Shown one piece after another: positions 1 to 63,548 of a DNA stretch of 63,548 nt (the first letter of the stretch is position 1; the number at the start of each line of letters is the position of its first letter). Where the stretch lies: the IMG/VR virus record IMGVR_UViG_3300046167_000466, positions 1 through 63,548 of that record; one strand, written 5' to 3'. The notes under the pieces were generated by a model. That model did no database searches. It saw only the letters and a list, made by a program, of their open reading frames with translations, and was not told where the DNA came from. This DNA comes from a virus. Taxonomy: Duplodnaviria; Caudoviricetes. Made by a program: the position numbers and the translations under genes.

Positions 1-296
1 ACTGTCAAATTGTACGCCATCAACAAACTCAACATAAGTTTCGTTTGTATCAGACTCTTCCATTAGAACGACTCCATTTTTTCCAACTTTTTCATAAGCT
101 TGTCCAATTTTATCTCCAAGCTCTGTGTCGTTGTTGCATGAAATACTAGCAACTTGCTTAAGCATGTCACCTTTAATTTCAATACTGGCTTTATTAAGAT
201 AAACCATAACTTTTTCAGCGCCACTAGTAATGCCACTTTTAAGCTCTCTAACTTCTTCTTCATTTAAGTGCTTATTAACTGTTTTAAGTAAAGAAT
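1..296. repeat. 296-bp direct terminal overlap (copy 1), circular assembly junction
   Basis: actgtcaaattgtacgcc...gtaaagaat at 1-296 recurs at 63253-63548; the junction lies within the groEL frame. Confidence 0.97.
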
Positions 297-606
297 GCGC
301 GAGGACGGTTGATGTTGTTGTACCGTCCCCGGCTTCTTTTACTGTATTGCTTGCCGCTTCTTTTATAAGTGTAGCGCCAATATTCTCAACCGGATGTAAT
401 AAGACTACGCTTTCCGCAACGGTTACACCATCTTTTGTAATCACCGGTTTTCCAAGGGCGTCCTCATATATAACGCATTTTCCAGACGCACCCAACGTGC
501 TCTTTACTGCGTTTGACAATTTTTCAACGCCTTGCATAATTTGTTGTTTGGCATCATCGCCAAATGTGAGAGTTTTAACTATCTCACTAGGGTTATTAAA
601 TTCCAT
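1..606 (-). CDS. groEL: Chaperonin GroEL (Cpn60), 5' part; continues across the junction to 62305 (517 aa total)
   Basis: Manual translation from ATG 606: MEFNNPSEIVKTLTFGDDAKQQIMQGVEKLSNAVKSTLG...ITKDGVTVA...EAGDGTTTSTVLA; in frame with ORF 62305..63459; not in the ORF track. Confidence 0.96.
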   Translation of the reverse strand, partial: MEFNNPSEIVKTLTFGDDAKQQIMQGVEKLSNAVKSTLGASGKCVIYEDALGKPVITKDGVTVAESVVLLHPVENIGATLIKEAASNTVKEAGDGTTTSTVLAHSLLKTVNKHLNEEEVRELKSGITSGAEKVMVYLNKASIEIKGDMLKQVASISCNNDTELGDKIGQAYEKVGKNGVVLMEESDTNETYVEFVDGVQFDS

Positions 607-626
607 TAAATTAAATTTTAAATTAT

Positions 627-920
627 TTACTCTTTTTCAAAAGTCTTTACAATTTTAGGTCCTTTCATAAAATCTAGCTTTTTCTGATAATATTGAATTG
701 ATCCGTCAATTGCTGCTTCTGCACCCTCGATAGTTTCTCTCCTTGTAATATCTTTCCAGGAGTCTTCGTCTGGTACTTTGATTTCTGTTTGGTAGAATCC
801 ATTTGGTAGTTGCACGATTCGCCAATTGCTTTTGTCGGAGGCGTGCTTCCAGGTTTCTACGGTTTTTTCACTTACTTGTGGTTGACTACTCCACGAACTA
901 GTCTGATAAAATAGTGTCAT
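627..920 (-). CDS. Hypothetical protein upstream of groEL
   Basis: 97-aa ORF, downstream of a late-type promoter motif. Confidence 0.75.
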   Translation of the reverse strand: MTLFYQTSSWSSQPQVSEKTVETWKHASDKSNWRIVQLPNGFYQTEIKVPDEDSWKDITRRETIEGAEAAIDGSIQYYQKKLDFMKGPKIVKTFEKE

Positions 921-981
921 TTTGGTTTTGGTTTAATTATTACTATCTGGTTGCTCTGTCCCGAGCCGGTATACTTTATAT

Positions 982-1006
982 ATTACGTGGTTTATGACGG
1001 CATTAA
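982..1006 (-). promoter_or_regulatory. Putative middle/late promoter TTAA-N15-CGTAAT
   Basis: Same spacing as the motifs at 8055-8079, 18913-18937, 40336-40360 and 53224-53248. Confidence 0.6.
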
Positions 1007-1332
1007 CTTGGTTTTTCATCAACCCAAGGCTTGCCATTTTCCACCGACGGATTCTCAATAGCATCTTTGTTAGCTATCGCCATCGCGTCTATCTCTATTT
1101 CTGTTTGTGAAACAGCCTCGGCTCCAATAGCGTCTTTAACCCACCCTAATACTACTTCTTTGGTTAATTCACCATAAGGTATATAGCTAGAGGCAGGTGC
1201 TCCTTCAAATTTATTAATAAATATTTTGCGGGCATAACCAGGTGCATCTGTTTTTTCGCATGCACTCGTAACCTCTATTACATAACCATCGGAGGTTCTA
1301 TGATTCATTTCTAATACTGTCCAATTTGCCAT
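1003..1332 (-). CDS. Small tail-fibre-associated phage protein
   Basis: 109 aa; YIPYGELTKEVVLGWVK and C-terminal GKPW pattern common in small proteins next to tail fibres of marine phages. Confidence 0.6.
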   Translation of the reverse strand: MANWTVLEMNHRTSDGYVIEVTSACEKTDAPGYARKIFINKFEGAPASSYIPYGELTKEVVLGWVKDAIGAEAVSQTEIEIDAMAIANKDAIENPSVENGKPWVDEKPS

Positions 1333-1356
1333 TTGTTTTGTTTTATATTATTTTTT

Positions 1357-4300
1357 TTAATGCGCTTTCGCTTGAATTATAATCCATTCTGCTCCATCCG
1401 ACCATAACATTACTCCTTCGTAAGATTTAGATATTTCAAAGTCAGAAGCTCCGTCAACTGTTTCACTAAAATCGCTACCTGTTATAAGTACTTTATCACC
1501 CGCTCCATTACCAAAAGTGCCGTCTGAAATAAATCTAACTTTTCTGTATTGCATATCTGCGGCCGGAGGCAAGTTTAAAACATATGTGCCATTAACTCCA
1601 TTCCAGCTTATTTTTACAAGTGTAGCTATATCATCTGCCAATAAACTAGATGATCCACCAGGGGATGCTGTTACATTAAATGGTACTAAATAAGTTGCTT
1701 CCGAAGATTCATCACCACTCATCCTTATTTTAACGTCATTACCATTTCTATATAGCTGACCCACTTCGACACCTGATGCACCAGCATCTGCATCATTCCC
1801 ATAAGAAGTGCTGTAGCGTAAAGCGTGTGCCATAACCTGCATAGAGTCCCCCGCACTTGTATCGCCCGCGGATGTTGGTTTGCCCCTGAACTCCCAAGCT
1901 GTTCGTCTTATTTCATTGTTTACCCCAACCCCGAAAGCTACGGTTGACCTACCGTTTGGGTTATCAGACCTAAGAACAGTAGGGTCAGAAAATTGTCCTA
2001 GAATAATAGTATTGTTCGTAGCGGGTTTATTTTCTCTACCGATTAAATAAGTTCTTTGCGTGTTTAAAACATCGTTGTTATCTCCTATTGCAAATGATTT
2101 AAAATTAATATTATCATTTCCAAAACCAAATGCATATGCTTTTTCAATAGCAGATATACTATTGTTAGTACCAACGGCCACAGATGCAGCGGCGGCAATT
2201 GTATTAGACTTTCCAAAAGCGTACGACTCATTACCAGTAATTGCATTTTGTTGGCCAATTGAATATGTTCTATCAGCAGTAGAGCTGCTATTAACACCAA
2301 TAATATAAGCTCCTTGGTTATCGCTGTTTATAGTATTAGACGTACCTAAACAAAGTATACGATCACCTAAAACATTATTTAAGTGTCCAAATATCATCAT
2401 AGACCCAAAACCATCACCTGTTTCTGTAACTGTATTTCTGTCACCTAAAACAATAGTGTCGACAGAATCTACAGTGTTTTCTCTACCAATTACAAATTGT
2501 CTTGCTACTCCCTCGGATGTAGTGTTATCGACCCCAGCCACAAAGCTAGTTCCGCCTTTAACTGTATTAGTTGTACCAACTACTAATGTTTCACTTGCAT
2601 TTAAATTATTGCTTTTCCCTATAACTGTAGAGTTAAGAATTTCGGTTTGGAGATCGGTAGCCTGTATGTTGTTGTATTCACCAACCACAATAGCCCTAGC
2701 TGTTCTTCCGCTTGTGCTTCCTACGGAATTATAATTACCAACTTGGAGTGTTCTATTGGATGTTCCTGGTAGAGGTACGTTGTTCCAATCGCCTATCAAA
2801 AGGTTATCTTCATACGAGCCCACGCCGCTTATGGTGGTGGGTATAACTTTAACAGGAGAGTCACCTAACACCCCATTTGGACCATCTGACCATACTGGCA
2901 AGGTTTGGGTTGTACCAGTTCCTGTTACATTTCCCCCAGCGTCTGTAATTTCAATTATATCACCACTTGATGTAACGCCCAACCTGTATGCTTCAGTACC
3001 GGTTATTGTACCGGCTCCATAAGCATTTAATCTTATACTGTCACCGCCAAGTGCCAGCTGGCCCGCTACGGATGTTAAAGCGTTTTTGCCTATCGCGGTT
3101 GAACTCGAGTATTGCGCTATTGCATTGTCCCCGGCTGCTAAGGCAAACTCCACAACGTCGGTTTCGCTAGCTACTGATTTAACAATCGCGTGACCAATCG
3201 CTGTGGATTTTTCTACATCTGGACCATAGTCTGGGTAGGTAAATCCGGGAACTACTTTTGCTTCGTAGCCTAGGGCGACATTATGCTTACCCTGCGCCAA
3301 AGTAAAAGAGCCGATAGCTGCATTGAAATTATCAATTGTCCTGGGCTCATAGCCTAAACCGATACTAAATCTCCCTTGAACAAAAGGTACGTAGCCTGCT
3401 CCAAAACCACCCATTCCGGAAACTAGACCACCAAACCCTCTTTCAGGATCGAAGTCTTCGCCAACGCCAAATAAAGCTCCCGCAGAACCTGTAACTGTAT
3501 TTTGGTTACCTGCTGCGAAGCCTGATGGTGCGCTCACCGTATTGTAGTCACCGAAAGCCTGCCCGCCACTAGCTGTAACTATATTTCCTATACCACTTGC
3601 AAAAGAATTTGTATTTGATATTTCATTACTAGTTCCAAAAGCCGCGGAAGCAGAGCCCGTTACTGTGTTATTATTACCAGAAGCGAAAGCATTAGGGTCA
3701 GATATTGTATTGTTTTCACCAAAAACAAACCCCCTATGCACGCTAGTTGTATTTCCGACTCCAAAATTATATACGCCCAAATCGTCGTCAAAAGAAACAG
3801 TTGTAGACTGAGTTTGGATGTTATTACTGTCTCCGATCCATATTCTGTTTTCATCCAACGCGAATTGCCCATTAACAGCAATTGTTATAGTATCACCTAA
3901 AGCTGTTGTTGAAATAGCGTTGCCACCTAATATTTTAAACACCTGGGTATCTAAATCTACTGTGCCGTCACCCACGTCCCCCTCGAAGTTTAAATCATCG
4001 TCTTCCGGATCTGCCCAGTACACTTTACCAACACCATCCGTTGTAAGTTGTGAGCCAGCAGCCCCAATATCATTTGGAAGCTCCATTGTGTATGAAGCGG
4101 GTAAATCAGCATGAGCAGGCGCTTTAATAGTAATACCTGTTGCGTTTAGGCTTGAATTTAAAATCAGCCGCCCAGATTCAGCAACCCCTTCTGTTAGCTT
4201 TCCTTTTATCTTAGCTTCTTTATCAACTTGCAATAATCCAGCAATTGTTATTTTAGTACCGTCAGGGTTTACATCTTGCGACATAATAGAGCCTGTTATA

Positions 4301-4518
4301 CGAGTGGCGTTTGAGCCTAATGTATCTTGGGTATCTCTAAATACTGGAATTGTAAAACTAACTGCATCTGGGTCTATAAACTTATCAATGACATATTCTG
4401 CAATATCGCCTAGAAAAAAGTTTTTAGTTACTAGTTCATTAGTATCTCCATCTGTACCGATTATGCGGTCAAGATCGGATATATGTAGGTCCTTTTGATA
4501 AGTAGGTATTCTAGCCAT
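1357..4518 (-). CDS. Tail fibre / receptor-binding protein with YadA-head-like beta-roll repeats
   Basis: 1053 aa; many ~14-aa A-x-G-x-x-N repeats; N-terminus MARIxxY...D-x-(I/L)-(I/V)GTD shared with the next gene. Confidence 0.8.
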   Translation of the reverse strand: MARIPTYQKDLHISDLDRIIGTDGDTNELVTKNFFLGDIAEYVIDKFIDPDAVSFTIPVFRDTQDTLGSNATRITGSIMSQDVNPDGTKITIAGLLQVDKEAKIKGKLTEGVAESGRLILNSSLNATGITIKAPAHADLPASYTMELPNDIGAAGSQLTTDGVGKVYWADPEDDDLNFEGDVGDGTVDLDTQVFKILGGNAISTTALGDTITIAVNGQFALDENRIWIGDSNNIQTQSTTVSFDDDLGVYNFGVGNTTSVHRGFVFGENNTISDPNAFASGNNNTVTGSASAAFGTSNEISNTNSFASGIGNIVTASGGQAFGDYNTVSAPSGFAAGNQNTVTGSAGALFGVGEDFDPERGFGGLVSGMGGFGAGYVPFVQGRFSIGLGYEPRTIDNFNAAIGSFTLAQGKHNVALGYEAKVVPGFTYPDYGPDVEKSTAIGHAIVKSVASETDVVEFALAAGDNAIAQYSSSTAIGKNALTSVAGQLALGGDSIRLNAYGAGTITGTEAYRLGVTSSGDIIEITDAGGNVTGTGTTQTLPVWSDGPNGVLGDSPVKVIPTTISGVGSYEDNLLIGDWNNVPLPGTSNRTLQVGNYNSVGSTSGRTARAIVVGEYNNIQATDLQTEILNSTVIGKSNNLNASETLVVGTTNTVKGGTSFVAGVDNTTSEGVARQFVIGRENTVDSVDTIVLGDRNTVTETGDGFGSMMIFGHLNNVLGDRILCLGTSNTINSDNQGAYIIGVNSSSTADRTYSIGQQNAITGNESYAFGKSNTIAAAASVAVGTNNSISAIEKAYAFGFGNDNINFKSFAIGDNNDVLNTQRTYLIGRENKPATNNTIILGQFSDPTVLRSDNPNGRSTVAFGVGVNNEIRRTAWEFRGKPTSAGDTSAGDSMQVMAHALRYSTSYGNDADAGASGVEVGQLYRNGNDVKIRMSGDESSEATYLVPFNVTASPGGSSSLLADDIATLVKISWNGVNGTYVLNLPPAADMQYRKVRFISDGTFGNGAGDKVLITGSDFSETVDGASDFEISKSYEGVMLWSDGAEWIIIQAKAH

Positions 4519-7500
4519 TGTTTTCTTTTAATGTTTTTATTTCTTCTTTAAGATCGTTTACACTTTCTATTAATTCTTTAATAGCCGCGGTATTGATAGC
4601 AATTATATTGTTATATTCAACACTTAACGGCTTGTCAACACCATTGACGCTATTTTTATTTTTTAGTATAGCTGTAGGTAAAACCTTTTCTATTTCTTGC
4701 GCTAGGAATCCGTATTTTTCATTTAAACTAACATTTAAGTCTTTACGGTTTGACACGCTGGCTTTCCAGTCATACTTTACAGGGTTTAGCTTGTTAACTA
4801 GATCTACAGGACTTTCGATAGCTGATATATTATCCTTAAGTCTTTTATCTGAAAAACTGCTCGCCGACAGTGTGCTAACAGTAGTTGAGGCTACATCACC
4901 TGCTATTTGTATATCTCCCCAAAATTCTGCTACGTTGTTTCCAGCAGTAATATCCCCAATTGCAGCGTAACCATCAGTACTTTTAACTTGAATACCATTT
5001 TCCGCTATCGTAACGCGCTTTGTGGAGCCTGACCCTTCCCTGTAAACAATGGGTTGAAGCCCAGTGTATGTGCCCGTGCCTGTCCCCAAATATGGGTCGC
5101 CTGGGACAACCGTCACACTCTTGTCGCCTGAGTATCCAGTGGTTCTTACTGTATTAAACGCTAGATTTTTTACTTCATATTTAACTTTAAAATCAGTTAC
5201 TTTTACTGCACTACCAACCGTTAATCCAGACAAAGTCCCCTCCGCAGCAGACGGCACTGCTTCAAAATAAGAGAAAACTCCTGGGTCAAATTCGAAATAC
5301 CAGCTGGAGGGAGTGCCATCCGGGTAGAATCCGTCGGGGTATACCCACACATTGCCATCAGTTTCACTCCATGAGGCGTATAAAGTGTCGGCCACAGTCT
5401 GATCAAATATAACCGAGTTAACTTGTTGAGTATACGAGTACCCGTTTGGACGAGTGATTGTAAATGTAAACTCCGCTGTTGCTTTTAAATAAAAATTAAC
5501 ACCGCGCTGCGCGACAAAACTAGTGTATACCGGTTCGCCAGTCTGTGAGTCTGTGTATCCTGTGTCATATTGACTGCTAGTTCCTACTAGATCTATTGGA
5601 ACGTCAAATGATAAAAGCGGCGTACCTAATTCGTACATTTGCATTACGAAATCAACGGTTGGCGATGTTACCGTATAAGGCGTGTTATCAGCGGCATTTG
5701 TATTATCATACCATGTAAAATCAGAAAATAATATATTTCCATTAGATTGCAAGTTGGTGCTATTTCTCGATAGCGTCCCGGAATTAGACGATGTAGTTAG
5801 GCTTACGTAGCCTACTGGTGTTATGGGGTTTAAGCTAGAGGAGGAAATTAAAATTTCTTCGGAACCTGCTTGATTATAATTTCCATTAGGATCAAACGCT
5901 ATATTCGGGGATGACGCTGATGATTTTAACGCTCCATTTGAATCCACTACCCAAGACCCAATTGATCCCGCTGAATGGGCACCTCCAAAATTTGCACTAC
6001 CATCATTATTGATATAGAACTGCTCCGCATGGATGGAACCGTTGTCTAGGTTTATGGCCATACCTTGGTCTGAGAAACCTTCAGTAGGTGTAGTAGCGTG
6101 CTGATAATTCCCACTGGCTATGATCCCCGTTTCTATTTGGCCGCCATTAATTGTTGTGCTAGTAGTTATATATCCACCGTTTGTAAGATAAGTGGCTAAT
6201 TGGGCTGCGTCCAATCCGGCACCCACTTGGTAGCCTTGATCGTTTAAGTAAGTCTGAAGAGCTGCTTCGTCTAAAAACGAAGAAGTATCTGGTAGATCGC
6301 CTGTAGTAGTATAGTTGTTTTGGGTTAGGTATGTAGAAAGATCGTCAAAATCAATACCCTGCCCTGTCGATGCGTTTGAGAATGTTACTTGCCCGTTTAA
6401 TGATATAGTACCGTCCGCGTTAATAATAAATGGAGATACCGTTCCACCTGGGGTATTAATCTTAAATACATCAGCTAAGAAAGCAATTTCAGATAGACTT
6501 GTTTGCCCGTCAGCTAAGAATGTCATTCCTGCAATTGCGTCGCCGGCAGTTAAATTTAATCCATAAGATGATTGCAATTGGCCCTCTATATCGGAAACTG
6601 TACTTGCTGTTTGAGTAAGCGTAGCCGTATTGCCATTTACAGTAGATTCCAGTGATGTTACGCTTTGTGCTGTTGCCAACGTGTCAGTAGCGGTGGTTTC
6701 TAATAGCGAAGTCGCGAACGCTTCTGTGACATCGCCGTTTGGGCTAAATATTTGCGCGTTTAAGTCTGTTACTGTTTGTGCCAATGCATAATCTGCTAGC
6801 ACTGTGGTTAACTGTGACCCTGTAATACCAGCCGTTGAAGACGAAGCAATCTCTCCGTCTATATAATTAGTTAAAGTGGATTCTAATGTAGTTAAGTCAG
6901 ATGAGGTTGCATAACCTTCACCCGCAACTGTCGTTGTTATTTCATTTGCTAGTGCACTTGAAAGCCCAGTTAAGTTACCATTTGCATCAAATGTACCAAA
7001 TTCAGCTCCTAAATCTGTAATTGACTGCGCAGTTGCTAAATCTGGCCCTGAATATGTGCTTAATACGTTGTTTGCAAACGCGTCTGACAGCGTATTTAAC
7101 GTTCCGTCTGGGTTGAATGTCCCAAAGCTGCTTAAAAGGTTAGTCCATTGCGAGGATTGAGAGAAATCCGAACCAGCTTCAGCAACTATACCACTCACGG
7201 CACTTGCAAAAGAATCTGTTTGGATAATTCCATCGGCGTAGCTTTGATAACCGGCCGTTAAAGTGTCTTGAAGGAGTGCAATAGACCCTTCTAGTGTAGA
7301 AGTTGTTTGCGCCAACTGATCAATTGTGGCATATGTGTCTATTGTAAGCTGCCCATCTATAATTTGCTGGACTTGTGAAGATAAAGAATTTAGCGACGTG
7401 GCAGAAGCAAACCCTTCGGAAGCTATAGTTTCGTAGAAATTAGTGATATTTGCTGTAGAAAGCGTTACCGTGCCATCAACATTTGTATTAAATACAGATT

Positions 7501-7789
7501 CTAGCGTTTCTGTACGATTTACAATAGACGTAAATTCGTTTGTAAGAGTGTTTACTATGTTTTGGTATGTAGCAATGGATGTAGTATTTCCATCTATGCT
7601 TGTTGTGATATCCAGAAGACTCTGATTTATGCCATCACCGTTACCATTTGTTGAAAAGTAATCAATGGCTAGGTCAACAATAGCCGCAATCGGTATATTC
7701 ACCGTAGCTTTCTGATTTTCTACATCGGTTCCGACCAATGTGTCAGATAATGTTACCTTACCCTTAGTGTATCTATGTATTCTAGCCAT
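4511..7789 (-). CDS. Tail fibre/spike with C-terminal intramolecular chaperone (peptidase S74-like)
   Basis: 1092 aa; coiled-coil and repeat N-half; YGLNL...IAGM...IAFLADVFKI segment (lambda J/DUF1983-like); SDKRLKDNI...YGFLAQEIE...coiled-coil end. Confidence 0.85.
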   Translation of the reverse strand: MARIHRYTKGKVTLSDTLVGTDVENQKATVNIPIAAIVDLAIDYFSTNGNGDGINQSLLDITTSIDGNTTSIATYQNIVNTLTNEFTSIVNRTETLESVFNTNVDGTVTLSTANITNFYETIASEGFASATSLNSLSSQVQQIIDGQLTIDTYATIDQLAQTTSTLEGSIALLQDTLTAGYQSYADGIIQTDSFASAVSGIVAEAGSDFSQSSQWTNLLSSFGTFNPDGTLNTLSDAFANNVLSTYSGPDLATAQSITDLGAEFGTFDANGNLTGLSSALANEITTTVAGEGYATSSDLTTLESTLTNYIDGEIASSSTAGITGSQLTTVLADYALAQTVTDLNAQIFSPNGDVTEAFATSLLETTATDTLATAQSVTSLESTVNGNTATLTQTASTVSDIEGQLQSSYGLNLTAGDAIAGMTFLADGQTSLSEIAFLADVFKINTPGGTVSPFIINADGTISLNGQVTFSNASTGQGIDFDDLSTYLTQNNYTTTGDLPDTSSFLDEAALQTYLNDQGYQVGAGLDAAQLATYLTNGGYITTSTTINGGQIETGIIASGNYQHATTPTEGFSDQGMAINLDNGSIHAEQFYINNDGSANFGGAHSAGSIGSWVVDSNGALKSSASSPNIAFDPNGNYNQAGSEEILISSSSLNPITPVGYVSLTTSSNSGTLSRNSTNLQSNGNILFSDFTWYDNTNAADNTPYTVTSPTVDFVMQMYELGTPLLSFDVPIDLVGTSSQYDTGYTDSQTGEPVYTSFVAQRGVNFYLKATAEFTFTITRPNGYSYTQQVNSVIFDQTVADTLYASWSETDGNVWVYPDGFYPDGTPSSWYFEFDPGVFSYFEAVPSAAEGTLSGLTVGSAVKVTDFKVKYEVKNLAFNTVRTTGYSGDKSVTVVPGDPYLGTGTGTYTGLQPIVYREGSGSTKRVTIAENGIQVKSTDGYAAIGDITAGNNVAEFWGDIQIAGDVASTTVSTLSASSFSDKRLKDNISAIESPVDLVNKLNPVKYDWKASVSNRKDLNVSLNEKYGFLAQEIEKVLPTAILKNKNSVNGVDKPLSVEYNNIIAINTAAIKELIESVNDLKEEIKTLKENNG

Positions 7790-7807
7790 TTATTTTTTGT
7801 TTTTACG

Positions 7808-8044
7808 CTAGTAATTAGCGCCTGATTCTTTCTTTGTGCCTTGACCATCGTTACCCCTGTTTCTTTCTGGAGTTTCCCAACGTTTATCCTTGTGGTCCCA
7901 ATCTTTTCCTTCTGCTTCACTGCCAGCGGCTCGACGCCGTTTTTGGTTTTCAGCTTTTTTTCTTCTCCTATCCGGGCTCATAGCGTAAGCTTTATCGCGT
8001 GCAGCTTTAGCTCTCCTGGCTGCCGGAGATAGTTTTTGTGTCAT
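7808..8044 (-). CDS. Small basic protein with HNH-like remnant (GKDWDH...RNRG)
   Basis: 78 aa, Arg/Lys-rich; first gene of the leftward arm. Confidence 0.6.
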   Translation of the reverse strand: MTQKLSPAARRAKAARDKAYAMSPDRRRKKAENQKRRRAAGSEAEGKDWDHKDKRWETPERNRGNDGQGTKKESGANY

Positions 8045-8054
8045 ACTGTGTATG

Positions 8055-8079
8055 ATTACGCTGTTTTCGGAGTACTTAA
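8055..8079 (-). promoter_or_regulatory. Putative late promoter TTAA-N15-CGTAAT for the leftward arm
   Basis: ttaa gtactccgaaaacag cgtaat on the - strand, ending 10 nt before ATG 8044. Confidence 0.6.
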
Positions 8080-8125
8080 TGCGACAGTTGCCTGCTACTA
8101 TTATATATAACTACCTAATGTCACA
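8080..8125. promoter_or_regulatory. Inverted-repeat site TGCGACA-N32-TGTCACA (copy 1)
   Basis: AT-rich core; similar copies at 9414-9460 and 17443-17489. Confidence 0.65.
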
Positions 8126-8338
8126 ATATATTTAAAAAATAGTTAGATATGTAGGGGTAATGGGTTGCTACTACACATACAGCGTACAGCCGCGATACGG
8201 GAACTCGTTTCTTTTGACCAGCCCCTGCCCAGGTTTACGTTTCCGGGTCCTGGTTCCTGGTTACGGCTTCAGGCTTACGGCTGCAGCAGACTGGCTAGCA
8301 CAGGATCCTGTCCAGGTTTTAGGGATTCATGTATAGCA

Positions 8339-8372
8339 TTTACAGTATTACTACGGTGCATTACCGATAATA
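8339..8372 (+). promoter_or_regulatory. Early promoter motif TTTACA-N8-ACGA-N8-CGATAATA (copy 1)
   Basis: tttaca gtattact acgg tgcattac cgataata. Confidence 0.75.
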
Positions 8373-8394
8373 TATACGAATAAAGAATATAACT

Positions 8395-8550
8395 ATGAAA
8401 CAATACTTAATCTCAACAAAGAACTGGCTCGGTAATTACAACACAACACTGGTCAACATAACTAACGAGCAGCATCTGACCAACTACCTGGACAAGATCA
8501 ACAGATCCTCAACCAGTAAACTTATCGGAGTTACAGAGCACACACGATAA
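8395..8550 (+). CDS. Small early hypothetical protein (51 aa)
   Basis: Manual ORF MKQYLISTKNWLG... directly after the promoter motif. Confidence 0.6.
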   Translation: MKQYLISTKNWLGNYNTTLVNITNEQHLTNYLDKINRSSTSKLIGVTEHTR

Positions 8551-8563
8551 CCACACGATAATA
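8530..8563 (+). promoter_or_regulatory. Early promoter motif (copy 2)
   Basis: gttaca gagcacac acga taaccaca cgataata. Confidence 0.7.
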
Positions 8564-8592
8564 TAAATGTATAACAATTAAAACTAATAACT

Positions 8593-8712
8593 ATGTCTCA
8601 CATGAATACAACCTTACTAAAGATCTCATACAGAAAGTATGGCAAATGCTACAGCAAACTAACGTCTGAGCAAAGATCAACAGTCCTAGATATATACTAT
8701 GACTTCTATTAA
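8593..8712 (+). CDS. Small early hypothetical protein (39 aa)
   Basis: Manual ORF MSHMNTTLLKISYRKYGKCYSKLTSEQR... Confidence 0.55.
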   Translation: MSHMNTTLLKISYRKYGKCYSKLTSEQRSTVLDIYYDFY

Positions 8713-8713
8713 A

Positions 8714-8747
8714 CTTACAAACTGAATACGAATGGTATTCGATAATA
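8714..8747 (+). promoter_or_regulatory. Early promoter motif (copy 3)
   Basis: cttaca aactgaat acga atggtatt cgataata. Confidence 0.75.
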
Positions 8748-8788
8748 TAAATGTAACAAATAAATAATAAACTTAAATAAATTAAATT

Positions 8789-9109
8789 ATGTCAAATTCT
8801 AAATTAAACGAAGCAATTTCAAAACTATCTAAAGAAGAACTAAATGAAATCTTCCCACCTATCGAACGTAAGAACTTCGTAGTCCGTAAATCTTGGTACG
8901 GTAGAAATCAAATCATTACCTTTGTAAATAACAAAAATCAAAAGATTACTTACAATCATGATGAAGTACTTAAAGTAATGTTACCTAAACTATCTATCAT
9001 GCCTTGTTGGATTAAAAGAGGTTACTGGTCTCAATCTACCGATATGCCTTCGAATGTTCGAACTAATGTAATCGAAAGAGTTGAATTAGAGGAGACTACT
9101 GAAAAGTAG
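8789..9109 (+). CDS. Early hypothetical protein
   Basis: 106-aa ORF after promoter motif, A-rich leader. Confidence 0.75.
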   Translation: MSNSKLNEAISKLSKEELNEIFPPIERKNFVVRKSWYGRNQIITFVNNKNQKITYNHDEVLKVMLPKLSIMPCWIKRGYWSQSTDMPSNVRTNVIERVELEETTEK

Positions 9110-9134
9110 TTTCTTCACCCCAAACAAATAAATT

Positions 9135-9269
9135 ATGGAAACACAATACCTAAAAGATCTTATAACCAATCTAGAAAATAAAAACGATAGGATCGCCTTA
9201 CTATGGACTTTAACAAATAGTAAGAAAATAAACAGAAGACAATTTAAAGAACTTCTAAAGACCCTATAA
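9135..9269 (+). CDS. Small early hypothetical protein (44 aa)
   Basis: Manual ORF METQYLKDLITNLENK... Confidence 0.55.
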   Translation: METQYLKDLITNLENKNDRIALLWTLTNSKKINRRQFKELLKTL

Positions 9270-9413
9270 CTATACCTTCTCGGGTATAATTCAAACAGCC
9301 TGGCGCGTTGAGATGTGTGCATCACCAGTATAAATAACGTTGAACAGATCACCTAATATGCATCGTAACTGATGTGTATAGCAACCGCCTATAACTTATT
9401 CAATCGATCGGTA

Positions 9414-9460
9414 TGCGACGATAGCTTCTTATTATATATACTTAACACCCTATTGTCACA
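9414..9460. promoter_or_regulatory. Inverted-repeat site TGCGACG-N33-TGTCACA (copy 2)
   Basis: tgcgacgatag...ctattgtcaca with AT-rich core. Confidence 0.65.
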
Positions 9461-9547
9461 CTATTTGGGTAAATAATTTTTTAGGTACTTAGAGGAGTAG
9501 AGTAATACCTGTATAACTATTTCTACCTACAAACAAAGTATATACTT

Positions 9548-9581
9548 TTTACAATATAAATACGAAGTATATTCGATAATA
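9548..9581 (+). promoter_or_regulatory. Early promoter motif (copy 4)
   Basis: tttaca atataaat acga agtatatt cgataata. Confidence 0.75.
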
Positions 9582-9606
9582 TATATGAATAAAAAATATA
9601 ACTACT

Positions 9607-9744
9607 ATGCAATTTATACTAACTTGTGAAAACGGAAAACAAATAGATATGTCCACCGATATTTTATGCCAAATGAAAGGTGGGATAACTCGTGAAGAAG
9701 TTGAAGAAAGAATCGAATTTTATCAAACTACTAATACTAAATAA
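9607..9744 (+). CDS. Small early hypothetical protein (45 aa)
   Basis: Manual ORF MQFILTCENGKQIDMS... Confidence 0.6.
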   Translation: MQFILTCENGKQIDMSTDILCQMKGGITREEVEERIEFYQTTNTK

Positions 9745-9747
9745 ACT

Positions 9748-9882
9748 ATGCGAAACATTAAACTCACTGAAAACGATTGTACCTTTGTACACTATGTACT
9801 TAGAATGTATGCACAACAAACACCGGGATTAGACCGACAAGACAAATTAGAAATTCGCGAAGTCGCGGCAAAATTTAAATAA
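9748..9882 (+). CDS. Small early hypothetical protein (44 aa)
   Basis: Manual ORF MRNIKLTENDCTFVHYVL... Confidence 0.6.
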   Translation: MRNIKLTENDCTFVHYVLRMYAQQTPGLDRQDKLEIREVAAKFK

Positions 9883-9883
9883 T

Positions 9884-10105
9884 ATGAGTAAACTAATATA
9901 CACCGAAGAATATGTCTCCGACGGAAAAAAGTTTTATTGGGACGTTGATACCCTAAATGCTTTTAGATTTGAGGCTAACTATATGAACAAAGAAGAACTG
10001 TTAAAATCAGTTACTGAATTTGTAGAAATTGATTGCCACTTAGAAGATGGCGAAACAGAAGAAATGTTAATTTCGGATTTAATGAAACAAATTTTGCAAA
10101 ACTAA
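9884..10105 (+). CDS. Early hypothetical protein
   Basis: 73-aa ORF in tight tandem. Confidence 0.65.
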   Translation: MSKLIYTEEYVSDGKKFYWDVDTLNAFRFEANYMNKEELLKSVTEFVEIDCHLEDGETEEMLISDLMKQILQN

Positions 10106-10126
10106 TACGATTACCTAACGATAATA
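10093..10126 (+). promoter_or_regulatory. Early promoter motif (copy 5)
   Basis: tttgca aaactaat acga ttacctaa cgataata. Confidence 0.7.
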
Positions 10127-10127
10127 T

Positions 10128-10418
10128 ATGTGTATGAAACTAATAGAAATAAATAAAAACGGAACTACCACATTCCTATTAAATGACGGACGTAAAATAA
10201 AATCCTACCAATCAGGTTACGTCAGAATTGAATCACACCGACTCGATCGATTGTACCAAATAAACAAAGTGGTAAAAATTATGGACGAGTATTGGACGGG
10301 CGTATGGCACGGCAGGGGTAGAATGGATGTAACTATCTATAACCACAAACGAGTACTAATACCTAACGAACTCGATCGACTTGAATATATTATTAACTGG
10401 GTAAAACGAAATGTATAA
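10128..10418 (+). CDS. Early hypothetical protein
   Basis: 96-aa ORF; start may be the ATG at 10134. Confidence 0.65.
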   Translation: MCMKLIEINKNGTTTFLLNDGRKIKSYQSGYVRIESHRLDRLYQINKVVKIMDEYWTGVWHGRGRMDVTIYNHKRVLIPNELDRLEYIINWVKRNV

Positions 10419-10666
10419 TGGAATTATGTGAAAATATTACCGTAAACGGTTGGGACTTTGAACTAGTAAGAAACGATATAGACGACGTGTTTTACCAATG
10501 TAGAGGCGAAGTAATGTATGACGACGAGCACGATGAAATGCCAGAACCTAGTCTTTGGCGAGCAGCGGAGAAGTTAGAAGAAATACTAACTAAAGACGGA
10601 TTAAAAGTATATGCTGGCCACAGTGAAAAAGGCTGGGTTGAAGTAACTATAAATACACAACTATGA
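10418..10666 (+). CDS. Early hypothetical protein
   Basis: 82 aa, TAATG overlap. Confidence 0.7.
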   Translation: MELCENITVNGWDFELVRNDIDDVFYQCRGEVMYDDEHDEMPEPSLWRAAEKLEEILTKDGLKVYAGHSEKGWVEVTINTQL

Positions 10667-10902
10667 TGACAATGAAAGAAGCGTGTGAGTACGTTAAAAA
10701 CTCAAGACTAGCGAAGAATCGCCAACACCGAATCGAAGTAACTAAAGGCGACTATTGCTCTGGGTTAACCGATCGAGAATACAAACGTGTACAAGTACGA
10801 GCTAAAGGTGCCGGAAGTAAAGGCAGAAGTTATTCTCACACCAAATTATGGAGTGACCAAAATTTATCAAACCGAATACACACATTTTATCACACTAAAT
10901 AA
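10663..10902 (+). CDS. Early hypothetical protein
   Basis: 79 aa, ATGA overlap. Confidence 0.65.
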   Translation: MMTMKEACEYVKNSRLAKNRQHRIEVTKGDYCSGLTDREYKRVQVRAKGAGSKGRSYSHTKLWSDQNLSNRIHTFYHTK

Positions 10903-10908
10903 ACTAAT

Positions 10909-11043
10909 ATGAAAAGAAAATTTACACACAAAGTACTAACAGTAATAACTTACGCTGCGATCGCTGGATTAGCCACAATTGCAGTAACCGGAATATTAGC
11001 ATCTATATTCTTTTTAATTACTGACCCCACGTTTAGAGTATAA
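10909..11043 (+). CDS. Small single-pass membrane protein (44 aa)
   Basis: Manual ORF MKRKFTHKVLTVITYAAIAGLATIAVTGILASIFFLITDPTFRV. Confidence 0.6.
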   Translation: MKRKFTHKVLTVITYAAIAGLATIAVTGILASIFFLITDPTFRV

Positions 11044-11046
11044 GTA

Positions 11047-11080
11047 TTTACAAACTAAACACGAACAACTATCGATAATA
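11047..11080 (+). promoter_or_regulatory. Early promoter motif (copy 6)
   Basis: tttaca aactaaac acga acaactat cgataata. Confidence 0.75.
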
Positions 11081-11106
11081 TAATTGAATAAAATAAATAA
11101 TTTACT

Positions 11107-11313
11107 ATGCAAAATACAATTAAATTTACCACAAACAAAAAAATTAAACTCAACGGAGTTACCTACAAACCTTATACTATCGGTAATCTGCCACCTTCAT
11201 TCGGTTTCAAATACGATGAAGAAAAAGATAAAGACGGAATTTATCAATGGTTTAACTACAAAGGCTTAACTTATGTCGAAGACAAAAAAACTATCTGGGA
11301 TGCTTTTGCATAG
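11107..11313 (+). CDS. Early hypothetical protein
   Basis: 68-aa ORF after promoter motif. Confidence 0.65.
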   Translation: MQNTIKFTTNKKIKLNGVTYKPYTIGNLPPSFGFKYDEEKDKDGIYQWFNYKGLTYVEDKKTIWDAFA

Positions 11314-11566
11314 GGGTATTCCCTACCACTACAAAGAGTGGACGACTTGGAGCGGTGAGCAAGCTAATGGTTATGGTTGTACAGAATTTAATTTTTCGCC
11401 ATACAATGTTAGCTACTTACCTGCCCAATCGGAAGACGAAATGAAAGCTCGTATTGACGACTTTATCGACAATCACGACAAGTATGTGAGACTGCGTAAG
11501 CTGCACGATGCCGGATGTGAAGCATATTATGCAAGTAAAAAACCCGGCGAATACACAGGAGATTAA
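11273..11566 (+). CDS. Early hypothetical protein
   Basis: 97 aa; ends in a Y-x-G-D motif. Confidence 0.6.
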   Translation: MSKTKKLSGMLLHRGIPYHYKEWTTWSGEQANGYGCTEFNFSPYNVSYLPAQSEDEMKARIDDFIDNHDKYVRLRKLHDAGCEAYYASKKPGEYTGD

Positions 11567-11569
11567 ATT

Positions 11570-11812
11570 ATGAGTGATACAATAACTAAATGGCACGAAA
11601 TGCAAGAAGAAAATAACGAAAAACCATACCACCAAAAAGCGCAATGGGTATTCATTATGGACTTTACTGACGGTAAAGCCTACAGATACGATGTAAGCGA
11701 CCTAGCTGACGACAGCGAAGTGATCGAAGCGTTCTTACACGGTGCTGGTCACAAGCTTTCTAACTGCGAATGGATGGTAACTAAACATAAAGATTTTATA
11801 AATGGCAACTAA
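11570..11812 (+). CDS. Early hypothetical protein
   Basis: 80-aa ORF. Confidence 0.65.
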   Translation: MSDTITKWHEMQEENNEKPYHQKAQWVFIMDFTDGKAYRYDVSDLADDSEVIEAFLHGAGHKLSNCEWMVTKHKDFINGN

Positions 11813-11910
11813 TAAAGAATTATACGAAGCATTTATATACAATTTAAACTGCTATGACTCTAAAATAATCGATAAAAACGATTTTATTAACGCAATGGAA
11901 GAATATATTT

Positions 11911-12102
11911 ATGAGTAGAATGAAAGAACTTGACGAAATCGCACAAGGTGTCGCCGACGTCACAATGGAACTAATGTATGATAGTGTTGAATGGCAACTA
12001 TCGGATTTTGAACAAGACGGTGATGACTTTAATGCTATACACAGCCACGTTATGTACCTCGCAATAGCTAAAATGTATGAACAAACGAAGAAAAAAGCGT
12101 AA
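11911..12102 (+). CDS. Early hypothetical protein
   Basis: 63-aa acidic ORF. Confidence 0.6.
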   Translation: MSRMKELDEIAQGVADVTMELMYDSVEWQLSDFEQDGDDFNAIHSHVMYLAIAKMYEQTKKKA

Positions 12103-12352
12103 ATTTTCGCATCACAAAATAACGAGAGCGCAGATCGAAGCGTTAGAAAGACAATATTGGGAAAGGTATAATTCTGGTATGCCACAGTGGCAAGCCGCAC
12201 AATATCAATAAGTTATGGAATACAACGAAGCAAGAGTCAAGGCTCTAGAGACTGAGGTTTTTAACCTTAACCAAAAAATTAAACAAATGCAATCAGAGTT
12301 AGATTATTTTAAACGCAATGCCGTACGAAAAATGATAAGTGACTCAAAATAA

Positions 12353-12386
12353 TTTACAAAGCTAATACGAACACAAATCGATAATA
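12353..12386 (+). promoter_or_regulatory. Early promoter motif (copy 7)
   Basis: tttaca aagctaat acga acacaaat cgataata. Confidence 0.75.
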
Positions 12387-12410
12387 TATATGTAACAAAA
12401 AAACAAAACT

Positions 12411-12599
12411 ATGTATTGTAAATGTGGCACTGAAGTGCACCCTATTAGATTAGAATATGGTTATAAAACATGTGTACCTTGTAGTACTGTTGAAGACTAC
12501 AGTTATGTACCGATTATAACTCACAAAACAGGTAATACAATACAAATCGTCAGCCAAGAAGTAAGTGCATCAGTACACAGAGCTTGGCGGCGTAAATAG
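12411..12599 (+). CDS. C4 zinc-finger protein, DksA/TraR-finger-like
   Basis: C-K-CGTEVHPIRLEYGYKTC-VP-C resembles CxxCGxxIxxxRL...CxxC. Confidence 0.55.
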   Translation: MYCKCGTEVHPIRLEYGYKTCVPCSTVEDYSYVPIITHKTGNTIQIVSQEVSASVHRAWRRK

Positions 12600-12600
12600 T

Positions 12601-13011
12601 GTGTTTCCCACTAAGACTATGACGAATAGTTGAAACTTGCTAATCGGCAAGCGGCAGAAAGGATGTTTGACGCACTAGCTAGACGAGTAGCTTAGTTAGG
12701 CACATAGGAACTCAGGGAGGAGATACGTGTGTACATAAGTGAATTGCTAGTAACGAGAAGAAGTCTGGAAACCAGATTAAAGGCGACAAGATATTGACGG
12801 CACTAGGGTTTGATCACCTGTAATTGTGTGAACGATGACGTCGGCTCGATGAAGGTGAAAGATAGTATAAACAGAGAAAAGAGTATAAGTCAGGGCATAC
12901 TAGTTAATGACGTGCATCTCTAACATTCCAGTTCTATCCTCTTCTCAAGTATACAGGTATGGGCACGAGTGTGGTGCTGTAACTCGACCGAAAAACATAC
13001 GAGCATACCTG
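12601..13011 (+). ncRNA. Candidate large structured non-coding RNA (family unknown)
   Basis: No ORF of 60 aa or more; several hairpins plus long-range pairings 12704-12728/12910-12937 and 12954-12961/13004-13011. Confidence 0.5.
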
Positions 13012-13015
13012 AAAT

Positions 13016-13116
13016 GGGCGTGAAATGGTTAGATGAATAGCAACTGCTCTGAATGTCAGACTTTCGAGTCCGTCATCAGGACTATTCAAACGCGGGTTCG
13101 ATTCCTGCCACGTCCA
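13016..13116 (+). ncRNA. Minimal tmRNA-like RNA (tRNA-like domain only, Ala identity)
   Basis: Acceptor GGGCGTG/CACGTCC-A with G3:U70; stemless D-loop; TGAATAG/CTATTCA helix; T-arm GCGGG-TTCGATT-CCTGC; no anticodon arm. Confidence 0.8.
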
Positions 13117-13118
13117 CT

Positions 13119-13325
13119 ATGGAAATAAATGAATATATAAAAACAGAGATGGCGAAGCTCGATCGAGGTATCGTAGCAACGCCTGAAGACAGAGAACAAC
13201 TAGAGAACTTTGCAGGTGGATGCGGTCAAGGCTCTTTAATACTAATGCAAATGGCAATTAACTTCGGTTATAAAATAGCGTTAGAAAATTTACAAATTGA
13301 ATACGAACAAGAATCGATAATATAA
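13119..13325 (+). CDS. Hypothetical protein (68 aa; start at 13119, not 13053)
   Basis: The ORF-track N-terminal extension overlaps the tmRNA-like element. Confidence 0.65.
   Translation: MEINEYIKTEMAKLDRGIVATPEDREQLENFAGGCGQGSLILMQMAINFGYKIALENLQIEYEQESII
13289..13322 (+). promoter_or_regulatory. Early promoter motif (copy 8)
   Basis: tttaca aattgaat acga acaagaat cgataata. Confidence 0.75.
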
Positions 13326-13340
13326 TAAATTAAAACAAAT

Positions 13341-13592
13341 ATGAGTAGACTAACAATTTATGAAAGGCTAAAGCCAGAAATCAAAGAGGCATTACATTCC
13401 TCTGAAAACGACAAATACCAAGCGAGTGTTGACTCTATAGTCGAAGCGCTTTCAAGCACTACATTTTATAGTGACCTAAAAATTAGCGACGTTAGCTCGT
13501 TATATACATTTTCTAACATTGAACTACTTAGAGTTTCAGCGTGGGATTTTAAATACGGTGATAACATTTTAATAACTAAAGACTATGAGTAA
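13341..13592 (+). CDS. Hypothetical protein
   Basis: 83 aa after promoter motif. Confidence 0.65.
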   Translation: MSRLTIYERLKPEIKEALHSSENDKYQASVDSIVEALSSTTFYSDLKISDVSSLYTFSNIELLRVSAWDFKYGDNILITKDYE

Positions 13593-14061
13593 AATACTAA
13601 CTGACGAATTGATCGAAGCAAGGCTACGTAAAATTAACGTACTTGATAGACAACCGATGGGTGACGACGATTTAGACCATGACTATATGCTTAAAACTAT
13701 AGCTAATCACTTTGATTTTAAGATAACTAGCGATTGGCCGAATCAACCTGACATGATGTTTTACAGCGAAACAACTGCCGATGGCTACGAGCTATGGATT
13801 GCAACCGATAACGATCGCAACCCAAGTGTAAGTGAAGACATATACTATTATGATAACGACTGGCTAGAAAAAATGCCTGACGCTATGATTGATGGAGCTA
13901 GCATATACTACGACCAGCTTGATGACGAAGAGTATGCTTTCCAAGAAGTGGTTGAAGAAGTATACGATGACTATTACAACGATAAGAAAAAAGAAATTGA
14001 AAACGAATTAATTGAAGAAGGTTATGAGTACGAAAGAGAAGACGAAACAGTCGGTGCCTAA
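13585..14061 (+). CDS. Highly acidic hypothetical protein
   Basis: 158 aa, D/E/Y-rich. Confidence 0.7.
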   Translation: MSKILTDELIEARLRKINVLDRQPMGDDDLDHDYMLKTIANHFDFKITSDWPNQPDMMFYSETTADGYELWIATDNDRNPSVSEDIYYYDNDWLEKMPDAMIDGASIYYDQLDDEEYAFQEVVEEVYDDYYNDKKKEIENELIEEGYEYEREDETVGA

Positions 14062-14296
14062 ATGGTTTAAAGGTATGATATACGACAAGGGCGAAACAGT
14101 TACAAATCCGTTCAGCGGCGAAACATACGAGCTAACCGGCGTTGAGTTATCTATGTATGACTTCATAATGGGTAGTCAGTACGTAATGGAGGTTGCTCCA
14201 AAGACTGTAACACAAAAACAAATTAATGATTTTCACAAAGCACTACGTTGGTTTCAGAAAAACAATATTGAAGCCTATATGGTATTGCTAGATTAA
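14024..14296 (+). CDS. Hypothetical phage protein
   Basis: V-x-NPFSGE...L...ELSMYDFIMG...WF...AYMVLLD. Confidence 0.65.
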   Translation: MSTKEKTKQSVPKWFKGMIYDKGETVTNPFSGETYELTGVELSMYDFIMGSQYVMEVAPKTVTQKQINDFHKALRWFQKNNIEAYMVLLD

Positions 14297-14306
14297 TACT
14301 AAAATT

Positions 14307-14516
14307 ATGCCAAATATGAGTTATTGCCGCTTCGAAAATACGGCAAAAGATATGCAAGACTGCGTGTACGCGATCGAAGACCGCGACGTGTACGATTTTG
14401 GAGCTCACGAATTACGTGGCTTCAAAGAAGTTTACGAGCTAGCGCAAGCGATCGTAGATATGGAAGACGACATTGAAAAAATAATTGACTACTATGAATC
14501 TCCTGACACAAAATAG
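14307..14516 (+). CDS. Hypothetical phage protein (MSYCRFENT family)
   Basis: N-terminal NMSYCRFENTAKDMQDC motif widespread in phages. Confidence 0.7.
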   Translation: MPNMSYCRFENTAKDMQDCVYAIEDRDVYDFGAHELRGFKEVYELAQAIVDMEDDIEKIIDYYESPDTK

Positions 14517-15099
14517 TAAATTAAAAAAGACAAGTAAAGAACTCGGGCTCCGTGTGTTTAACTTCGGTATACCTGCATATAAATCTGCAAGTGGTAAGTT
14601 AACATGCCCAATGGCTGACGAATGTGTTAAATTCTGTTATGCTAAAAAAGGAGCCTACATCTGGTCTAACGTAAAACCGGCGTTTGAAAAGCGTTATCAG
14701 CTAACAAAGACTGAAAACTTTGTCGATGCTATGAATAACGAAATACGTAAGAAGAAACCTGATTACGTGAGAGTCCATGATAGCGGAGATTACTACTCAC
14801 CCGCATATCTAAAAAAGTGGATTGAAGTTGCTATACACAACCCAGGCGTACGGTTTTACAGTTATACCAATATGGTAGATATGATGCTAAAAACCTCATT
14901 ACCAGATAATTATGATATAATTTTTTCCGATTCAGGAAAACAAAAACATTTAATAAATGAACGAAAACACCGACATACAAAAATATTTACTACTACTAGC
15001 AGCCTCGTTTCTAGCGGTTATGTGGATGCTTCTAGCGTAGATCTATACGCAACAAAGTGGTTCAGTAAAAACAACAAAGTGGGATTAGTATTTCATTAA
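14494..15099 (+). CDS. Gp88-like protein (Cys cluster, radical-SAM-related fold)
   Basis: NSKL, TCPMADECVKFCYA, VRVHDSGDYY and FYSYT motifs. Confidence 0.75.
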   Translation: MNLLTQNSKLKKTSKELGLRVFNFGIPAYKSASGKLTCPMADECVKFCYAKKGAYIWSNVKPAFEKRYQLTKTENFVDAMNNEIRKKKPDYVRVHDSGDYYSPAYLKKWIEVAIHNPGVRFYSYTNMVDMMLKTSLPDNYDIIFSDSGKQKHLINERKHRHTKIFTTTSSLVSSGYVDASSVDLYATKWFSKNNKVGLVFH

Positions 15100-15121
15100 A
15101 ATAAACTTAAAACAATAAATT

Positions 15122-15289
15122 ATGGGTAAAGAACCATTAAAAATAACACTAGAGTATTACAACAAAAAGATATCTACTCAAGTAGATCATTCAGACTTAA
15201 AACTTGAAGAACTACATGAGCTATGGATGGATATAGTTAGAGCTATGGGTTACCATCATAAAACAATAAAAGATTTTTATGAAGAATAA
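15122..15289 (+). CDS. Small hypothetical protein (55 aa)
   Basis: Manual ORF MGKEPLKITLEYYNKK...AMGYH. Confidence 0.6.
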   Translation: MGKEPLKITLEYYNKKISTQVDHSDLKLEELHELWMDIVRAMGYHHKTIKDFYEE

Positions 15290-15323
15290 TTTACAAACTT
15301 AATACGAATACAAATCGATAATA
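15290..15323 (+). promoter_or_regulatory. Early promoter motif (copy 9)
   Basis: tttaca aacttaat acga atacaaat cgataata. Confidence 0.75.
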
Positions 15324-15338
15324 TAATAAATTAAAAAT

Positions 15339-15563
15339 ATGAGTAATATAATTGAAAAAGTCTTAGTAGACTCTGAGTGCATCCATGATGCAAAGTACAA
15401 CAATGTGACTAAACGTCTTACACTATTTTATAAAAGCGGCAGCGTTTATAACTATGAGCGCATTCCAAGATTTTATTGGCATGGCTTATTCAACGCAAGT
15501 TCTAAAGGTAAATTCATTAACGCTAACATTATTGGCAAATGGCAATATACTAAAGTAGGTTAA
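15339..15563 (+). CDS. KTSC-domain protein
   Basis: VDSECI...Y...L...YKSGSVYNY..IP.....L..ASSKGKFIN. Confidence 0.85.
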   Translation: MSNIIEKVLVDSECIHDAKYNNVTKRLTLFYKSGSVYNYERIPRFYWHGLFNASSKGKFINANIIGKWQYTKVG

Positions 15564-15847
15564 TGACTGAAAAAGAACTCGAAGCGTTAGCTATTAAAGT
15601 TGCTGATCTTGTTATGGTAGGCTTAATTGAAAAGCAGAAAGAATGGGATCAGCAATTCACTAATGACGTAAACCAAATGTTTACAGGTACTAATGCAGAG
15701 CTTGTTAACGAAGAAGAGCTATTGCTCGCTGAATTAGCTAGGCTAATGACATTACTATCTGGATATGAAGAAAAAGAGCAGTTTGAAAAAGCTGCAATTA
15801 TACACAATAAAATTAAATATATAGAAAATAAAATAAATAGATTATGA
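15563..15847 (+). CDS. Hypothetical protein with C-terminal UVR-like coiled coil
   Basis: EEKEQFEKAAIIHNKIK. Confidence 0.6.
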   Translation: MTEKELEALAIKVADLVMVGLIEKQKEWDQQFTNDVNQMFTGTNAELVNEEELLLAELARLMTLLSGYEEKEQFEKAAIIHNKIKYIENKINRL

Positions 15848-16680
15848 TAAAACCAATGCTCGCATACAAAGTAGGCAAAAAAGAAGTCGACTGGTCCGAG
15901 AAAGTATTTATACAACCTAAGCTTGACGGCGTACGCTGTGTAATATCTAAAGACGGCGCTTACTCACGCACCGGTAAAGAGTGGCTTAATATCCATCACA
16001 TTACTGCAAACCTCGAACCGTTCTTCGAAACGTATCCTGACGTGATACTCGACGGCGAACTATATAACCACGACCTAAAAAATGATTTCGAAAAAATTAT
16101 TTCACTTGTTCGTAAAACTAAACCCTCTGAGGGTGATCGAGTTGAGTCTGCCGGATATGTACAGTTTCATTGCTACGACTACTTTTACGCACCTAGTAAT
16201 GATAATTTTTCTAGCCGAATTACGTGGCTTAAAAATGAATTACCGGAAAGCTACTGTGTTAAATTTACTAACACATACTTAGTTGATAAATACGAAGAGG
16301 CTTTAAACATGCACAACGATGCTTTCTTAGCTAATGGCTACGAGGGTTCTATACTGCGCCTTGACAAACCGTACGAATGTAAACGTTCTTACAACCTTCA
16401 AAAGTTTAAAGACTTCCACGACACTGAGGCAACTATTGTTGGCTATGTACCGGGCAAAGGTAAGTTTACTGGCTTGATCGGTAAATTTCTTATGCAAGAT
16501 GACGATGGCATAGCGTTCGGCTGCCCTATCGGCAAAGGCTACAACTTTCAAGATCGTCGAGACATTCTAAACAATGTGCATGACTATATTGGCAAACGTG
16601 CTACGTTTACATACTTTGAACGTACAAAAGCCGGCAGCTATCGTCATCCTCTGTATAAAACACTACGTAACTATGAGTAA
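15844..16680 (+). CDS. ATP-dependent DNA ligase
   Basis: KPMLA, QPKLDGVRC (motif I), ILDGELY, YEGSILR, KFK, OB-fold C-terminus. Confidence 0.93.
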   Translation: MIKPMLAYKVGKKEVDWSEKVFIQPKLDGVRCVISKDGAYSRTGKEWLNIHHITANLEPFFETYPDVILDGELYNHDLKNDFEKIISLVRKTKPSEGDRVESAGYVQFHCYDYFYAPSNDNFSSRITWLKNELPESYCVKFTNTYLVDKYEEALNMHNDAFLANGYEGSILRLDKPYECKRSYNLQKFKDFHDTEATIVGYVPGKGKFTGLIGKFLMQDDDGIAFGCPIGKGYNFQDRRDILNNVHDYIGKRATFTYFERTKAGSYRHPLYKTLRNYE

Positions 16681-16780
16681 ACTAATATGGCAACTATACA
16701 ACGAAAATATGATAAGCGAAGAAGTCGCTCACCTATTATTAGACAAACATTATAACAGAGTTAATAAGAAAAGGTTTTAA
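16673..16780 (+). CDS. Small hypothetical protein
   Basis: MSKLIWQLYNEN..., coupled between ligase and the next gene. Confidence 0.5.
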   Translation: MSKLIWQLYNENMISEEVAHLLLDKHYNRVNKKRF

Positions 16781-17283
16781 TGAATATATTTTATTTACAC
16801 CCAGACCCAGCTAAAGCTGCTAGTTTCTTTTACGACAAGCACAAAGTCAAAATGATTTTGGAATCGGCGCAAATGTTATGTACTGCGCATCATGTATATA
16901 ACAACGGTGACAACGTGCCATATAAAAAAGCACACCTTAATCATCCAAGTACCATATGGGTACGTGATAGTATACACCACTACAATTGGTTGTACGATCA
17001 CATGCTTGCATTAGGTAAAGAGTATACAGCTAGATACAATAAGCATCACCTCAGTATTGCTAAGTGTCGTGAGGCTTTAATGTACCCGCCTTCAGGTATG
17101 CCAGACAATGGATTTGTCCAACCACCTCAATGTATGCCTGACGAATATAAAGAGACTAGTAGCTTAGCTGCGTACTGGAATTATTACGAACAAGAAAAAC
17201 ACACAGTAAAAAATAAAAATGAGCAAAAAATTATACGACCACATTATATCAACGAATTATGCGAACATTACAAAGAAAGTTAA
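16780..17283 (+). CDS. Pyrimidine-dimer DNA glycosylase (DenV/Pyr_excise-like)
   Basis: MNIFYL...DKHKVKMILESAQML...HLNHPSTIW...EYTARY...PPQCMPDEYK. Confidence 0.8.
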   Translation: MNIFYLHPDPAKAASFFYDKHKVKMILESAQMLCTAHHVYNNGDNVPYKKAHLNHPSTIWVRDSIHHYNWLYDHMLALGKEYTARYNKHHLSIAKCREALMYPPSGMPDNGFVQPPQCMPDEYKETSSLAAYWNYYEQEKHTVKNKNEQKIIRPHYINELCEHYKES

Positions 17284-17453
17284 AACGTTTCAAAAGAAAA
17301 AGAAAACATCTAAGGTATCTTCAAAATAGTATATGGACATTAAAGTATGAAATACTTAATGATGCCCTTATATTAGAAATTAATGAAACCAAAATAAATT
17401 TGTTTCACAAATACCAGAAAAGATACAAGCTAATCACATTTATGCGACGATAG
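17259..17453 (+). CDS. Basic hypothetical protein
   Basis: 64 aa. Confidence 0.5.
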   Translation: MRTLQRKLKRFKRKRKHLRYLQNSIWTLKYEILNDALILEINETKINLFHKYQKRYKLITFMRR

Positions 17454-17489
17454 CTAATATATAATAAATAGTAAGAAGCTAATGTCATA
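17443..17489. promoter_or_regulatory. Inverted-repeat site TGCGACG-N33-TGTCATA (copy 3), overlapping the HTH gene start
   Basis: Right arm overlaps ATG 17482. Confidence 0.65.
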
Positions 17490-18117
17490 CTACGACCGAA
17501 ATACCAAATATCTAGAGCAGCATCGTATTATATACCGGCAAAATCCAACAACAGACGAACCAACAGAATCGTTTGACTGGGGTTGGTATTATGAAAACGG
17601 TACACATCAATGCTATACACTCTTTAACTCGCGAGCTAAAATAAACACGTATAAGAGCCTTAAATGGCATTTGTATGTGTTATGGTATCTTAATCCTCAA
17701 ATGGATCAAGAAGCGTTCGCAGGGCTTGTTAAATACATTTGTAATAAGCGCACGGGGTTTGTAACCTTCAATGTTTCAGATCAGCTTAGGGAAAGCATGA
17801 TATATGATGTTTCGTTAATGGAATTAGATACGCCGCCACCAAATAAACTACGTAAAGTTATATTTAAAGACTTCACTGGTTTAGATATGCGACAAAAGCT
17901 TTCTATAGTAGGTAAGTTAGTTGGTAGGTCTAAAATATCTGAAAGCGAAATATACGATGCGATGCTACTTATAAATGATAGTGAAATTAAAATAACGGTT
18001 GCAAGACTTGCTGATTCACTTAAATGTTCCACAAGAACTATATACCGTAATATGAGTAATGAGTTGAAAAAAGAAAAAGAATTACTTAATCAACAAGTTG
18101 ACCCGTTTACAAACTAA
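17482..18117 (+). CDS. DNA-binding protein with C-terminal HTH (possible replication initiator or regulator)
   Basis: ITVARLADSLKCSTRTIYRNM. Confidence 0.7.
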   Translation: MSYYDRNTKYLEQHRIIYRQNPTTDEPTESFDWGWYYENGTHQCYTLFNSRAKINTYKSLKWHLYVLWYLNPQMDQEAFAGLVKYICNKRTGFVTFNVSDQLRESMIYDVSLMELDTPPPNKLRKVIFKDFTGLDMRQKLSIVGKLVGRSKISESEIYDAMLLINDSEIKITVARLADSLKCSTRTIYRNMSNELKKEKELLNQQVDPFTN

Positions 18118-18139
18118 ACACGATCTTGTTTCGATAATA
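18106..18139 (+). promoter_or_regulatory. Early promoter motif (copy 10), upstream of the sigma gene
   Basis: tttaca aactaaac acga tcttgttt cgataata. Confidence 0.75.
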
Positions 18140-18144
18140 AAAAT

Positions 18145-18903
18145 ATGAAAAAATATAACATACAAAATTATATAAGATATAAAGAGGATCTAAAGACTTC
18201 TATATGTAATCTAGAAGGTAAGTTTTATGATGAATATACCAGAGATGAACTTATAATAAAGTTTATGCCACTTGTTGAGAATCTAGCGCGTAAGTTTGCA
18301 ACTTCGGATCAAGCGTCTGGTGTATTAAGTATAAACGATTTAATACAAGAAGGCAACAAGGGTTTAATTTTAGCTGTAGATAAGTTAGATTGGGGTATGC
18401 TTAATGATTCCGAAGATATTGAAAAAACTTTAAAAAGTTTCTTTAGCAAAAGAATTAAAGGAGCTATAAGACGCGCGATTGATATTAACCGAGGCGACAT
18501 ACGTATACCTGAACACAAGCTAAATGAAATACGTAAAAATCCTAAAGACGAAAAAATTGTTATGATGTTTTTCAATTCTATATTTTCTAGCATTGATGCT
18601 AATTATAATACAGATGAAGAAAATCCATTGTATCAAATACCTGATGAATCTGAGCCATACAATATAAATTTACTTAATGCTTATTTATTAAGTTTAATGA
18701 AACAACACTTAACAAGTATTGAGTATGAAGTATTACGATTATCATATGGCTTGGATTGTGACAAACACTCTGCTAACTATATAGCAGGCAAATTAAATAT
18801 AAATGTAAACACTGCAAATGTGCGTGTTTCACAAATAAAAAGAGAAGCTATAAACAAACTTATCGCTAACACTGACGCAAACCAAGTGATTGATTATCTG
18901 TAA
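18145..18903 (+). CDS. Sigma70-family RNA polymerase sigma factor
   Basis: Region 2: LVENLARKF...DLIQEGNKGLILAVDK...RIKGAIRRAI...IRIPEH; region 4: VLRLSYGL...RVSQIKREAINKL. Confidence 0.9.
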   Translation: MKKYNIQNYIRYKEDLKTSICNLEGKFYDEYTRDELIIKFMPLVENLARKFATSDQASGVLSINDLIQEGNKGLILAVDKLDWGMLNDSEDIEKTLKSFFSKRIKGAIRRAIDINRGDIRIPEHKLNEIRKNPKDEKIVMMFFNSIFSSIDANYNTDEENPLYQIPDESEPYNINLLNAYLLSLMKQHLTSIEYEVLRLSYGLDCDKHSANYIAGKLNINVNTANVRVSQIKREAINKLIANTDANQVIDYL

Positions 18904-18912
18904 GTTATGAAC

Positions 18913-18937
18913 TTAAATGCAATTAAAAATGTGTAAT
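18913..18937 (+). promoter_or_regulatory. Putative middle/late promoter TTAA-N15-TGTAAT
   Basis: Directly after the sigma gene, before the replication genes. Confidence 0.55.
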
Positions 18938-18966
18938 TATATTAATATACCAAAAAGTAAAACCTT

Positions 18967-19506
18967 ATGACCATTAATCAAAAACTGGCGACGATCCAGA
19001 CAAAGTTTAAATCGAAGAAAAGTAGATTTAACTCATTCGGCAAATATTACTTCCGATCAGCCGAAGACATTCTCGAAGCAACAAAACGATTTCTATTAGA
19101 ATTAGAAGTTAGTGTAACAATTAATGAAAAAGTAGTCTTAGTAGACTCCCCTTTTCCAATGATTGAATCTACTGCAACCATAACTGACGGCAAAGATGCT
19201 ATACACGCTACGGCGATTGTTGGCGTTGACCTTGATCAGAAAGGTATGCAAATGCCTCAAAAATTCGGTAGCGCTTCGAGTTACGGAAAGAAGTATGCGT
19301 TAGGTAATTTGTTCCTAATAGATGACACTCAAGATTCTGACGCTGTAAATACTCACGGCAAAGGAGCGAGTGCAACATTAACATCAACAAAAGATCCAGC
19401 ATTTGCTAAGGCAAAGGATTATGTGCAAAAAGGCGGAAAGCTTGATGCAATTAAAAAGAAGTATAAATTAAGCGCTGAAGTTGAAAAAGCGTTAACAACA
19501 CTTTAA
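18967..19506 (+). CDS. ERF-family single-strand annealing protein
   Basis: NSFGKYYFRSAEDILEA...QKFGSASSYGKKYALGNLFLIDD..DSD. Confidence 0.9.
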   Translation: MTINQKLATIQTKFKSKKSRFNSFGKYYFRSAEDILEATKRFLLELEVSVTINEKVVLVDSPFPMIESTATITDGKDAIHATAIVGVDLDQKGMQMPQKFGSASSYGKKYALGNLFLIDDTQDSDAVNTHGKGASATLTSTKDPAFAKAKDYVQKGGKLDAIKKKYKLSAEVEKALTTL

Positions 19507-20238
19507 ATGAAAAACAAAGCAGCTATTGAAAAGCTAAGAGACGATAAAAACTACTATGGCAAGTTTGGTAAACAATACTTGTCTAATAGTGATATTGGAA
19601 CTTTGCTTACAAATCCTTTAGCACTCGGTACACCATTAAAACCGTCAGCTGCATTTTTAGTTGGCGGTTACTTTCACACTGCAATACTAGAGCCAGATAA
19701 GCTTAAGAAGTATAAGATAGTAGAAAGTTCTACGCGGAATACCAAAGCGTATAAAGAGATCTCAGGCGGTGAGCTGTGTCTTCTACAAAAAGAAGTAGAT
19801 CAAATTGAACTAATGACAGACAAGATGTTAGAGAACGATGTCTGCCGTGGTTTAATACGGGGTACTAAAGTAGATTACGAACAGCCTGCGATTACAGAGT
19901 TAGAAGGCTTGCAATGGAAAGGCAAAGCGGATATTGTTAATCACGAAGAAGGTTTAATAATTGATTTAAAAACCACGGGTGATATAACAAAATTTCGTAG
20001 CTCAGCATGGCGATACAATTACGACTCACAAGCTTACATTTATAGTAAACTATTTGGTTATGAAATGTTGTTTATAGTAATAGACAAAAATACACACCAA
20101 ATAGGAATATTTGATTGCTCACCTGAATTTTATCAGCGCGGTGCAGACAAAGTTCAACAAGCGGCAGAACAATATAAATTGTTTTACCAAAATCCGGATT
20201 TCGATCCAAACAATTATTTTATTAACAAAACCCTTTAA
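19507..20238 (+). CDS. PD-(D/E)XK exonuclease (RecE/DUF3799-like)
   Basis: LSNSD, GGYFHTAILEP, KGKAD, IIDLKTT, YDSQAYIY. Confidence 0.85.
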   Translation: MKNKAAIEKLRDDKNYYGKFGKQYLSNSDIGTLLTNPLALGTPLKPSAAFLVGGYFHTAILEPDKLKKYKIVESSTRNTKAYKEISGGELCLLQKEVDQIELMTDKMLENDVCRGLIRGTKVDYEQPAITELEGLQWKGKADIVNHEEGLIIDLKTTGDITKFRSSAWRYNYDSQAYIYSKLFGYEMLFIVIDKNTHQIGIFDCSPEFYQRGADKVQQAAEQYKLFYQNPDFDPNNYFINKTL

Positions 20239-20241
20239 AAA

Positions 20242-20421
20242 ATGGCAAGAACCAGAAAACCACGTACAAGAACTTGTACAGTAACCGGAATGGAAACTAG
20301 TGTAAATAATTTTTATGCTAATCAAAATCATGTAAAAGCCGTAGACAACTTGAGGCGGAATAGCGGCGCAACTAAAGATCAGTTGCAAAGAATGTTTAAT
20401 CAATTAAATGCATATGTATAA
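20242..20421 (+). CDS. Small hypothetical protein (59 aa)
   Basis: Manual ORF MARTRKPRTRTCTVTG... Confidence 0.6.
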   Translation: MARTRKPRTRTCTVTGMETSVNNFYANQNHVKAVDNLRRNSGATKDQLQRMFNQLNAYV

Positions 20422-20735
20422 TGGCAAGTATAATTAAAACGAGTATCAATTTATCGGAAATCCCGAAAGATAAAGTAATCATTGGTAAGAAAGGTAAGTA
20501 TTTACCTATTACAATTACATTAAATGACGAAGCAGATCAGTTTGGGAATCAAGGTCCGGTAGTTGTAGCACAATCAAAAGAAGAGCGTGAAGCTAAACAA
20601 AAGAAAATTTACTTAGGTAATGTTCAAGTTGTTTGGACTAATGGCGACAACGTTGCTGCAGCACCAAGACAAGACCAGCCAATGCAAGCTGCTCCAGTGG
20701 GGCAAACTGCACCTGCAGACGATCTACCATTTTAA
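20421..20735 (+). CDS. Probable single-stranded DNA-binding protein
   Basis: GKKGKYL, DQFGN, KIYLGN and SSB-type C-terminal DDLPF. Confidence 0.75.
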   Translation: MASIIKTSINLSEIPKDKVIIGKKGKYLPITITLNDEADQFGNQGPVVVAQSKEEREAKQKKIYLGNVQVVWTNGDNVAAAPRQDQPMQAAPVGQTAPADDLPF

Positions 20736-20845
20736 TGCACTATAAAAATAACGGCGAACTAGCGTGTCAAATGTGTCACGCTGGTATGTCGCAAGAGGAA
20801 TATGACTTTTGTGATATATGTCCAGAATGCAGAGACCAATGGTAG
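20735..20845 (+). CDS. Small zinc-finger protein (36 aa)
   Basis: Manual ORF ...CQMC...CDICPEC. Confidence 0.5.
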   Translation: MHYKNNGELACQMCHAGMSQEEYDFCDICPECRDQW

Positions 20846-20919
20846 ATGAAAACGATTACATTAGTATAACTACAGATAGCAATGGTAATGTAACATTAAT
20901 AGAAGATTAATTTAATTAA

Positions 20920-22629
20920 ATGCAGACAACAGAGATCAATGGATTTGTTATTGACGAGTTCAATATACATAAGCTTGAAGAGGGTAAAAAGCAGGGTGTA
21001 TGCCCTGTGTGCTCCCACGATAGAAAACCCAAGAATCAAAAAGCAAAATGTGCTTCTTACGATTGGGAACGGGGTCTCGGTACTTGTCATAATTGTAATA
21101 AATCATTTCAACTACATACGTATCAGCGCAAAGGTAAAGCTGAAAAGGTTTACGTTAAACCTGAACCAGTTGCTATACACAAGCCAGGTACAAAAGTAGA
21201 AGAGTGGTTTAAAACTCGTGGTATATCTCAGGAAACCCTTGCTGATCTTAAAATTAGTGAGGGCCCTGAATATATGCCTCAGACCGGTAAATCCGAGAAT
21301 GTAATAAAGTTCAATTATTTTATGGGCGGCGAATTAACTAATGTTAAATACCGTGATGGAAGAAAGAACTTTAAATTATATAAGGGTGCTGAAAAAGTAT
21401 TCTACAATATAGATAGCATCGTAGGTTGGGAGTATTGTATTATTGTTGAAGGCGAAATGGACGTATTAGCGTTGCATGAAGCTGGTATAACAAACGCAAT
21501 ATCTGTTCCTAACGGTGCAACACTTAATACTAACAACTTAGATTATTTAGACAATTGTATAGATTATTTCGAAGACAAAGAGAAGATTATATTGGCCGTA
21601 GATTCAGACGAAGCTGGCCAAGCCTTACAAACAGAGTTAATACGTAGATTAGGATCTGAAGTATGCTACATAGCAACGTTTGATGATTGTAAAGACGCTA
21701 ACGAATATTTAATAAAGCATGGAAAAGAAAAATTGGCGGAGCGTATTTCAAGAAGCAAGCCGGTACCGCTGGAAAATGTTACTACTTTCAGAGACATCGA
21801 AGATGAAGTTACGGACTTTGTTCGTAATGGCTTTAAGAAAGGATTTCAAGTTGGGCTTAGTAATTTTGATGAAATATTTTCAACTTATACCGGTCAATTT
21901 ATTACTGTCACTGGTATACCTTCTTCCGGTAAAAGTGATTTTGTCGATCAAATGGTTGTCGGCTATAATGCGAACTATGGTTGGAAAACAGCTTTCGCTT
22001 CGCCAGAAAATGTACCAACGTATCTTCACGCTCATAAGTTAATGCGTAAGACTTGGCAAGGTATGCCTTCTAAAGAAGATATTGGTGGTGATAAATGGAA
22101 TCAAATAGCGGATCATTGTAATGATAATTACTTCCACATTGATATGGAACGTTATACTTTAGAATCAGTGCTTAAGAAAGGTGCTGAGCTGGTTAAGCGT
22201 AAAGGTATTAAATGTTTAGTTATAGATCCATACAATAAAGTTAGAGACGTTGATTGTAAAACTGAAGATGTTAATCGTTATACAATGGAGTACCTAACTA
22301 AGATTGAAATCTTTGCTAAGAAGTTTGATGTGTTAGTCTTTATAGTGGCTCACCCTACTAAGATGTATAAAACGCAAGATGGTAAAATTGAAGAACCATC
22401 AATGTATAACATTAAAGGCGGTGGTGAATGGTATGATGCTAGTTATCATGGGCTATTAGTTCACAGAGACTATGAGGCTAAAACTGTTAAAGCTAAAGTA
22501 TTGAAAGTTAAATTTCAAAACCTTGGTGAGAATGGCGCTGAAGCTCATTTCAAATGGGAGCCAAAGTCAGGTTGTTTCATTCCTCACGAGCAAGTTAATC
22601 TTGCTGGCGAGAAAATGCCCTGGGAATAA
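20920..22629 (+). CDS. Primase-helicase (T7 gp4/Twinkle-like)
   Basis: Zn finger CPVC...CHNC, TOPRIM VEGEMD/DSDEAG/KDAN, Walker A GIPSSGKS, LVIDPYN, VAHP. Confidence 0.93.
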   Translation: MQTTEINGFVIDEFNIHKLEEGKKQGVCPVCSHDRKPKNQKAKCASYDWERGLGTCHNCNKSFQLHTYQRKGKAEKVYVKPEPVAIHKPGTKVEEWFKTRGISQETLADLKISEGPEYMPQTGKSENVIKFNYFMGGELTNVKYRDGRKNFKLYKGAEKVFYNIDSIVGWEYCIIVEGEMDVLALHEAGITNAISVPNGATLNTNNLDYLDNCIDYFEDKEKIILAVDSDEAGQALQTELIRRLGSEVCYIATFDDCKDANEYLIKHGKEKLAERISRSKPVPLENVTTFRDIEDEVTDFVRNGFKKGFQVGLSNFDEIFSTYTGQFITVTGIPSSGKSDFVDQMVVGYNANYGWKTAFASPENVPTYLHAHKLMRKTWQGMPSKEDIGGDKWNQIADHCNDNYFHIDMERYTLESVLKKGAELVKRKGIKCLVIDPYNKVRDVDCKTEDVNRYTMEYLTKIEIFAKKFDVLVFIVAHPTKMYKTQDGKIEEPSMYNIKGGGEWYDASYHGLLVHRDYEAKTVKAKVLKVKFQNLGENGAEAHFKWEPKSGCFIPHEQVNLAGEKMPWE

Positions 22630-22904
22630 TGCCAAGTTTATATGGCAAGCGAGCAAAACCAATGCCACCATATACCGCTAGCGATGAAGAGTGGAAGGCG
22701 TATAGATATTGTGTTAGAAACAACATAAGAATATCACCTTATGGAATACAAAATGATACGGATCACTGGCATATAGCTATTAGTTTAGGTCCATATCAAA
22801 AATGGGAAAAGCCACACTTGTCACCGAGCAAGTATTGTAGAAAAACAATTTGGATAGAGTATTATAAAATGTGTAAATATTATTATGATAAATATAGAAA
22901 ATGA
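22629..22904 (+). CDS. Hypothetical protein
   Basis: 91 aa, coupled to the helicase. Confidence 0.65.
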   Translation: MPSLYGKRAKPMPPYTASDEEWKAYRYCVRNNIRISPYGIQNDTDHWHIAISLGPYQKWEKPHLSPSKYCRKTIWIEYYKMCKYYYDKYRK

Positions 22905-23721
22905 ATATAGAGGACTTATGGCAGGAATTCTCTACGGAGGATCTGACAAGGCGGATAGAACAGAGACTGGGACGAAGTCTGTCTTCGGAAGAACGATTAA
23001 GCATGACATGTCACTTGGCTTCCCTATACTCACATCAAAGAAAATAAGTTTTAATGCAGCAAGAACAGAATTGCTTTGGATATTACAAGGTAGAACTGAT
23101 CTTAAATACTTAGAAGATAATGGTGTTAAGTATTGGAGACCAGACTATGAACGTTCAGGCAGAACAGACGAAACACTTGGTCCTGTATATGGCAAGCAAT
23201 GGCGCGATTTTAATGGTGTAGATCAGCTTTATAAACTTGTAGGCAACATAAGTATTAATCCGAAATCAAGACGTCTTATGGTTAGCGCATGGAACCCGGC
23301 TGATATGCCGGATATGGTTTTACCTCCATGTCATTATGCTTTTCAAGTATATATTAACAACGGCACAATGGATTTGATGTGGCAGCAACGTTCGGCTGAT
23401 GTATTTTTAGGTTTGCCTTATGATATTGCAATGTACGGTTTGCTATTAGAAATGCTAGCTAAAGGTGCTGGTTTGAAAGCTGGTAGACTTATTGGCCAAC
23501 TTGGTGATTGTCATTTATATAATAATCATTTAGAGCAAGCCCAAGTATACTTAGATAGACCAAAGCGAGCATTACCAAAGCTACAATTAGATGAAGGTAT
23601 TAGAATATCTAAAAAAATGGATGCTCATAGTAAGTTAATTATACCAGAAATTGATGAAATAAAATTAAATAACTACAATCCTTTACCTGCTATTAAAGCG
23701 GAACTAAGTGTTGGTAACTAA
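22885..23721 (+). CDS. thyA: Thymidylate synthase family protein (Asp at the Asn177 position)
   Basis: DRTETGT, ELLW, GPVYGKQWR, SRR, LPPCH, QRSADVFLGLPYD, DCHLY. Confidence 0.9.
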   Translation: MINIENEYRGLMAGILYGGSDKADRTETGTKSVFGRTIKHDMSLGFPILTSKKISFNAARTELLWILQGRTDLKYLEDNGVKYWRPDYERSGRTDETLGPVYGKQWRDFNGVDQLYKLVGNISINPKSRRLMVSAWNPADMPDMVLPPCHYAFQVYINNGTMDLMWQQRSADVFLGLPYDIAMYGLLLEMLAKGAGLKAGRLIGQLGDCHLYNNHLEQAQVYLDRPKRALPKLQLDEGIRISKKMDAHSKLIIPEIDEIKLNNYNPLPAIKAELSVGN

Positions 23722-23729
23722 CAAAAAAT

Positions 23730-24500
23730 ATGTATAACATTTATCACATTCCTGGTAAAAAGATCGGAGTTACATGTGATCTTAATAAGAGGGTTACGGA
23801 GCAGCAAGGTTATGCACCAGGCGAATACGAAGTTTTATTTACGAGTGATGATATTAATTTAATATCTAACAAAGAGATAGAACTTCAACAGTCTTATGGC
23901 TACAGAAAAGACAGAACATTATATAAAAATTTATTTAAATCAAATATGAGAATAAACCCAACAGAACAAACAAGTACATTCCCTGTTCCTATAAATAAAC
24001 TTAAGGGCAACCTTATGGATAACATAGGATTGGAATGGGAAACACCAGACTATAAGTTTAAATTAGAAAAAGAACATATACCCTGGGTAATGCAAAACGC
24101 AAGAACCTCGATGTTTAATGACGATCGAAGCTATATTTACAATAAGGCTTTCTATGAAGCCTTTTTTAATCCAAAGCATAATCCAAAGACAACAGCTCTA
24201 AACAGCACTAGATTTGATTTAATACGCGATTGGGCCGCTGTAAGGGGTATATATGACAAAGGCGATTCTAATACTCAATATGTTAAACTAATGGAAGAAG
24301 CTGGAGAACTAGCTAAAGCATTACTTAATAAAGATAAACCAGAAGTTATCGATGCTATTGGTGATATGATAGTTGTATTAACAAACTTAGCTGCTTTAGA
24401 AAATCTTAATGTAGAAGACTGTATTGATTCAGCTTACAAAGTAATAGCACAGCGTAAAGGTAAAATGATTAACGGAACGTTTGTAAAACAAACATTATAA
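23730..24500 (+). CDS. MazG-like NTP pyrophosphohydrolase with N-terminal GIY-YIG-like extension
   Basis: C-terminal KLMEEAGELAKA...DAIGDMIVVL; N-terminal YNIYHI...KIGVTCDLNKR. Confidence 0.8.
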   Translation: MYNIYHIPGKKIGVTCDLNKRVTEQQGYAPGEYEVLFTSDDINLISNKEIELQQSYGYRKDRTLYKNLFKSNMRINPTEQTSTFPVPINKLKGNLMDNIGLEWETPDYKFKLEKEHIPWVMQNARTSMFNDDRSYIYNKAFYEAFFNPKHNPKTTALNSTRFDLIRDWAAVRGIYDKGDSNTQYVKLMEEAGELAKALLNKDKPEVIDAIGDMIVVLTNLAALENLNVEDCIDSAYKVIAQRKGKMINGTFVKQTL

Positions 24501-24597
24501 TGTGCATAAAAACACACGTTAAGTACAAAAAACGTGTATAACGCATATAAAAACGTACATAAACCTAATAAACGCATAAATTAATATACAAATTATA

Positions 24598-24861
24598 ATG
24601 AATAAAAAAGAAATAGAATTTAGAGACCCAGTTGTTGAACGCGTAGTAGATAAGTTTATATCTAGATCAGATATTGGCTTTGAAAAATACGGAATAACGC
24701 TTGAAGAAGATATGTCTAATGTTTTTATTTGGATAAATCATTTACAAGAAGAACTTATGGATGCTGTGTTGTACCTTCAAAAGCTTAAAGAATCTAGCAC
24801 TGAAGAGTTACAAGAAGCGCTATTAAAAAACATCGAAGTAAATGAGGAAACTACCTTATAA
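24598..24861 (+). CDS. Hypothetical phage protein
   Basis: RSDIGFEKYGITL...HLQEELMDAVLY. Confidence 0.7.
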   Translation: MNKKEIEFRDPVVERVVDKFISRSDIGFEKYGITLEEDMSNVFIWINHLQEELMDAVLYLQKLKESSTEELQEALLKNIEVNEETTL

Positions 24862-25300
24862 AAGAAAGAAAAAGCGTGGTCCTGTTGTAAGTAAAAAAGT
24901 TACTTACGATGGGATCAACTTTGCTTCAGGACTGGAACGTTATATGTATATAGCGTTAAAGAAAGCAAAGATCAAAGCTAAATATGAAGGTGAAACATTT
25001 GTTTTATTAAATGGTTTTCATTTTGAAAACGAGGTATATGAGAGACAAGCTAATGGTAAAGGTGATTACAAAAATAGGGGATGCAAAAGAATATTACCTA
25101 TTAAATATACGCCCGATTTTATTGGCGATAATTTCATAATTGAAACAAAAGGAAGAGCTAATGAATCTTTTCCAATGCGCTGGAAATTATTTAAGCAGTT
25201 GGTTATGCGGCAGTTTCCAAACACAACACTTTATAAACCACAAAATCAAAAAGAATGCGACAGAACAGTAGAGTTGATTCTAGAAAAGCTAAAGACTTAG
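24842..25300 (+). CDS. T7 endonuclease I-like Holliday junction resolvase
   Basis: FASGLE, YE, YTPDF, IIETKG. Confidence 0.8.
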   Translation: MRKLPYKRKKKRGPVVSKKVTYDGINFASGLERYMYIALKKAKIKAKYEGETFVLLNGFHFENEVYERQANGKGDYKNRGCKRILPIKYTPDFIGDNFIIETKGRANESFPMRWKLFKQLVMRQFPNTTLYKPQNQKECDRTVELILEKLKT

Positions 25301-25425
25301 CTAGACGCAAATATGCTCAAAGGCAAATTGATAAATGGGTTAAGTGGTCTTGGGAGCAGCGAGGCAAAGTGCTATACACAGAATTAGTTAAATTACAAGA
25401 AGAATACGGCATAAAATGCTATTAA
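25255..25425 (+). CDS. Small hypothetical protein (56 aa)
   Basis: Manual ORF ...ARRKYAQRQIDKWVKWSW... Confidence 0.5.
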   Translation: MRQNSRVDSRKAKDLARRKYAQRQIDKWVKWSWEQRGKVLYTELVKLQEEYGIKCY

Positions 25426-25435
25426 CAATGAATAT

Positions 25436-25588
25436 ATGAAAGAAAATCCAAATGAATCCGCATGGTCAATATCTATAGGTTTTTATCCTGGAGTTTTAAT
25501 AGGTATGAGAACATACCCGGAACAAGACCACACAACGCACGTATTTTATTTACCATTCATAGACCTAGCAATAGAAATATATAAGTAA
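25436..25588 (+). CDS. Small hypothetical protein (50 aa)
   Basis: Manual ORF ...WSISIGFYPGVLIGMRTY...YLPFID; TAATG coupling to nrdB. Confidence 0.55.
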   Translation: MKENPNESAWSISIGFYPGVLIGMRTYPEQDHTTHVFYLPFIDLAIEIYK

Positions 25589-26556
25589 TGGGGTTATTTG
25601 ATGAGCGCGTAGCGTATAAGCCATTTGAATATCCTGATTATTATACAGAAGGTTGGCTAAAGCAAGCACAGGCATTTTGGTTACACACTGAAATACCTAT
25701 GCAAGGTGATATAAAAGACTGGAAAGAAAAATTAACACCAGAAGAAAAGAATTTAGTAGGTAATATACTATTAGGTTTTGCACAAACCGAATGTGCTGTT
25801 TCAGATTACTGGACACAAAAAGTGGTATCATGGTTTCCTAAACACGAAATACAGCAAATGGCCATGATGTTCGGGTCACAAGAAACAATACATGCTGTAG
25901 CGTATAGTTATTTAAATGAAACACTTGGTCTTGAAAATTATGAAGCCTTTCTCCATGAGCCTGCAACTGCTGAAAGGTTTGACAACCTGGTTGCTTATGG
26001 CGGGACAAGCTCTGTTGGTATTGGCAAGTCTCTTGCTGTTTTTAGTGCTTTTGCTGAGGGGGTTAGTTTATATTCTGCTTTTGCTGTTCTCTATTCTTTT
26101 CAATTAAGAAACTTATTAAAAGGTATAGGGCAACAAATGAAGTGGAGTGTGCGAGACGAATCTTTACACAGTAAAATGGGGTGTAAGTTGTTTCGTGATA
26201 TGTGCAGTGAAAACAATCAATTATTGGATTTATGTCGGGAAGATATTATTTCTGCCGCCGAAACAATGGTAAAACTTGAAGGTAAGTATATAGATAAAAT
26301 GTTCGAGATGGGTGACATTGAAGGCATTAAAGCAAATGATTTAAAACACTTTATAAAGAAAAGAACAAATGAAAAACTGGTGGAACTTGGTTATATTGAC
26401 CTTGGCTCGTACTTCCCGTATGACAAAGATGCAGCGGCTAATCTTGATTGGTTCTATCATCTTACCGGCGGGGTCACTCATACTGATTTTTTCGCGGTTC
26501 GGCCGACGGACTATTCGAAAGCTGGTGAAGGTGAGGACTTTGAAGACATTTGGTAA
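25588..26556 (+). CDS. nrdB: Ribonucleotide reductase class I beta subunit
   Basis: FWLHTEI, QETIHAVAY (radical Tyr), AEGVSLYSAF, RDESLH, DFF...TDY. Confidence 0.93.
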   Translation: MGLFDERVAYKPFEYPDYYTEGWLKQAQAFWLHTEIPMQGDIKDWKEKLTPEEKNLVGNILLGFAQTECAVSDYWTQKVVSWFPKHEIQQMAMMFGSQETIHAVAYSYLNETLGLENYEAFLHEPATAERFDNLVAYGGTSSVGIGKSLAVFSAFAEGVSLYSAFAVLYSFQLRNLLKGIGQQMKWSVRDESLHSKMGCKLFRDMCSENNQLLDLCREDIISAAETMVKLEGKYIDKMFEMGDIEGIKANDLKHFIKKRTNEKLVELGYIDLGSYFPYDKDAAANLDWFYHLTGGVTHTDFFAVRPTDYSKAGEGEDFEDIW

Positions 26557-26579
26557 TTTAATAACCGAAGAAGAAATAT

Positions 26580-26852
26580 ATGAAGACCTCTACGACAAAG
26601 CGTAGTCTGTTGAAAGCGCTTGTAAGACAAAGAAGATTAAAGCCTCAAGAGAGGATAGCAAATAGGTTAGGATATATGGGGACTGGATTTATGATGACAG
26701 CTCCCCATCTCCTGCCGGATACAACTGGCATGGTAGTATATATTATCGCCGGCGTAATATCAATACCGCAAGTATTTGTTGCAAAGCAATGGAACTTAGT
26801 GGCGGTTAATTTAAACGTAGCAATAGCCTACACAATATTATACTTTACATAA
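26580..26852 (+). CDS. Small multi-pass membrane protein between nrdB and nrdA
   Basis: Three hydrophobic segments. Confidence 0.65.
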   Translation: MKTSTTKRSLLKALVRQRRLKPQERIANRLGYMGTGFMMTAPHLLPDTTGMVVYIIAGVISIPQVFVAKQWNLVAVNLNVAIAYTILYFT

Positions 26853-28570
26853 TGTGGAATGAAAACTGGAAAAAAGGTGAGGATTACCCGGCGTGGGGTA
26901 ATAACGACGTATACAAGAAAACTATATCCGGGGGATATTTATTGTACGACGAATCACCGAGAGACGCTTACATGCGGGTTGCTAAAACAGTTGCTCGTAG
27001 ATTATATAAGCCAGAAATGGCGGAAACTTTTTTTGAATATATCTGGAACGGTTGGTTATGCTTGGCTTCGCCGGTTCTTAGTAACACTGGCACCGACCGC
27101 GGCTTGCCTATTAGTTGCTTTGGTATTGATGTTGCTGACTCGATACAAGATATAGGGCAAAAGAATTTAGAGATGATGCTACTCGCTAAGCACGGCGGTG
27201 GAGTTGGCATTGGTATAAATCAAATTAGACCCGCTGGCGCTAAAATTACAGGTAATGGAACATCAGACGGAGTTGTCCCCTTTTGCAAAATCTACGACTC
27301 AACTATCCTCGCGACTAATCAAGGCTCTGTTCGCAGAGGCGCAGCATCAGTCAACATCAATATTGAACACGACGATTTTGAAGAGTGGCTTGAAATTAGA
27401 GAACCAAAAGGCGACGTTAACAGACAGTCACTCAACCTTCATCAATGCGCAGTTGTTGGTGATAAGTTTATGCGACGCCTTGAACAAGGAGATTCGGAGG
27501 CGCGGACTAGATGGAGTAAACTTATTAGAAAGCGAAAAGCAACTGGAGAACCGTATATATTGTTTAAAGGAAATACTAACAAAGCAAATCCAGCAGCATA
27601 TAAAGACAACGGGTTAAAAGTACATATGACTAACATATGTTCAGAAATTACATTACACACAGATGAAAATCATAGTTTTGTATGTTGTTTATCATCATTA
27701 AATTTAGCAAAATATGAAGAATGGAAAGATACTAATCTTATATACGACTCCATTTGGTTTCTTGATGGTGTTATGGAAGAATTTATTCAAAGGGCCAAAG
27801 GACTTAGAGGATTTGAAAACGCAATACGATCAGCTCAAAAAGGAAGGGCCTTGGGCTTGGGGGTCCTTGGATGGCATACATATATCCAGGAAAAAGGTGT
27901 TCCTTTCGAAGGTTTACTTGCTCAGTTTGAAACTAGGAAAATATTTTCACAAATTAAGATCGAAAGTGAAAGAGCCTCGAGAGACCTGGCCGAAATTTAT
28001 GGAGAGCCTTTATGGTGTGTTGGGACGGGTATGCGTAATACTCATCTACGGGCTATTGCTCCTACTGTTTCTAATAGCAAGCTTAGCGGTAATGTTTCTC
28101 CTGGTGTTGAGCCGTGGGCTGCGAATGTTTTTACAGAGCAGAGTGCGAAGGGGACTTTCATTAGGAAGAACCCGACACTCTTAAAGCTTCTTAGAAAACA
28201 TAAGTTAAATACAAATGAAATATGGGATAAGATACTTGCTGATGGTGGTAGTGTACAAGACATTAAAGAACTTGATGATATAACAATGGCACACGATATA
28301 CCGGCTAAAGATGTATTTAAAACCTTTAAAGAAATAAACCAACTAGAGCTAGTAAATCAAGCAGGCATACGCCAGCAATACATAGATCAGTCGGTTAGTT
28401 TAAATCTCGCTTTCCCAAGTGTTGCAACACCAAAATGGATTAACCAAGTACATATGCAAGCATGGAAGAACGGAATAAAGACTTTGTATTATACTAGAAC
28501 AGAAAGTGTTCTACGCGGAGATATAGCACAACAGGCTATGGATCCTGAATGCGCTGCTTGTGACGGTTAG
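26852..28570 (+). CDS. nrdA: Ribonucleotide reductase class I alpha subunit (no ATP cone)
   Basis: ASPVLSN, PISCF, GGGVG, RRGA, TNICSEI, GLGVLG, APTVSNS, DQSVS, KTLYY, C-terminal CAAC. Confidence 0.95.
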   Translation: MWNENWKKGEDYPAWGNNDVYKKTISGGYLLYDESPRDAYMRVAKTVARRLYKPEMAETFFEYIWNGWLCLASPVLSNTGTDRGLPISCFGIDVADSIQDIGQKNLEMMLLAKHGGGVGIGINQIRPAGAKITGNGTSDGVVPFCKIYDSTILATNQGSVRRGAASVNINIEHDDFEEWLEIREPKGDVNRQSLNLHQCAVVGDKFMRRLEQGDSEARTRWSKLIRKRKATGEPYILFKGNTNKANPAAYKDNGLKVHMTNICSEITLHTDENHSFVCCLSSLNLAKYEEWKDTNLIYDSIWFLDGVMEEFIQRAKGLRGFENAIRSAQKGRALGLGVLGWHTYIQEKGVPFEGLLAQFETRKIFSQIKIESERASRDLAEIYGEPLWCVGTGMRNTHLRAIAPTVSNSKLSGNVSPGVEPWAANVFTEQSAKGTFIRKNPTLLKLLRKHKLNTNEIWDKILADGGSVQDIKELDDITMAHDIPAKDVFKTFKEINQLELVNQAGIRQQYIDQSVSLNLAFPSVATPKWINQVHMQAWKNGIKTLYYTRTESVLRGDIAQQAMDPECAACDG

Positions 28571-28923
28571 TACGTCCAAATAACGTTAGGTGATTTATCA
28601 GGGTCGACATCAATGTGGATAAAAGTATCTGCGATGCCGATCCTGTTTATACCTAAATCTAAGAATATATCAATAAGCTCAAATCTATCTTTTGATTTGC
28701 GACAATCAATATCGGCGGCTAAGCCTTTTAAATGAGAAGACTTTTCGGTTCCGCCAACAGCATCATTATGAGCAGGGGTACGGTAGCCTGAATTAATATG
28801 TATAGGTTTATCAAACTTTTCTCGTGCTAAATCTAATAAGCTTAAAAAATCCCTATCCATCATTTGGCCTGATCCCATTATATCTGGACTATCGAATTCG
28901 TGATAATTAAAATACTTCATCAT
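28567..28923 (-). CDS. Peptidase M15A-family endolysin
   Basis: INSGYRT...N..VGG...SSHLKGLAADI...FIHID. Confidence 0.88.
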   Translation of the reverse strand: MMKYFNYHEFDSPDIMGSGQMMDRDFLSLLDLAREKFDKPIHINSGYRTPAHNDAVGGTEKSSHLKGLAADIDCRKSKDRFELIDIFLDLGINRIGIADTFIHIDVDPDKSPNVIWTY

Positions 28924-29078
28924 TAGTTATCTTTTTTAACTTCCTTCCATTTACTTATAGTATATCCTATGGTTACTACCAAAAGAATGATCTTTAATCC
29001 GTCTTCTATTTGTGTAAATGTAGTGACACCTAATGTGCTGCCATTTATTGCGTAAAGCTTAAGCTCATTAAAACTCAT
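28923..29078 (-). CDS. Small membrane protein, holin-like (51 aa)
   Basis: Manual ORF MSFNELKLYAING...LKIILLVVTIGYTISKW, immediately upstream of the endolysin. Confidence 0.6.
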   Translation of the reverse strand: MSFNELKLYAINGSTLGVTTFTQIEDGLKIILLVVTIGYTISKWKEVKKDN

Positions 29079-29081
29079 TTC

Positions 29082-29321
29082 TTATTTCTTTTTTTTGTAT
29101 CTACTTACTCTTCCTTTGGTATTTTTTTCTTTTTGACCTCGGGCTTTTTCAGCAGGGGTTAGTTCATTCCAAGTTGCTGGTGTCTCTTTGGATACTTTTT
29201 TGGTTGGTCTAAAGGTATTCTCTCCTTTGCTGTAATCTTTTTTACCGCTTGGTGTTTCCCATTCCTCTTCAAACCATCGTTTAAGATTTTTAAAGGGTGA
29301 CGGATTCATTTTAAATGCCAT
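29082..29321 (-). CDS. Small basic phage protein (LKRWFEEEW family)
   Basis: Likely start MAFKMNPSPFK; LKRWF...RPTKKVSKETP.TW.EL. Confidence 0.7.
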   Translation of the reverse strand: MAFKMNPSPFKNLKRWFEEEWETPSGKKDYSKGENTFRPTKKVSKETPATWNELTPAEKARGQKEKNTKGRVSRYKKKK

Positions 29322-29322
29322 A

Positions 29323-29562
29323 CTATTTAGATTTATTTCCCCAGTTAGCAGCGCCAACTTTTCTACATTTTACTAGTGCTCCACTAGCATATGCTGATGG
29401 CCATTTCTTATAACGACTTTTAACTTTACTATAGCAAGCGTCTTTTTTCTTAGCGATACTTATAGGGCCGCCACTGCCGTCTGCATTCTTTGTTACTTCT
29501 TCGTTTGCTGGAAAACTATTAGATTTCCGCATCTTTACTATTTTAGTTATAGGTGTTCCCAT
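29323..29562 (-). CDS. Small basic phage protein (WPSAYASGALVKCR family)
   Basis: DACYSKVKSRYKKWPSAYASGALVKCRK motif common in marine phages. Confidence 0.75.
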   Translation of the reverse strand: MGTPITKIVKMRKSNSFPANEEVTKNADGSGGPISIAKKKDACYSKVKSRYKKWPSAYASGALVKCRKVGAANWGNKSK

Positions 29563-29563
29563 A

Positions 29564-32500
29564 TTATTGCTGCATTAATATTTCTTGTTTCTTTCTTTTG
29601 TTTTCTGCTCTTGTAGCCGATGCTTTTCTAGCAGCTTCGCTTCTTCTTCTTTTTTCTTCAGCCATATAAGCTTGCTTTTCTTCAGGGCTCATTAAAGCTA
29701 ATTCATCAAGTTTCTGTTGCTGCTTTCTCTTTCTTGTTTCAGCGGCTTTCTTTTTGCCTTCTGCTTTACGATTTGCTTTACCGACAAGCTTAACCCATTC
29801 TTCTTCCTCTTTTCTAGCTTTAACATCCCATGTTCTCCAACCTAATCCCAAAGCTAATCTTTGATAAGATGTATTTCTAGCGTCAAGCGCCTCTGCTATA
29901 CCGTCTATTTCAGCTAAAGCTCTATCTAGCGGTAGGTTTAATCCAGCAGATGAAAGTGATGCTAATATTTCGTAATTAGGTGATATGTTAAATCTTCCGT
30001 CTAAAGTAACATCCCAGCCTTGAGCTTCCATTACATCTTTGTCAAACTTCTTAGTTTGAATTGCGCCGTATACTTTCCTCATCTTAGAACCTATAGGCGG
30101 CGATACGTTCGCTAGTTCTAATAGCGTGTAGGCGTGATCAGCATTATAACCTTTCTTCTCTTCTTTATAGTATCTATTAATTGTGTTCTTTAATGTTGAT
30201 ACTACCGCACCTGTTAATCCAGATCCCCTGAGAATAGTGTCCACCATAGAATTAACAATTCTTTCAGTCTTTGTATTAATGATTTTTTCGTACTGCTCAT
30301 CGTCTTCTTCTTCATCATCAAATCCTGGTATTAATGCAAATAATGAATTTTGCAGCGCACTAAATATAAGGTTTTGTATAAACCCATAATAAGCTATCTT
30401 ACTAATATTAGTCTTAGCATCGCCACGGCCGTTTATAAGATCCTGGCCAGCTTTTTTCATTAATCTAGTGTATTGCATCGGCGTATTTTGAAAAGCCAAT
30501 ACAAGACGCCCTAAATGACTCGACTGTTGTGCAGATACAAGCATAGGATCACCTGATTGCTGTGTCTCATCAGAGATAGCGCTAAAGTCTTCAAATGCTT
30601 TTGCTTCCGCTTCTGCCTGTGATAAACCTTGCTTCTTATAAGTTTTTGTTCTGTTAATTAAAAACGTAGCGCCTCCTGTTGCAATAGCAAAACTATCCGC
30701 TATTTGAGTAGGTGTGAAACCTATTTTTAATAAGTATGCAACTACAGCGCTCGCTTTGTCTTTACTGTTCTTAGCTTGGTTGGCTATCTCTTGCTCTTGC
30801 ACATCGGATTTTAAACCACCACGACGTTCTTTAAGTTTATCAGAGTTAAATATTTTTGACCATGCACTCCAGTATGCTGGTTGATTAGCAAATGCGATAC
30901 CAGCTTTTAACGGATTATTATCACCCCAATTTACAAAGTTAGCAAATGACAACATCTGCATTGCTGCTGATCTACGGTTAAAAAACATTATAGTACCTAC
31001 AGAGTTGTTAACCCAGTTTAACCATTGTTGTTCATAAGCTCCTGGCTGGGCCGGTCTGTTACGGCCAGACTTCATTCGAGCTATTGAGTTCTTTAAAGCA
31101 TTTACATAGCGAGTGCCGTACGCAGCTTCTAGTTTGGTTAAATTGTTTTCGTCAAATATAATATCAACGTTATCGTTAAACTCCTGTAAGTACTCGCCTC
31201 TTGTAAGCACTTCGTTAATTTCATTAATATCTTTTAAAACAGAGCCTGCTATCCAATGCTCGCTCGGAGCAGGCCATTGATCTTGTTTTGATATTGTCTG
31301 CAGACCTTGAGCAAACGACGTTAACATTGGGTCTTTAGCTATCAAGCTGTTTAGTTTCTTTTGATCTCTTTTGGATATACCAGGAACCTCTTGCCCTTGC
31401 TGTGTCCATAAGTATACACGTACCGCTTGATCAACAGTGTAATCTGTGTCTCCGATTTGTTTACCTAAACGTTTTTTCATTCCGGGTAAAGCTTTTAATA
31501 AAGTAGCAAAATCATTTTTAAGCGCACGCCTAGCCTTCTCCATAGCGGCTATACCTCTCATATATGGCGCCACTAAATTATCTTCAAAGAATTTTTGATC
31601 AGCTTCACCTTGCTTGCCTTTACCAGCCAATGTATATGACGTTAGCCCTCTAAAGTCCTCTGCCCCATACGGTAAGAAAACTTTAAATCTACCCTTTTTA
31701 GCGCCTTCTTTTCTTGCTCTGATCTTAGAGTATACGGCTTCAGACGCAATACCTTTATTGCGCTCAATCATATCGTTAAGGTCTTTACCCAGCGCGGCGC
31801 TTCTTTTAACTCTTGCTTGCTGCACTTTACCTTTAACATCAAACGTATTAAGAACATCCTTAACAGCCTTAACATTACCCATATGGTCATCTACAAAATA
31901 AAAGTCATTATAACCTTCTGAAACTTTGCCTACCATCCACGCAGCCTTTGCAGCAGGGGCGCCATTGGCGAGCCCAGTTATGTTTTCAAGCGGTATCTCT
32001 AACCCTATACCTTTTAAAAATCCGTGTATAGCATTTGCCGATTCTGCTGGCCTAGCTGTTAATACAAATATATTTTTGTTACCAAACTTTTGTATTGCCT
32101 TTTTTAATCTAGGGGCTAACGGTCCAGGCGTACCTTTAACAACCTTACTAAATTCACTAAAATCAAATTCAGCTCCTGACTTAGCAAGTTGATCGCCTTG
32201 CTTGGCAAATTCGGCAGGTGTTATTTTCTTTGTTGTACGCGGTACATCTTTTAATACTTTCGCTTGCTCTTCTTTTGTAAGGTTATCAAACTTTCTTAAG
32301 AAACCCGGGAGATCTTTAAACTCATTTGCAAATAATCTTCTAGCGGCAATATCAAGTATTTCTTTATTTGGAGGCATTTTTACTATAACCTCGCTTTTGC
32401 TAAATGCAAGAGTATCATCAAAGTCATATACACTAATACCTTTGGGGTTAGCGGCATATGATTGTTTTCTAGCATTATTTATAGCTTTTTGCTCTGTAGC

Positions 32501-35500
32501 TATTTTAGCGCGCTCAGCAACGTTTTTGGCGCTAAACATTGTATTTAGTAAGGTTTGTACCCTACCAATTGTTTGTAATCCCTTTATATCGTAAAAAGCA
32601 TTTTGGCTTTCTAGTGGTATAGCTAATAATCTTAAGTCGCCAATATCGCTTGTTGATCCTAGCTTTGCGTCCTGCAGATCAGATAATACTTTAGTGTTTA
32701 ATTGTTGATTAAACTCTGTAGTTAATTCATTAATCTTTGCGATTAAAGCATCTTTAACTTGTTGCACGCCGCCGGGGTTTTGCAAAGCGATACCTAGCAT
32801 CGTTAAATACTCTTTAGCGACAGCTACATTAAAATTAGATGAAGGTGTTGCATGCTCACCTTTTATTCTTAATAACTGAGCTAAGGTTTGTTTAGAGCCA
32901 TCAGCTATAAACTTTTTAGCCTCTTTGTAGTTGGGGTGATTTTCATTAAGAACAATTTCACCAGATTCAACTTTTGATACTTGGCTAGCGGTTAATGTGT
33001 TACTATATCCCTTGCCGTTTTGGGTATTTATGTAAACAGCTTGAGATGCAGCTGTCATTTGTATATCGCTAATACCTGTTAAAGATCTAAGTGACTTGCC
33101 TATATTAGTCGTAGACTCTAGCATCCTTAAGAATCCAACGGCTTGTTGTGGTTTAGCTACAGCAATATCAAACGCTGTAGATATAACTTTTTCTATAGCT
33201 TTTTTATTTGCTACATTTAAAGCGTCTACTTCCTCACCGTACTTGTCTATAAAAGCATCAACTTTATCTTGAGCGGTTTGGAATTCTTTATTTAATATAT
33301 CCTTTGTTATAGTAGCGACAATGCCGGAACCAGCTTGTATTAAGCGCATGTCCTCAGGATTAAATCCTATGTCTTCACCTGTATCGGGTAATGCTTCTAT
33401 TTTTGCTCTTATTTTAGCGCCTAAAGACTTTGCTTCTTTAGGGTTTAAATATCTATAATGCGCGCCAAAGAAATCTGCTCCCAAAGCTTTTACTAGTGCG
33501 TTTGGTAAAGCATCTATCATAGCTGTACTAAACTGATAGTATTCCTTCATTGCTTGTTTGTTATCACGAGCTGAATTGTTTTCAAAATACTGATCAATAA
33601 ACGGCTGTACATTTTCTGGTGCGTCCTTCCATTTCTTAATAGATTGCTTATACCTAGCCGTGTCAACTTTTATATTAGCTGTAATATTTTCATAAGCTGC
33701 TCTGTCTTCGGCTGACAATACTTCCAGTAATGCTAATGAACCATCTAGGTCTCCGTCTATTTCCAATGCTAACGCATCTCTAAATATTGTTTGAGTGTTT
33801 ACAATAGCGCTTCTTTTAACAAGACCACGTTCGCTTTGCTTTGCTACTTCCTCAACAAAGTTATCCGCTATAGCCATACCAAGCATCTCTTGATTATTTT
33901 CAAAAGCTTGACTTATAGGACTATCTGGATCCTTTAATGCGTCGTTTATAACATCAAAACCGTATTCTTCAGCTAGCGCTTTAGATAAAGATTCTTTACG
34001 GCCACGTATAACGTCACCATCTTTAAACATATAGCTAAGAAATTGTTCGTCAGTAATTTTGTTTGCCGCATTTGGTAAACGTCTTACTATTTCAGGGCCC
34101 GATGTTTTACCTTGTTGTTTGGTTGATGTCTTTGCTCTATCTATTGTTTTACCTTGCCAATCGCTAGTGTATTTAGGTATAAATATAAAATCACCGTTAG
34201 AGTCTTTAACTCTTTTGCCTTCGTTGTCAACTTTATAAGTACCGCCGACAGATTTTTGTATTGTAAACGGCATAGCTTGCATCAACCATGTGGTTGTCAT
34301 GTTCTCAAGTATAGCTTTCTTGTATCTAAGTACATTTTTCTTAAGCTCATCACCCTTCTTTTTGCCTAGCATCTTTTTAAACTCAATATCGATTGCCTTG
34401 CCAAGCTCACGCTTCAGCTCATTGATAATAGGTGTTACAGACGCGTTAGGCCCTAACGGTGCATCTAATCTGCTTTTTAATACTCTAGCTATAGATATTA
34501 TTTTTTGCTCTACAGCTTTAGCTTGCTCTGCCGGTAATATTCTTGTTTGTGTAAGATTTCTATATTTAGGTTTTTCTTGCGTGACTGGAGCCTGCTCTGG
34601 TGCAATTAAATCTTTTTGATCTTCAGGCTGTAAATTGTCGACCGTACCTAAAAATTGTCTTTCGGTTGGTTGTAGTTTATACTCTGCTCTAACAACGTCA
34701 GCTATACGAAAACTAATTCTTCCGCCAAGATAACCACTTAGTTGGCCTCTCCCGTCCCAACCTGTATTTTCTTTGGCTAAGTATATTCTTCCAACAACTT
34801 CAGCTGTAAAATCTTGCAACGCTTGAGGTGGCAATGTATATCTCCCGGCTATTTGAGCTGCAACCATGTTTGTAATCTCTTCAAACAATAAGGCTTGAGC
34901 TCTTGGCCCAGACAGTTGCTCTTTTGTTATAAGATTAACCCTTGCATTACTTTTTGCCGCCGCTGAACTTATTTGCTGTTTAGTTATTCCGCTACCAGCT
35001 ATTCCTTTCTTTATTGAAAAGCCAGCAGCTTTGTTTTGAAAATTAGCAACAAAAGCGTAAACATCACTTGCACTATTAATTTTAAATAACGGCGCCATAT
35101 CACCATTAAATTTTTGCAACAAATTGTTAATAAATGTTTTTGCTCCAAACAAATTACCGTAACTGCTTCTAGGCAAAATACCTATTGCCGTGAAGTCCCC
35201 TATAAGCTGTATAAGCTCATCTGCATCAACACCATTAGTTTCAGTATATTTTCCTTTACCTTCTTTTGTATAATAAGCCATACGCTCATTAAAAACATTC
35301 ATTTCTTCCTGCGTGATCTTGCCTTGCTCAAATCTAGACTGTACGTCTTGTAATATATTTTGTACAATATCATTAGCAGAATCAACTGCTAGCTTATCGT
35401 TTTTTATTAGGCCAGCCGCAACAGCTTGCTGGTGTCCTATTTCATGTAAAGGTGATACCGCAGCTATTTTAGCATTTATACCGCCTTGGGACATTTGATT

Positions 35501-38386
35501 TAAAATAACCTCTTCGTAAATAATTTGATCACCATTTAGCTCAAATGAAGCATTTGATGTTCCGTAGTTATCTAAAAATTTCTTTTTCGCTGCGTCATTA
35601 TCTTTAAAAGCTTGATCCGCATAAGCCAAAGCCTCTGCCTTGTCTTTAATTAATACACTGTTTATACCTGGATTATTCTCAGCTATATATTTATAAGTAT
35701 TATAAGTTCTAGCATTAACTTCTGCCTCAACTGGGTTTGCTGTATTTTTAGCAAACTTCTCGATATTAGTTTCACCTCTGCTAAGCATTTTTTGATTAGC
35801 GTTGAACAACTCTTGGGCTTTAGAGCTTAGTCTATCAAATTCTTTTTTATTTAAATCTGTAACATCTAAGTCTTGCGCTTCAAGTTTTAACCTACGTATT
35901 TCAGCGTGGTTTTCAAATACAGTTTCAATTTCACTGCCAGTAAGATCTTTAAGATTAAGCATTACATCAGTGTTCTCTATACCCGCCTGAGTAATAAGAC
36001 GATCTCTTTCAAATCTCAATGCTCTAGCTTCAGCAGTTCGCCCGTCTAAGTTTTCTAACTCCGCTTGAATACCAAACAATTCATCTCTAATCTCTGCTTC
36101 TCTGCGGCTTTGTTTTCTAGTTTTAACAGCCCCCGCAACTTGACTATATATGTTTTGGCTAACACTAGGTCCAGATATAGCTAAAGATGTTACCATGGTG
36201 TTCCTAAAGAATTCACCATCTAATCCTTCTATAAGACTTTTGGGGTTGTTGGGCTGGAATATAACATTGTCAGATGCGTTTTGGCCTATAAGAGTCATGC
36301 TCTCTTCTAGCATTTCTATACCTGCTCCAATACCTGTTGCATTAAGCAAACCTACATTTTTAGCAACCCTTGAGCCTACCGCGTCTCCAAATAGTTTTCT
36401 AAATTGATTACCGCCAACAGATTTTGAATACTTTTGAAAATTACTTATAAAGCCTAATGTACCTATTCTTTCTGCTCCAGCCGCAATACCACCATATATT
36501 ACACTATTAAGGCCTTTTTGGAACATACCCAAACTTAACAGATCCTCTTGGTCTTGTATTTGACTTTTAATTTTATTCATATCAGCCACCGCAGCGCCAG
36601 ATTCTTGCATTGCCTTAAGCTCTTCTTTCAGCCCGGCAATTACTTTAGGTGCGTTACGCTGTCCAATTTCTAAATTAGATAATTGCCCACCCGCTTCCAT
36701 AGTAAAAAATGTACCTGTAGCATATCTTGAAGCTGTTTTTACAGCTGCTGCTCTTACAGCCGCGCCACCTCCTGCAGCGGCTACACTACCATATCCCGCT
36801 GTGGCTAAAGCAACTGCTATAGAGGGTGAATTATTAACAAGCATATCGCCAGCATACTGCCAAGCAGTGCTATCATCATCCATTGTTAAATTGCCTGGCA
36901 AATATTTTTCGCTATACTCTTGTAGCTTTTGATTGTAGTCTATTGCTGCGTTGTAAGTTTCTTCATCACCAAACACTCTTGCGATACCACCAACTAACAT
37001 TTTAGCACTACCCACAAACGCGCTATCCCAAACATTGGCCAGCTTATCCATAGTTTTATATGACTTAAGCAAAGCTGCATCACTTATTCCAGCAACTCCG
37101 GCTTGTTCAATTTCATTTGTCAATGCTGTAGACTCCGTGTTTAGTACAACTATTTGAGCATTTATTTTATCTAAAAGATCATTTTCTTGCTTAATTAAAT
37201 TATTTCTTATAGCTAGCTGATCAGGGGCATTGTAATTAACCGTAGAGTACTTTTGCATTTCCGCTTGTAAAGCTTCAAGTGATTTAATGTCACCTTCTAC
37301 ATTAACTTTATCTTTTTCAAAACTTTCTAGTCTGCGACCAATCTCTATTTGATTTTGTTTTTCAACTTCATCTAGTGTTAATTCTAAATTAGGAATAGGA
37401 TCATATGTTACGCCGTCAATAGTTTGTTTTTCAACTAAACTTTTACCTGTAATTTTAAAGTATGCAGCCTGATCTTTTTGTGCTTGCTCAACAGCGTTAG
37501 CGTAAGCTTCTTGTTTCTTTTTTTGCACAGCTTCAGATCCAGTATAAAACTCTGCTAAAGTTTTAGCGTCATCGTCAACACCTCTTAATGGTATTTCCGA
37601 AGCAGATTTTTGCGCTTCATATACAACTTGCGCTTGAGTGTCAGCACTTGCGTCGTCTAATGTAGCGAAGTTAGCTATATTATCTTTATTTAGAGTCATA
37701 CCAAACTCCTCAGCACTGCTTTGTAGTTCTTTGTACCTATCGTATTTATTACCTAACTGCTCCTTAAGGTAATCCTCGTATTGTTCATCTGACTTAAACC
37801 TAGGCATAGACGATGCCCATCCCCCCATGCCAGCATACCCATATCTATGGTCCCTAGACTTAAGCTCACCTAACTTAAAAGTCTTTGCTAATATATTATT
37901 TTTTTCTGTTTCAGCTGTTATACCGAGTACTAACTCTTGATTATCTTTTGCTATTTTTTTAGCTTCAGCTTCTAGCTCCGGATCTATATTTGTAATTAAA
38001 CCTTGCGCCGCATCAACTTTTTTCTGCATTTTTGCATCATAAGCTATAGCGCCTGGGGATCCCTCTCTGTAATATTCTCTACGTATAGATTCAGCGCTTC
38101 TACCTTTTTCACGCTCTTGTCTATAATAACCTTGGTCACCTTTTTGTAATTCCGAAGAAGTATCTTCCGATGGCAACTCCGTAGCTTCGGGTTGAACACC
38201 CGTAATTATGGATGCTCGACTTGGCATTGCTGGAGTTGCAGGCGCATCCGTCCCCGCAGCTCCGTCTTGAAAATCCTCTTCTACAAGCGTTGATCCCGGA
38301 AAATCTTTAAGAAAATTATCCAGTTGTTCTTGCGAGTAATCATCAGTGTTGACAATTCCTCCATTAATCAATTTATAATCTGGCAT
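29564..38386 (-). CDS. Giant internal virion (ejection/polyvalent) protein, 2940 aa
   Basis: Located after tail genes; Gly/Ala hydrophobic segments; HEIGH zincin motif; sigma-2-like segment; HAD motifs DFDDTL/LTAR/FVDD. Confidence 0.8.
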   Translation of the reverse strand: MPDYKLINGGIVNTDDYSQEQLDNFLKDFPGSTLVEEDFQDGAAGTDAPATPAMPSRASIITGVQPEATELPSEDTSSELQKGDQGYYRQEREKGRSAESIRREYYREGSPGAIAYDAKMQKKVDAAQGLITNIDPELEAEAKKIAKDNQELVLGITAETEKNNILAKTFKLGELKSRDHRYGYAGMGGWASSMPRFKSDEQYEDYLKEQLGNKYDRYKELQSSAEEFGMTLNKDNIANFATLDDASADTQAQVVYEAQKSASEIPLRGVDDDAKTLAEFYTGSEAVQKKKQEAYANAVEQAQKDQAAYFKITGKSLVEKQTIDGVTYDPIPNLELTLDEVEKQNQIEIGRRLESFEKDKVNVEGDIKSLEALQAEMQKYSTVNYNAPDQLAIRNNLIKQENDLLDKINAQIVVLNTESTALTNEIEQAGVAGISDAALLKSYKTMDKLANVWDSAFVGSAKMLVGGIARVFGDEETYNAAIDYNQKLQEYSEKYLPGNLTMDDDSTAWQYAGDMLVNNSPSIAVALATAGYGSVAAAGGGAAVRAAAVKTASRYATGTFFTMEAGGQLSNLEIGQRNAPKVIAGLKEELKAMQESGAAVADMNKIKSQIQDQEDLLSLGMFQKGLNSVIYGGIAAGAERIGTLGFISNFQKYSKSVGGNQFRKLFGDAVGSRVAKNVGLLNATGIGAGIEMLEESMTLIGQNASDNVIFQPNNPKSLIEGLDGEFFRNTMVTSLAISGPSVSQNIYSQVAGAVKTRKQSRREAEIRDELFGIQAELENLDGRTAEARALRFERDRLITQAGIENTDVMLNLKDLTGSEIETVFENHAEIRRLKLEAQDLDVTDLNKKEFDRLSSKAQELFNANQKMLSRGETNIEKFAKNTANPVEAEVNARTYNTYKYIAENNPGINSVLIKDKAEALAYADQAFKDNDAAKKKFLDNYGTSNASFELNGDQIIYEEVILNQMSQGGINAKIAAVSPLHEIGHQQAVAAGLIKNDKLAVDSANDIVQNILQDVQSRFEQGKITQEEMNVFNERMAYYTKEGKGKYTETNGVDADELIQLIGDFTAIGILPRSSYGNLFGAKTFINNLLQKFNGDMAPLFKINSASDVYAFVANFQNKAAGFSIKKGIAGSGITKQQISSAAAKSNARVNLITKEQLSGPRAQALLFEEITNMVAAQIAGRYTLPPQALQDFTAEVVGRIYLAKENTGWDGRGQLSGYLGGRISFRIADVVRAEYKLQPTERQFLGTVDNLQPEDQKDLIAPEQAPVTQEKPKYRNLTQTRILPAEQAKAVEQKIISIARVLKSRLDAPLGPNASVTPIINELKRELGKAIDIEFKKMLGKKKGDELKKNVLRYKKAILENMTTTWLMQAMPFTIQKSVGGTYKVDNEGKRVKDSNGDFIFIPKYTSDWQGKTIDRAKTSTKQQGKTSGPEIVRRLPNAANKITDEQFLSYMFKDGDVIRGRKESLSKALAEEYGFDVINDALKDPDSPISQAFENNQEMLGMAIADNFVEEVAKQSERGLVKRSAIVNTQTIFRDALALEIDGDLDGSLALLEVLSAEDRAAYENITANIKVDTARYKQSIKKWKDAPENVQPFIDQYFENNSARDNKQAMKEYYQFSTAMIDALPNALVKALGADFFGAHYRYLNPKEAKSLGAKIRAKIEALPDTGEDIGFNPEDMRLIQAGSGIVATITKDILNKEFQTAQDKVDAFIDKYGEEVDALNVANKKAIEKVISTAFDIAVAKPQQAVGFLRMLESTTNIGKSLRSLTGISDIQMTAASQAVYINTQNGKGYSNTLTASQVSKVESGEIVLNENHPNYKEAKKFIADGSKQTLAQLLRIKGEHATPSSNFNVAVAKEYLTMLGIALQNPGGVQQVKDALIAKINELTTEFNQQLNTKVLSDLQDAKLGSTSDIGDLRLLAIPLESQNAFYDIKGLQTIGRVQTLLNTMFSAKNVAERAKIATEQKAINNARKQSYAANPKGISVYDFDDTLAFSKSEVIVKMPPNKEILDIAARRLFANEFKDLPGFLRKFDNLTKEEQAKVLKDVPRTTKKITPAEFAKQGDQLAKSGAEFDFSEFSKVVKGTPGPLAPRLKKAIQKFGNKNIFVLTARPAESANAIHGFLKGIGLEIPLENITGLANGAPAAKAAWMVGKVSEGYNDFYFVDDHMGNVKAVKDVLNTFDVKGKVQQARVKRSAALGKDLNDMIERNKGIASEAVYSKIRARKEGAKKGRFKVFLPYGAEDFRGLTSYTLAGKGKQGEADQKFFEDNLVAPYMRGIAAMEKARRALKNDFATLLKALPGMKKRLGKQIGDTDYTVDQAVRVYLWTQQGQEVPGISKRDQKKLNSLIAKDPMLTSFAQGLQTISKQDQWPAPSEHWIAGSVLKDINEINEVLTRGEYLQEFNDNVDIIFDENNLTKLEAAYGTRYVNALKNSIARMKSGRNRPAQPGAYEQQWLNWVNNSVGTIMFFNRRSAAMQMLSFANFVNWGDNNPLKAGIAFANQPAYWSAWSKIFNSDKLKERRGGLKSDVQEQEIANQAKNSKDKASAVVAYLLKIGFTPTQIADSFAIATGGATFLINRTKTYKKQGLSQAEAEAKAFEDFSAISDETQQSGDPMLVSAQQSSHLGRLVLAFQNTPMQYTRLMKKAGQDLINGRGDAKTNISKIAYYGFIQNLIFSALQNSLFALIPGFDDEEEDDEQYEKIINTKTERIVNSMVDTILRGSGLTGAVVSTLKNTINRYYKEEKKGYNADHAYTLLELANVSPPIGSKMRKVYGAIQTKKFDKDVMEAQGWDVTLDGRFNISPNYEILASLSSAGLNLPLDRALAEIDGIAEALDARNTSYQRLALGLGWRTWDVKARKEEEEWVKLVGKANRKAEGKKKAAETRKRKQQQKLDELALMSPEEKQAYMAEEKRRRSEAARKASATRAENKRKKQEILMQQ

Positions 38387-38400
38387 AGTATTTTATTATA

Positions 38401-39648
38401 TTATTTTTTATTCTTTTGCTCTATCTTATAGTCATACATCTCTTTACTAAGATTTGGATATTGGCCTATAAGATCGTCATATAGCTTTTCGTCTGTAACC
38501 CATTCTGGATATTCATTAGGAACAGTGGTAGTAGTGGTTGTAGTAGTCTTTTTAGGGCTTCTTCTTAAATCTGTTAGCTCATTAGAATCCCCTTCATATA
38601 TGTTACCTCTTTGATCAACAAATCTTACGGATCCATCAGTGCCATCTTGTCTATCATAAACTTTACCGTCGGGACCCTTAAATCGCATCCTATCGCTATA
38701 AGCTAATCTAAAGTTGTATTGCCTACTGCCTTTTTTCTTACTTTCCTTTCTGGAGTGACTATCATTAGCCACTTTTTCAAAGCCATTCATTAATGAATTA
38801 ATAACACCTTCCTGCAAACTAGCTACGTCATTAAACTGAGTATAATCAATGTTAAGCATTCCTGGAGACAATAACTTATCTACCGCGATAGATTGTAGTA
38901 TCTCGGGATTACCGTCAAATGCACTTAATAGCTGGAGTCTTAAAGAATCTTTCTGGTTTTGAGTTAGCTTTTCGCCAGTGCTATTAACAGTCTCTGTCAT
39001 TTTCATAATAGCATTTGCAGTGTCATATGCTTTTATAGCAGGGTTTCTAAAATCAGAATAGTTTACTTCCCCACCTTCTGTTCTAAACATTAAATTTCCA
39101 CCTTTAATATTAAAATCAGCATCTCTGCCATATACGTCGGTAGCGGTGTTTATTTTAGCAGTGTCAGCGTCGGATAATCTATTTTTAAATCCATCTTCTA
39201 AAAATTCCGCCTGTGATGTTTTGTATGCTTTTAAGTTATTTGATAAAGATGCAATTTCGTTGTTTACATTTTGCATAATATCGGCATAGTCCATGTATTC
39301 TCTATCTGTAGGACTATACTGTGCAATAGCATTAGCCGCATCTACATATTCTTGCCTTTTATCTAGTAAAAAGTTTTTTACTATTTTTTGTTGAGCAGGT
39401 GATACTCCAGTTAAATCTACGTTAGTGTCTAACTGGCTTAGCATTTTACCTACCTTTTGGTTTGTACTTGCTATTTCAGCTTCTTTTTGAGCCTTAGCTT
39501 CTTGACGCTTAGCCTCCTGAGCTTGGTAAACTTTAGTAGCTATGTCAAGGCCTCCTCCAACAGCTTCAGCTACGTCAAAGAATCCCCCTTGTTCGTTGCC
39601 TCCTGTGATAGCGAATCTTTCTCCTTGTATTAAATTTTTGTTTGCCAT
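38401..39648 (-). CDS. Probable internal virion protein
   Basis: 415 aa, helical, lies between pilot-like and giant proteins. Confidence 0.6.
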   Translation of the reverse strand: MANKNLIQGERFAITGGNEQGGFFDVAEAVGGGLDIATKVYQAQEAKRQEAKAQKEAEIASTNQKVGKMLSQLDTNVDLTGVSPAQQKIVKNFLLDKRQEYVDAANAIAQYSPTDREYMDYADIMQNVNNEIASLSNNLKAYKTSQAEFLEDGFKNRLSDADTAKINTATDVYGRDADFNIKGGNLMFRTEGGEVNYSDFRNPAIKAYDTANAIMKMTETVNSTGEKLTQNQKDSLRLQLLSAFDGNPEILQSIAVDKLLSPGMLNIDYTQFNDVASLQEGVINSLMNGFEKVANDSHSRKESKKKGSRQYNFRLAYSDRMRFKGPDGKVYDRQDGTDGSVRFVDQRGNIYEGDSNELTDLRRSPKKTTTTTTTTVPNEYPEWVTDEKLYDDLIGQYPNLSKEMYDYKIEQKNKK

Positions 39649-39659
39649 ATTGTTAATAT

Positions 39660-40310
39660 TTAAGCACCTCCGCCAAGCATGTTAGCCATAAAACCTTTAC
39701 CTTTGCTTGCTAGCGCTTTTGCTCCTGGCAATTGAGGTATAACTGAGCCGGCTAAACCAGTAACTCCACCTATAATAGATTTTGTAGCCGCGTCTTTAGC
39801 AGCTTGTGCAGCTCCTAATCTTTGCTGAGACATACCAAATAAAGTTTCTGTTTTTTCTTTTTCTTGCGCTCTAGATATGAGTTCTCCTTGTCTTTCTTGA
39901 GATTGCAATTGACCCGCCATTTGTCTTTCTGCCATTTGGTTAGAAGCCTCTTGCTGACCTATGCTTGCTGATGCCGCTGCTAAATTCTTAGACTGTTGTC
40001 CAACTAGCGATTGCGCTAATGCAGCAATACCGGATCCTCCCGCTGCTCCTTGCAAGCCTCCCATTGCGTTTGCCGCTGCTTGCTGTTGTTGTTCTGCTAA
40101 AAAATCAGCTTGTTGAGTATTAACGGTTAGATCTTCCATGGTATTCTCCATGTTTTCATAAGGGTTTGATGTATCTAGCCCCATCAACCGTTGTTTATTT
40201 CTCGCGTACTCTGCTTTTGCTTCGCGTAATTCTCTTCTTCTTTTTCCTGCACCTATGAGTCCGCCAGCAATTCCAGCAACTCCTTTAATGGCGCCCATCA
40301 ATGGTAACAT
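39660..40310 (-). CDS. Probable DNA pilot/ejection protein
   Basis: Gly/Ala-rich hydrophobic ends and Gln-rich coiled coil. Confidence 0.65.
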   Translation of the reverse strand: MLPLMGAIKGVAGIAGGLIGAGKRRRELREAKAEYARNKQRLMGLDTSNPYENMENTMEDLTVNTQQADFLAEQQQQAAANAMGGLQGAAGGSGIAALAQSLVGQQSKNLAAASASIGQQEASNQMAERQMAGQLQSQERQGELISRAQEKEKTETLFGMSQQRLGAAQAAKDAATKSIIGGVTGLAGSVIPQLPGAKALASKGKGFMANMLGGGA

Positions 40311-40335
40311 ATTCTTAAGTTTTTATAGTTTTATT

Positions 40336-40360
40336 ATTACGTATTATTTACTGCTCTCAA
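40336..40360 (-). promoter_or_regulatory. Putative late promoter TTGA-N15-CGTAAT
   Basis: Precedes the internal-protein genes. Confidence 0.55.
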
Positions 40361-40682
40361 ATGTCTCTGAAGCTAAAGAAAAAAGTTCTATTTTCTTTTT
40401 ACTGTCATTAATCATTCCGACTTCAGCATAATATCCTTTTAAAGCGCTAGTATTTGCTTTATTTGTTTTAGAAAAAAGTATAAAGCTTGTTAGCGTTGGT
40501 CGTATTGTTGCACCGTCTATATTTGCTACAATTTGGTTTAAACCTTGGTTAATATTTGTTATAACCCCTATTTCTACAATATCATCACCGTTTATATCAT
40601 TTGTATAATATACGGTATCTCCAACCTGAACAGATGTGTTTAACGGTTGCGGGAAAGTTAATGTTATTTGTTGTATTGCCAT
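40344..40682 (-). CDS. Tail-associated protein
   Basis: 112 aa; LNTSVQVGD and LKGYYAEV...ELFS. Confidence 0.6.
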   Translation of the reverse strand: MAIQQITLTFPQPLNTSVQVGDTVYYTNDINGDDIVEIGVITNINQGLNQIVANIDGATIRPTLTSFILFSKTNKANTSALKGYYAEVGMINDSKKKIELFSLASETFESSK

Positions 40683-40685
40683 ATT

Positions 40686-42269
40686 TTAAGGTATTGTTGG
40701 TTGCCAAGGTACACTACATTCTGAATCTGGCTGAATTGTAATAACTCCATCACCTGCTGTTACGCTTGGAGCCGGCGTTGTCCTAGCGCATACACCTATA
40801 GAATCACCAGCGGTAACCGTATTAGTCTGTAATGAACCATCGCTGCATTGAGCATATTCATAAGTTGTGTCTGCTGTAGCTGCTGAGGCATCAAATTCAA
40901 AAGTTGTACAAGATGGAACTTCACCTATATATAAATCTATGTTTGCATTACTTGTAAATCCAGCTGAGCCGTAAGTATCAAACTCTACAGTTAGAGTTAT
41001 AGTTACATCACTAGTTGTAGGTGTACTAAGTGGGGTAATTTGTACATTTGTTATTTCAAATTCTGTTCCATTAGGTTCAGTGCCATTTTGGTAACTCCAA
41101 GTCCCCGTAGGTATTTGCACTACCTCGATCGCATTACCAGCTGAAGGTGAAACAACTAAGTCTATATAGTTTATTTCCGGACTTGCAGGAGTGGTATTAG
41201 GCGTGAATATTCTAGGGCTGCTTGTTACAGTTGTGGAGCCATATGTTATACTAAATAAAGCTTCTGGTAAATCCGCTGACCCATTTTGTGATATTGTAAA
41301 TGGATTGTCTTGACCGGAACCTAAATTAATTATAGAACCGTTATAGTCTGTTAAACGTATTGTCCATGTAGTATTGTTAGTCGCTGACGGAAACACGATG
41401 TTCGTGCTGTATGATTGAGCTGCTGGCATTGGGAGATCTTCAACTAAGTATGTCCACGAAGCTCCGTTGTCATCAGATATTTCAACAGAAGACATATAGT
41501 TTTCCGCACCGTACACATAAAGTTCTCTTTGTGCTCCCTGTGGGGAGATTGCAGATTCATTTATTAAGTAACTAGTTATACCCTGCGGCTGACTAACAGA
41601 TGGTATTGCTATATTTGCAAATATGTTAAAAGTATCATAATTTGGAGAAGTTAAATTATATCTGCCATTTGGTTGAAAATTGTACAAAGCTGTATACGTA
41701 ACACTTTTTAATTCACTTGTATTAACAGGATCGTAAGTTTCAGCAGTGGATATAGTGTATGGTGTTTCATCTGTTTGCGCTGACGAAAGTATACTTGGAA
41801 CCGAAGGAAAGTAATATCCATTCTTAGCAGCCGCTATAACTTGCCACGCTTGCAGGTTGTCATTTTCAAATGCTGTTAAAGTATAATTGTAGTTTGTAGT
41901 GCCGGTCGGATCTGTGTTAGCATCACCTACTATATTAACCTCTCCATTTAATGTAAAAGATATTTCCCTGGCTACGCCTTTCAAGCATACACCTATACTT
42001 ATTGGCCCACCCGGAATAGGCATGCTAGCAGTGTTAGTAAATCTAAATTCAAATATAACATTATTGTTATCTTGTGTAAATGTAGGTGGATTAACCGTGT
42101 TGTCTATGTATGAAGGCGGCGTACCATTTAAAGAAAAATCAGCAGCTAATAAAGTATAGCCTTGCACAGGCGATATAGTTATACTGCCAACCGGTAAAGC
42201 GTCTTTAAATAGTTCTCCTTCTTCAACCTGAAAGGTAACTTGTGAAAATGTTACGTTATCTATTGCCAT
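40686..42269 (-). CDS. Beta-rich tail/structural protein
   Basis: 527 aa, T/S/P-rich, Cys-containing C-terminal module. Confidence 0.6.
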   Translation of the reverse strand: MAIDNVTFSQVTFQVEEGELFKDALPVGSITISPVQGYTLLAADFSLNGTPPSYIDNTVNPPTFTQDNNNVIFEFRFTNTASMPIPGGPISIGVCLKGVAREISFTLNGEVNIVGDANTDPTGTTNYNYTLTAFENDNLQAWQVIAAAKNGYYFPSVPSILSSAQTDETPYTISTAETYDPVNTSELKSVTYTALYNFQPNGRYNLTSPNYDTFNIFANIAIPSVSQPQGITSYLINESAISPQGAQRELYVYGAENYMSSVEISDDNGASWTYLVEDLPMPAAQSYSTNIVFPSATNNTTWTIRLTDYNGSIINLGSGQDNPFTISQNGSADLPEALFSITYGSTTVTSSPRIFTPNTTPASPEINYIDLVVSPSAGNAIEVVQIPTGTWSYQNGTEPNGTEFEITNVQITPLSTPTTSDVTITLTVEFDTYGSAGFTSNANIDLYIGEVPSCTTFEFDASAATADTTYEYAQCSDGSLQTNTVTAGDSIGVCARTTPAPSVTAGDGVITIQPDSECSVPWQPTIP

Positions 42270-42279
42270 ATTAATTTTT

Positions 42280-43533
42280 TTATCCTGAATAAGGATCTAT
42301 ACTAAATCCTGCATTTATTAGTGCATCTATAACTAATTCAGTGTAATACCCGTTTGTGGTGTTCCCATCGTCAACTAAGTCGTAACCAAACATAGCGCCA
42401 GCGTTAACTGTATTACCTAAAGACACTTCGCTTGTATAATTAACCAAATTGTTGTTCTGCTGTTCAAACGCACTATTGGTACTGTTGTTGAATGCATCGT
42501 AGAATGTTTGCATTACACCTCTACCATCTCCAGTAGTATTTGGCTCCACTGCAAAATATATACCTCTATACGTTACACCACTGTTGTCTATTACAGCTTT
42601 TAATGCACTCAGGTTGCTCATGGAAGTTGCATTTGGTATTGAATTAGATGGGGAGTACGCGTCATATGGTATAGAGGAATTACTGGCTTCATCTAAAAAT
42701 GACATTACTGTTACAGTATCCGCATTAGGGAATGTTGTGCTAAAAGCAATGCCTTGGTTGTTTAATTGCCTAAAAGGCCTCTCTGTACCGTCATTAACTA
42801 TAAATACCTTTGCGTCATACTCGTCCGATCCATTTGTAGATGTGTCCGTATTTCCGTTGGCTTCCGTACCTGCTGTTGCGTAAAAATCCTGTAAATATGA
42901 TTTTAAGCATGTAGCATCACTATACGGATCCGTAACACCATCACCTAAAAGATCTCTTTCAAGCCTAGCCTGAGTTGTAGCCATTGAACCTGAGCTGTCA
43001 AATATTATTTTAAAGTAAGAGTCTACTGTTGGGACTATACCGCCTATGGTTATTTCTTGCTCATCATATAAACCTGGGGATCCAGCGTCGGTCACTTGTA
43101 TCTTAAATGTAACATTCCCAGCTTGCACCCCGGTTCCATCGTCTTGTATTGTAGCTGTTCCTGTAAAGCCAGCACCGGTCGTTGATAATGTAATCCACGA
43201 AGGAGCATTAATTAAAGACCAAGTAAGCTCATCTTGCTGGTGATCCGGGTCGGTTGCTTCTATCGGTGAGTATGAATAAGAATCACCTACATTAAATGTA
43301 CCTGTTGGCGGCAAAGTGGTAATGTTAGGCGCGTCATTTACTTCTGTCACCTGAACAGTAACTGTGGCTATATTGCTGTCAAAATAACCGTTATTTACAG
43401 AATAAGTAAAGTAACCTGCGTACCCGCTAAAATCTGGATCCGGCACAAAGCTAACAACCCCTGTGTTTATATTAAACGATGTTAACGTACCATTAGTTGT
43501 TCTGTCGTCTATTAGTTTATAAGTTAGTGCCAT
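42280..43533 (-). CDS. Tail protein with Ig/cadherin-like domains and a vWA-like domain
   Basis: FTYSVNNG...VNDAP, ATDPD...LTWSL..APSW; IIFDSSGSM (MIDAS DxSxS). Confidence 0.7.
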   Translation of the reverse strand: MALTYKLIDDRTTNGTLTSFNINTGVVSFVPDPDFSGYAGYFTYSVNNGYFDSNIATVTVQVTEVNDAPNITTLPPTGTFNVGDSYSYSPIEATDPDHQQDELTWSLINAPSWITLSTTGAGFTGTATIQDDGTGVQAGNVTFKIQVTDAGSPGLYDEQEITIGGIVPTVDSYFKIIFDSSGSMATTQARLERDLLGDGVTDPYSDATCLKSYLQDFYATAGTEANGNTDTSTNGSDEYDAKVFIVNDGTERPFRQLNNQGIAFSTTFPNADTVTVMSFLDEASNSSIPYDAYSPSNSIPNATSMSNLSALKAVIDNSGVTYRGIYFAVEPNTTGDGRGVMQTFYDAFNNSTNSAFEQQNNNLVNYTSEVSLGNTVNAGAMFGYDLVDDGNTTNGYYTELVIDALINAGFSIDPYSG

Positions 43534-43536
43534 ATC

Positions 43537-46500
43537 TTAAGGTGTTGGATTATTTGGGTCAGACGCCGCTAATTGTAATGTTACACAAGAAGGGTCACAA
43601 TCTTCTACGAGAGTGTATGTCATATTACCAGCTAACGGAGGCAATACTTCAGTAGAACAGCTATTATCAATAAATACAGTAACATCAAATATTGTAATTG
43701 GAGGCACATCAATAACAGATGCTCTACCTATACCCTGAACAGTGAATTCATTGGTATCTACATTGTTATCTATATTGGTATTAAAAAATGTGTCTTTACC
43801 TTTTATGTTATTAAACCACTTACCTTCTTTATTTAAAAAGTAATCAACCTGTCCTTCTTGAAGATCAGTTACTATAGTTTCAGCCCACCATCCGTCTTTT
43901 TCTATTTGCGTAATAGGCAATAAATTGTTTGCTCTGATTTCAGCTATAGAGTATTCACGGTTAGTAACGTCTATGTTATACTTGTATTCTTTTGCTTCTG
44001 TTCCAGTATAGTTTAATGTTTTATAACCTTTAACCGATAAAGGTGTATTAGCTATAGGCACATTAACTGTGCTAACATACTGCAAACCATAAAAGTTATT
44101 GTAAAGCGTATTAGCTTCATGCTCCCATACTCTACCTTTTTTGAAAGTATAATATTTATTATTTAATGTTAAACCAGATTCTGGTATATATGATTTTCTA
44201 GACGACCAACCATTAACATCTTCTTTAAAAGAAACAGTTGTTTGTTCTGCTGTTTGGGGTAATTTATTTTCCCATTCAGATGTTAAGTTATTTAATGTTA
44301 AATTATATACGCCTTTACTTCCATCAAAGCTACCGATTAATTTATCGTTAATAGCTAAATTGTCAGCAAAGAAATCACCCATTCCGTACCTAGATATCTC
44401 TTCTAATCCGTCTCCGGATAGTCTTAATACAACACCTCTGGATTTGTCTGTAAAGTAAGATCTATATGCGTACTGTGTAAAAGACTCTGGGTTTGTACTA
44501 ATACCAAACTCACCAACATATGGTACAGCTTGACCTAATACTTTCTGATTACTTATAAGCTGCGGACTTCCATCAGCCTCAAATAAAGCGTCTTTATTGG
44601 CTAATACTTTTAAACACTTGTCTTCACATAGCGTTATTAAATCACCGTCTTTAGACCTTGAGTATAGCTTTTGTATACTACCATATATAGGGTTTAAATC
44701 TTTAGTTATAGGTAAAGCTTGTATAAACTGATTGACATTGTTTACACCAGATCTACTATTAAATATTTGTGAAAATATAAATCCTGTTTTTCTATCCTCT
44801 TCTTGATAAGGATCATCTAATACAGCGGAAGCTTTAACACCTTTAGCGATGTATGGTGCATTAAAATCGTCACCAATTCTATTAGACTCAACTCCATTAC
44901 CAAATGATACACAGTTGAAAAAATCTAATGTGTGCTGAGTACCATGCTCAGATATAGAGTAAGCCTTACTGCCTTCGAAATATATATCTAAATCGATTTG
45001 TTCCTTTGGCTCGGTTTCAAATACAGCTGGATTGGTGCTAGTAAATGAACTTGACTCTGTAAAAGAGCTTAAAAGTTCTATAGCTGTTGTAGCACTACTT
45101 TGTCTGTTGCCTCTATCATTTAAAGGCAATATACTTTCTGGCGTCCATACAATTGGCTTATCTAAGTCTAAGTCAAACCTGGTTCTTTTATTTGAACCCC
45201 AGTTACTGTCAGATGACCAACTTTTATCAAAGTTTCTTACACTGTAAGTTCTAGCCCCTGTAGTTGTATAAACCTCGCCATTAGGATCGTCTGTAAACCT
45301 TATTTTAGCGCCTGGCTCTTTTATAGCTTGCACAAAATCTGCAAACTGAGCAGTGCCACTTGTATTACCAAGCTCACCTGTTCTCGCTCCGTGATAATCT
45401 ATACTAATAGTAGTTGCACCTACTTTTATACCAGGAGCAGGATCAGGAGCTTCGTGCGGTCTGTATGTCGTGGAATTGTTAATCTGCCAACCTCCTCGTA
45501 CACCACCACTGCTATATCGCCAATGGCTGTATTCGTTGTAAGCCGTAACTTGGGTATTTCTAAACCCTGTTACTCTAGCCCGTATAGTGTAATCCTCTTC
45601 TTGATTAGCTGATAGTATATTATTATTTAAAGACGCGTTTCTATAAAGCTTAATAAAAAATCTACCTTCAAATTCAGGTTTATTTTCTGTTTTCTTTTTA
45701 AATATTCTAGCGAATAAACCAGTTAAAGGTGCTGATACGTTACCAATAACCTCTTCAATATCGTCTTGTATTTTCGACTCTAAACTTACTCTATACCAAT
45801 CACTACCAGCAGTAAACAAAGCAATCGATGCTACCTCATATTGTATTGATTTAGCATTAGCCGATCCAAATTCTATAACTAATCCAGACTCGCTTTCTAA
45901 CCCATTAAAACTGCTATCTTGCCATTTATCTTTGTCTATGTCTACAAATATAGTATCTGGGCTTGGGAAGCCGCTAGGTTCAAACATACTCTGATCTTGC
46001 AGTCTACCCGCCTCTACTCTTCTGGTCTTTAAGAACAGCGGAGCTTCGTTGCTTATTGCTATAATTTTAAATCTAGCCTCGTCTAGTACTGCAACATCGT
46101 TACTATGCTGCTTCTTCAATACCAAAAAATCTTCTTCAGTAACCTTGTTTCTATCCGAAGAAGGTATCGATAACCATATATTACCATCTTCAGCTAGGTA
46201 GTATCTATCCATAGCTAAATTGTAATACTCTGTAGAAGGGTCTTTAATATAGTATTTAAAATGCGTTGCCCAGCTCGGTGCGGCTGATTGTATTTGAGCA
46301 GTAAAAGATGTGCTGACATTAGAGTATTCTTTCTCTAAAGAAAACCCTGCGTTTTTTGAAGAAAATACTGGAGACTGTCTACCGTACTCATCTTGATAAA
46401 CCACACCTACTTGATATGTTCTTAACGACTTAACACTATTTCTAGGTACAGACGGAACAGGTTCAGTGCCATTTTCAAGTATAGAAAGACTAATTTCTGG

Positions 46501-47862
46501 CTGTATTTCAAAATCGTAGTTTTGTTTATAGTTAGCAAATATTAGTCTATTAGCACTAAACTCCAATGCTTTTGCAGACCTAGGTACATTATCCCATGGT
46601 CTTAACAATTGATTTGCTTCTACGTTTTTATATATAAGTTCAGAATCTAGCTCAAAATCTGTTTCAGATATATCTATATCGTCTACAACATATATACTAG
46701 CACTATTATCCGCTTTATACAAAACCTCTAAACGCTCAACATCATCGGGCGGCGTGTCAAATCCTGAAAGTTTTAATCTTTTTATTGTGTTATACATCCC
46801 AAGGTTATACCCTTTTAATGTATTCCATTCATAACCACCTGGCTCAAAAGCTACTTGTGTAAAAGGAGAAAAAGCCGAATACTGGTTATTGTTAAATTTC
46901 CATCGGTAAGCAAACCTAACAAATTTGTTTTTAAATATACCTTCTGGCTCTACTAAGTCTCCCTCATATAATAAAGATCCTGAAGGAATGTTTTCAGGAG
47001 CAGAAGCTACAATGCACGATATAGATGTCGTGTACACTGGAGCTACAACTTGTAGTCTAAGTATAATATCAACCGACTCTGATCCGTCTGTATCAGTGGT
47101 TGTACATTCTATTGTATCTCCTTCGTTTAAGTTAGGTATTAAGTTTGCTACAATTGTTACTGGAGAACCATTAGGCAAGGTTATTGTATTGCCCTGGGAA
47201 TCTGTAGTTCGGAAGTCGTATGTAAATGTGAAGTTTGTTGGCTCGTTTCTAAACGAAGTAAACAGCTCTATTTGAGGAGGTGTAAGCGGGTGCTTTCTTA
47301 TTACAGTAATATCCTCTTCTATAAAAGGTCTACCGTAGATATTCGAATGGCTTAAAAAACTCACTGCTGAATCTATCCATTTGCTTACATCAAGCTGTTT
47401 GGGCTCTGTTAACCCGTCTGTCCAGTATAATATACCCTCTATTATAGTCAGCCCCGTTATAAGTCGATCTGGGCTAAATTTTAAAATGTTAGCAGTGTCT
47501 ACTAAGACAGGTTTAATTACATTTGTTTGTTCATTAAATTCGTATATAGCGTCGGCTTGATCGTAAGTTATAAAAGAATATATTTTATTAGCAGGCTCAT
47601 CTTTTACGGTTGCTATACACGTTGCATTACTTGGTATAAAATCACCACCACTCCACTCTATAAATTCGCCTGTGTTCTGGTTAAATGATTTATATTTTCT
47701 TTCTAAGTTACCTTGAATATTTTCAATAGCTCCTACATCTGAACCTTGTGAGTCTGACACTTGAATATTTAAAGCGTCCACATAGGCTCCATTAGGAACA
47801 AGTCTTTCGTCGAGGTCTTTGTTCATAGTACCTCCTTGGAAAGTCCTTACAAGTTCCGCCAT
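43537..47862 (-). CDS. Tail stabilisation/nozzle protein (crAss-like)
   Basis: MNKDLDERLVPNGAYVDALNI, RFAYRW, NRLIFANY, YQVGVVY.DEYGR, FGISTNPES, F.E..NGW.S. Confidence 0.8.
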   Translation of the reverse strand: MAELVRTFQGGTMNKDLDERLVPNGAYVDALNIQVSDSQGSDVGAIENIQGNLERKYKSFNQNTGEFIEWSGGDFIPSNATCIATVKDEPANKIYSFITYDQADAIYEFNEQTNVIKPVLVDTANILKFSPDRLITGLTIIEGILYWTDGLTEPKQLDVSKWIDSAVSFLSHSNIYGRPFIEEDITVIRKHPLTPPQIELFTSFRNEPTNFTFTYDFRTTDSQGNTITLPNGSPVTIVANLIPNLNEGDTIECTTTDTDGSESVDIILRLQVVAPVYTTSISCIVASAPENIPSGSLLYEGDLVEPEGIFKNKFVRFAYRWKFNNNQYSAFSPFTQVAFEPGGYEWNTLKGYNLGMYNTIKRLKLSGFDTPPDDVERLEVLYKADNSASIYVVDDIDISETDFELDSELIYKNVEANQLLRPWDNVPRSAKALEFSANRLIFANYKQNYDFEIQPEISLSILENGTEPVPSVPRNSVKSLRTYQVGVVYQDEYGRQSPVFSSKNAGFSLEKEYSNVSTSFTAQIQSAAPSWATHFKYYIKDPSTEYYNLAMDRYYLAEDGNIWLSIPSSDRNKVTEEDFLVLKKQHSNDVAVLDEARFKIIAISNEAPLFLKTRRVEAGRLQDQSMFEPSGFPSPDTIFVDIDKDKWQDSSFNGLESESGLVIEFGSANAKSIQYEVASIALFTAGSDWYRVSLESKIQDDIEEVIGNVSAPLTGLFARIFKKKTENKPEFEGRFFIKLYRNASLNNNILSANQEEDYTIRARVTGFRNTQVTAYNEYSHWRYSSGGVRGGWQINNSTTYRPHEAPDPAPGIKVGATTISIDYHGARTGELGNTSGTAQFADFVQAIKEPGAKIRFTDDPNGEVYTTTGARTYSVRNFDKSWSSDSNWGSNKRTRFDLDLDKPIVWTPESILPLNDRGNRQSSATTAIELLSSFTESSSFTSTNPAVFETEPKEQIDLDIYFEGSKAYSISEHGTQHTLDFFNCVSFGNGVESNRIGDDFNAPYIAKGVKASAVLDDPYQEEDRKTGFIFSQIFNSRSGVNNVNQFIQALPITKDLNPIYGSIQKLYSRSKDGDLITLCEDKCLKVLANKDALFEADGSPQLISNQKVLGQAVPYVGEFGISTNPESFTQYAYRSYFTDKSRGVVLRLSGDGLEEISRYGMGDFFADNLAINDKLIGSFDGSKGVYNLTLNNLTSEWENKLPQTAEQTTVSFKEDVNGWSSRKSYIPESGLTLNNKYYTFKKGRVWEHEANTLYNNFYGLQYVSTVNVPIANTPLSVKGYKTLNYTGTEAKEYKYNIDVTNREYSIAEIRANNLLPITQIEKDGWWAETIVTDLQEGQVDYFLNKEGKWFNNIKGKDTFFNTNIDNNVDTNEFTVQGIGRASVIDVPPITIFDVTVFIDNSCSTEVLPPLAGNMTYTLVEDCDPSCVTLQLAASDPNNPTP

Positions 47863-47865
47863 ATT

Positions 47866-48786
47866 CTAGTGTTTTATTTGCTTAGACTTGCCTCGCATAA
47901 CCTGCGTAAGCTCTTCTAATTTTAAATTCGATAGTCTTAATTTAGCATTTCTTTTGGATGCTCTTGCTTCTTTTTTGTATCTCTGGACAATGTATTCCGG
48001 ATATGATGGCCGCGATGATATAATAGCGTAAGCTATATACTTATATAAAGCTTCTTCTGCAAATTTGTGTATCTTGCTATCTTCATCTGTGGCTAAGCCG
48101 TCTGATACGTATTTTATAGTAACGATCTGACCAACTATGTTTGAACTAAAATGCATTATCCCTCTTATTGGATCTATAAAAAACACGCCATTACTATTTG
48201 CAAACTCTGGGTCTAACCCATATCTTTGTCCGACTCTGCCTTTGTTTAATAGGTCTGTATTATTTACATTTTGAAAGTCTGATTCTAATGTACTACCAGA
48301 ACCTTCCGCTGCTCTAAATCTTTTAAAGGTTTCAGAAGGAGTAGCTGTTACTATTTCACGGCTTTGTTCATCAAATATATATTCATATGAATTATCTTGA
48401 ACATACGGCAACGGGTCTCCTGTTTTTCTTGCTGGGTAAAGTATTCTTTCCATACCAGCACCGTCTGTCATTGATATTTTTGTATAGCCAACAAAATCTT
48501 GCGGCAATGGTACATATAAGGTAGGGCCAACCTCAACTTCAATAAATTTAGCTGTAGGTAAAACATCAAAGCTCATTTCAGCTAAACCACGCTGAGCATG
48601 GAAAGCGACATCACTTCTTTTTAGTCTGGGTATAAGCTTATCTTGGCCAACGTTAGATACAATAAAATTATTTATTACATCACCTATAGAAATAAATTGA
48701 TAATCACCGTAGTTTTCATCGTAGCTATTCCATATACCGTCGGGGCCTAAATAGTATTGTTCGTTATTTTGATATAGTAACCCCAT
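47866..48786 (-). CDS. Tail ring/adaptor structural protein
   Basis: 306 aa; LPQDFVGY motif; position downstream of the head genes. Confidence 0.65.
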   Translation of the reverse strand: MGLLYQNNEQYYLGPDGIWNSYDENYGDYQFISIGDVINNFIVSNVGQDKLIPRLKRSDVAFHAQRGLAEMSFDVLPTAKFIEVEVGPTLYVPLPQDFVGYTKISMTDGAGMERILYPARKTGDPLPYVQDNSYEYIFDEQSREIVTATPSETFKRFRAAEGSGSTLESDFQNVNNTDLLNKGRVGQRYGLDPEFANSNGVFFIDPIRGIMHFSSNIVGQIVTIKYVSDGLATDEDSKIHKFAEEALYKYIAYAIISSRPSYPEYIVQRYKKEARASKRNAKLRLSNLKLEELTQVMRGKSKQIKH

Positions 48787-48789
48787 TTA

Positions 48790-49575
48790 TTATGCTTTTT
48801 CTTGTTGTGTATTTCTAACTTCTTCTTGCGCTGCTATTTGATACATTTGAATATCTTTAACAGATAAGCCAGAAAATTCTAATATTTTGATTACAAGCTC
48901 AGTTTCTTCAGATGGATCTAATTCAAAATCTACAGAGTAAGTAGCGTCATATAACGCTTCTCCGTATACCATTTGATATTTCCACTCTACTTTAGCGGGC
49001 TTACGTATATAATTACACTTTACACCAGAAGTTAATTCTTCATCTCCGTATACATTTATATTGCCATTTTTCGATGTATATATCGGCATACTGTTTTTAG
49101 GCTTAGTTAATGGTGATAAGTTTAAATACAATAGTTCATTACCGTTAACTCTTTCAGCTTCAATTTGATTACTTAATGTTTGTCTGTATATTACAGGATC
49201 ATTGGGTGGGTAATTTGCTATTTGTGTTGGAGAAGGATACAAATCACGTGTAATTGTGTTTGTATATATAACAGTACCAAGGCGGTACATATCTGACGGC
49301 AAAGCATAGTAGTTGTCTGTCAAATTATAAGTTAGCGCTGACTGTGTTTCGAAAGTCGCTATCTTTTTATTGAGTAGATCAAGCATGTCTGAATACTCTG
49401 TATCGTTACCAGGTATTCTTCCAAACTGATTAATATCATAAAAATACTGCTCAAATAAATCGAGTTGTGCTTGGTTTGCAAATAAATTAAACTCCTGAGG
49501 CGTAACATATCCTCGTTGTTCTTTGTTGAGAATACCCAACACTCTTTGATAAACAGTATCTATACTTACGCTCAT
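48790..49575 (-). CDS. Tail ring/tubular protein
   Basis: NKEQRGYVTPQEFN, LPSD, YIRKP motifs. Confidence 0.65.
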   Translation of the reverse strand: MSVSIDTVYQRVLGILNKEQRGYVTPQEFNLFANQAQLDLFEQYFYDINQFGRIPGNDTEYSDMLDLLNKKIATFETQSALTYNLTDNYYALPSDMYRLGTVIYTNTITRDLYPSPTQIANYPPNDPVIYRQTLSNQIEAERVNGNELLYLNLSPLTKPKNSMPIYTSKNGNINVYGDEELTSGVKCNYIRKPAKVEWKYQMVYGEALYDATYSVDFELDPSEETELVIKILEFSGLSVKDIQMYQIAAQEEVRNTQQEKA

Positions 49576-49587
49576 ATTTTTTTATTT

Positions 49588-49626
49588 ATAGTAATTAGGC
49601 CACTCATACAATGGCCTAACCACTAT
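49588..49626. terminator. Intergenic hairpin (terminator or processing site)
   Basis: atagtaattaggcca / tggcctaaccactat. Confidence 0.5.
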
Positions 49627-49632
49627 GAGTGA

Positions 49633-50463
49633 CTATTTAAGTCTTTTTTCAATTGCTTTATAAACCTCAACACCGTCATCAGTTTTAAACCATGCAGCTA
49701 ATGCTGAATATGGATTTTCATCGAATGGTATAGTTAAAAGCTTTCTTTTAGTATCGCCGTACGTAAAAGTTCTTTGATCTGCTGATAATTGTATAATGCG
49801 TGACTCAACAGCTTTAATACCAAAGTTTCTTAATTGTACATTATCGTCTTTAGCAAGCTCAACAAACAGTAAAGGTTTTCTTTTTGCAAAAATCAAACCA
49901 TCGCGTTTTAATTCGCTGCTTGACAAGTCATTAACTTTGTTACCAAATTCAACTCTTAAAATAGCTTCTAGCTCATCTATGCTAAGTGACTTAGCTAGGT
50001 TTAGCGCTTCTATTTCAGCCTCAATCCAATCTAATTGATTTGCAGCTTGTTGTACTGGCTTGTACTCTTCATACACCTCGTCTTTGAAAGGGTGGTATAA
50101 TGAAAGTAGTTTTTGTAAATTTTGATTTTCTTTTGGCACACGTAATGCCCCATCTCTCATTACAATTCTACCTAAAGTGGCAGGTCCTTGTTGTTCATCA
50201 ACAAATGGCGATCTTTGGTTGGTAGCGTATTTTAACTCACGCTGGTAACCTTTATTTTCGTCAAACCACATTAAGGGTCTTTTTGCTGAATGTTTAGATG
50301 GTATTGTAAATACTAAAGGTTGTTTATTGCTTTTAAGCGTATATAATCTATCTTTAATTTCCCACTCTGGTTTAGCGGGTTGTTTTTTAATTTGTTGTGT
50401 TTTTTCAACAACTGGCTGAGGCGCAACCTCAACTTTTTCTTCTGCGTTAGCTTTCTTAGCCAT
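49633..50463 (-). CDS. Hypothetical protein downstream of the major capsid gene
   Basis: 276 aa. Confidence 0.7.
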   Translation of the reverse strand: MAKKANAEEKVEVAPQPVVEKTQQIKKQPAKPEWEIKDRLYTLKSNKQPLVFTIPSKHSAKRPLMWFDENKGYQRELKYATNQRSPFVDEQQGPATLGRIVMRDGALRVPKENQNLQKLLSLYHPFKDEVYEEYKPVQQAANQLDWIEAEIEALNLAKSLSIDELEAILRVEFGNKVNDLSSSELKRDGLIFAKRKPLLFVELAKDDNVQLRNFGIKAVESRIIQLSADQRTFTYGDTKRKLLTIPFDENPYSALAAWFKTDDGVEVYKAIEKRLK

Positions 50464-50489
50464 AATATGATATAATAAAAATGTTAATA

Positions 50490-50530
50490 AAGGTAATAAC
50501 TACCCCCGTAAATTCAACGAGGGTAATTAC
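50490..50530 (-). terminator. Hairpin terminator after the major capsid gene
   Basis: - strand gtaattaccctcgt-tgaattt-acgggggtagttat followed by a T-rich tract. Confidence 0.6.
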
Positions 50531-50543
50531 TACAGTAAAAATA

Positions 50544-51959
50544 CTAGCTTGTTGCTTTCAACAATACAAAGTTGTTAGCAGCTTGTACACATAGTGCTCT
50601 TTCAGATAAGAAATGAACATTCATTTCATCAGCGTCACTTGTGAAGTTACCACCAACTGATCCAGTCACCCAAGACTTTAATCTACGGTCATCAGCTTCA
50701 GAAGCTCTGTAGCGAATATGTAGGAATGGTCGTGAGATATTCTTTCCTAATTGTTGATCATAAACTGTTGAAGTTCCTGCTGGTACCAAAACACCTTCAA
50801 TATCTGCAACCAATCCACGAGTTGTAGAATCGTTTAGATATTTCCAGTCAGTCTTATAAAAATCATAAGAACCTCTTCGGAATCCAGAGAATCCTAAGTT
50901 TAGAGCCATATCTTCAGAGTTGTCAAATACACCGTAAGATGTACCGCCAGCTCCGTAAGAATTTTGTTGTGCTAGCATGTTATCGATAGACAAAGAAGTT
51001 CCACGATCTAGGAAAAGCATGTTTTCTTCGATAGCACCTTGCTTATCAAGTTCAGCTAGAATAGTATCAAATTCAGCAAGACCTGCACCATCTGCAGCGG
51101 CAAAGTCAGCGTCATTATATACTAAACCACGAGTCTCTAATACAGAGAATAAACCGTCAGAACCAGTAATCGCTGAACCGCCTCCAAATCCAGAAGCAGG
51201 AGTGATAGCTCTTGTTGTTCCATCAACGTTTAATGATTTCTCAGCTTCAACCATAGCCATTTCAAGTTGATCTTCAAAACGGATACGAGCTTCGTGCTCA
51301 GATTTTAAGTACCAAAGGTAACCAGAAGTTCCAGCTTCAGTAGTTACTTCTACCCAACCAATTTGAGCAACATCAGAACCGTTTACATTATACTTATCTC
51401 TAAGGATAATTGGCTTGTTGTTGAAAGTTGTGAAAGAAGCGTCAACTGAATTACCAGCGTTGCTAGTTCCTTTAGCATATTCAGAACCGTAAACAAATAC
51501 TTTTACGTCGTCCCCAGTTACTGTAATACCAGAAACCTCACCGTAAGTATCTACAGTTACAGTTTGTCCTACTACGTCTTTAACATAAGCTTTCTGAGTA
51601 GTGAATCCTTTAGACACGATAATAGTCATACCTTTACCGATCAAGTGACCAGCTGGGAATGTAAGATTAGCTGTATCTACTACAGAAACATCGTCATAAG
51701 CGATATGTAAACGACCTTGCTCAGACCATACTACTTGGTCAGAAGCCATAGGCATCTCTGCCCCAACCATACGTAAAAATCCAGAGATAGTACGATTACC
51801 GTATCTCTCTACTTCTTTTTCGTATACTTCAGGTAGAAATTGTTGTGTAAAATCCATCTCTCCTACAGAAAGATAGTTGTCACCAAACAAGCCCTTTACT
51901 GGGCGTGGGGTCAAGTGACTTAGGTTTGCCAACGAGGTTGGCGAAGTTGCAAATGCCAT
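50544..51959 (-). CDS. Major capsid protein
   Basis: 471 aa after portal and scaffold; biased highly-expressed codon usage; followed by a terminator; SDGLF and GFSGFRRG segments. Confidence 0.8.
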   Translation of the reverse strand: MAFATSPTSLANLSHLTPRPVKGLFGDNYLSVGEMDFTQQFLPEVYEKEVERYGNRTISGFLRMVGAEMPMASDQVVWSEQGRLHIAYDDVSVVDTANLTFPAGHLIGKGMTIIVSKGFTTQKAYVKDVVGQTVTVDTYGEVSGITVTGDDVKVFVYGSEYAKGTSNAGNSVDASFTTFNNKPIILRDKYNVNGSDVAQIGWVEVTTEAGTSGYLWYLKSEHEARIRFEDQLEMAMVEAEKSLNVDGTTRAITPASGFGGGSAITGSDGLFSVLETRGLVYNDADFAAADGAGLAEFDTILAELDKQGAIEENMLFLDRGTSLSIDNMLAQQNSYGAGGTSYGVFDNSEDMALNLGFSGFRRGSYDFYKTDWKYLNDSTTRGLVADIEGVLVPAGTSTVYDQQLGKNISRPFLHIRYRASEADDRRLKSWVTGSVGGNFTSDADEMNVHFLSERALCVQAANNFVLLKATS

Positions 51960-51985
51960 TTTATTATTTTTTAATGGTTAACTAA

Positions 51986-53191
51986 TTATTTCTTTTTAAT
52001 CCTTAGCTTTGAACCGCGTACATTATCACCGGGCACTGCTCTAATAGTCCAGCCATTCTGTGTCGTAACTTTTTCATGAGTCCCTCTCGGATCCATATCT
52101 ACGTTTTTAGACCTGGCTACGCTATCTTTCATTGCATCAGCTTTTCCTTGTTCGTAAAAGTGATTGGCAATAGTATCAGCGTTCATTGCTGTGAATAAAG
52201 ATTTGTGATACCCTTTAGCATCAACCATTTCATTTTTATCATTCAAGAACTTCTTGACGAAATTATTAATGTTGCTTTGGGTTTCTTTAACTTTATTCGC
52301 ATCTTTTACTTTGAACCGATATTTTTTATCCCCCACAGAATAATCAAAACCTTTGAAATCTGTACTAAATACATTATCAGTTTTTTGTAAAAATGTTTTT
52401 GCTTGCTGGTTTTCAACTTTTTGAGCCGCTTCTTGTTCTTTGTTATAGCGATCAAAAAATTCTACAGCTTTTTGCTGATCAGGGTTTAATCTTGATCCAG
52501 CTTTAATTTCTTCGTAATATTTGGATTTTAATCCATCTAAATGCTTTTTAGCTTTAGCTGCTTCCTCTTTAAAAGCAATTTTAGCTTTTTTAATAGCACG
52601 TTCGTCATCTAATTCCTCATCGTAAGAAAACTCTTCCATTAAGACGTTTATGTCTTCTGAATCTAGATGAGGTTTTGTTGTTTCATAATACTCTTTAATT
52701 AATTGAGCTTCGTTTAATTGAGAGTAATCAGTATTTAGCTTTACGTAGTCTTGCAACGTTCCACCGGTTTCATTCATAAATTCAACTACCTTCTGTATAT
52801 TCTCAGGCAGTTCTATACCAGCTTCCGCTTCAACTAATGCTTGTTCTACTTGCTCTTCTAATTCTTCGGCAGCCTCTTCGACCTCTTCACCTGTTACTTC
52901 TTCAAGAACGGGTGTTTCATTTTGTTCGGGCTCCCGTACTTCTTCAACCACTTCTTCGCTACTTGGCGAGTCTTCGGATTCTCCGACAACATCATTGCTG
53001 TCATCTGCGCTTTGCTCTTGAACGGCATCTTCTTGTGGCTTATTTAATTCTGCTAAATTAATTTTAATTGTACCTTCCTCGTCTTGTGTTACAGGGGTGG
53101 GTCCATTCTCTTCAGCTACACTCGTTTCCGGCGCAGCCTGTTCTTGAGTTTCCTCTTGGTTATCAAGAACTTCTTCTTGGTTTTCTGACAT
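51986..53191 (-). CDS. Probable scaffolding protein
   Basis: Very acidic N-terminus, coiled coil, between portal and capsid genes. Confidence 0.65.
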   Translation of the reverse strand: MSENQEEVLDNQEETQEQAAPETSVAEENGPTPVTQDEEGTIKINLAELNKPQEDAVQEQSADDSNDVVGESEDSPSSEEVVEEVREPEQNETPVLEEVTGEEVEEAAEELEEQVEQALVEAEAGIELPENIQKVVEFMNETGGTLQDYVKLNTDYSQLNEAQLIKEYYETTKPHLDSEDINVLMEEFSYDEELDDERAIKKAKIAFKEEAAKAKKHLDGLKSKYYEEIKAGSRLNPDQQKAVEFFDRYNKEQEAAQKVENQQAKTFLQKTDNVFSTDFKGFDYSVGDKKYRFKVKDANKVKETQSNINNFVKKFLNDKNEMVDAKGYHKSLFTAMNADTIANHFYEQGKADAMKDSVARSKNVDMDPRGTHEKVTTQNGWTIRAVPGDNVRGSKLRIKKK

Positions 53192-53223
53192 GATAAAATA
53201 TTATATAATTATACACTACTATT

Positions 53224-53248
53224 ATTACCTAGGCTCGAAAGAACCTAA
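53224..53248 (-). promoter_or_regulatory. Putative late promoter TTAG-N15-GGTAAT for scaffold and capsid
   Basis: Same spacing as the other four copies. Confidence 0.5.
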
Positions 53249-55651
53249 GTCAAAACCGCCTCCTATTATATCGTTTCCGCTAGACTCAAAGTCTTGAGGA
53301 GGAGTGTTGTTTTGTCTTTGCTCTATAAGTTTACTTTGCTGTGTCGCTTGTAACTTAGTTCGATCGTCTTTACGATCTTCTTTTTCATTTTCTTTTTGTG
53401 ACAGAGATTGAGTTTCTAGACTCTTTAGTTGCATATTGTATTGGAACTCTTGAGCCATTAATTCTTTCTTAGCCATTACTTCAGCTTGTAGTTTTTGCAA
53501 ATCAAATTGGTTTTCCATTTGCATCAACTCTGCTTTCTGTGCTGTTAAAGCTTGATTCTTTTGAACTTCAGCTTGAGCGGCTACTTGTTGTGACTGAGCA
53601 TTAGCCTCTGCTTGAGCTTGAATATTTTGCTGTTGCATTAACTGGTCACGTTCTTGTTTCTTTTTACGTCTTAATTTAAGCAATTGATTAGCCAGCTTAA
53701 TATTCTTAATCTCTCTAATATCTATTGCATCATCTAAATCAATTAAACCAGCTGACAATGCTGTTTGTATATTATTCTCTAATAATGCTTTTTCCTCTTC
53801 GTCCGGTGTTAGCTCTAAGAATATACCAAAATCATACAGATGTAAATCACCCATCTCGCCTAACGTGGCTACATTGTGTCCACCTATTTTTTGTATAAAC
53901 GCTTCTCTTGTTGGTGAATACTCTAATATATCTGATATCCTAAGTGATAAGCATTCAGCTAAATGAGACGTTATGTTTAATCCGGCTTCGAGTATGTGTC
54001 TTGTTGCGGTATTTGAATTCGCCGCTGCTAGCTTTTGTACGCCAACTAATGCTCTTGAGTCTGGAGTACTTGCATCTCTAGCTTCATTAAGACCGGTTAC
54101 GTCGCGTATCATTTGTAGGTAATAATTGTAAGTACTAATTAAAGCTTGCAATTTATTTCCTCCACTACCAGACGTTATCTCTTGTATAGGAACTTTGCCA
54201 GGATTCATATCCCCGTCTTGTGTAAAAGATCTACCAATTACAGAACCTGTTTGGAAAAACATATTTAATGCTTCTTGCGGATTGTAATTTGTTCCATTAC
54301 CTAAATCTATTTCAGCAAGACCATCTGCATCAAGATAAACACCATCCGGTACCATCCTTGATAATAACTGCTGTAGCTTTAAGTGAGTTAGCTGTATCAT
54401 ATCAGCAAAACCAGTAATACGGCTTACTAATGATTCAATACGCCCTTTATACATTCTCGGCGCGTTGATTGCATAACTCATTAAAACTTTTGTTTGATCG
54501 CTTTTGGGTCTCATCATATTAGTAGCAATACCCCATTTAAGAAGCTTGTCTGTACCTAATATTAAAACACCCTCGTATAAAACCTCTAGCGATCTTTCAA
54601 GTTTACCAAACTGCTGTTCTAAAACTTCAACAGGAGGATCGAATGTATCATCTCTAAGTAATACCTTAGCTGCTCCTGTAGCTGTCTCTTTAATTTTATA
54701 CACTTCATTCATATAAGTTTTGTAATTAAAATACAATACTTGAACAGTGTTTGAATCTGAATTGTTTGAGTTTGTTATACTTCTATCGTAAAATCCATTG
54801 TTTTGGTAACCTTGTTTAGATATAGACTCTAACTCTTCGTTGGTTAGCTCCGGAAACTGCTTTTTAAGCTCGTTTAAGGGCACCTGTTTCACTTCGCCTA
54901 CATAATATATATCGTCAAAATAAGGAGACTCTGTGTAAGACCAAACTAAATTAGCGGGATCTACATAGTCAACGGTAATTCCTTCTGATTTTGAAAAAGA
55001 ATTTTTTACCGCCCCAATACCTATAGTGGATAAATCGTATATAACTCTTTTCTTAGTTAAATCGTAGTGGTTGCCGTCGAGTAAAACATTTATAGCCTGT
55101 TCTTCAGCTATTTCAACTTGCTGCTTATACGTTAGCTGCATGTGTAATTCAAGCTCTTCTTGTGACTCTGGTAATTTAGCAGGATCGTTTTCGAACATGT
55201 TTATACCAAACTCTTGCTGAACAAATTCGTTTAGCTCCTTGGTTTGCATGTCGCGTATAATGCTTTCCATATACTTAGTCCGCTTTTCTACACCGTAAGG
55301 ATCTTGCGAATAAGCTTTAATATCAAATGATCTTTCGGAAATTCCGTTTACAACTAAGTCAACAAACTTAGGTATAATAGGCACTGGCTTCCAATCTAAA
55401 TTAAGATATGATAAATCCCCGTTAATTGATAATTCATCTTTATACTTTTGAATTGGCTGTTCACCTCTCGCGTATAATCTTAATCTATGAAATGTATTTT
55501 GATTACTTTTAAACCTTGTAGTACCAGAATCAGCTTTAAACCATTCATCTTGAATAGCTCTACCAACTCTAAGCCCATACTCCAGCGACAACTTTTCTTG
55601 ATCGCTAGCCACTTGGCTTGGGAAAAAACTTTTTATAACTGACTCAGCCAT
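53225..55651 (-). CDS. Portal protein
   Basis: 808 aa after TerL; PIIPKFVD, IRDVTGLNEAR, Gln-rich barrel-like C-terminus. Confidence 0.85.
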   Translation of the reverse strand: MAESVIKSFFPSQVASDQEKLSLEYGLRVGRAIQDEWFKADSGTTRFKSNQNTFHRLRLYARGEQPIQKYKDELSINGDLSYLNLDWKPVPIIPKFVDLVVNGISERSFDIKAYSQDPYGVEKRTKYMESIIRDMQTKELNEFVQQEFGINMFENDPAKLPESQEELELHMQLTYKQQVEIAEEQAINVLLDGNHYDLTKKRVIYDLSTIGIGAVKNSFSKSEGITVDYVDPANLVWSYTESPYFDDIYYVGEVKQVPLNELKKQFPELTNEELESISKQGYQNNGFYDRSITNSNNSDSNTVQVLYFNYKTYMNEVYKIKETATGAAKVLLRDDTFDPPVEVLEQQFGKLERSLEVLYEGVLILGTDKLLKWGIATNMMRPKSDQTKVLMSYAINAPRMYKGRIESLVSRITGFADMIQLTHLKLQQLLSRMVPDGVYLDADGLAEIDLGNGTNYNPQEALNMFFQTGSVIGRSFTQDGDMNPGKVPIQEITSGSGGNKLQALISTYNYYLQMIRDVTGLNEARDASTPDSRALVGVQKLAAANSNTATRHILEAGLNITSHLAECLSLRISDILEYSPTREAFIQKIGGHNVATLGEMGDLHLYDFGIFLELTPDEEEKALLENNIQTALSAGLIDLDDAIDIREIKNIKLANQLLKLRRKKKQERDQLMQQQNIQAQAEANAQSQQVAAQAEVQKNQALTAQKAELMQMENQFDLQKLQAEVMAKKELMAQEFQYNMQLKSLETQSLSQKENEKEDRKDDRTKLQATQQSKLIEQRQNNTPPQDFESSGNDIIGGGFDLGSFEPR

Positions 55652-55655
55652 ATAT

Positions 55656-57866
55656 TTATTTTATTATTTCCGACGTTGATCCGGCGTTTTTGTATCTTGC
55701 AATACGTAAATTTAACTTTGGTTTTTCAACCATTGGGTTTGGTCTATATAGATGTCTATTGCATGCCATTATAGCTAAACCAGAACTAATAGCCGCATCA
55801 AATTTTGTTCTTTTTGTTATATCAAATTTAGCCCAATCGTTTAGTGTGTCATTAAAATACATACTACCATATTGTCCATCTGATTTCACTCCTACATGAT
55901 TCTGTATGTAGGTTTCAATAGCAGCAGCGTGTGCTTGCTTAATATCTTCTGATGAATTCGGTATACCACCAATTTCTCTTTCTGCTACAGATAATTTATT
56001 GTAACTTTTGTCCGGTCTATTCATTGAATAACCTCTATATCCTCTTCTTTTAAAATAATACAATAATCTAGGTTTATTGTTTTCAGCTAATATTGGCATT
56101 CCGTAAAACACACATGCCATTAACACGTCTTCAAAAAACATTTCAGCTGTTTGTGGCCTTGCTACATATTCTAAGAAAAATGAATTAGGCGGAGCATCCT
56201 CCATGCTAAAAGTCGTAAGACCGTGCAAAGCTCCTTTTGATCCTCTCCCGTCTGTTGTACCTGATATGTCATAACTATCACAACCAAACGCTCCTATATG
56301 TTCGTTACCAGGATACCTTATACCATTTTTAATTACCTGTTTATTTTGCAAATCAACTTTTGGTACCCAAGATACTTTAAATCTTCCGCTCGGATTTGGT
56401 GAAAACATCACTTTACTATCTTTAATGCCATGTTCCCAATTAAAACTCCCTGTTGTAACTACTCCAGAACTTCGTAGATCTTCGTTATAATCTATTTGTT
56501 CGTATATTTTTACTAAGTTAAATATACTATTTTTAGTTTCGTCTCTAAATGCGTGTTCCTCTGTGCGTGGAAATTGTCTATAAAACTCATTTAAAGCGTC
56601 CTGGTCGCCTTTTAATCCTTCAGCTTCATTATTCCAGTGCTCTACGACCCCAACCTCGATAGCGTCGCCGTGTGGGCCAATGCAATCTGCTGATGGGGTT
56701 TCGAATACAGGCATTCCATAAGAATCAATGAATCCTTCGTAATTCCATTCCATAGGAATGAACAAAGAATATAATCCTGACTTAGTTTGTCCGTTACGGT
56801 TTCTTTTTGAAACATCCGAGTCACTGTATAGTTTTTTAAAATTTTCTCCACCTTTATCCAAGGCGTTTGATGTTGATCCCATCATGCACTTTCCAATAAC
56901 TCTACTACCTAATCTTAAAGTAGTTTTTGTAACACGCCAGTTGTTTAATATGTTGTCGGGCTTTTCCCATTTACCGCTTTCATCATGGACTAACAGCTTT
57001 AGCTTTTCACCGTCATAACTGTTATCTCCAGTATTTTTCCAGTCAATAGTTGTGTCTAGCCCTTCTAGTAATTCCTGGTCTTGTTTGTTTTGTATAGACT
57101 TCCTTGTAAGCCTTGAGGCTGGTATTCTATACGCTAGCTCTGTTTTCGGACGGTCCATACCGTCTTGTATTGGCTTAAAGAAAAATGGATAGTTTACAGA
57201 TATTGGTACTACCTTGTCTGTAAACATTTTTTTAGCGTCAGAACCGGACTTTGATAATATTCCGAATCGCGCATCGCTTGATATTGTAGCCATGTTAACG
57301 GTCTCACCGCTTGCCATAAAGGAAAAACCTGAGCGTCTGTTTTTGAGATAGCACATACCGTAGCATCTGGAATCCGCTTTACAAGCTTCCCAGAAAATGA
57401 AGAATAATCTGTTGGCTTCCCTAAAGTCTGGGTGCCCAACGTCAATCTTAGACCATTGCAGGTACATAAAGTGAGTGCCAGTAATGTAAGTGCCCACACC
57501 TTTATTATTGAACCAATGGCCTTCTTCGCGGCGTTTGAATTGTTCATCTATGTATGTCTCCCATTTTTCTTTAAAGTCGTCAGGATAATCCCTCCAGTCA
57601 AACACACTTTGAATGCGCTTTAATTCTTTTGGTATTTCTTCAACAACCCATTTGTCATTTGATTTATCTATATTCGAAGGTAGCTTGGGTAATGCTATCT
57701 TCAAATTTTGTATATTGTATATTTCACCAATTTGTCCGGTTTTGCTAATAACAACGATATCATGCTCTTTGTTATAACCGTATTTCCATTTCTTACCTTT
57801 ATTAAGTCTACTTATAGTAGTCTTTTTGATAGGTGTTATTACGCTATATAAAGTTTGCTCGTACAT
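55656..57866 (-). CDS. Terminase large subunit
   Basis: KNRRSGFS (Walker A), VHDESGK (Walker B), GSTSN, FGCDSYD nuclease, ENN, FDAAI. Confidence 0.92.
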   Translation of the reverse strand: MYEQTLYSVITPIKKTTISRLNKGKKWKYGYNKEHDIVVISKTGQIGEIYNIQNLKIALPKLPSNIDKSNDKWVVEEIPKELKRIQSVFDWRDYPDDFKEKWETYIDEQFKRREEGHWFNNKGVGTYITGTHFMYLQWSKIDVGHPDFREANRLFFIFWEACKADSRCYGMCYLKNRRSGFSFMASGETVNMATISSDARFGILSKSGSDAKKMFTDKVVPISVNYPFFFKPIQDGMDRPKTELAYRIPASRLTRKSIQNKQDQELLEGLDTTIDWKNTGDNSYDGEKLKLLVHDESGKWEKPDNILNNWRVTKTTLRLGSRVIGKCMMGSTSNALDKGGENFKKLYSDSDVSKRNRNGQTKSGLYSLFIPMEWNYEGFIDSYGMPVFETPSADCIGPHGDAIEVGVVEHWNNEAEGLKGDQDALNEFYRQFPRTEEHAFRDETKNSIFNLVKIYEQIDYNEDLRSSGVVTTGSFNWEHGIKDSKVMFSPNPSGRFKVSWVPKVDLQNKQVIKNGIRYPGNEHIGAFGCDSYDISGTTDGRGSKGALHGLTTFSMEDAPPNSFFLEYVARPQTAEMFFEDVLMACVFYGMPILAENNKPRLLYYFKRRGYRGYSMNRPDKSYNKLSVAEREIGGIPNSSEDIKQAHAAAIETYIQNHVGVKSDGQYGSMYFNDTLNDWAKFDITKRTKFDAAISSGLAIMACNRHLYRPNPMVEKPKLNLRIARYKNAGSTSEIIK

Positions 57867-58141
57867 TACTTACTCCTTCTTTCTGCAAATCCTGAAAAGG
57901 TTTTCTTTTTTTCCTCTTCTTTAGGTTTGTTCTCTAATATAGCTTCTTCTTCTTGTATACGCGTAAGTATTTCAAAAGCATCAAATATAGCTAACTTTTT
58001 TGTAGCCGCAGCGTTCTTCAACCTATCAGCTGATATGTCATCATCAGAATCAACTATAGGTTCTTTAGCTACTTTAATTAATTCCTCAACTGCTATTTGC
58101 CCAGCTTGGATTATATTCTTCTTCGTCTCCTTGATATTCAT
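57866..58141 (-). CDS. Possible terminase small subunit
   Basis: 91-aa helical ORF coupled upstream of TerL. Confidence 0.45.
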   Translation of the reverse strand: MNIKETKKNIIQAGQIAVEELIKVAKEPIVDSDDDISADRLKNAAATKKLAIFDAFEILTRIQEEEAILENKPKEEEKKKTFSGFAERRSK

Positions 58142-58685
58142 ATTTAATTGTAATTAGATTTGTTGGAACACGATATAATTTTTCTTTATTTATAATAAAT
58201 TCGTACTCTGCGCCAGGCCTAAAGCCTACGAGATCACCTTCTTCAACACTTTTTAAACTAGGGTCTTTATATTTAAGCACTCCTATTAATGGTTTTTCAA
58301 AGTTGATTGAAAACATTTTATTTTCTTTTATGGGTTTAACAAAGTTAAATCCATTTAATGGTATCCACTTGTATATACGCTTGTACGCGAATATTTGATC
58401 TGGCGAAACAAAATACATATTGTTTTTATAATAGCTCCTGCTATTTTTTTCTTCGCCTCTAATATCCCGGAATCTACGGAATACATTGTGATGCAATACA
58501 ACCTCATCGCCTTCACGTACACCAGTTGAGTTTGTCTTTGGTGTGGCCATAACAATACCTATTCTTGAAACAAAATTATGATTTTGTAATTCCGTATTAA
58601 GTATTAATTCTTTACCATCTATTGTTTTTGTATTGTTATACCTGTCTTCTTTAGGCATAACAACAAAATCAAAAACGCCTCTCAT
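58086..58685 (-). CDS. Tandem GroES-like (Cpn10) domain protein
   Basis: Two repeats: FVVMP...GIVMATP...VREGDEVV and PLNGFNFVKP...GVLKY...VEEGDLVGF...LYRV. Confidence 0.6.
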   Translation of the reverse strand: MRGVFDFVVMPKEDRYNNTKTIDGKELILNTELQNHNFVSRIGIVMATPKTNSTGVREGDEVVLHHNVFRRFRDIRGEEKNSRSYYKNNMYFVSPDQIFAYKRIYKWIPLNGFNFVKPIKENKMFSINFEKPLIGVLKYKDPSLKSVEEGDLVGFRPGAEYEFIINKEKLYRVPTNLITIKYEYQGDEEEYNPSWANSS

Positions 58686-58903
58686 TAATAGTCTATATTG
58701 TATTCAATGGCTATTGCCATATTTTTATTAAAATCTTTCCAGGGTATCACATCGTTACCCTTCTGAATATAGATAGAGTACTTTTCTTCTTCTTCTATAA
58801 TATTAACTATAGTATGACCACCATACACTTCCTGTCCAACAGAATAGTGCATGGCGTCATTTTTATAGTCTTTTCCTATACTAATCTTCCTTAGCAGGCT
58901 CAC
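58685..58903 (-). CDS. Hypothetical protein
   Basis: 72 aa; RKISIGKDYK..AMHYSVGQ. Confidence 0.7.
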   Translation of the reverse strand: MSLLRKISIGKDYKNDAMHYSVGQEVYGGHTIVNIIEEEEKYSIYIQKGNDVIPWKDFNKNMAIAIEYNIDY

Positions 58904-59123
58904 GTAATTCTCCTGTATTAATATCGATTACTTTATCACCATACTTAGTTTGCAGCTCTTTTTGCTGCTCCTCAAGTTTGGTTTTCATTTGAGCAAATGC
59001 GTGTAGCAGCTCATGCTTTTGTAATTCAATACCACCAATTTGCGTTTGAACGCTGTTTAGTTGATTAATAGTGTTCTTTAGAGCTTCTAGCTCTTCTGTA
59101 GATAGTTTTGCTTCTTTAGCCAT
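58881..59123 (-). CDS. Coiled-coil hypothetical protein
   Basis: Likely start MAKEAKL; ends KYG...IDINTGE. Confidence 0.65.
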   Translation of the reverse strand: MAKEAKLSTEELEALKNTINQLNSVQTQIGGIELQKHELLHAFAQMKTKLEEQQKELQTKYGDKVIDINTGELREPAKED

Positions 59124-59133
59124 TTTATTTAAT

Positions 59134-59532
59134 TTAATTGTTATTGCTGGATTTCTTTGCTTTTTCCCAGGTACGCCCAACAAAATACGCCCCGTAGACT
59201 GTTATTAATAAAGATTGAAAAATTGGTATATAGTCTTCAGCTATTTTAAACTCTCCTATATTGCCATCAAAAAAACAAAGCGCCGTAAAGATAACAGTTA
59301 AATATATAAGAACCATAGGTCTTATATTTTTAGAAAGGAATGAATCAGAATTCATATCTGCTTCCCATCTTGCTGTTACTTGCTCTTGCGCTTCTTTATC
59401 TGCTTTTTCTAGAATCTCAGTTATTAAACGATGAGCTTCTAGTTTTTCTTCTTTAGTTGTAGTTAATTTATCAATGACATCCCCGACTTCTTTAATTACT
59501 CCACCGGTAAGCCATTCCCATATTTTTTTCAT
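59134..59532 (-). CDS. Probable 3TM-type holin
   Basis: RWEADMNSDSFLSKNIRP, two TM helices, GAYFVGRTWEK. Confidence 0.75.
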   Translation of the reverse strand: MKKIWEWLTGGVIKEVGDVIDKLTTTKEEKLEAHRLITEILEKADKEAQEQVTARWEADMNSDSFLSKNIRPMVLIYLTVIFTALCFFDGNIGEFKIAEDYIPIFQSLLITVYGAYFVGRTWEKAKKSSNNN

Positions 59533-59536
59533 AGTA

Positions 59537-59830
59537 CTAACATTTCCATCTGCGTCTAGCTGCGCAGATTCTTTTATCTGGTGTTTTACTGCAATTTATA
59601 TTATGCATTTCCATTTGCCCTTTAGATCTTGCGCAATATGACGTACGTCTTTTACCTCCTCCTGGTTGTGGAGCTTTAAGGTTACCACCTGTTTTTTTAT
59701 TATAAGCTTTTCTACCAGCCTCGGTCATTCCTGCACCTTCTTTGGCTGTTAAAAAATGTCTCCCTTTACCTTTCGTTGTTTTACGAAGTTTTGCGGCTAC
59801 TGAGTTTTTTGGTTGCTGAATATAAGGCAT
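59537..59830 (-). CDS. Small basic phage protein
   Basis: GAGMTEAGRKAY...NLKAP...RRTSYCARS...RRWKC, common in marine phages. Confidence 0.75.
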   Translation of the reverse strand: MPYIQQPKNSVAAKLRKTTKGKGRHFLTAKEGAGMTEAGRKAYNKKTGGNLKAPQPGGGKRRTSYCARSKGQMEMHNINCSKTPDKRICAARRRWKC

Positions 59831-59833
59831 AAT

Positions 59834-60691
59834 TTATTTTTTTAGTTTTGAACCATAGCCCCCCATTTTATATGGTGCGCGCTTTTTATTAAAAGTACTT
59901 CCAGCCGCAGCCTCGCCTCTCAAAATATCAGCGCTAGTACCTTCTCTAGTTCCTGAAACGTACTTCTGTCCAACACCAATACCTTGTGAAATTTGTTTTA
60001 CATTTTCGTCATATTGTTGCTGAGCTGATTCGCTCTTCATTCCCGCTTTGTTAATACCAGCTGTAACTTTTTCGTATTTTTTTCTATCGCTGCCAAAACC
60101 TAGAAAGCCTTTTTTCATTCCTTTTTTCTCGTCGAAACTTAATTTACCATCGCCATCTTTGTCGTATGTTTCAAGTAATTGTGACTTTTTAAATTCTAAG
60201 TTTGCCTTCTTTTTGGATTGTCTGGATACTTTGCCAGCCATTTTTTCACTAGACTGCTGCTCCCATTTTCTATCCCATTTATCTTTACCAACACCACGTG
60301 TATTGATTAACTGTGGAACATCTTCTTTTTTGTCAGGAGTACCTGCTGTTCCAGGTGTAGCTGGCTTCGGAGGTTTATAACCTTCTCTAAGACCCTCAGC
60401 TTGCTCTCTAGCATATCTTTTTCTTTTTTGCTCTTCTGATTCATTTGCTAAATACTCTTTCCACTTGTCATCTGACATTTGGTTTTCTGCAGCTTTAACA
60501 ATTTTCCCACTTGAACCAGGATCTCCAGGATCTCCAGCTGAGCCTTCTTGACCAGGGGTAGTTGTTCTAATAAGCAACTTTCCTGCGTCGTCAACAACGT
60601 TTTCTACTATCGGCTCGGTCTGCTTATTAGGCGACACAGACATTCCTTTACTTGTGCTGTGCTGAATTCTAGATGTTATAGGTTTGCTCAT
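59834..60691 (-). CDS. Lys-rich hypothetical protein with an EF-hand loop
   Basis: DKDGDGKLSFDE. Confidence 0.7.
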   Translation of the reverse strand: MSKPITSRIQHSTSKGMSVSPNKQTEPIVENVVDDAGKLLIRTTTPGQEGSAGDPGDPGSSGKIVKAAENQMSDDKWKEYLANESEEQKRKRYAREQAEGLREGYKPPKPATPGTAGTPDKKEDVPQLINTRGVGKDKWDRKWEQQSSEKMAGKVSRQSKKKANLEFKKSQLLETYDKDGDGKLSFDEKKGMKKGFLGFGSDRKKYEKVTAGINKAGMKSESAQQQYDENVKQISQGIGVGQKYVSGTREGTSADILRGEAAAGSTFNKKRAPYKMGGYGSKLKK

Positions 60692-60693
60692 TT

Positions 60694-60984
60694 TTATTGT
60701 TTTAGTAAGTTTGAGATTGACGAACCTAGATCAGGCACATTGATCTTCATTTCCTGCATAGACGGTACTTTAAATTTGTTAAAAGGATTAGTTTTATTTT
60801 CCTCCACGTCTGTAGTATCAGGCTTTCTTTTTTGTGTATTCTTTTTGTCACCCTCAAGACCTTTTTGTACTTCTGCGCCTAGGTCTAAAAATGTTTCTTT
60901 TGTTTGCGCTTCGCCTGCAACAATAGCTTCATTCATTTTGTTTGGCGATGATTTGCATTTTTGTGTTATAGGTAGTGACTTCAT
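60694..60984 (-). CDS. Hypothetical protein
   Basis: Likely start MKSLPITQK (ATGA overlap). Confidence 0.6.
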   Translation of the reverse strand: MKSLPITQKCKSSPNKMNEAIVAGEAQTKETFLDLGAEVQKGLEGDKKNTQKRKPDTTDVEENKTNPFNKFKVPSMQEMKINVPDLGSSISNLLKQ

Positions 60985-61370
60985 TTTTTTTCTTGTTTGT
61001 AAGCGTCTTTTTCCCACTCTAAATCAGAAGGATCTCCTTCTTTAATCTTTTTACCAGCGCTAGCCAACATACCATTGTCTAGTCTTTCATACACGCGAGC
61101 AGGTGAACGAGTGTCTTTTTTCCAGGTAACCATGTTATCATCGTAGTCCAACTTGTTCTGAAGCATCTGTTCATGATGTATATTTTCATGATCTATAGAG
61201 TCTTTCTTTTCTTTCTCACTGGCGTTCTTATCCACAAAAGTAGTACGATCCCTATTAGCTTCGGCTATAACCCCAGGCTCTAATTTTTTTTCAAACACAG
61301 GTCTACCAAATTCAGATAGCTCCTCGTTGATGCCAAATACCTCGCCTTTAGATTTAAGCTTAAATGCCAT
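60981..61370 (-). CDS. Small zincin-like (HExxH) protein
   Basis: IDHENIHHEQM...LEWEKDAY. Confidence 0.6.
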   Translation of the reverse strand: MAFKLKSKGEVFGINEELSEFGRPVFEKKLEPGVIAEANRDRTTFVDKNASEKEKKDSIDHENIHHEQMLQNKLDYDDNMVTWKKDTRSPARVYERLDNGMLASAGKKIKEGDPSDLEWEKDAYKQEKK

Positions 61371-61612
61371 TATTTCCCGTAATATCCTTTTTTATAATTT
61401 TTTCCGGGAGCAGACTTTCCTTCTTTAGCCGCAATAGCACTTACAATTTCTTTAGGTAAGTTAGCTTTTTGCTTAGCAGTTTGCTTAGCTGGTGACCCGC
61501 ATCCGCATCCCTTGCTTGATCCTCCTTCTACTTTACCTACGTTTAGCAATGGCTCCTTGATACCTCCTTTGGTACCTTTTTGAATTTTAGCTGTAATTGG
61601 TGTTAAGTTCAT
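61370..61612 (-). CDS. Small basic hypothetical protein
   Basis: 80 aa. Confidence 0.6.
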   Translation of the reverse strand: MNLTPITAKIQKGTKGGIKEPLLNVGKVEGGSSKGCGCGSPAKQTAKQKANLPKEIVSAIAAKEGKSAPGKNYKKGYYGK

Positions 61613-61613
61613 G

Positions 61614-62054
61614 TTATCTTTCTTTATCGTTAATCATATCGTCAATAGCTTTGTTATAAACTTTATCCGTATATGTTTTATTTTTATAAAATGTACTTCT
61701 CTCAGATGTTGGCAAATCCTCTTCTGCTAACATTATTCTGTATATTCTTTTAATTAGTAGCTTACACTTATTTGATGTTTTATAAACAGCGTACTTAGAC
61801 GTAGTGCGGTTTCTTTCTTTAAATACATCAATCCAACCGTTTCTTCTTAAGCGTTCCCACCGGTTTTTATCCCAGCTGTAAGTATAAACACCGTTAATAA
61901 AATCATTACGTGTAAAAAGCTTTTTGCAATCTAAATAAATAAGTAGTTCTAAATCAGCATCTTTTAAATTGTAAGTTTTACAGACCCACCTTCTGATAAG
62001 CCTGTAATACTTTAACAAATTCATATCCTGCAAGTCTTGCCCGCTTAGTCTCAT
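61614..62054 (-). CDS. Hypothetical protein, possibly winged-helix
   Basis: Likely start MRLSGQDL; LKDADLELLIYL...ERLRRNGWI...VYKTSNKCK. Confidence 0.6.
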   Translation of the reverse strand: MRLSGQDLQDMNLLKYYRLIRRWVCKTYNLKDADLELLIYLDCKKLFTRNDFINGVYTYSWDKNRWERLRRNGWIDVFKERNRTTSKYAVYKTSNKCKLLIKRIYRIMLAEEDLPTSERSTFYKNKTYTDKVYNKAIDDMINDKER

Positions 62055-62308
62055 TCTATAAGTACTATATCTGAGATTTTTAACACATAATACAAATGAT
62101 CGTTCCATTCAATACCATGCCCGGCGTGCTTATCATACCTAACAAGATCTCCGTCTTGTAGTATATCTATTTGGTCACCTATACTAATGACCCTGCCTTT
62201 AACGTAACGTACGTCTTTATTTTGCTTTTCAGTAAGTTCTAATCCGCCTACTTTTGACGGCTCCTCTTTTATCTTGTCTACAATTACAAAGTGATTTATT
62301 GCTTTCAT
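62051..62308 (-). CDS. groES: Co-chaperonin GroES (Cpn10)
   Basis: MKAINHFVIV...SKVGGLEL...GRVISIG...GDLVRY...DIV; coupled downstream of groEL. Confidence 0.85.
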   Translation of the reverse strand: MKAINHFVIVDKIKEEPSKVGGLELTEKQNKDVRYVKGRVISIGDQIDILQDGDLVRYDKHAGHGIEWNDHLYYVLKISDIVLIE

Positions 62309-63548
62309 GCTAATCGTTTATTACTGATTATACAATCGGCAGATATAATTGTATTAACAACACTCACTGCGTTTTTTAAAGCTGTTTTTGTAACTAACAC
62401 TGGATCTATAATCCCAGCTTTGATCATATTAACATCTTTACCCGTTTTAACATCTATACCTCTATTTTTGATTTGAGGATACACCACAGGCATATTGGCA
62501 TTTTCTAATATAGTTTCATATGGCGATCTTATCGCTTCTAACAATATTTCTTCACCTTTGTTTTTAGCTTTTACTAATGTAGAGGCATTTAACAAAGCAA
62601 CTCCGCCTCCAGGAACTATACCTTCTTTATAAGCAGCTTTTGTCGCATATATCGCGTCTTCGATGCGATCTTTCTTTTCTTTAAGCTCAACCTTAGAATC
62701 CGCTCCAACATATATTATACCGACTTGTCCGGTTAACATTGATAAGCGTTGCTCTAATTTTTTCTTAAAAAATGGATTGGTTTCTTCGGCTATTTGCTTT
62801 TCAACATCCATTATTCTTAATGCAACCTCTTCATTTGCTTCGGCTACTTGCAGAACAGTGTTTTTATCGTCTGTAACAGCTTTAAACGCTTTGCCTAATA
62901 CATCAGGGTCTATGAGATCTAAATCGTCCCCTAACTCTTCGTTTATTATATTAGCACCAGTAAGTATTGCTAGATCTTCAAGCGTCTGCTGCTTAGTTGG
63001 CCCAAAGCCAGGTAAATCAACTATATTTACTTTTATATTGCCTTTTACTTTATTGGCTAATAATGTTTGATACGGTTGTTGATCCATATCCGCTACTATC
63101 AGTAAGCTACGCTTATTTTTTATAACATGCTCAAGCACATTTTGTATTCTACGTATATTTGGTATAGGTGAAGATACTATAAGAACATATGGATCTTCTA
63201 ATGTAGCTGTACCTTTATTTTTATCCGTAGATAAATGCTGCGATTTTAATCCACTGTCAAATTGTACGCCATCAACAAACTCAACATAAGTTTCGTTTGT
63301 ATCAGACTCTTCCATTAGAACGACTCCATTTTTTCCAACTTTTTCATAAGCTTGTCCAATTTTATCTCCAAGCTCTGTGTCGTTGTTGCATGAAATACTA
63401 GCAACTTGCTTAAGCATGTCACCTTTAATTTCAATACTGGCTTTATTAAGATAAACCATAACTTTTTCAGCGCCACTAGTAATGCCACTTTTAAGCTCTC
63501 TAACTTCTTCTTCATTTAAGTGCTTATTAACTGTTTTAAGTAAAGAAT
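62305..63548 (-). CDS. groEL: Chaperonin GroEL, 3' part
   Basis: VGKNGVV, GVQFDSG, LPGFG, KEKKDRIEDA, EGIVPGGG, GIIDPVLVTKTALKNAVSV motifs; no C-terminal GGM tail. Confidence 0.96.
   Translation of the reverse strand, partial: SLLKTVNKHLNEEEVRELKSGITSGAEKVMVYLNKASIEIKGDMLKQVASISCNNDTELGDKIGQAYEKVGKNGVVLMEESDTNETYVEFVDGVQFDSGLKSQHLSTDKNKGTATLEDPYVLIVSSPIPNIRRIQNVLEHVIKNKRSLLIVADMDQQPYQTLLANKVKGNIKVNIVDLPGFGPTKQQTLEDLAILTGANIINEELGDDLDLIDPDVLGKAFKAVTDDKNTVLQVAEANEEVALRIMDVEKQIAEETNPFFKKKLEQRLSMLTGQVGIIYVGADSKVELKEKKDRIEDAIYATKAAYKEGIVPGGGVALLNASTLVKAKNKGEEILLEAIRSPYETILENANMPVVYPQIKNRGIDVKTGKDVNMIKAGIIDPVLVTKTALKNAVSVVNTIISADCIISNKRLA
63253..63548. repeat. 296-bp direct terminal overlap (copy 2)
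   Basis: Matches 1-296. Confidence 0.97.

What the first reader, a model, noticed from the sequence alone, without database searches (positions are those of the whole stretch)
13016..13119. Mini-tmRNA: alanyl-tRNA-like domain with no mRNA-like/tag domain
Seen in sequence: the 7-bp acceptor stem GGGCGTG(13016-22)/CACGTCC(13109-15) has a G3:U70 wobble and discriminator A. A stemless D-loop (AAATGGTTAGA) follows, then a 7-bp helix TGAATAG/CTATTCA, a 3-nt linker (AAC) and a T-arm GCGGG-TTCGATT-CCTGC. Only ~41 nt lie inside the helix, including a GACT-TTCG-AGTC tetraloop hairpin. CCA is not encoded (ACTA). Established: G3:U70 is the AlaRS identity element, and this architecture is the tmRNA tRNA-like domain that binds SmpB. 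Normal tmRNAs carry pseudoknots and the tag ORF at the insert position. Reduced TLD-only tmRNAs have been reported rarely (jakobid mitochondria; mycobacteriophage DS6A, from memory). Inference: an early phage RNA that sequesters SmpB/EF-Tu, or rescues stalled ribosomes without a degradation tag. It could counter tRNA- or mRNA-cleaving defences.
Basis: partly seen in the sequence, partly recalled or inferred. Interest (0 to 1): 0.88.

Follow-up and report, generated by a model that had tools for sequence, protein, structure and literature searches.

The report
Tag-less mini-tmRNA gene in marine phage
This phage carries a roughly 100-base gene for the tRNA-like end of the bacterial ribosome-rescue RNA (tmRNA) with the tag-coding part missing; it belongs to a large, unannotated family in marine flavobacterial phages and may let the phage interfere with the host's ribosome rescue.

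Summary
Window 13016-13116 has a 7-bp acceptor stem with G3:U70 and A73, a stemless GG-containing D-loop, a 7-bp helix closing a 41-nt insert, an AAC linker and a T arm. CCA is not encoded.

- **Not chance.** Rfam's tmRNA model aligns it end to end (37.5 bits, E 4e-15, below the 47-bit cut-off). The tRNA model matches only the T arm (11.3 bits). ARAGORN finds nothing.
- **A family.** Well over 100 IMG/VR stretches, mostly 50-70 kb relatives of Flavobacterium and Cellulophaga podophages, carry the same domain.
- **Conserved identity marks.** In a scan that left the 3' half free, G3:U70 holds in 37 of 39 elements and A73 in 39 of 39. The closing helix covaries through 29 different sequences.
- **Hypervariable insert.** It runs 15 to about 130 nt and swaps like a cassette.
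- **No tag frame, no pseudoknots.**

The kind is known from one case, mycobacteriophage DS6A. This clade and its cassettes were not found in the searched literature. Function is inferred, not shown: maturation like a tRNA, alanylation, SmpB binding and interference with trans-translation. A tRNA-like scaffold for variable RNA modules remains a live rival.

The parts
13016..13022 (+). 5' strand of the acceptor stem (GGGCGTG); the third base G forms the G3:U70 wobble
   Evidence: G3:U70 is kept in 37 of 39 elements found without constraining the 3' half. Pair 4:69 covaries as C:G, G:C, A:U and U:A.
13023..13033 (+). Stemless D-loop-like stretch with the GG pair (AAATGGTTAGA)
   Evidence: RF00023 aligns it to the tmRNA D-loop consensus. 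It is nearly invariant in the family.
13034..13040 (+). 5' strand of the closing helix (equivalent of tmRNA helix 2a)
   Evidence: 29 different helix sequences occupy this position in relatives. Own partners give at least 5 bp in 21 of 29, against 69 of 812 swapped partners.
13041..13081 (+). 41-nt insert: an irregular hairpin capped by a UUCG loop (13059-13070). It stands where tmRNA has its pseudoknots and tag frame.
   Evidence: It is unique among the roughly 85 distinct elements collected. No tag is called by ARAGORN.
13082..13088 (+). 3' strand of the closing helix (CTATTCA)
13089..13091 (+). Linker AAC, at the place of GGAC in standard tmRNA
   Evidence: The linker is AAC or AAAC in most family members.
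13092..13108 (+). T arm (GCGGG / TTCGATT / CCTGC)
   Evidence: It is the only T-arm-like site in the window. The T stem is 100% paired with three covarying pairs in 57 sequences; its 5' strand was not imposed by the search pattern.
13109..13116 (+). 3' strand of the acceptor stem (CACGTCC) plus discriminator A73
   Evidence: A73 is present in 39 of 39 elements.
13117..13119 (+). Trailer CTA in place of CCA. The A at 13119 is also the first base of the ATG of ORF 13119-13325.
   Evidence: The trailer is CTA in 37 of 39 relatives. Real tRNA genes of the same phage contigs end N73-C-T-A in 46 of 105 cases and N73-C-A-A in 31 of 105.

Best explanation
Window 13016-13116 is a functional phage gene for a tag-less, pseudoknot-less tmRNA, that is, a tRNA-like domain (TLD) only.

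It descends from a tmRNA, not from a tRNA. It keeps the acceptor stem with G3:U70 and A73, the stemless D-loop, helix 2 and the T arm. Everything between the two strands of helix 2 is replaced by a short hairpin.

Inferred steps, none shown here:

- It is transcribed with the small-gene block on the + strand.
- RNase P cuts it at the 5' end and a 3' processing enzyme trims it.
- The host enzyme adds CCA, as for the CCA-less tRNA genes of these phages.
- Host AlaRS charges it with alanine and host SmpB binds it.

Without a resume codon and a stop codon it cannot complete trans-translation. Its most likely effect is to compete with host tmRNA for SmpB, and perhaps for AlaRS, EF-Tu and stalled ribosomes. 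That would damp the tagging and degradation of unfinished proteins during infection.

My odds: about 0.85 that it is a TLD-only tmRNA derivative under selection, and about 0.4 that its role is inhibition of host trans-translation.
For: Shown here:

- RF00023 aligns the element end to end, with 296 model positions replaced by 33 nt. The tRNA model fails.
- In 9 of 9 syntenic loci that have upstream flank the same domain is present, while the insert differs.
- A 5'-anchored scan left positions 3 and 4 and the whole 3' half free. It gave 39 elements, all with a 7 of 7 paired acceptor: G3:U70 in 37 of 39, A73 in 39 of 39.
- Helix 2 covaries through 29 classes; own partners reach at least 5 bp in 21 of 29, swapped partners in 69 of 812. 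T-stem covariation is seen.
- The trailer matches that of real tRNA genes of these phages.
- Intermediate forms tie it to tmRNA. Some minis have a GGTTTTGAC...GGAA junction like the tmRNAs of Bacteroidetes MAGs. A full 244-nt phage tmRNA with a tag has the same acceptor stem.
- 4 of 5 related complete genomes hold an intact mini and none holds a full tmRNA.
- The 22-base 3' stretch (T loop to discriminator) occurs in no bacterial genome except 6 MAG contigs.

From print (passages read): the DS6A sequence is 'little more than the TLD', and a similar molecule, chargeable or not, strongly inhibits tmRNA (PMC4131195; PMC11915505).
Against: - No transcript, alanylation or SmpB binding was shown.
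- The Rfam score is below the gathering cut-off (37.5 against 47 bits).
- The D-loop and junction depart from the tmRNA consensus: TTAGA in place of TTCGAC, and AAC in place of GGAC. SmpB binding is therefore not assured.
- One lineage (L172, L195) and L031 have A3:U70.
- Related phages carry other anticodon-less tRNA-like genes with A3:U70 or U3:A70. This suggests a role for the acceptor/T-arm shape itself.
- Insert hypervariability and module sharing are not explained by SmpB titration.
- One related complete genome keeps only a 3' remnant, so the gene is dispensable.
- Other flavobacterial phages carry full or permuted tmRNAs. That argues that more rescue, not less, can help such phages.
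Confidence: 0.55

Rival explanations
1. A tRNA-like scaffold and processing handle for variable RNA cargo. The conserved halves of the domain serve for RNase P and 3' processing, CCA addition and stability. The function would lie in the hypervariable modules held in helix 2 and in the adjoining non-coding region, for example protein decoys or counter-defence RNAs.
For: - Inserts differ completely between phages whose flanks are 81-96% identical.
- The same module sits in domains with different acceptor stems, and modules are nested in one another's loops.
- The hairpin at window 12954-13011, 4 nt upstream of the domain, is homologous to the inserts inside the L136 and L103 domains. Alignment scores are 68 and 65 against a shuffled maximum of 31-33, with a C-G to T-A double change in one stem.
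- 20 nt at window 12653-12672 are identical to part of the L100 insert.
- Relatives hold acceptor/T-arm minis without G3:U70.
Against: - G3:U70 and A73 are kept although an A:U pair would be more stable. A mere processing handle does not need them.
- The smallest inserts are about 15 nt.
- The window insert has no complementarity longer than 10 nt elsewhere in the phage genome.
- No known RNA family matches the modules.
- Peripheral hairpins of structured RNAs vary neutrally.
Confidence: 0.2
2. A tag-less rescue helper. The alanyl mini-tmRNA with SmpB enters stalled ribosomes and takes over the nascent chain. The ribosome is then freed by other factors or by drop-off. Ribosomes are recycled for the phage without marking proteins for proteolysis.
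For: - The same structural evidence as for the main reading applies.
- CDS-less mitochondrial and plastid tmRNAs are conserved together with SmpB, and the authors think they still help with incomplete mRNAs (PMC11915505, passage read).
- Relatives with full phage tmRNAs suggest that rescue capacity is useful to such phages.
Against: - There is no stop codon in a position that could be decoded, so release needs an unknown step.
- The only experimental report on a comparable molecule describes inhibition.
- Nothing was tested here.
Confidence: 0.15
3. A punctuation signal in a polycistronic transcript. Cleavage at the tRNA-like fold separates the upstream non-coding RNA from the downstream mRNA, and frees the start codon of ORF 13119-13325, which begins 2 nt after the discriminator.
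For: - ATG overlaps the trailer (ACTATGG) in the window and in L002, L003, L004, L006, L007 and L008. In L008 the second in-frame ATG is absent.
- The acceptor stem would occlude the start site unless it is cut.
Against: - In L005, L009, L011 and the second L008 copy no ORF starts there.
- Homologues of that ORF lie elsewhere in L013, L031 and L044.
- The alanine identity marks are not needed for cleavage.
Confidence: 0.06
4. A decaying relic of a phage tmRNA or tRNA-Ala gene, or a leftover attachment-site fragment, with no present function.
For: - L016 keeps only the 3' half.
- tmRNA genes are common integration sites (general knowledge).
Against: - The core is nearly invariant while flanks and inserts diverge.
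- Stems are maintained by compensatory changes.
- Both halves are present and pair.
- No tyrosine integrase is found in the window.
- The 22-base 3' stretch (T loop to discriminator) is absent from bacterial genomes apart from 6 MAG contigs.
Confidence: 0.03

Closest known systems
TLD-only tmRNA of mycobacteriophage DS6A (tmRNA Website entry; Hudson, Lau and Williams 2014, PMC4131195; Mao et al. 2009, not held, cited through the former)
   Same: A phage-encoded tmRNA reduced to little more than the tRNA-like domain, with no tag frame. The proposed action is titration of SmpB. Passages read.
   Different: - The host group differs: Actinobacteria against a probable flavobacterial host.
- DS6A is a single reported sequence. 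Here there are well over 100 stretches in viral contigs, with hypervariable inserts of 15 to about 130 nt.
- The D-loop and junction are altered here.
- I did not see the DS6A sequence, so no direct alignment was made.
Standard bacterial tmRNA (SsrA, Rfam RF00023)
   Same: Acceptor stem with G3:U70 and A73, stemless D-loop with GG, helix 2 and T arm. The model aligns end to end.
   Different: No pseudoknots, no resume codon, no tag frame and no stop codon. About 100 nt against about 350. The score is below the family cut-off.
CDS-less organelle tmRNAs (jakobid and oomycete mitochondria, RF02544; plastids of Mallomonadaceae, about 65 bp; PMC11915505)
   Same: A tRNA-like domain without a tag frame, retained under selection (passage read).
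   Different: RF02544 gives no match in the window. The mitochondrial forms are permuted according to the database table. Those are cellular organelles, not a virus.
tRNA-Ala
   Same: G3:U70, A73 and a T arm with TTCGATT.
   Different: No D stem and no anticodon arm in any of about 80 variants. RF00005 scores 11.3 bits on the T arm only. ARAGORN makes no call.
Viral tRNA-like scaffolds joined to hairpin RNAs (murine gammaherpesvirus 68 tRNA-miRNA units; stable RNAs of the phage T4 tRNA cluster).
   Same: A tRNA-like fold used by a virus as a processing handle next to structured RNA hairpins. This is an analogy for the scaffold rival.
   Different: Those have no tmRNA ancestry and no alanine identity. 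Their hairpins lie outside the tRNA-like fold, not within it.

Membership tests
tmRNA (SsrA), tRNA-like domain | 7-bp acceptor stem with G3:U70 and discriminator A73 | tested here: met
   The feature is kept in 37 of 39 relatives for G3:U70 and 39 of 39 for A73.
tmRNA (SsrA), tRNA-like domain | D-loop without a D stem, carrying GG, followed directly by helix 2 | tested here: met
   The sequence differs from the consensus: TTAGA in place of TTCGAC.
tmRNA (SsrA), tRNA-like domain | Helix 2 closing the rest of the molecule, supported by covariation | tested here: met
   29 helix classes. Own partners reach at least 5 bp in 21 of 29, swapped partners in 69 of 812.
tmRNA (SsrA), tRNA-like domain | T arm with a tRNA-like T loop | tested here: met
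   100% paired, with 3 covarying pairs.
tmRNA (SsrA), whole molecule | mRNA-like domain: resume codon, tag reading frame and stop codon | tested here: not met
   Only a 41-nt hairpin insert is present. ARAGORN makes no tmRNA call. Across loci L002-L130 ARAGORN made 7 tmRNA calls, and only one coincides with a mini (L022), with an atypical tag.
tmRNA (SsrA), whole molecule | Pseudoknots PK1-PK4 | tested here: not met
   296 model positions are replaced by 33 nt.
tmRNA (SsrA), whole molecule | Score at or above the Rfam gathering cut-off (47 bits) | tested here: not met
   37.5 bits and 28.9 bits.
tmRNA (SsrA) | Charged by AlaRS, bound by SmpB, enters stalled ribosomes | not testable with these tools
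No SmpB gene is found in the phage, so host SmpB would be the partner.
TLD-only (CDS-less) tmRNA, as in phage DS6A | tmRNA-type tRNA-like domain present, tag frame absent, encoded by a phage | tested here: met
   See the rows above. The window is a complete virus record with phage terminase, portal and other phage genes.
tRNA | Cloverleaf with a D stem and an anticodon arm | tested here: not met
   RF00005 scores 11.3 bits on the T arm only. ARAGORN finds none.
mt-tmRNA (RF02544) | Match to the family model | tested here: not met
   No match at E up to 10.

The most novel reading that the evidence does not exclude
The tmRNA-derived domain has been turned into a portable tRNA-like cassette holder. 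Its two conserved halves guarantee processing, CCA addition and stability, and also act as homology arms. With them, marine flavobacterial phages exchange short structured RNA modules, both between domains and with the neighbouring non-coding RNA locus. On this reading the locus is a fast-evolving, RNA-based counter-defence or decoy array.
Probability: 0.18. Interest if true: 0.85.

Novelty: new variant of a known kind. Interest (0 to 1): 0.62.

Why it matters
Tag-less tmRNA in phages has rested on one sequence (DS6A) and one inhibition experiment. The 2025 tmRNA database lists only 9 'standard, no CDS' sequences and 79 phage sequences in all.

A clade of well over 100 stretches under clear purifying selection would show that manipulating the host's ribosome rescue with a bare tRNA-like domain is a recurrent phage strategy in the sea.

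It gives natural sequence variation for asking which nucleotides AlaRS and SmpB need. It explains an unannotated conserved gap in these genomes. It also shows that standard tools (ARAGORN, Rfam cut-offs) miss this class.

The cassette behaviour of the insert is a new observation that may point to a second function.

Tried and rejected
- **Expression.** One look-up of public runs and one laying of four metatranscriptome contig sets gave no contig over 12962-13109. By the tool's own warning this says nothing, because contigs drop small, structured RNAs.
- **Cultured carriers.** BLAST of the element and of a relative against 50,697 phage records found only T-arm matches. My model found no intact member in five cultured or complete relatives: MW202828.1, Flavobacterium phage elemoC, Cellulophaga phages phi38:1 and phi46:3, and Tenacibaculum phage Gundel_1. 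phi38:1 has a full tmRNA instead.
- **C/D-box resemblance.** The snoRNA hits score 8-17 bits with E near 1 or above. I rejected them as chance.
- **Hammerhead-like CTGATGA on the minus strand.** The GAAA element is missing and Rfam finds no ribozyme. Rejected.
- **Short tag frames.** CAA-CTG-CTC-TGA occurs in the window insert, and a TAA occurs at the helix/linker junction of many members. I judged these chance or sterically implausible; they were not tested.
- **Antisense targets of the insert in the phage genome.** Only 10-mers were found.
- **Alignment register.** MAFFT and model-fitted alignments put helix 2 out of register, giving 59% and 66% paired. An anchored script was used instead.
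- **Neighbouring proteins.** PHROGs and Pfam gave nothing useful for the nearest ORFs.
- **Closed or unavailable sources.** Mao et al. 2009 is not held. Supplementary tables of the tmRNA database paper could not be seen and may list phage entries relevant to novelty.

Full report
**1. What is there**

The window is a complete 63,548-bp virus record with terminal repeats. Its terminase, portal, primase-helicase, ribonucleotide reductase and ligase are phage genes.

By terminase, its nearest named relatives are podophages of Flavobacterium, Cellulophaga, Tenacibaculum and Maribacter, at 32-64% identity. Public runs holding the DNA are labelled seawater or marine metagenomes. A flavobacterial host is therefore likely, but this is inferred.

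The element lies in the + strand block of small ORFs and replication genes. It sits at the end of a 520-bp stretch without a convincing ORF (12600-13118).

- acceptor stem 13016-22 with 13109-15, including G3:U70;
- A73 at 13116;
- trailer CTA;
- an 11-nt D-loop-like stretch without a stem;
- helix 13034-40 with 13082-88;
- a 41-nt insert with a UUCG-capped hairpin;
- linker AAC;
- T arm 13092-13108.

**2. Is it more than chance?**

Folding the sequence alone is not convincing. The z-score is -1.64, and the minimum-energy fold uses a competing helix. The tRNA-like-domain fold costs only 0.6 kcal/mol more.

ARAGORN finds no tRNA or tmRNA in the whole window, and Rfam at gathering scores finds nothing.

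The curated tmRNA model RF00023, however, aligns 13016-13119 from model position 1 to 374. Acceptor, D-loop, helix 2a, T arm and the ACCA tail are matched, and 296 central positions are replaced by 33 nt. The score is 37.5 bits with E 4.4e-15 for the genome, and 28.9 bits with E 1.4e-10 in the local scan. Both are below the 47-bit cut-off.

The tRNA model matches only the T arm (11.3 bits, E about 1), and the mitochondrial tmRNA model matches nothing.

**3. A family**

*Synteny.* Loci fetched through the neighbouring 158-aa protein show the same domain in 9 of 9 loci that have upstream flank (L010 has none). L008 has two copies, with a true tRNA-Thr between them.

This pattern imposed U70, A73 and CTA.
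- Where a pairing 5' strand lay within 200 nt I extracted the element. That gave 85 distinct elements.
- I dropped 7: true tRNAs, and cases where my nearest-strand rule had cut a longer element.
- 78 remained, of 63-185 nt.
- The remaining matches are the 3' ends of standard or permuted tmRNAs, or remnants.

*5'-anchored scan.* A second scan left positions 3 and 4 and the whole 3' half free. It gave 69 distinct stretches in my script.
- 30 have no T arm within 260 nt and look like chance hits, mostly in coding sequence.
- 39 are elements, all with a 7 of 7 paired acceptor stem.
- G3:U70 holds in 37 of 39, A73 in 39 of 39 and trailer CTA in 37 of 39.
- The two exceptions (L172 and L195, one lineage) have A3:U70 and an altered T loop.
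- In the first set 77 of 78 have G3 opposite the imposed U70; L031 has A3.

Keeping a wobble pair while the neighbouring pair 4:69 runs through C:G, G:C, A:U and U:A is the signature expected of selection for the AlaRS identity element. That G3:U70 has this role is established knowledge, not tested here.

**4. Structure support**

In 57 aligned sequences the T stem is 100% paired, with three pairs changed on both sides. Its 5' strand was not imposed by the pattern.

Helix 2 falls out of register in MAFFT and in the model-fitted alignment, giving 59% and 66% paired. I therefore anchored it on the invariant D-loop.
- 40 distinct elements, the window's included, give 29 different helix sequences at the same place.
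- Own partners average 5.8 contiguous pairs and reach at least 5 bp in 21 of 29.
- Swapped partners average 2.6 pairs and reach at least 5 bp in 69 of 812.

My covariance model R1 finds one copy in the window (62.7 bits) and nothing else above 9 bits. The window sequence was part of that model. A plain search finds only one T-arm-like site in the window.

**5. Descent from tmRNA**

- Some minis (L044 type, L021, L037) have a D-loop ending GGTTTTGAC or TTCGAC and a GGAA or GGAC junction.
- The tmRNAs of two Bacteroidetes MAGs start with a D-loop of the same form (…GGTTTTGAC) and end …GGAC-T arm.
- The 3' part of L037 alone scores 29.2 bits with RF00023.
- A 244-nt phage tmRNA with tag ANKNQFALAA (L035) has exactly the window's acceptor stem, but lies in an unrelated phage.
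- Flavobacterial phages also hold standard tmRNAs (phi38:1; Calle according to PMC8776804) and permuted ones (Maribacter phage Panino).
- In five related complete genomes no full tmRNA is present. Four hold an intact mini (36-38 bits with RF00023) and one holds only a 3' remnant.
- The exact 22-base 3' stretch occurs in only 6 contigs of 185,579 species genomes. All six are MAG contigs and each carries a complete mini. It is therefore a phage lineage, not a copy of a host gene.
- There is no integrase and no SmpB gene in the window.

**6. Maturation (inferred)**

Of 105 true tRNA genes in the same set of phage loci, 46 end N73-C-T-A and 31 end N73-C-A-A; hardly any encode CCA. The mini has the same trailer. 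It is built like a tRNA gene of these phages and presumably passes through the same processing and CCA addition.

**7. The insert**

Between phages whose flanks are 81-96% identical the two halves of the domain are identical, yet helix 2 and its contents are unrelated. Inserts range from about 15 to about 130 nt.

Modules behave like cassettes:
- The same module occurs in domains with different acceptor stems.
- Modules are nested in one another's hairpin loops.
- The hairpin at window 12954-13011, just upstream of the domain, is homologous to the inserts inside the L136 and L103 domains, with a C-G to T-A double change in one stem.
- 20 nt at 12653-12672 equal part of the L100 insert.

None of these modules matches an Rfam family. 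The window's own insert is unique in the collection and has no long complementarity in the phage genome. Neutral drift of a peripheral hairpin would not give this pattern, and titration of SmpB does not explain it.

**8. Mechanism**

*Shown:* a conserved gene with the architecture and ancestry of the tmRNA tRNA-like domain, alanine identity marks, a tRNA-gene-like trailer, and no tag frame or pseudoknots.

*Inferred:* processing, CCA addition, alanylation and SmpB binding.

With no resume codon and no stop codon it cannot finish trans-translation. The only experimental precedent known to me through print is that a similar molecule, chargeable or not, strongly inhibits tmRNA, perhaps by titrating SmpB. 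DS6A's form inhibited endogenous tmRNA in E. coli (PMC4131195 and PMC11915505, passages read; the primary paper, Mao et al. 2009, is not held).

I therefore rank competition with host tmRNA first. The scaffold for variable RNA modules comes second, then tag-less rescue, then transcript punctuation. A relic comes last.

**9. Against my reading**

- The D-loop and junction differ from the consensus.
- A3:U70 variants exist.
- Relatives carry two other anticodon-less tRNA-like genes with A3:U70 or U3:A70, kept by compensatory changes.
- One relative has lost the gene.
- Related phages with full tmRNAs suggest that more rescue can be useful.
- No transcript evidence was obtained (section 10).

**10. 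Expression**

Contigs of four metatranscriptome runs cover 12462-12931 but not the element. The tool warns that lack of cover proves nothing, that depth cannot rank regions, and that DNA can be present in RNA libraries.

**11. Novelty**

Full-text searches found the DS6A case, organelle forms and database counts: 79 phage tmRNA sequences and 9 'standard, no CDS'. They found no description of this family or of its cassette behaviour.

The family is absent from the 50,697 deposited phage genomes at BLAST sensitivity and from five relatives searched with the model. This may explain why a database built from RefSeq viruses lacks it.

My verdict: a real feature, a new variant of a known but very rare kind, with an open and testable function.

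Noticed in passing
window 12462-12931: Contigs of four metatranscriptome runs from four studies cover this stretch: the end of ORF 12411-12599 plus non-coding sequence. Contigs of two runs (X15, X17) stop at 12931. In X17 the letters that follow look like a sequencing adapter (recalled). This is a weak hint of a stable non-coding RNA upstream of the element. Rfam has no match. Data.
   Followed up: partly
window 12954-13011: A hairpin (CAGGTATG ... CATACCTG) lies 4 nt upstream of the element. Its inner part is homologous to the inserts inside the tRNA-like domains of L136 and L103, with a compensatory C-G to T-A change. It is a structured RNA module of unknown family that occurs both inside and outside the domains.
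   Followed up: partly
window 12596-12676: 20 nt at 12653-12672 are identical to part of the insert of the L100 domain. In three of four RNA runs, contigs join 12596 or 12599 to 12676 with other letters in between. By eye, one such stretch resembles the insert of the L012 domain. This is another swap-prone module site.
   Followed up: partly
L031:10428-10497, L058:6680-6754, L052:2725-2792, L096:7485-7541, L048:3890-3967, L069:8647-8734: A second family of tiny tRNA-like genes of about 47 nt. Each has an acceptor stem with A3:U70, a 9-10-nt GG-containing connector and a T arm, but no helix 2 at all. The acceptor stem is kept by compensatory changes. None is present in the window.
   Followed up: partly
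L016:5472-5547, L028:4286-4361: A third anticodon-less tRNA-like gene, with T3:A70 or A3:T70 and an internal insert. Between the two copies the acceptor pairs covary at two positions.
   Followed up: no
window 12411-12599: A 62-aa ORF with CxC ... CxxC cysteines. It is conserved at 67-84% identity just upstream of the RNA region in L013, L016, L021, L044, L052, L055 and L136. By eye it resembles TraR/DksA-type zinc fingers (recalled), but Pfam and PHROGs give no match.
   Followed up: partly
window 13119-13325: The ATG of this 68-aa ORF overlaps the last base of the element's trailer. Homologues at 45-51% identity lie at other positions in L013, L031 and L044.
   Followed up: partly
window 13311-13329 and 15312-15330; several sites per related locus: A repeated AT-rich intergenic motif, promoter-like by the sigma-70 scan at 13297-13326, recurs before genes of the + strand block.
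   Followed up: no
L137 (Maribacter phage Panino, PP540027.1 27557-27889): The annotated tmRNA is a permuted form. Its call overlaps the annotated tRNA-Asp and tRNA-Thr and a small CDS on the other strand.
   Followed up: no
L016:197-270: A related complete genome keeps only the 3' half of the domain (T arm plus 3' acceptor strand), directly after the end of an ORF and before a tRNA-Met gene.
   Followed up: no
loci L002-L130: True tRNA genes of these phages almost never encode CCA. After the discriminator they read C-T-A (46 of 105) or C-A-A (31 of 105).
   Followed up: no
L219 (Tenacibaculum phage Gundel_1, NC_062747.1 73061-73129): A tRNA-like sequence with a G3:C70 acceptor stem and a T arm. 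ARAGORN does not call it. It lies just before a tRNA cluster.
   Followed up: no
window 29564-38386 (- strand): A 2940-aa ORF with no PHROGs match. The neighbouring 1053-aa ORF 1357-4518 is also unmatched.
   Followed up: no

Follow-up and report, generated by a model that had tools for sequence, protein, structure and literature searches.

A conserved Asn-to-Asp change in a phage thymidylate synthase homolog suggests pre-replicative cytosine C5 modification

In this work, we analyzed the complete 63.5-kb genome (63,548 nucleotides, hereafter the window; G+C 37%) of a phage whose hosts are probably flavobacteria. It encodes a ThyA homolog with Asp at the position of Asn177 of the Escherichia coli enzyme, a change expected to switch it to dCMP, beside a MazG-type pyrophosphatase, an arrangement that suggests pre-replicative modification of cytosine at C5. 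From these residues we consider it reasonably probable that the enzyme is a dCMP C5-methyltransferase like that of phage Xp12, of independent origin, close to ThyA and working in a minimal setting that depends on the host. Synthases with Asp177 have already been published for cytosine-modified phages, so the principle is not new. The features used in the argument are listed below; elsewhere in the text, residues of the synthase are given in E. coli numbering unless their own number is stated.

20920 to 22629, plus strand: primase-helicase (Toprim plus DnaB-like), from profile and Walker A searches
22885 to 23721, plus strand: ThyA-family enzyme (PF00303) of 278 aa carrying Asp in place of Asn177; putative dCMP C5-methyltransferase (5mdCMP synthase)
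23320 to 23331, plus strand: Leu146-Pro-Pro-Cys149, the catalytic Cys and the Leu at Cys-3 (E. coli L143/C146), signature LCHDD
23398 to 23400, plus strand: codon GAT for Asp172, aligned with Asp169 of E. coli, which contacts the folate pterin and is replaced by Asn in 5-hydroxy-dCMP synthases; Asp in 81/81
23422 to 23424, plus strand: codon GAT for Asp180 at the site of E. coli Asn177, the residue that sets pyrimidine specificity, from HMMER and MAFFT alignments
23730 to 24500, plus strand: 256-aa fusion of a T5orf172/MUG113-like N-terminal domain (GIY-YIG clan, presumably), a middle domain and a C-terminal MazG-type NTP pyrophosphatase
24207 to 24491, plus strand: MazG domain of the fusion, residues 160-254, with invariant E189, E190, E193, D208 and D212 (PHROG 715/1992, MazG-like)
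24598 to 24861, plus strand: conserved 87-aa protein adjoining the synthase/MazG pair, present in 78/80 loci
25588 to 28570, plus strand: class I ribonucleotide reductase with its beta (25588-26556) and alpha (26852-28570) subunits (PF00268 2.3e-56, phrog_84 7.5e-150)

The synthase matches PF00303 (Thymidylat_synt) over profile positions 2-266 of 266 (E 9e-84, 281.2 bits, cut-off 24.3) and the NCBIfam model TIGR03284 'thymidylate synthase' at 272.9 (cut-off 108.35); it is 41-42% identical to E. coli ThyA, and less so to the Xp12 synthase (28%) and T4 gp42 (22%). Automatic naming would class it as ThyA despite Asp177, and 'thymidylate synthase' is the name that JGI gives it. When HMMER aligns it with thymidylate synthases of solved structure, the query stretch QRSADVFLGLPYDIAMY falls opposite QRSADVFLGVPFNIASY, and when MAFFT aligns it with ThyA of E. 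coli K-12 (QRSCDVFLG-LPFNIASY), Asp again occupies the Asn177 column, as it does in T4 gp42 and the Xp12 synthase. An earlier note on this DNA had claimed an Asp codon where E. coli ThyA has Asn177, Asp at the equivalent site of T4 dCMP hydroxymethylase and an intact catalytic PPCH, and all three observations hold, the last as LPPCH with the codon of Cys149 at 23329-31. Across the window synthase and 80 related IMG/VR loci (81 sequences, 65-86% identity), the equivalents of R21, K48, E58, W80, Y94, R126, R127, L143, C146, H147, Q165, R166, S167, D169, F171, L172, G173, H207 and Y209 are invariant, so that the residues of the thymidylate synthase superfamily (catalytic Cys, phosphate-binding Arg, Glu58, Tyr94, His207/Tyr209) are present in 81/81. 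The Asn177 with which the canonical dUMP-methylating ThyA (EC 2.1.1.45) reads uracil O4/N3 is replaced by Asp; in every other respect that we checked the protein reads as a thymidylate synthase. Such a substitution would favor binding of the N3/4-amino face of cytosine, not of uracil. The protein might also be viewed as a ThyA relic, catalytically idle or with a regulatory role in nucleotide binding or translational repression without turnover, a view that we consider extremely improbable because the invariance of catalytic and binding residues among sequences only 65-86% identical points to selection on catalysis.

Position 177 itself is Asp in all 81 sequences and in 120/120 among the 90%-cluster homologs listed (82-90% identity). 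Because all 80 related loci and all 120 listed homologs share it, Asp177 is neither a sequencing error nor a chance variant. In the wider set, the best 150 50%-cluster representatives, the same position holds Asn in 138, Asp in 11 and Ser in 1, and about 12 switches between Asn and Asp can be placed on the tree. The alignment and tree with ThyA and dCMP-modifying enzymes proposed in the earlier note were carried out: Asp177 is shared with Xp12 and gp42, and the window synthase falls in a clade (support 0.92) beside canonical ThyA sequences and far from Xp12; this separate clade, together with the 28% identity, gives no sign of an ancestry shared with the proven enzyme of Xp12. In a search for close cultured relatives, in a set from which records very close to the window may be missing, all of the phage records matching the synthase (4170/4170) lay below 60% identity. 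Two further residues were considered as markers and set aside: Tyr176-Asp177 is not specific as a co-signature of dCMP methylases (Tyr176 occurs in 27/140 Asn-type sequences, and Phe in 10 of Asp type), and the loss of Trp83, a conceivable hint of solvent access, was not used given an ambiguous loop alignment and the presence of Asp/Asn there in many Asn-type sequences.

The fixed Asp, in 81/81 sequences and 120/120 listed homologs as against Asn in 138/150 best representatives, also weighs on whether the enzyme might simply secure thymidylate while the phage DNA stays near-canonical, either through residual dUMP activity or through conversion of 5mdCMP/5mdCTP to thymidine nucleotides by a host dCMP deaminase, with pools shifted toward T for a genome of 37% G+C. 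The base composition and the TIGR03284 score well above its cut-off are consistent with that role, as is the absence of any other thymidylate synthase, neither a second ThyA nor a ThyX being found in the genome; the synthase-less relative MW202828 carries a ThyX in its replication module, which indicates that dTMP supply is a usual function there. That the phage has neither kinase nor polymerase would fit a role at the level of pools, and 5mC phages have been proposed to make dTTP by deamination of 5mdCTP (bioRxiv 10.1101/2024.12.05.627091). The window phage, however, encodes no deaminase, the ordinary dUMP route would be simpler, and an enzyme serving only as dTMP synthase would gain nothing from the residue that switches the preference of ThyA to dCMP (PMC8670742). 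All in all, we regard thymidylate supply as a rather unlikely role.

Methylation of dCMP is the activity for which the literature offers the closest precedents. As the earlier note had stated, replacement of Asn177 by Asp turns ThyA toward dCMP methylation: PMC8670742 describes E. coli ThyA N177D and Lactobacillus casei TS N229D as engineered dCMP methylases, and fully cytosine-modified viral contigs as enriched in Asp177 synthases. These mutants carry the same single change in a canonical ThyA site as the window enzyme, but they are laboratory constructs, whereas the latter represents a natural and conserved lineage. All cytosine of phage Xp12 is replaced by 5mC, and 5mdC was made in vivo by the Xp12 enzyme and by 5/7 metagenomic Asp-type enzymes, the other 2/7 yielding none, in assays that included a co-expressed T4 dNMP kinase (bioRxiv 10.1101/2024.12.05.627091). 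The Xp12 synthase (MT664984, CDS 45326-46195) resembles the window enzyme in belonging to the ThyA family, in Asp177, in the retained Asp169 and in the GLPYD motif. It differs as a distant branch with Asn143, Pro147 and a shorter C-terminus, where the window enzyme has Leu143, His147 and the tail of ThyA, and in its surroundings, as the Xp12 gene is accompanied by a dCMP-deaminase homolog, DHFR, an HAD hydrolase and DNA polymerase I, none of which is found in the window genome.

The product can be approached through published residue signatures. dCMP hydroxymethylases have Asp/Glu at Cys-3, a water-holding Ser/Thr-x-Tyr motif and no C-terminal tail (PMC6400193), the first feature being also formulated as an L143D/E rule in PMC13326640, which gives D169N as the mark of 5-hydroxy-dCMP synthases of the RB69 gp48 type. 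At Cys-3 the alignment shows Leu in 81/81 sequences and Asp in T4 gp42 and the SP8 dUMP hydroxymethylase; in place of Ser/Thr-x-Tyr the window synthase reads G-P-V-Y (Pro-Val-Tyr); and its C-terminus, ...IKAELSVGN, aligns with ...IKAPVAI of E. coli, the family mostly ending in ...LSV plus 0-2 residues or in ...LAV, with a few longer tails (...LSVGGGAMV in L075, ...INVGTTN in L069). Since all three traits contradict the hydroxymethylase signature, a methyl product is preferred over a hydroxymethyl one, and since Asp169 is kept in 81/81, a 5-hydroxy product is disfavored. The residues found, Asp177 with the catalytic Cys, the non-acidic Leu146 at Cys-3 and Asp172 (Asp169), are those of a 5-methyl-dCMP synthase, and the published signatures accordingly favor 5-methylation. 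The earlier note had left 5m-dCMP and 5hm-dCMP side by side; its cytosine-type C5 signature stands, with the methyl product now favored.

A dCMP hydroxymethylase, or a synthase with another C5 product such as 5-hydroxy-dCMP, feeding hypermodification is in our judgment very unlikely on these grounds. It has in its favor that Asp177 is common to T4 gp42, which is likewise a ThyA homolog acting on dCMP, in a system where, as here, a pyrophosphatase could yield dCMP and deplete dCTP; and the many early-region ORFs of no known family could include an unrecognised tailoring enzyme. Yet gp42 (22% identity, against 41-42% for ThyA) carries a signature of Asp/Glu at Cys-3, Ser-x-Tyr and no C-tail that is absent from the window enzyme, and the Pfam/PHROG scans detected neither a glycosyltransferase nor a DNA kinase nor any further hypermodification enzyme among the ORFs that they covered. 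T4 has the gp56 dCTPase/dUTPase and the gp1 dNMP kinase alongside gp42; compared with T4, the window genome lacks a dNMP kinase, a glucosyltransferase and a phage polymerase.

The gene next to that of the proposed methylase was described in the earlier note as MazG-like, which is correct for one part of it. Matches to PF03819 MazG (24.0 bits, cut-off 22) and PF01503 PRA-PH (29, cut-off 21.3) cover only residues 173-243 of what is a fusion with a T5orf172-like domain. The MazG domain matches phrog_715 (8e-28), and E189, E190, E193, D208 and D212 are invariant in 28/28 aligned sequences; profile and acidic metal-binding residues place it among the MazG/all-alpha NTP pyrophosphatases. Foldseek relates it to MazG, mouse/human dCTPase, HisE and S-2L MazG-like proteins (prob 1.0, E 0.005-0.1), with 19% identity to mouse/human dCTPase, which is no nearer than other MazG folds. 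In 79/80 loci the fusion is the gene immediately following the synthase, and it was not found in the two synthase-less relatives MT497017 and MW202828. PRA-PH is among the top neighbors in modified contigs (bioRxiv 10.1101/2024.12.05.627091). The MetaGPA cytosine-modified contigs (mSCD-B5 deaminase neighborhoods) combine Asp177, as here, with a PRA-PH/MazG-type domain among their common neighbors, but typically also with a dCMP-deaminase-family 5mdCTP deaminase and DNA_pol_A, both absent from the window genome. The MazG domain is nevertheless small and generic among phages: homologs turn up in 888 phage records of diverse kinds, mostly phages of Firmicutes, so a dCTP pyrophosphatase role is proposed as a guess. 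The use of the MazG neighbor in the earlier note as an argument for modified cytosine is weaker than stated there.

As for the N-terminal domain of the fusion, it is matched in the window only by MUG113 and below cut-off (E 0.039, 15 bits, cut-off 22.3), whereas among 28 orthologs T5orf172 is matched in 20 (best 2.7e-6) and MUG113 in 18; we take both families to be members of the GIY-YIG clan. Among Atlas neighbors of the fusion, T5orf172 is found in 11-48% of members. The N-terminal 150 aa are modeled at pLDDT 90.3, and Foldseek against the PDB gave no match at E <= 0.001, with the UvrC GIY-YIG domain matched weakly (prob 0.35). The 87-aa protein that follows was considered as a second MazG-like enzyme and rejected (hhalign against the MazG fusion, prob 0.2); a PDB sequence search gave no match (best E 0.012, an unrelated ribosomal protein) and no consistent Pfam family was found. 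As its homologs also occur in both MT497017 and MW202828, it is not specific to this module; it has no link to MazG and was dropped from the pathway.

The earlier note had recognised no phage dNMP kinase or DNA polymerase, and this holds for the complete genome by ORF scans, six-frame searches and a Walker A scan. DNA polymerase, dNMP kinase, dCMP deaminase, DHFR and ThyX were all absent from Pfam/PHROG and six-frame family searches, the Pfam/PHROG scans covering most ORFs of at least 100 aa, but not one of 112 aa at 40344-40682 or some that are nested in or overlap others. The only Walker A site, which speaks to P-loop kinases and not to non-P-loop or novel ones, lies in the primase-helicase, the only replication enzyme with this motif. 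The class I ribonucleotide reductase is a phage contribution to deoxynucleotide supply.

In the pathway that we propose, deoxycytidine nucleotides would come from the phage reductase together with host enzymes, and the fusion may hydrolyze dCTP to dCMP and PPi, feeding the methylase and lowering the competing dCTP pool. The synthase, acting through Cys149, would then transfer the methylene group from CH2-H4folate onto C5, followed by its reduction with a hydride; Leu at Cys-3 and the retained C-terminal tail presumably seal the site so that a methyl and not a hydroxymethyl group results. With phage kinase and polymerase genes absent, host kinases would be expected to convert 5mdCMP to 5mdCTP, and the primase-helicase to recruit the host replicase, which would incorporate 5mC into phage DNA. 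Host kinases may limit the flux to 5mdCTP, given the lack of a phage dNMP kinase and the co-expression of the T4 enzyme in the published tests. The outcome would be phage DNA wholly or partly substituted with 5mC and resistant to many restriction enzymes.

Palindrome counts, as a proxy for DNA modification, are mixed and suggestive only. GATC (198 observed, 172 expected) and CCGG (93/89) are not avoided in the window genome, nor when 34 family loci are pooled; MW202828, by contrast, has neither (GATC 0, 193 expected; CCGG 0, 26 expected). Within the window, CATG (94/170, z -7) and GGCC (56/85) are under-represented, a deficit that could reflect continued restriction exposure. The contrast rests on one relative, MW202828, probably of another host.

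It is tempting to speculate further that the ThyA-derived methylase and the fusion suffice as a minimal pre-replicative 5mC system completed by host kinases and replicase, in which the fusion would link the hydrolysis of dCTP with a nuclease-like domain directed, much like T4 endonuclease II, against DNA whose cytosine is unmodified; we consider this extended version distinctly unlikely. If it were true, an abundant aquatic phage lineage, probably infecting flavobacteria, would have 5mC genomes behind the annotation 'thymidylate synthase'. Asp177 synthases making 5mdCMP in phages having been published, the gain is incremental. Notwithstanding, the window enzyme would be a natural counterpart of N177D ThyA in a ThyA-like scaffold, and as such a clean subject for studies of specificity. 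To the group belong 300 related IMG/VR stretches and many homologs from metagenomes, every one annotated simply as 'thymidylate synthase'. If the preferred reading, dCMP C5-methylation, is right, these common uncultured phages, whose hosts are probably flavobacteria, carry 5-methylcytosine in place of part or all of their cytosine. This would bear on how they escape restriction, on their host range, and on methylation-aware sequencing and nanopore base-calling in viromes, and it would show that bases can be replaced before replication with kinases and a polymerase supplied by the host.

The ORF at 22885-23721 (+) matches PF00303 from end to end (E 9e-84), and all public names found for its family are 'thymidylate synthase'. 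The earlier note had read the GAT at 23422-24 as Asp where E. coli ThyA has Asn177, and this reading was correct: codon 180 (Asp) falls in the Asn177 column when the protein is aligned to thymidylate synthases of solved structure or to E. coli K-12 ThyA, and the residues at E. coli positions 143/146/147/169/177 are L-C-H-D-D in the synthase versus L-C-H-D-N in ThyA. The alignment also confirmed that this Asp is shared with T4 gp42, as had been stated, and with the 5mdCMP synthase of Xanthomonas phage Xp12; the SP8 dUMP hydroxymethylase has Asn.

An IMG/VR scan yielded 300 stretches encoding relatives of the synthase, from which 80 loci (65-86% identity) were retained, and all 80 carry Asp in the 177 column. 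The Asp motif pattern matched 79 of the 81 loci, query included, and the two that deviate, L075 and L076, read GLPYDF, also with Asp. Asp is likewise universal in the 120 top-ranking homologs from 90% clusters (82-90% identity); the pattern matched 119 of them, P0159 deviating at the Gly173 column only. Among the best 150 representatives of 50% clusters, Asn is found in 138, Asp in 11 and Ser in one. Invariant in the query and its 80 relatives (E. coli numbering) are R21, K48, E58, W80, Y94, R126, R127, L143, H147, Q165, R166, S167, D169, F171, L172, G173, H207, Y209 and the catalytic Cys, C146, already described as intact. The fixation of Asp and these invariant residues argue that selection maintains the synthase as a catalyst whose specificity residue is Asp. 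The synthase search found no homolog above 60% identity in the phage records of the collection, from which close neighbours of the window may be absent. In L003, L004, L006 and other relatives, the synthase frame remains open for 10-30 codons further upstream (MAKQKYGQKYLN...); this extension overlaps the small upstream gene at its end, and the start codon of the synthase is uncertain in these loci.

PMC8670742 describes the change of Asn177 to Asp as shifting the preference of ThyA from dUMP to dCMP methylation, and Asp177 in metaviromes as marking contigs with fully modified cytosines; it ranks position 147 second in discriminating power. Hydroxymethylases have Asp/Glu at Cys-3 relative to the catalytic Cys, position the substrate water through a Ser/Thr-x-Tyr motif, and are devoid of the C-terminal tail which in ThyA seals the site for hydride transfer (PMC6400193; PMC13326640); in 5-hydroxy-dCMP synthases, Asp169 is replaced by Asn (PMC13326640). 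The synthase has Leu at Cys-3, G-P-V-Y in place of Ser/Thr-x-Tyr, Asp169, and a ThyA-like tail (...IKAELSVGN vs ...IKAPVAI in E. coli). Its relatives mostly end in ...LSV plus 0-2 residues and others in ...LAV, with longer extensions in a few (...LSVGGGAMV in L075, ...INVGTTN in L069). The synthase thus follows the Asp177 rule for dCMP methylation and departs from both the hydroxymethylase and the 5-hydroxy-dCMP rules, so that 5-methyl-dCMP is its predicted product and dihydrofolate its predicted folate product. The methyl- or hydroxymethyl-cytosine pathway proposed in the earlier note is partly supported: the methyl branch is favoured, and the hydroxymethyl branch, whose signature is absent, is unlikely. 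Production of 5mdC in E. coli has been reported for the Xp12 enzyme and five of seven metagenomic Asp-type synthases, with T4 dNMP kinase co-expressed (10.1101/2024.12.05.627091). On these sequence grounds, we consider it rather probable that the synthase is a dCMP C5-methyltransferase.

Identity of the synthase amounts to 41-42% with E. coli ThyA and 28% with the Xp12 enzyme, against 23% with that of SP8 and 22% with T4 gp42. A FastTree tree was built from 165 sequences (150 representatives, the query, 10 selected of the 80 family members and four references), with the alignment trimmed to the query columns and gp42 as root. In this comparison with ThyA and dCMP enzymes, which had been proposed earlier, the family forms a clade (support 0.92) that groups with two further Asp-type representatives, P0001 and P0019 (support 0.82) beside the bulk of canonical ThyA and far from the Xp12 enzyme. 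The remaining Asp-type representatives are single and dispersed among Asn-type sequences, and by the Fitch count position 177 has changed about 12 times. Because the clade lies near canonical ThyA, with Xp12 distant and the position changing this often, the tree indicates that this family acquired the Asp switch independently, on a ThyA-like background. Furthermore, the Xp12 enzyme has Pro at 147, as do 4 of the 11 Asp-type representatives, whereas the family retains His147; and the Xp12 gene adjoins a dCMP-deaminase homolog, DHFR, a HAD hydrolase and DNA polymerase I. The relative MW202828 encodes ThyX in place of a ThyA homolog.

The window is an entire IMG/VR record (63,548 bp, 37.0% G+C) that is classed there as 100% complete with direct terminal repeats, and an exact 296-bp terminal repeat is present. 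Early and replication genes form a plus-strand block at 8-28.6 kb, and lysis and virion genes lie on the minus strand.

Genes of the plus-strand block
15844-16680, +, ATP-dependent ligase
16780-17283, +, DNA-binding protein
17482-18117, +, 211-aa protein with C-terminal HTH, adjoining the sigma-factor-like gene
18145-18903, +, sigma-factor-like protein (phrog_351, E 1e-21)
18967-19506, +, Erf-type annealing protein
19507-20238, +, exonuclease
20920-22629, +, Toprim/DnaB-type primase-helicase
22885-23721, +, thymidylate-synthase homolog (PF00303)
23730-24500, +, MazG-containing protein
24598-24861, +, 87-aa protein
24842-25300, +, DUF1064 resolvase-like protein
25588-26556, +, RNR beta
26852-28570, +, RNR alpha

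The sigma-factor-like gene and its HTH neighbour suggest that the phage redirects the host RNA polymerase and encodes none itself. The portal protein matched 87 phage records at 42-55% identity (68 Flavobacterium, 15 Cellulophaga, 2 Tenacibaculum, 1 Maribacter and 1 uncultured), which makes a member of the Flavobacteriaceae the probable host. The record ends are spanned by a GroEL-like chaperonin gene (phrog_5725, E 8e-98; 62305-63548 and 1-606, -). Since the 296-bp repeat lies within this gene, the supposed direct terminal repeat probably arose from overlap in the assembly of a genome that is circular or permuted, and is not a pair of physical ends. A GroES-like gene (phrog_13932; 58086-58685, -) is nearby, and groEL and chaperonin 10 are also annotated in MW202828. 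The 2940-aa ORF at 29564-38386 (-) has no significant Pfam family, with one weak sub-threshold match, and the 1441-aa ORF at 43537-47862 weakly matches the crAss-virus muzzle protein C-terminal domain (E 2.3e-4, below cut-off); from these two ORFs, one may suspect that this podovirus group has a virion module of the crAss-like or large internal-protein type.

The complete genome yielded no DNA polymerase A or B, no dCMP-deaminase family member, no ThyX, no DHFR and no Walker A motif outside the primase-helicase, and the ORFs scanned yielded no kinase, glycosyltransferase or DNA methyltransferase families. The absence of a phage dNMP kinase and DNA polymerase noted earlier was thus borne out, and because of it the entry of 5mC into phage DNA would need host kinases and the host replicase. 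Such a passage of 5mdCMP is plausible but unproven, and this is the chief support for a pool-level role of the synthase instead of DNA modification, a reading that we keep alive. Actual 5mC substitution of the phage DNA is less certain than the dCMP methyltransferase assignment, and we rate it as slightly less likely than not.

Observed and Markov-expected counts of 4-base palindromes indicate no avoidance of GATC (198/172) or CCGG (93/89) in the window, nor when 34 family loci of 14 kb or more are pooled (ratios 1.18 and 1.13). In the whole record of MW202828.1, a related uncultured podovirus without synthase and fusion, the counts are 0/193 and 0/26. This contrast, drawn from one comparator whose host is probably different, is no more than a hint of modification. 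CATG (94/170, z -7) and GGCC (56/85, z -3.8) are, however, under-represented in the window, with ratios of 0.65 and 0.70 in the family loci, and CATG is low in MW202828 too. AATT (z -4.7), GTAC and ACGT are also low in the window.

The gene following the synthase had been called MazG-like, which holds for residues ~160-254 of its 256-aa product; it is not a plain MazG, as its N-terminal ~65 residues resemble a T5orf172/MUG113 domain. E189, E190, E193, D208 and D212 of the MazG domain are invariant in 28/28 orthologs. Foldseek searches with an AlphaFold model (pLDDT 88.9) returned MazG, HisE, the cyanophage S-2L MazG-like enzyme and mouse/human dCTPase folds (probability 1.0, E 0.005-0.1, 16-27% identity); the modelled C-terminal domain thus belongs to the MazG fold family, a match that carries no substrate information. 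T5orf172 was matched by 20 of the 28 orthologs (best E 2.7e-6) and MUG113 by 18, the window's own copy reaching E 0.039 at most for the N-terminal domain profile; T5orf172 occurs in 11-48% of members of ESM Atlas neighbours, and Foldseek gave weak UvrC GIY-YIG matches for this domain. We take T5orf172/MUG113 to belong to the GIY-YIG clan. Between the two domains, residues ~75-150 (within 23730-24182, +) form a well-predicted alpha/beta domain with invariant T81, T83, F84, S127, Y137 and N138, for which structural and sequence comparison gave no match.

The fusion lies immediately 3' of the synthase in 79 of the 80 loci, the sequence of the other, L013, stopping 64 bp past the synthase match, and it was not found in the two ThyA-less relatives, Elemovirus MT497017 and MW202828. 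The gene pairing is real. A role specific to the fusion is weakened by the wide distribution of MazG-domain homologs in 888 phage records, chiefly of Streptococcus, Staphylococcus, Enterococcus and Paenibacillus phages; none of these homologs covers 80% of the fusion. T4 gp56 provides an analog for a dCTPase role. PRA-PH neighbours occur in modified contigs (10.1101/2024.12.05.627091). By analogy with these two cases, the fusion might act as a dCTPase, an assignment that we make only tentatively.

The 87-aa protein (24598-24861, +) matched no known family. Its 29 orthologs share invariant D10, R23, G27, K30, Y31, D38, W45, H48, Q50, E51, E52, D55, A56 and Y59; its gene lies upstream of the synthase in 16/80 loci, instead of downstream of the MazG fusion, and the homologs in Elemovirus and MW202828 are part of ~160-aa open frames.

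Synthases that methylate dCMP are already known from Xp12, PaMx74 and MetaGPA contigs, and a literature search of limited extent found nothing on the phage family of the window. Altogether, the synthase family would be a new, abundant, uncultured member of this known kind, and its interest resides in the apparently independent, ThyA-like origin of its Asp, its T5orf172-MazG partner and the complete reliance on the host for both kinase and polymerase that the modification of phage DNA would entail.
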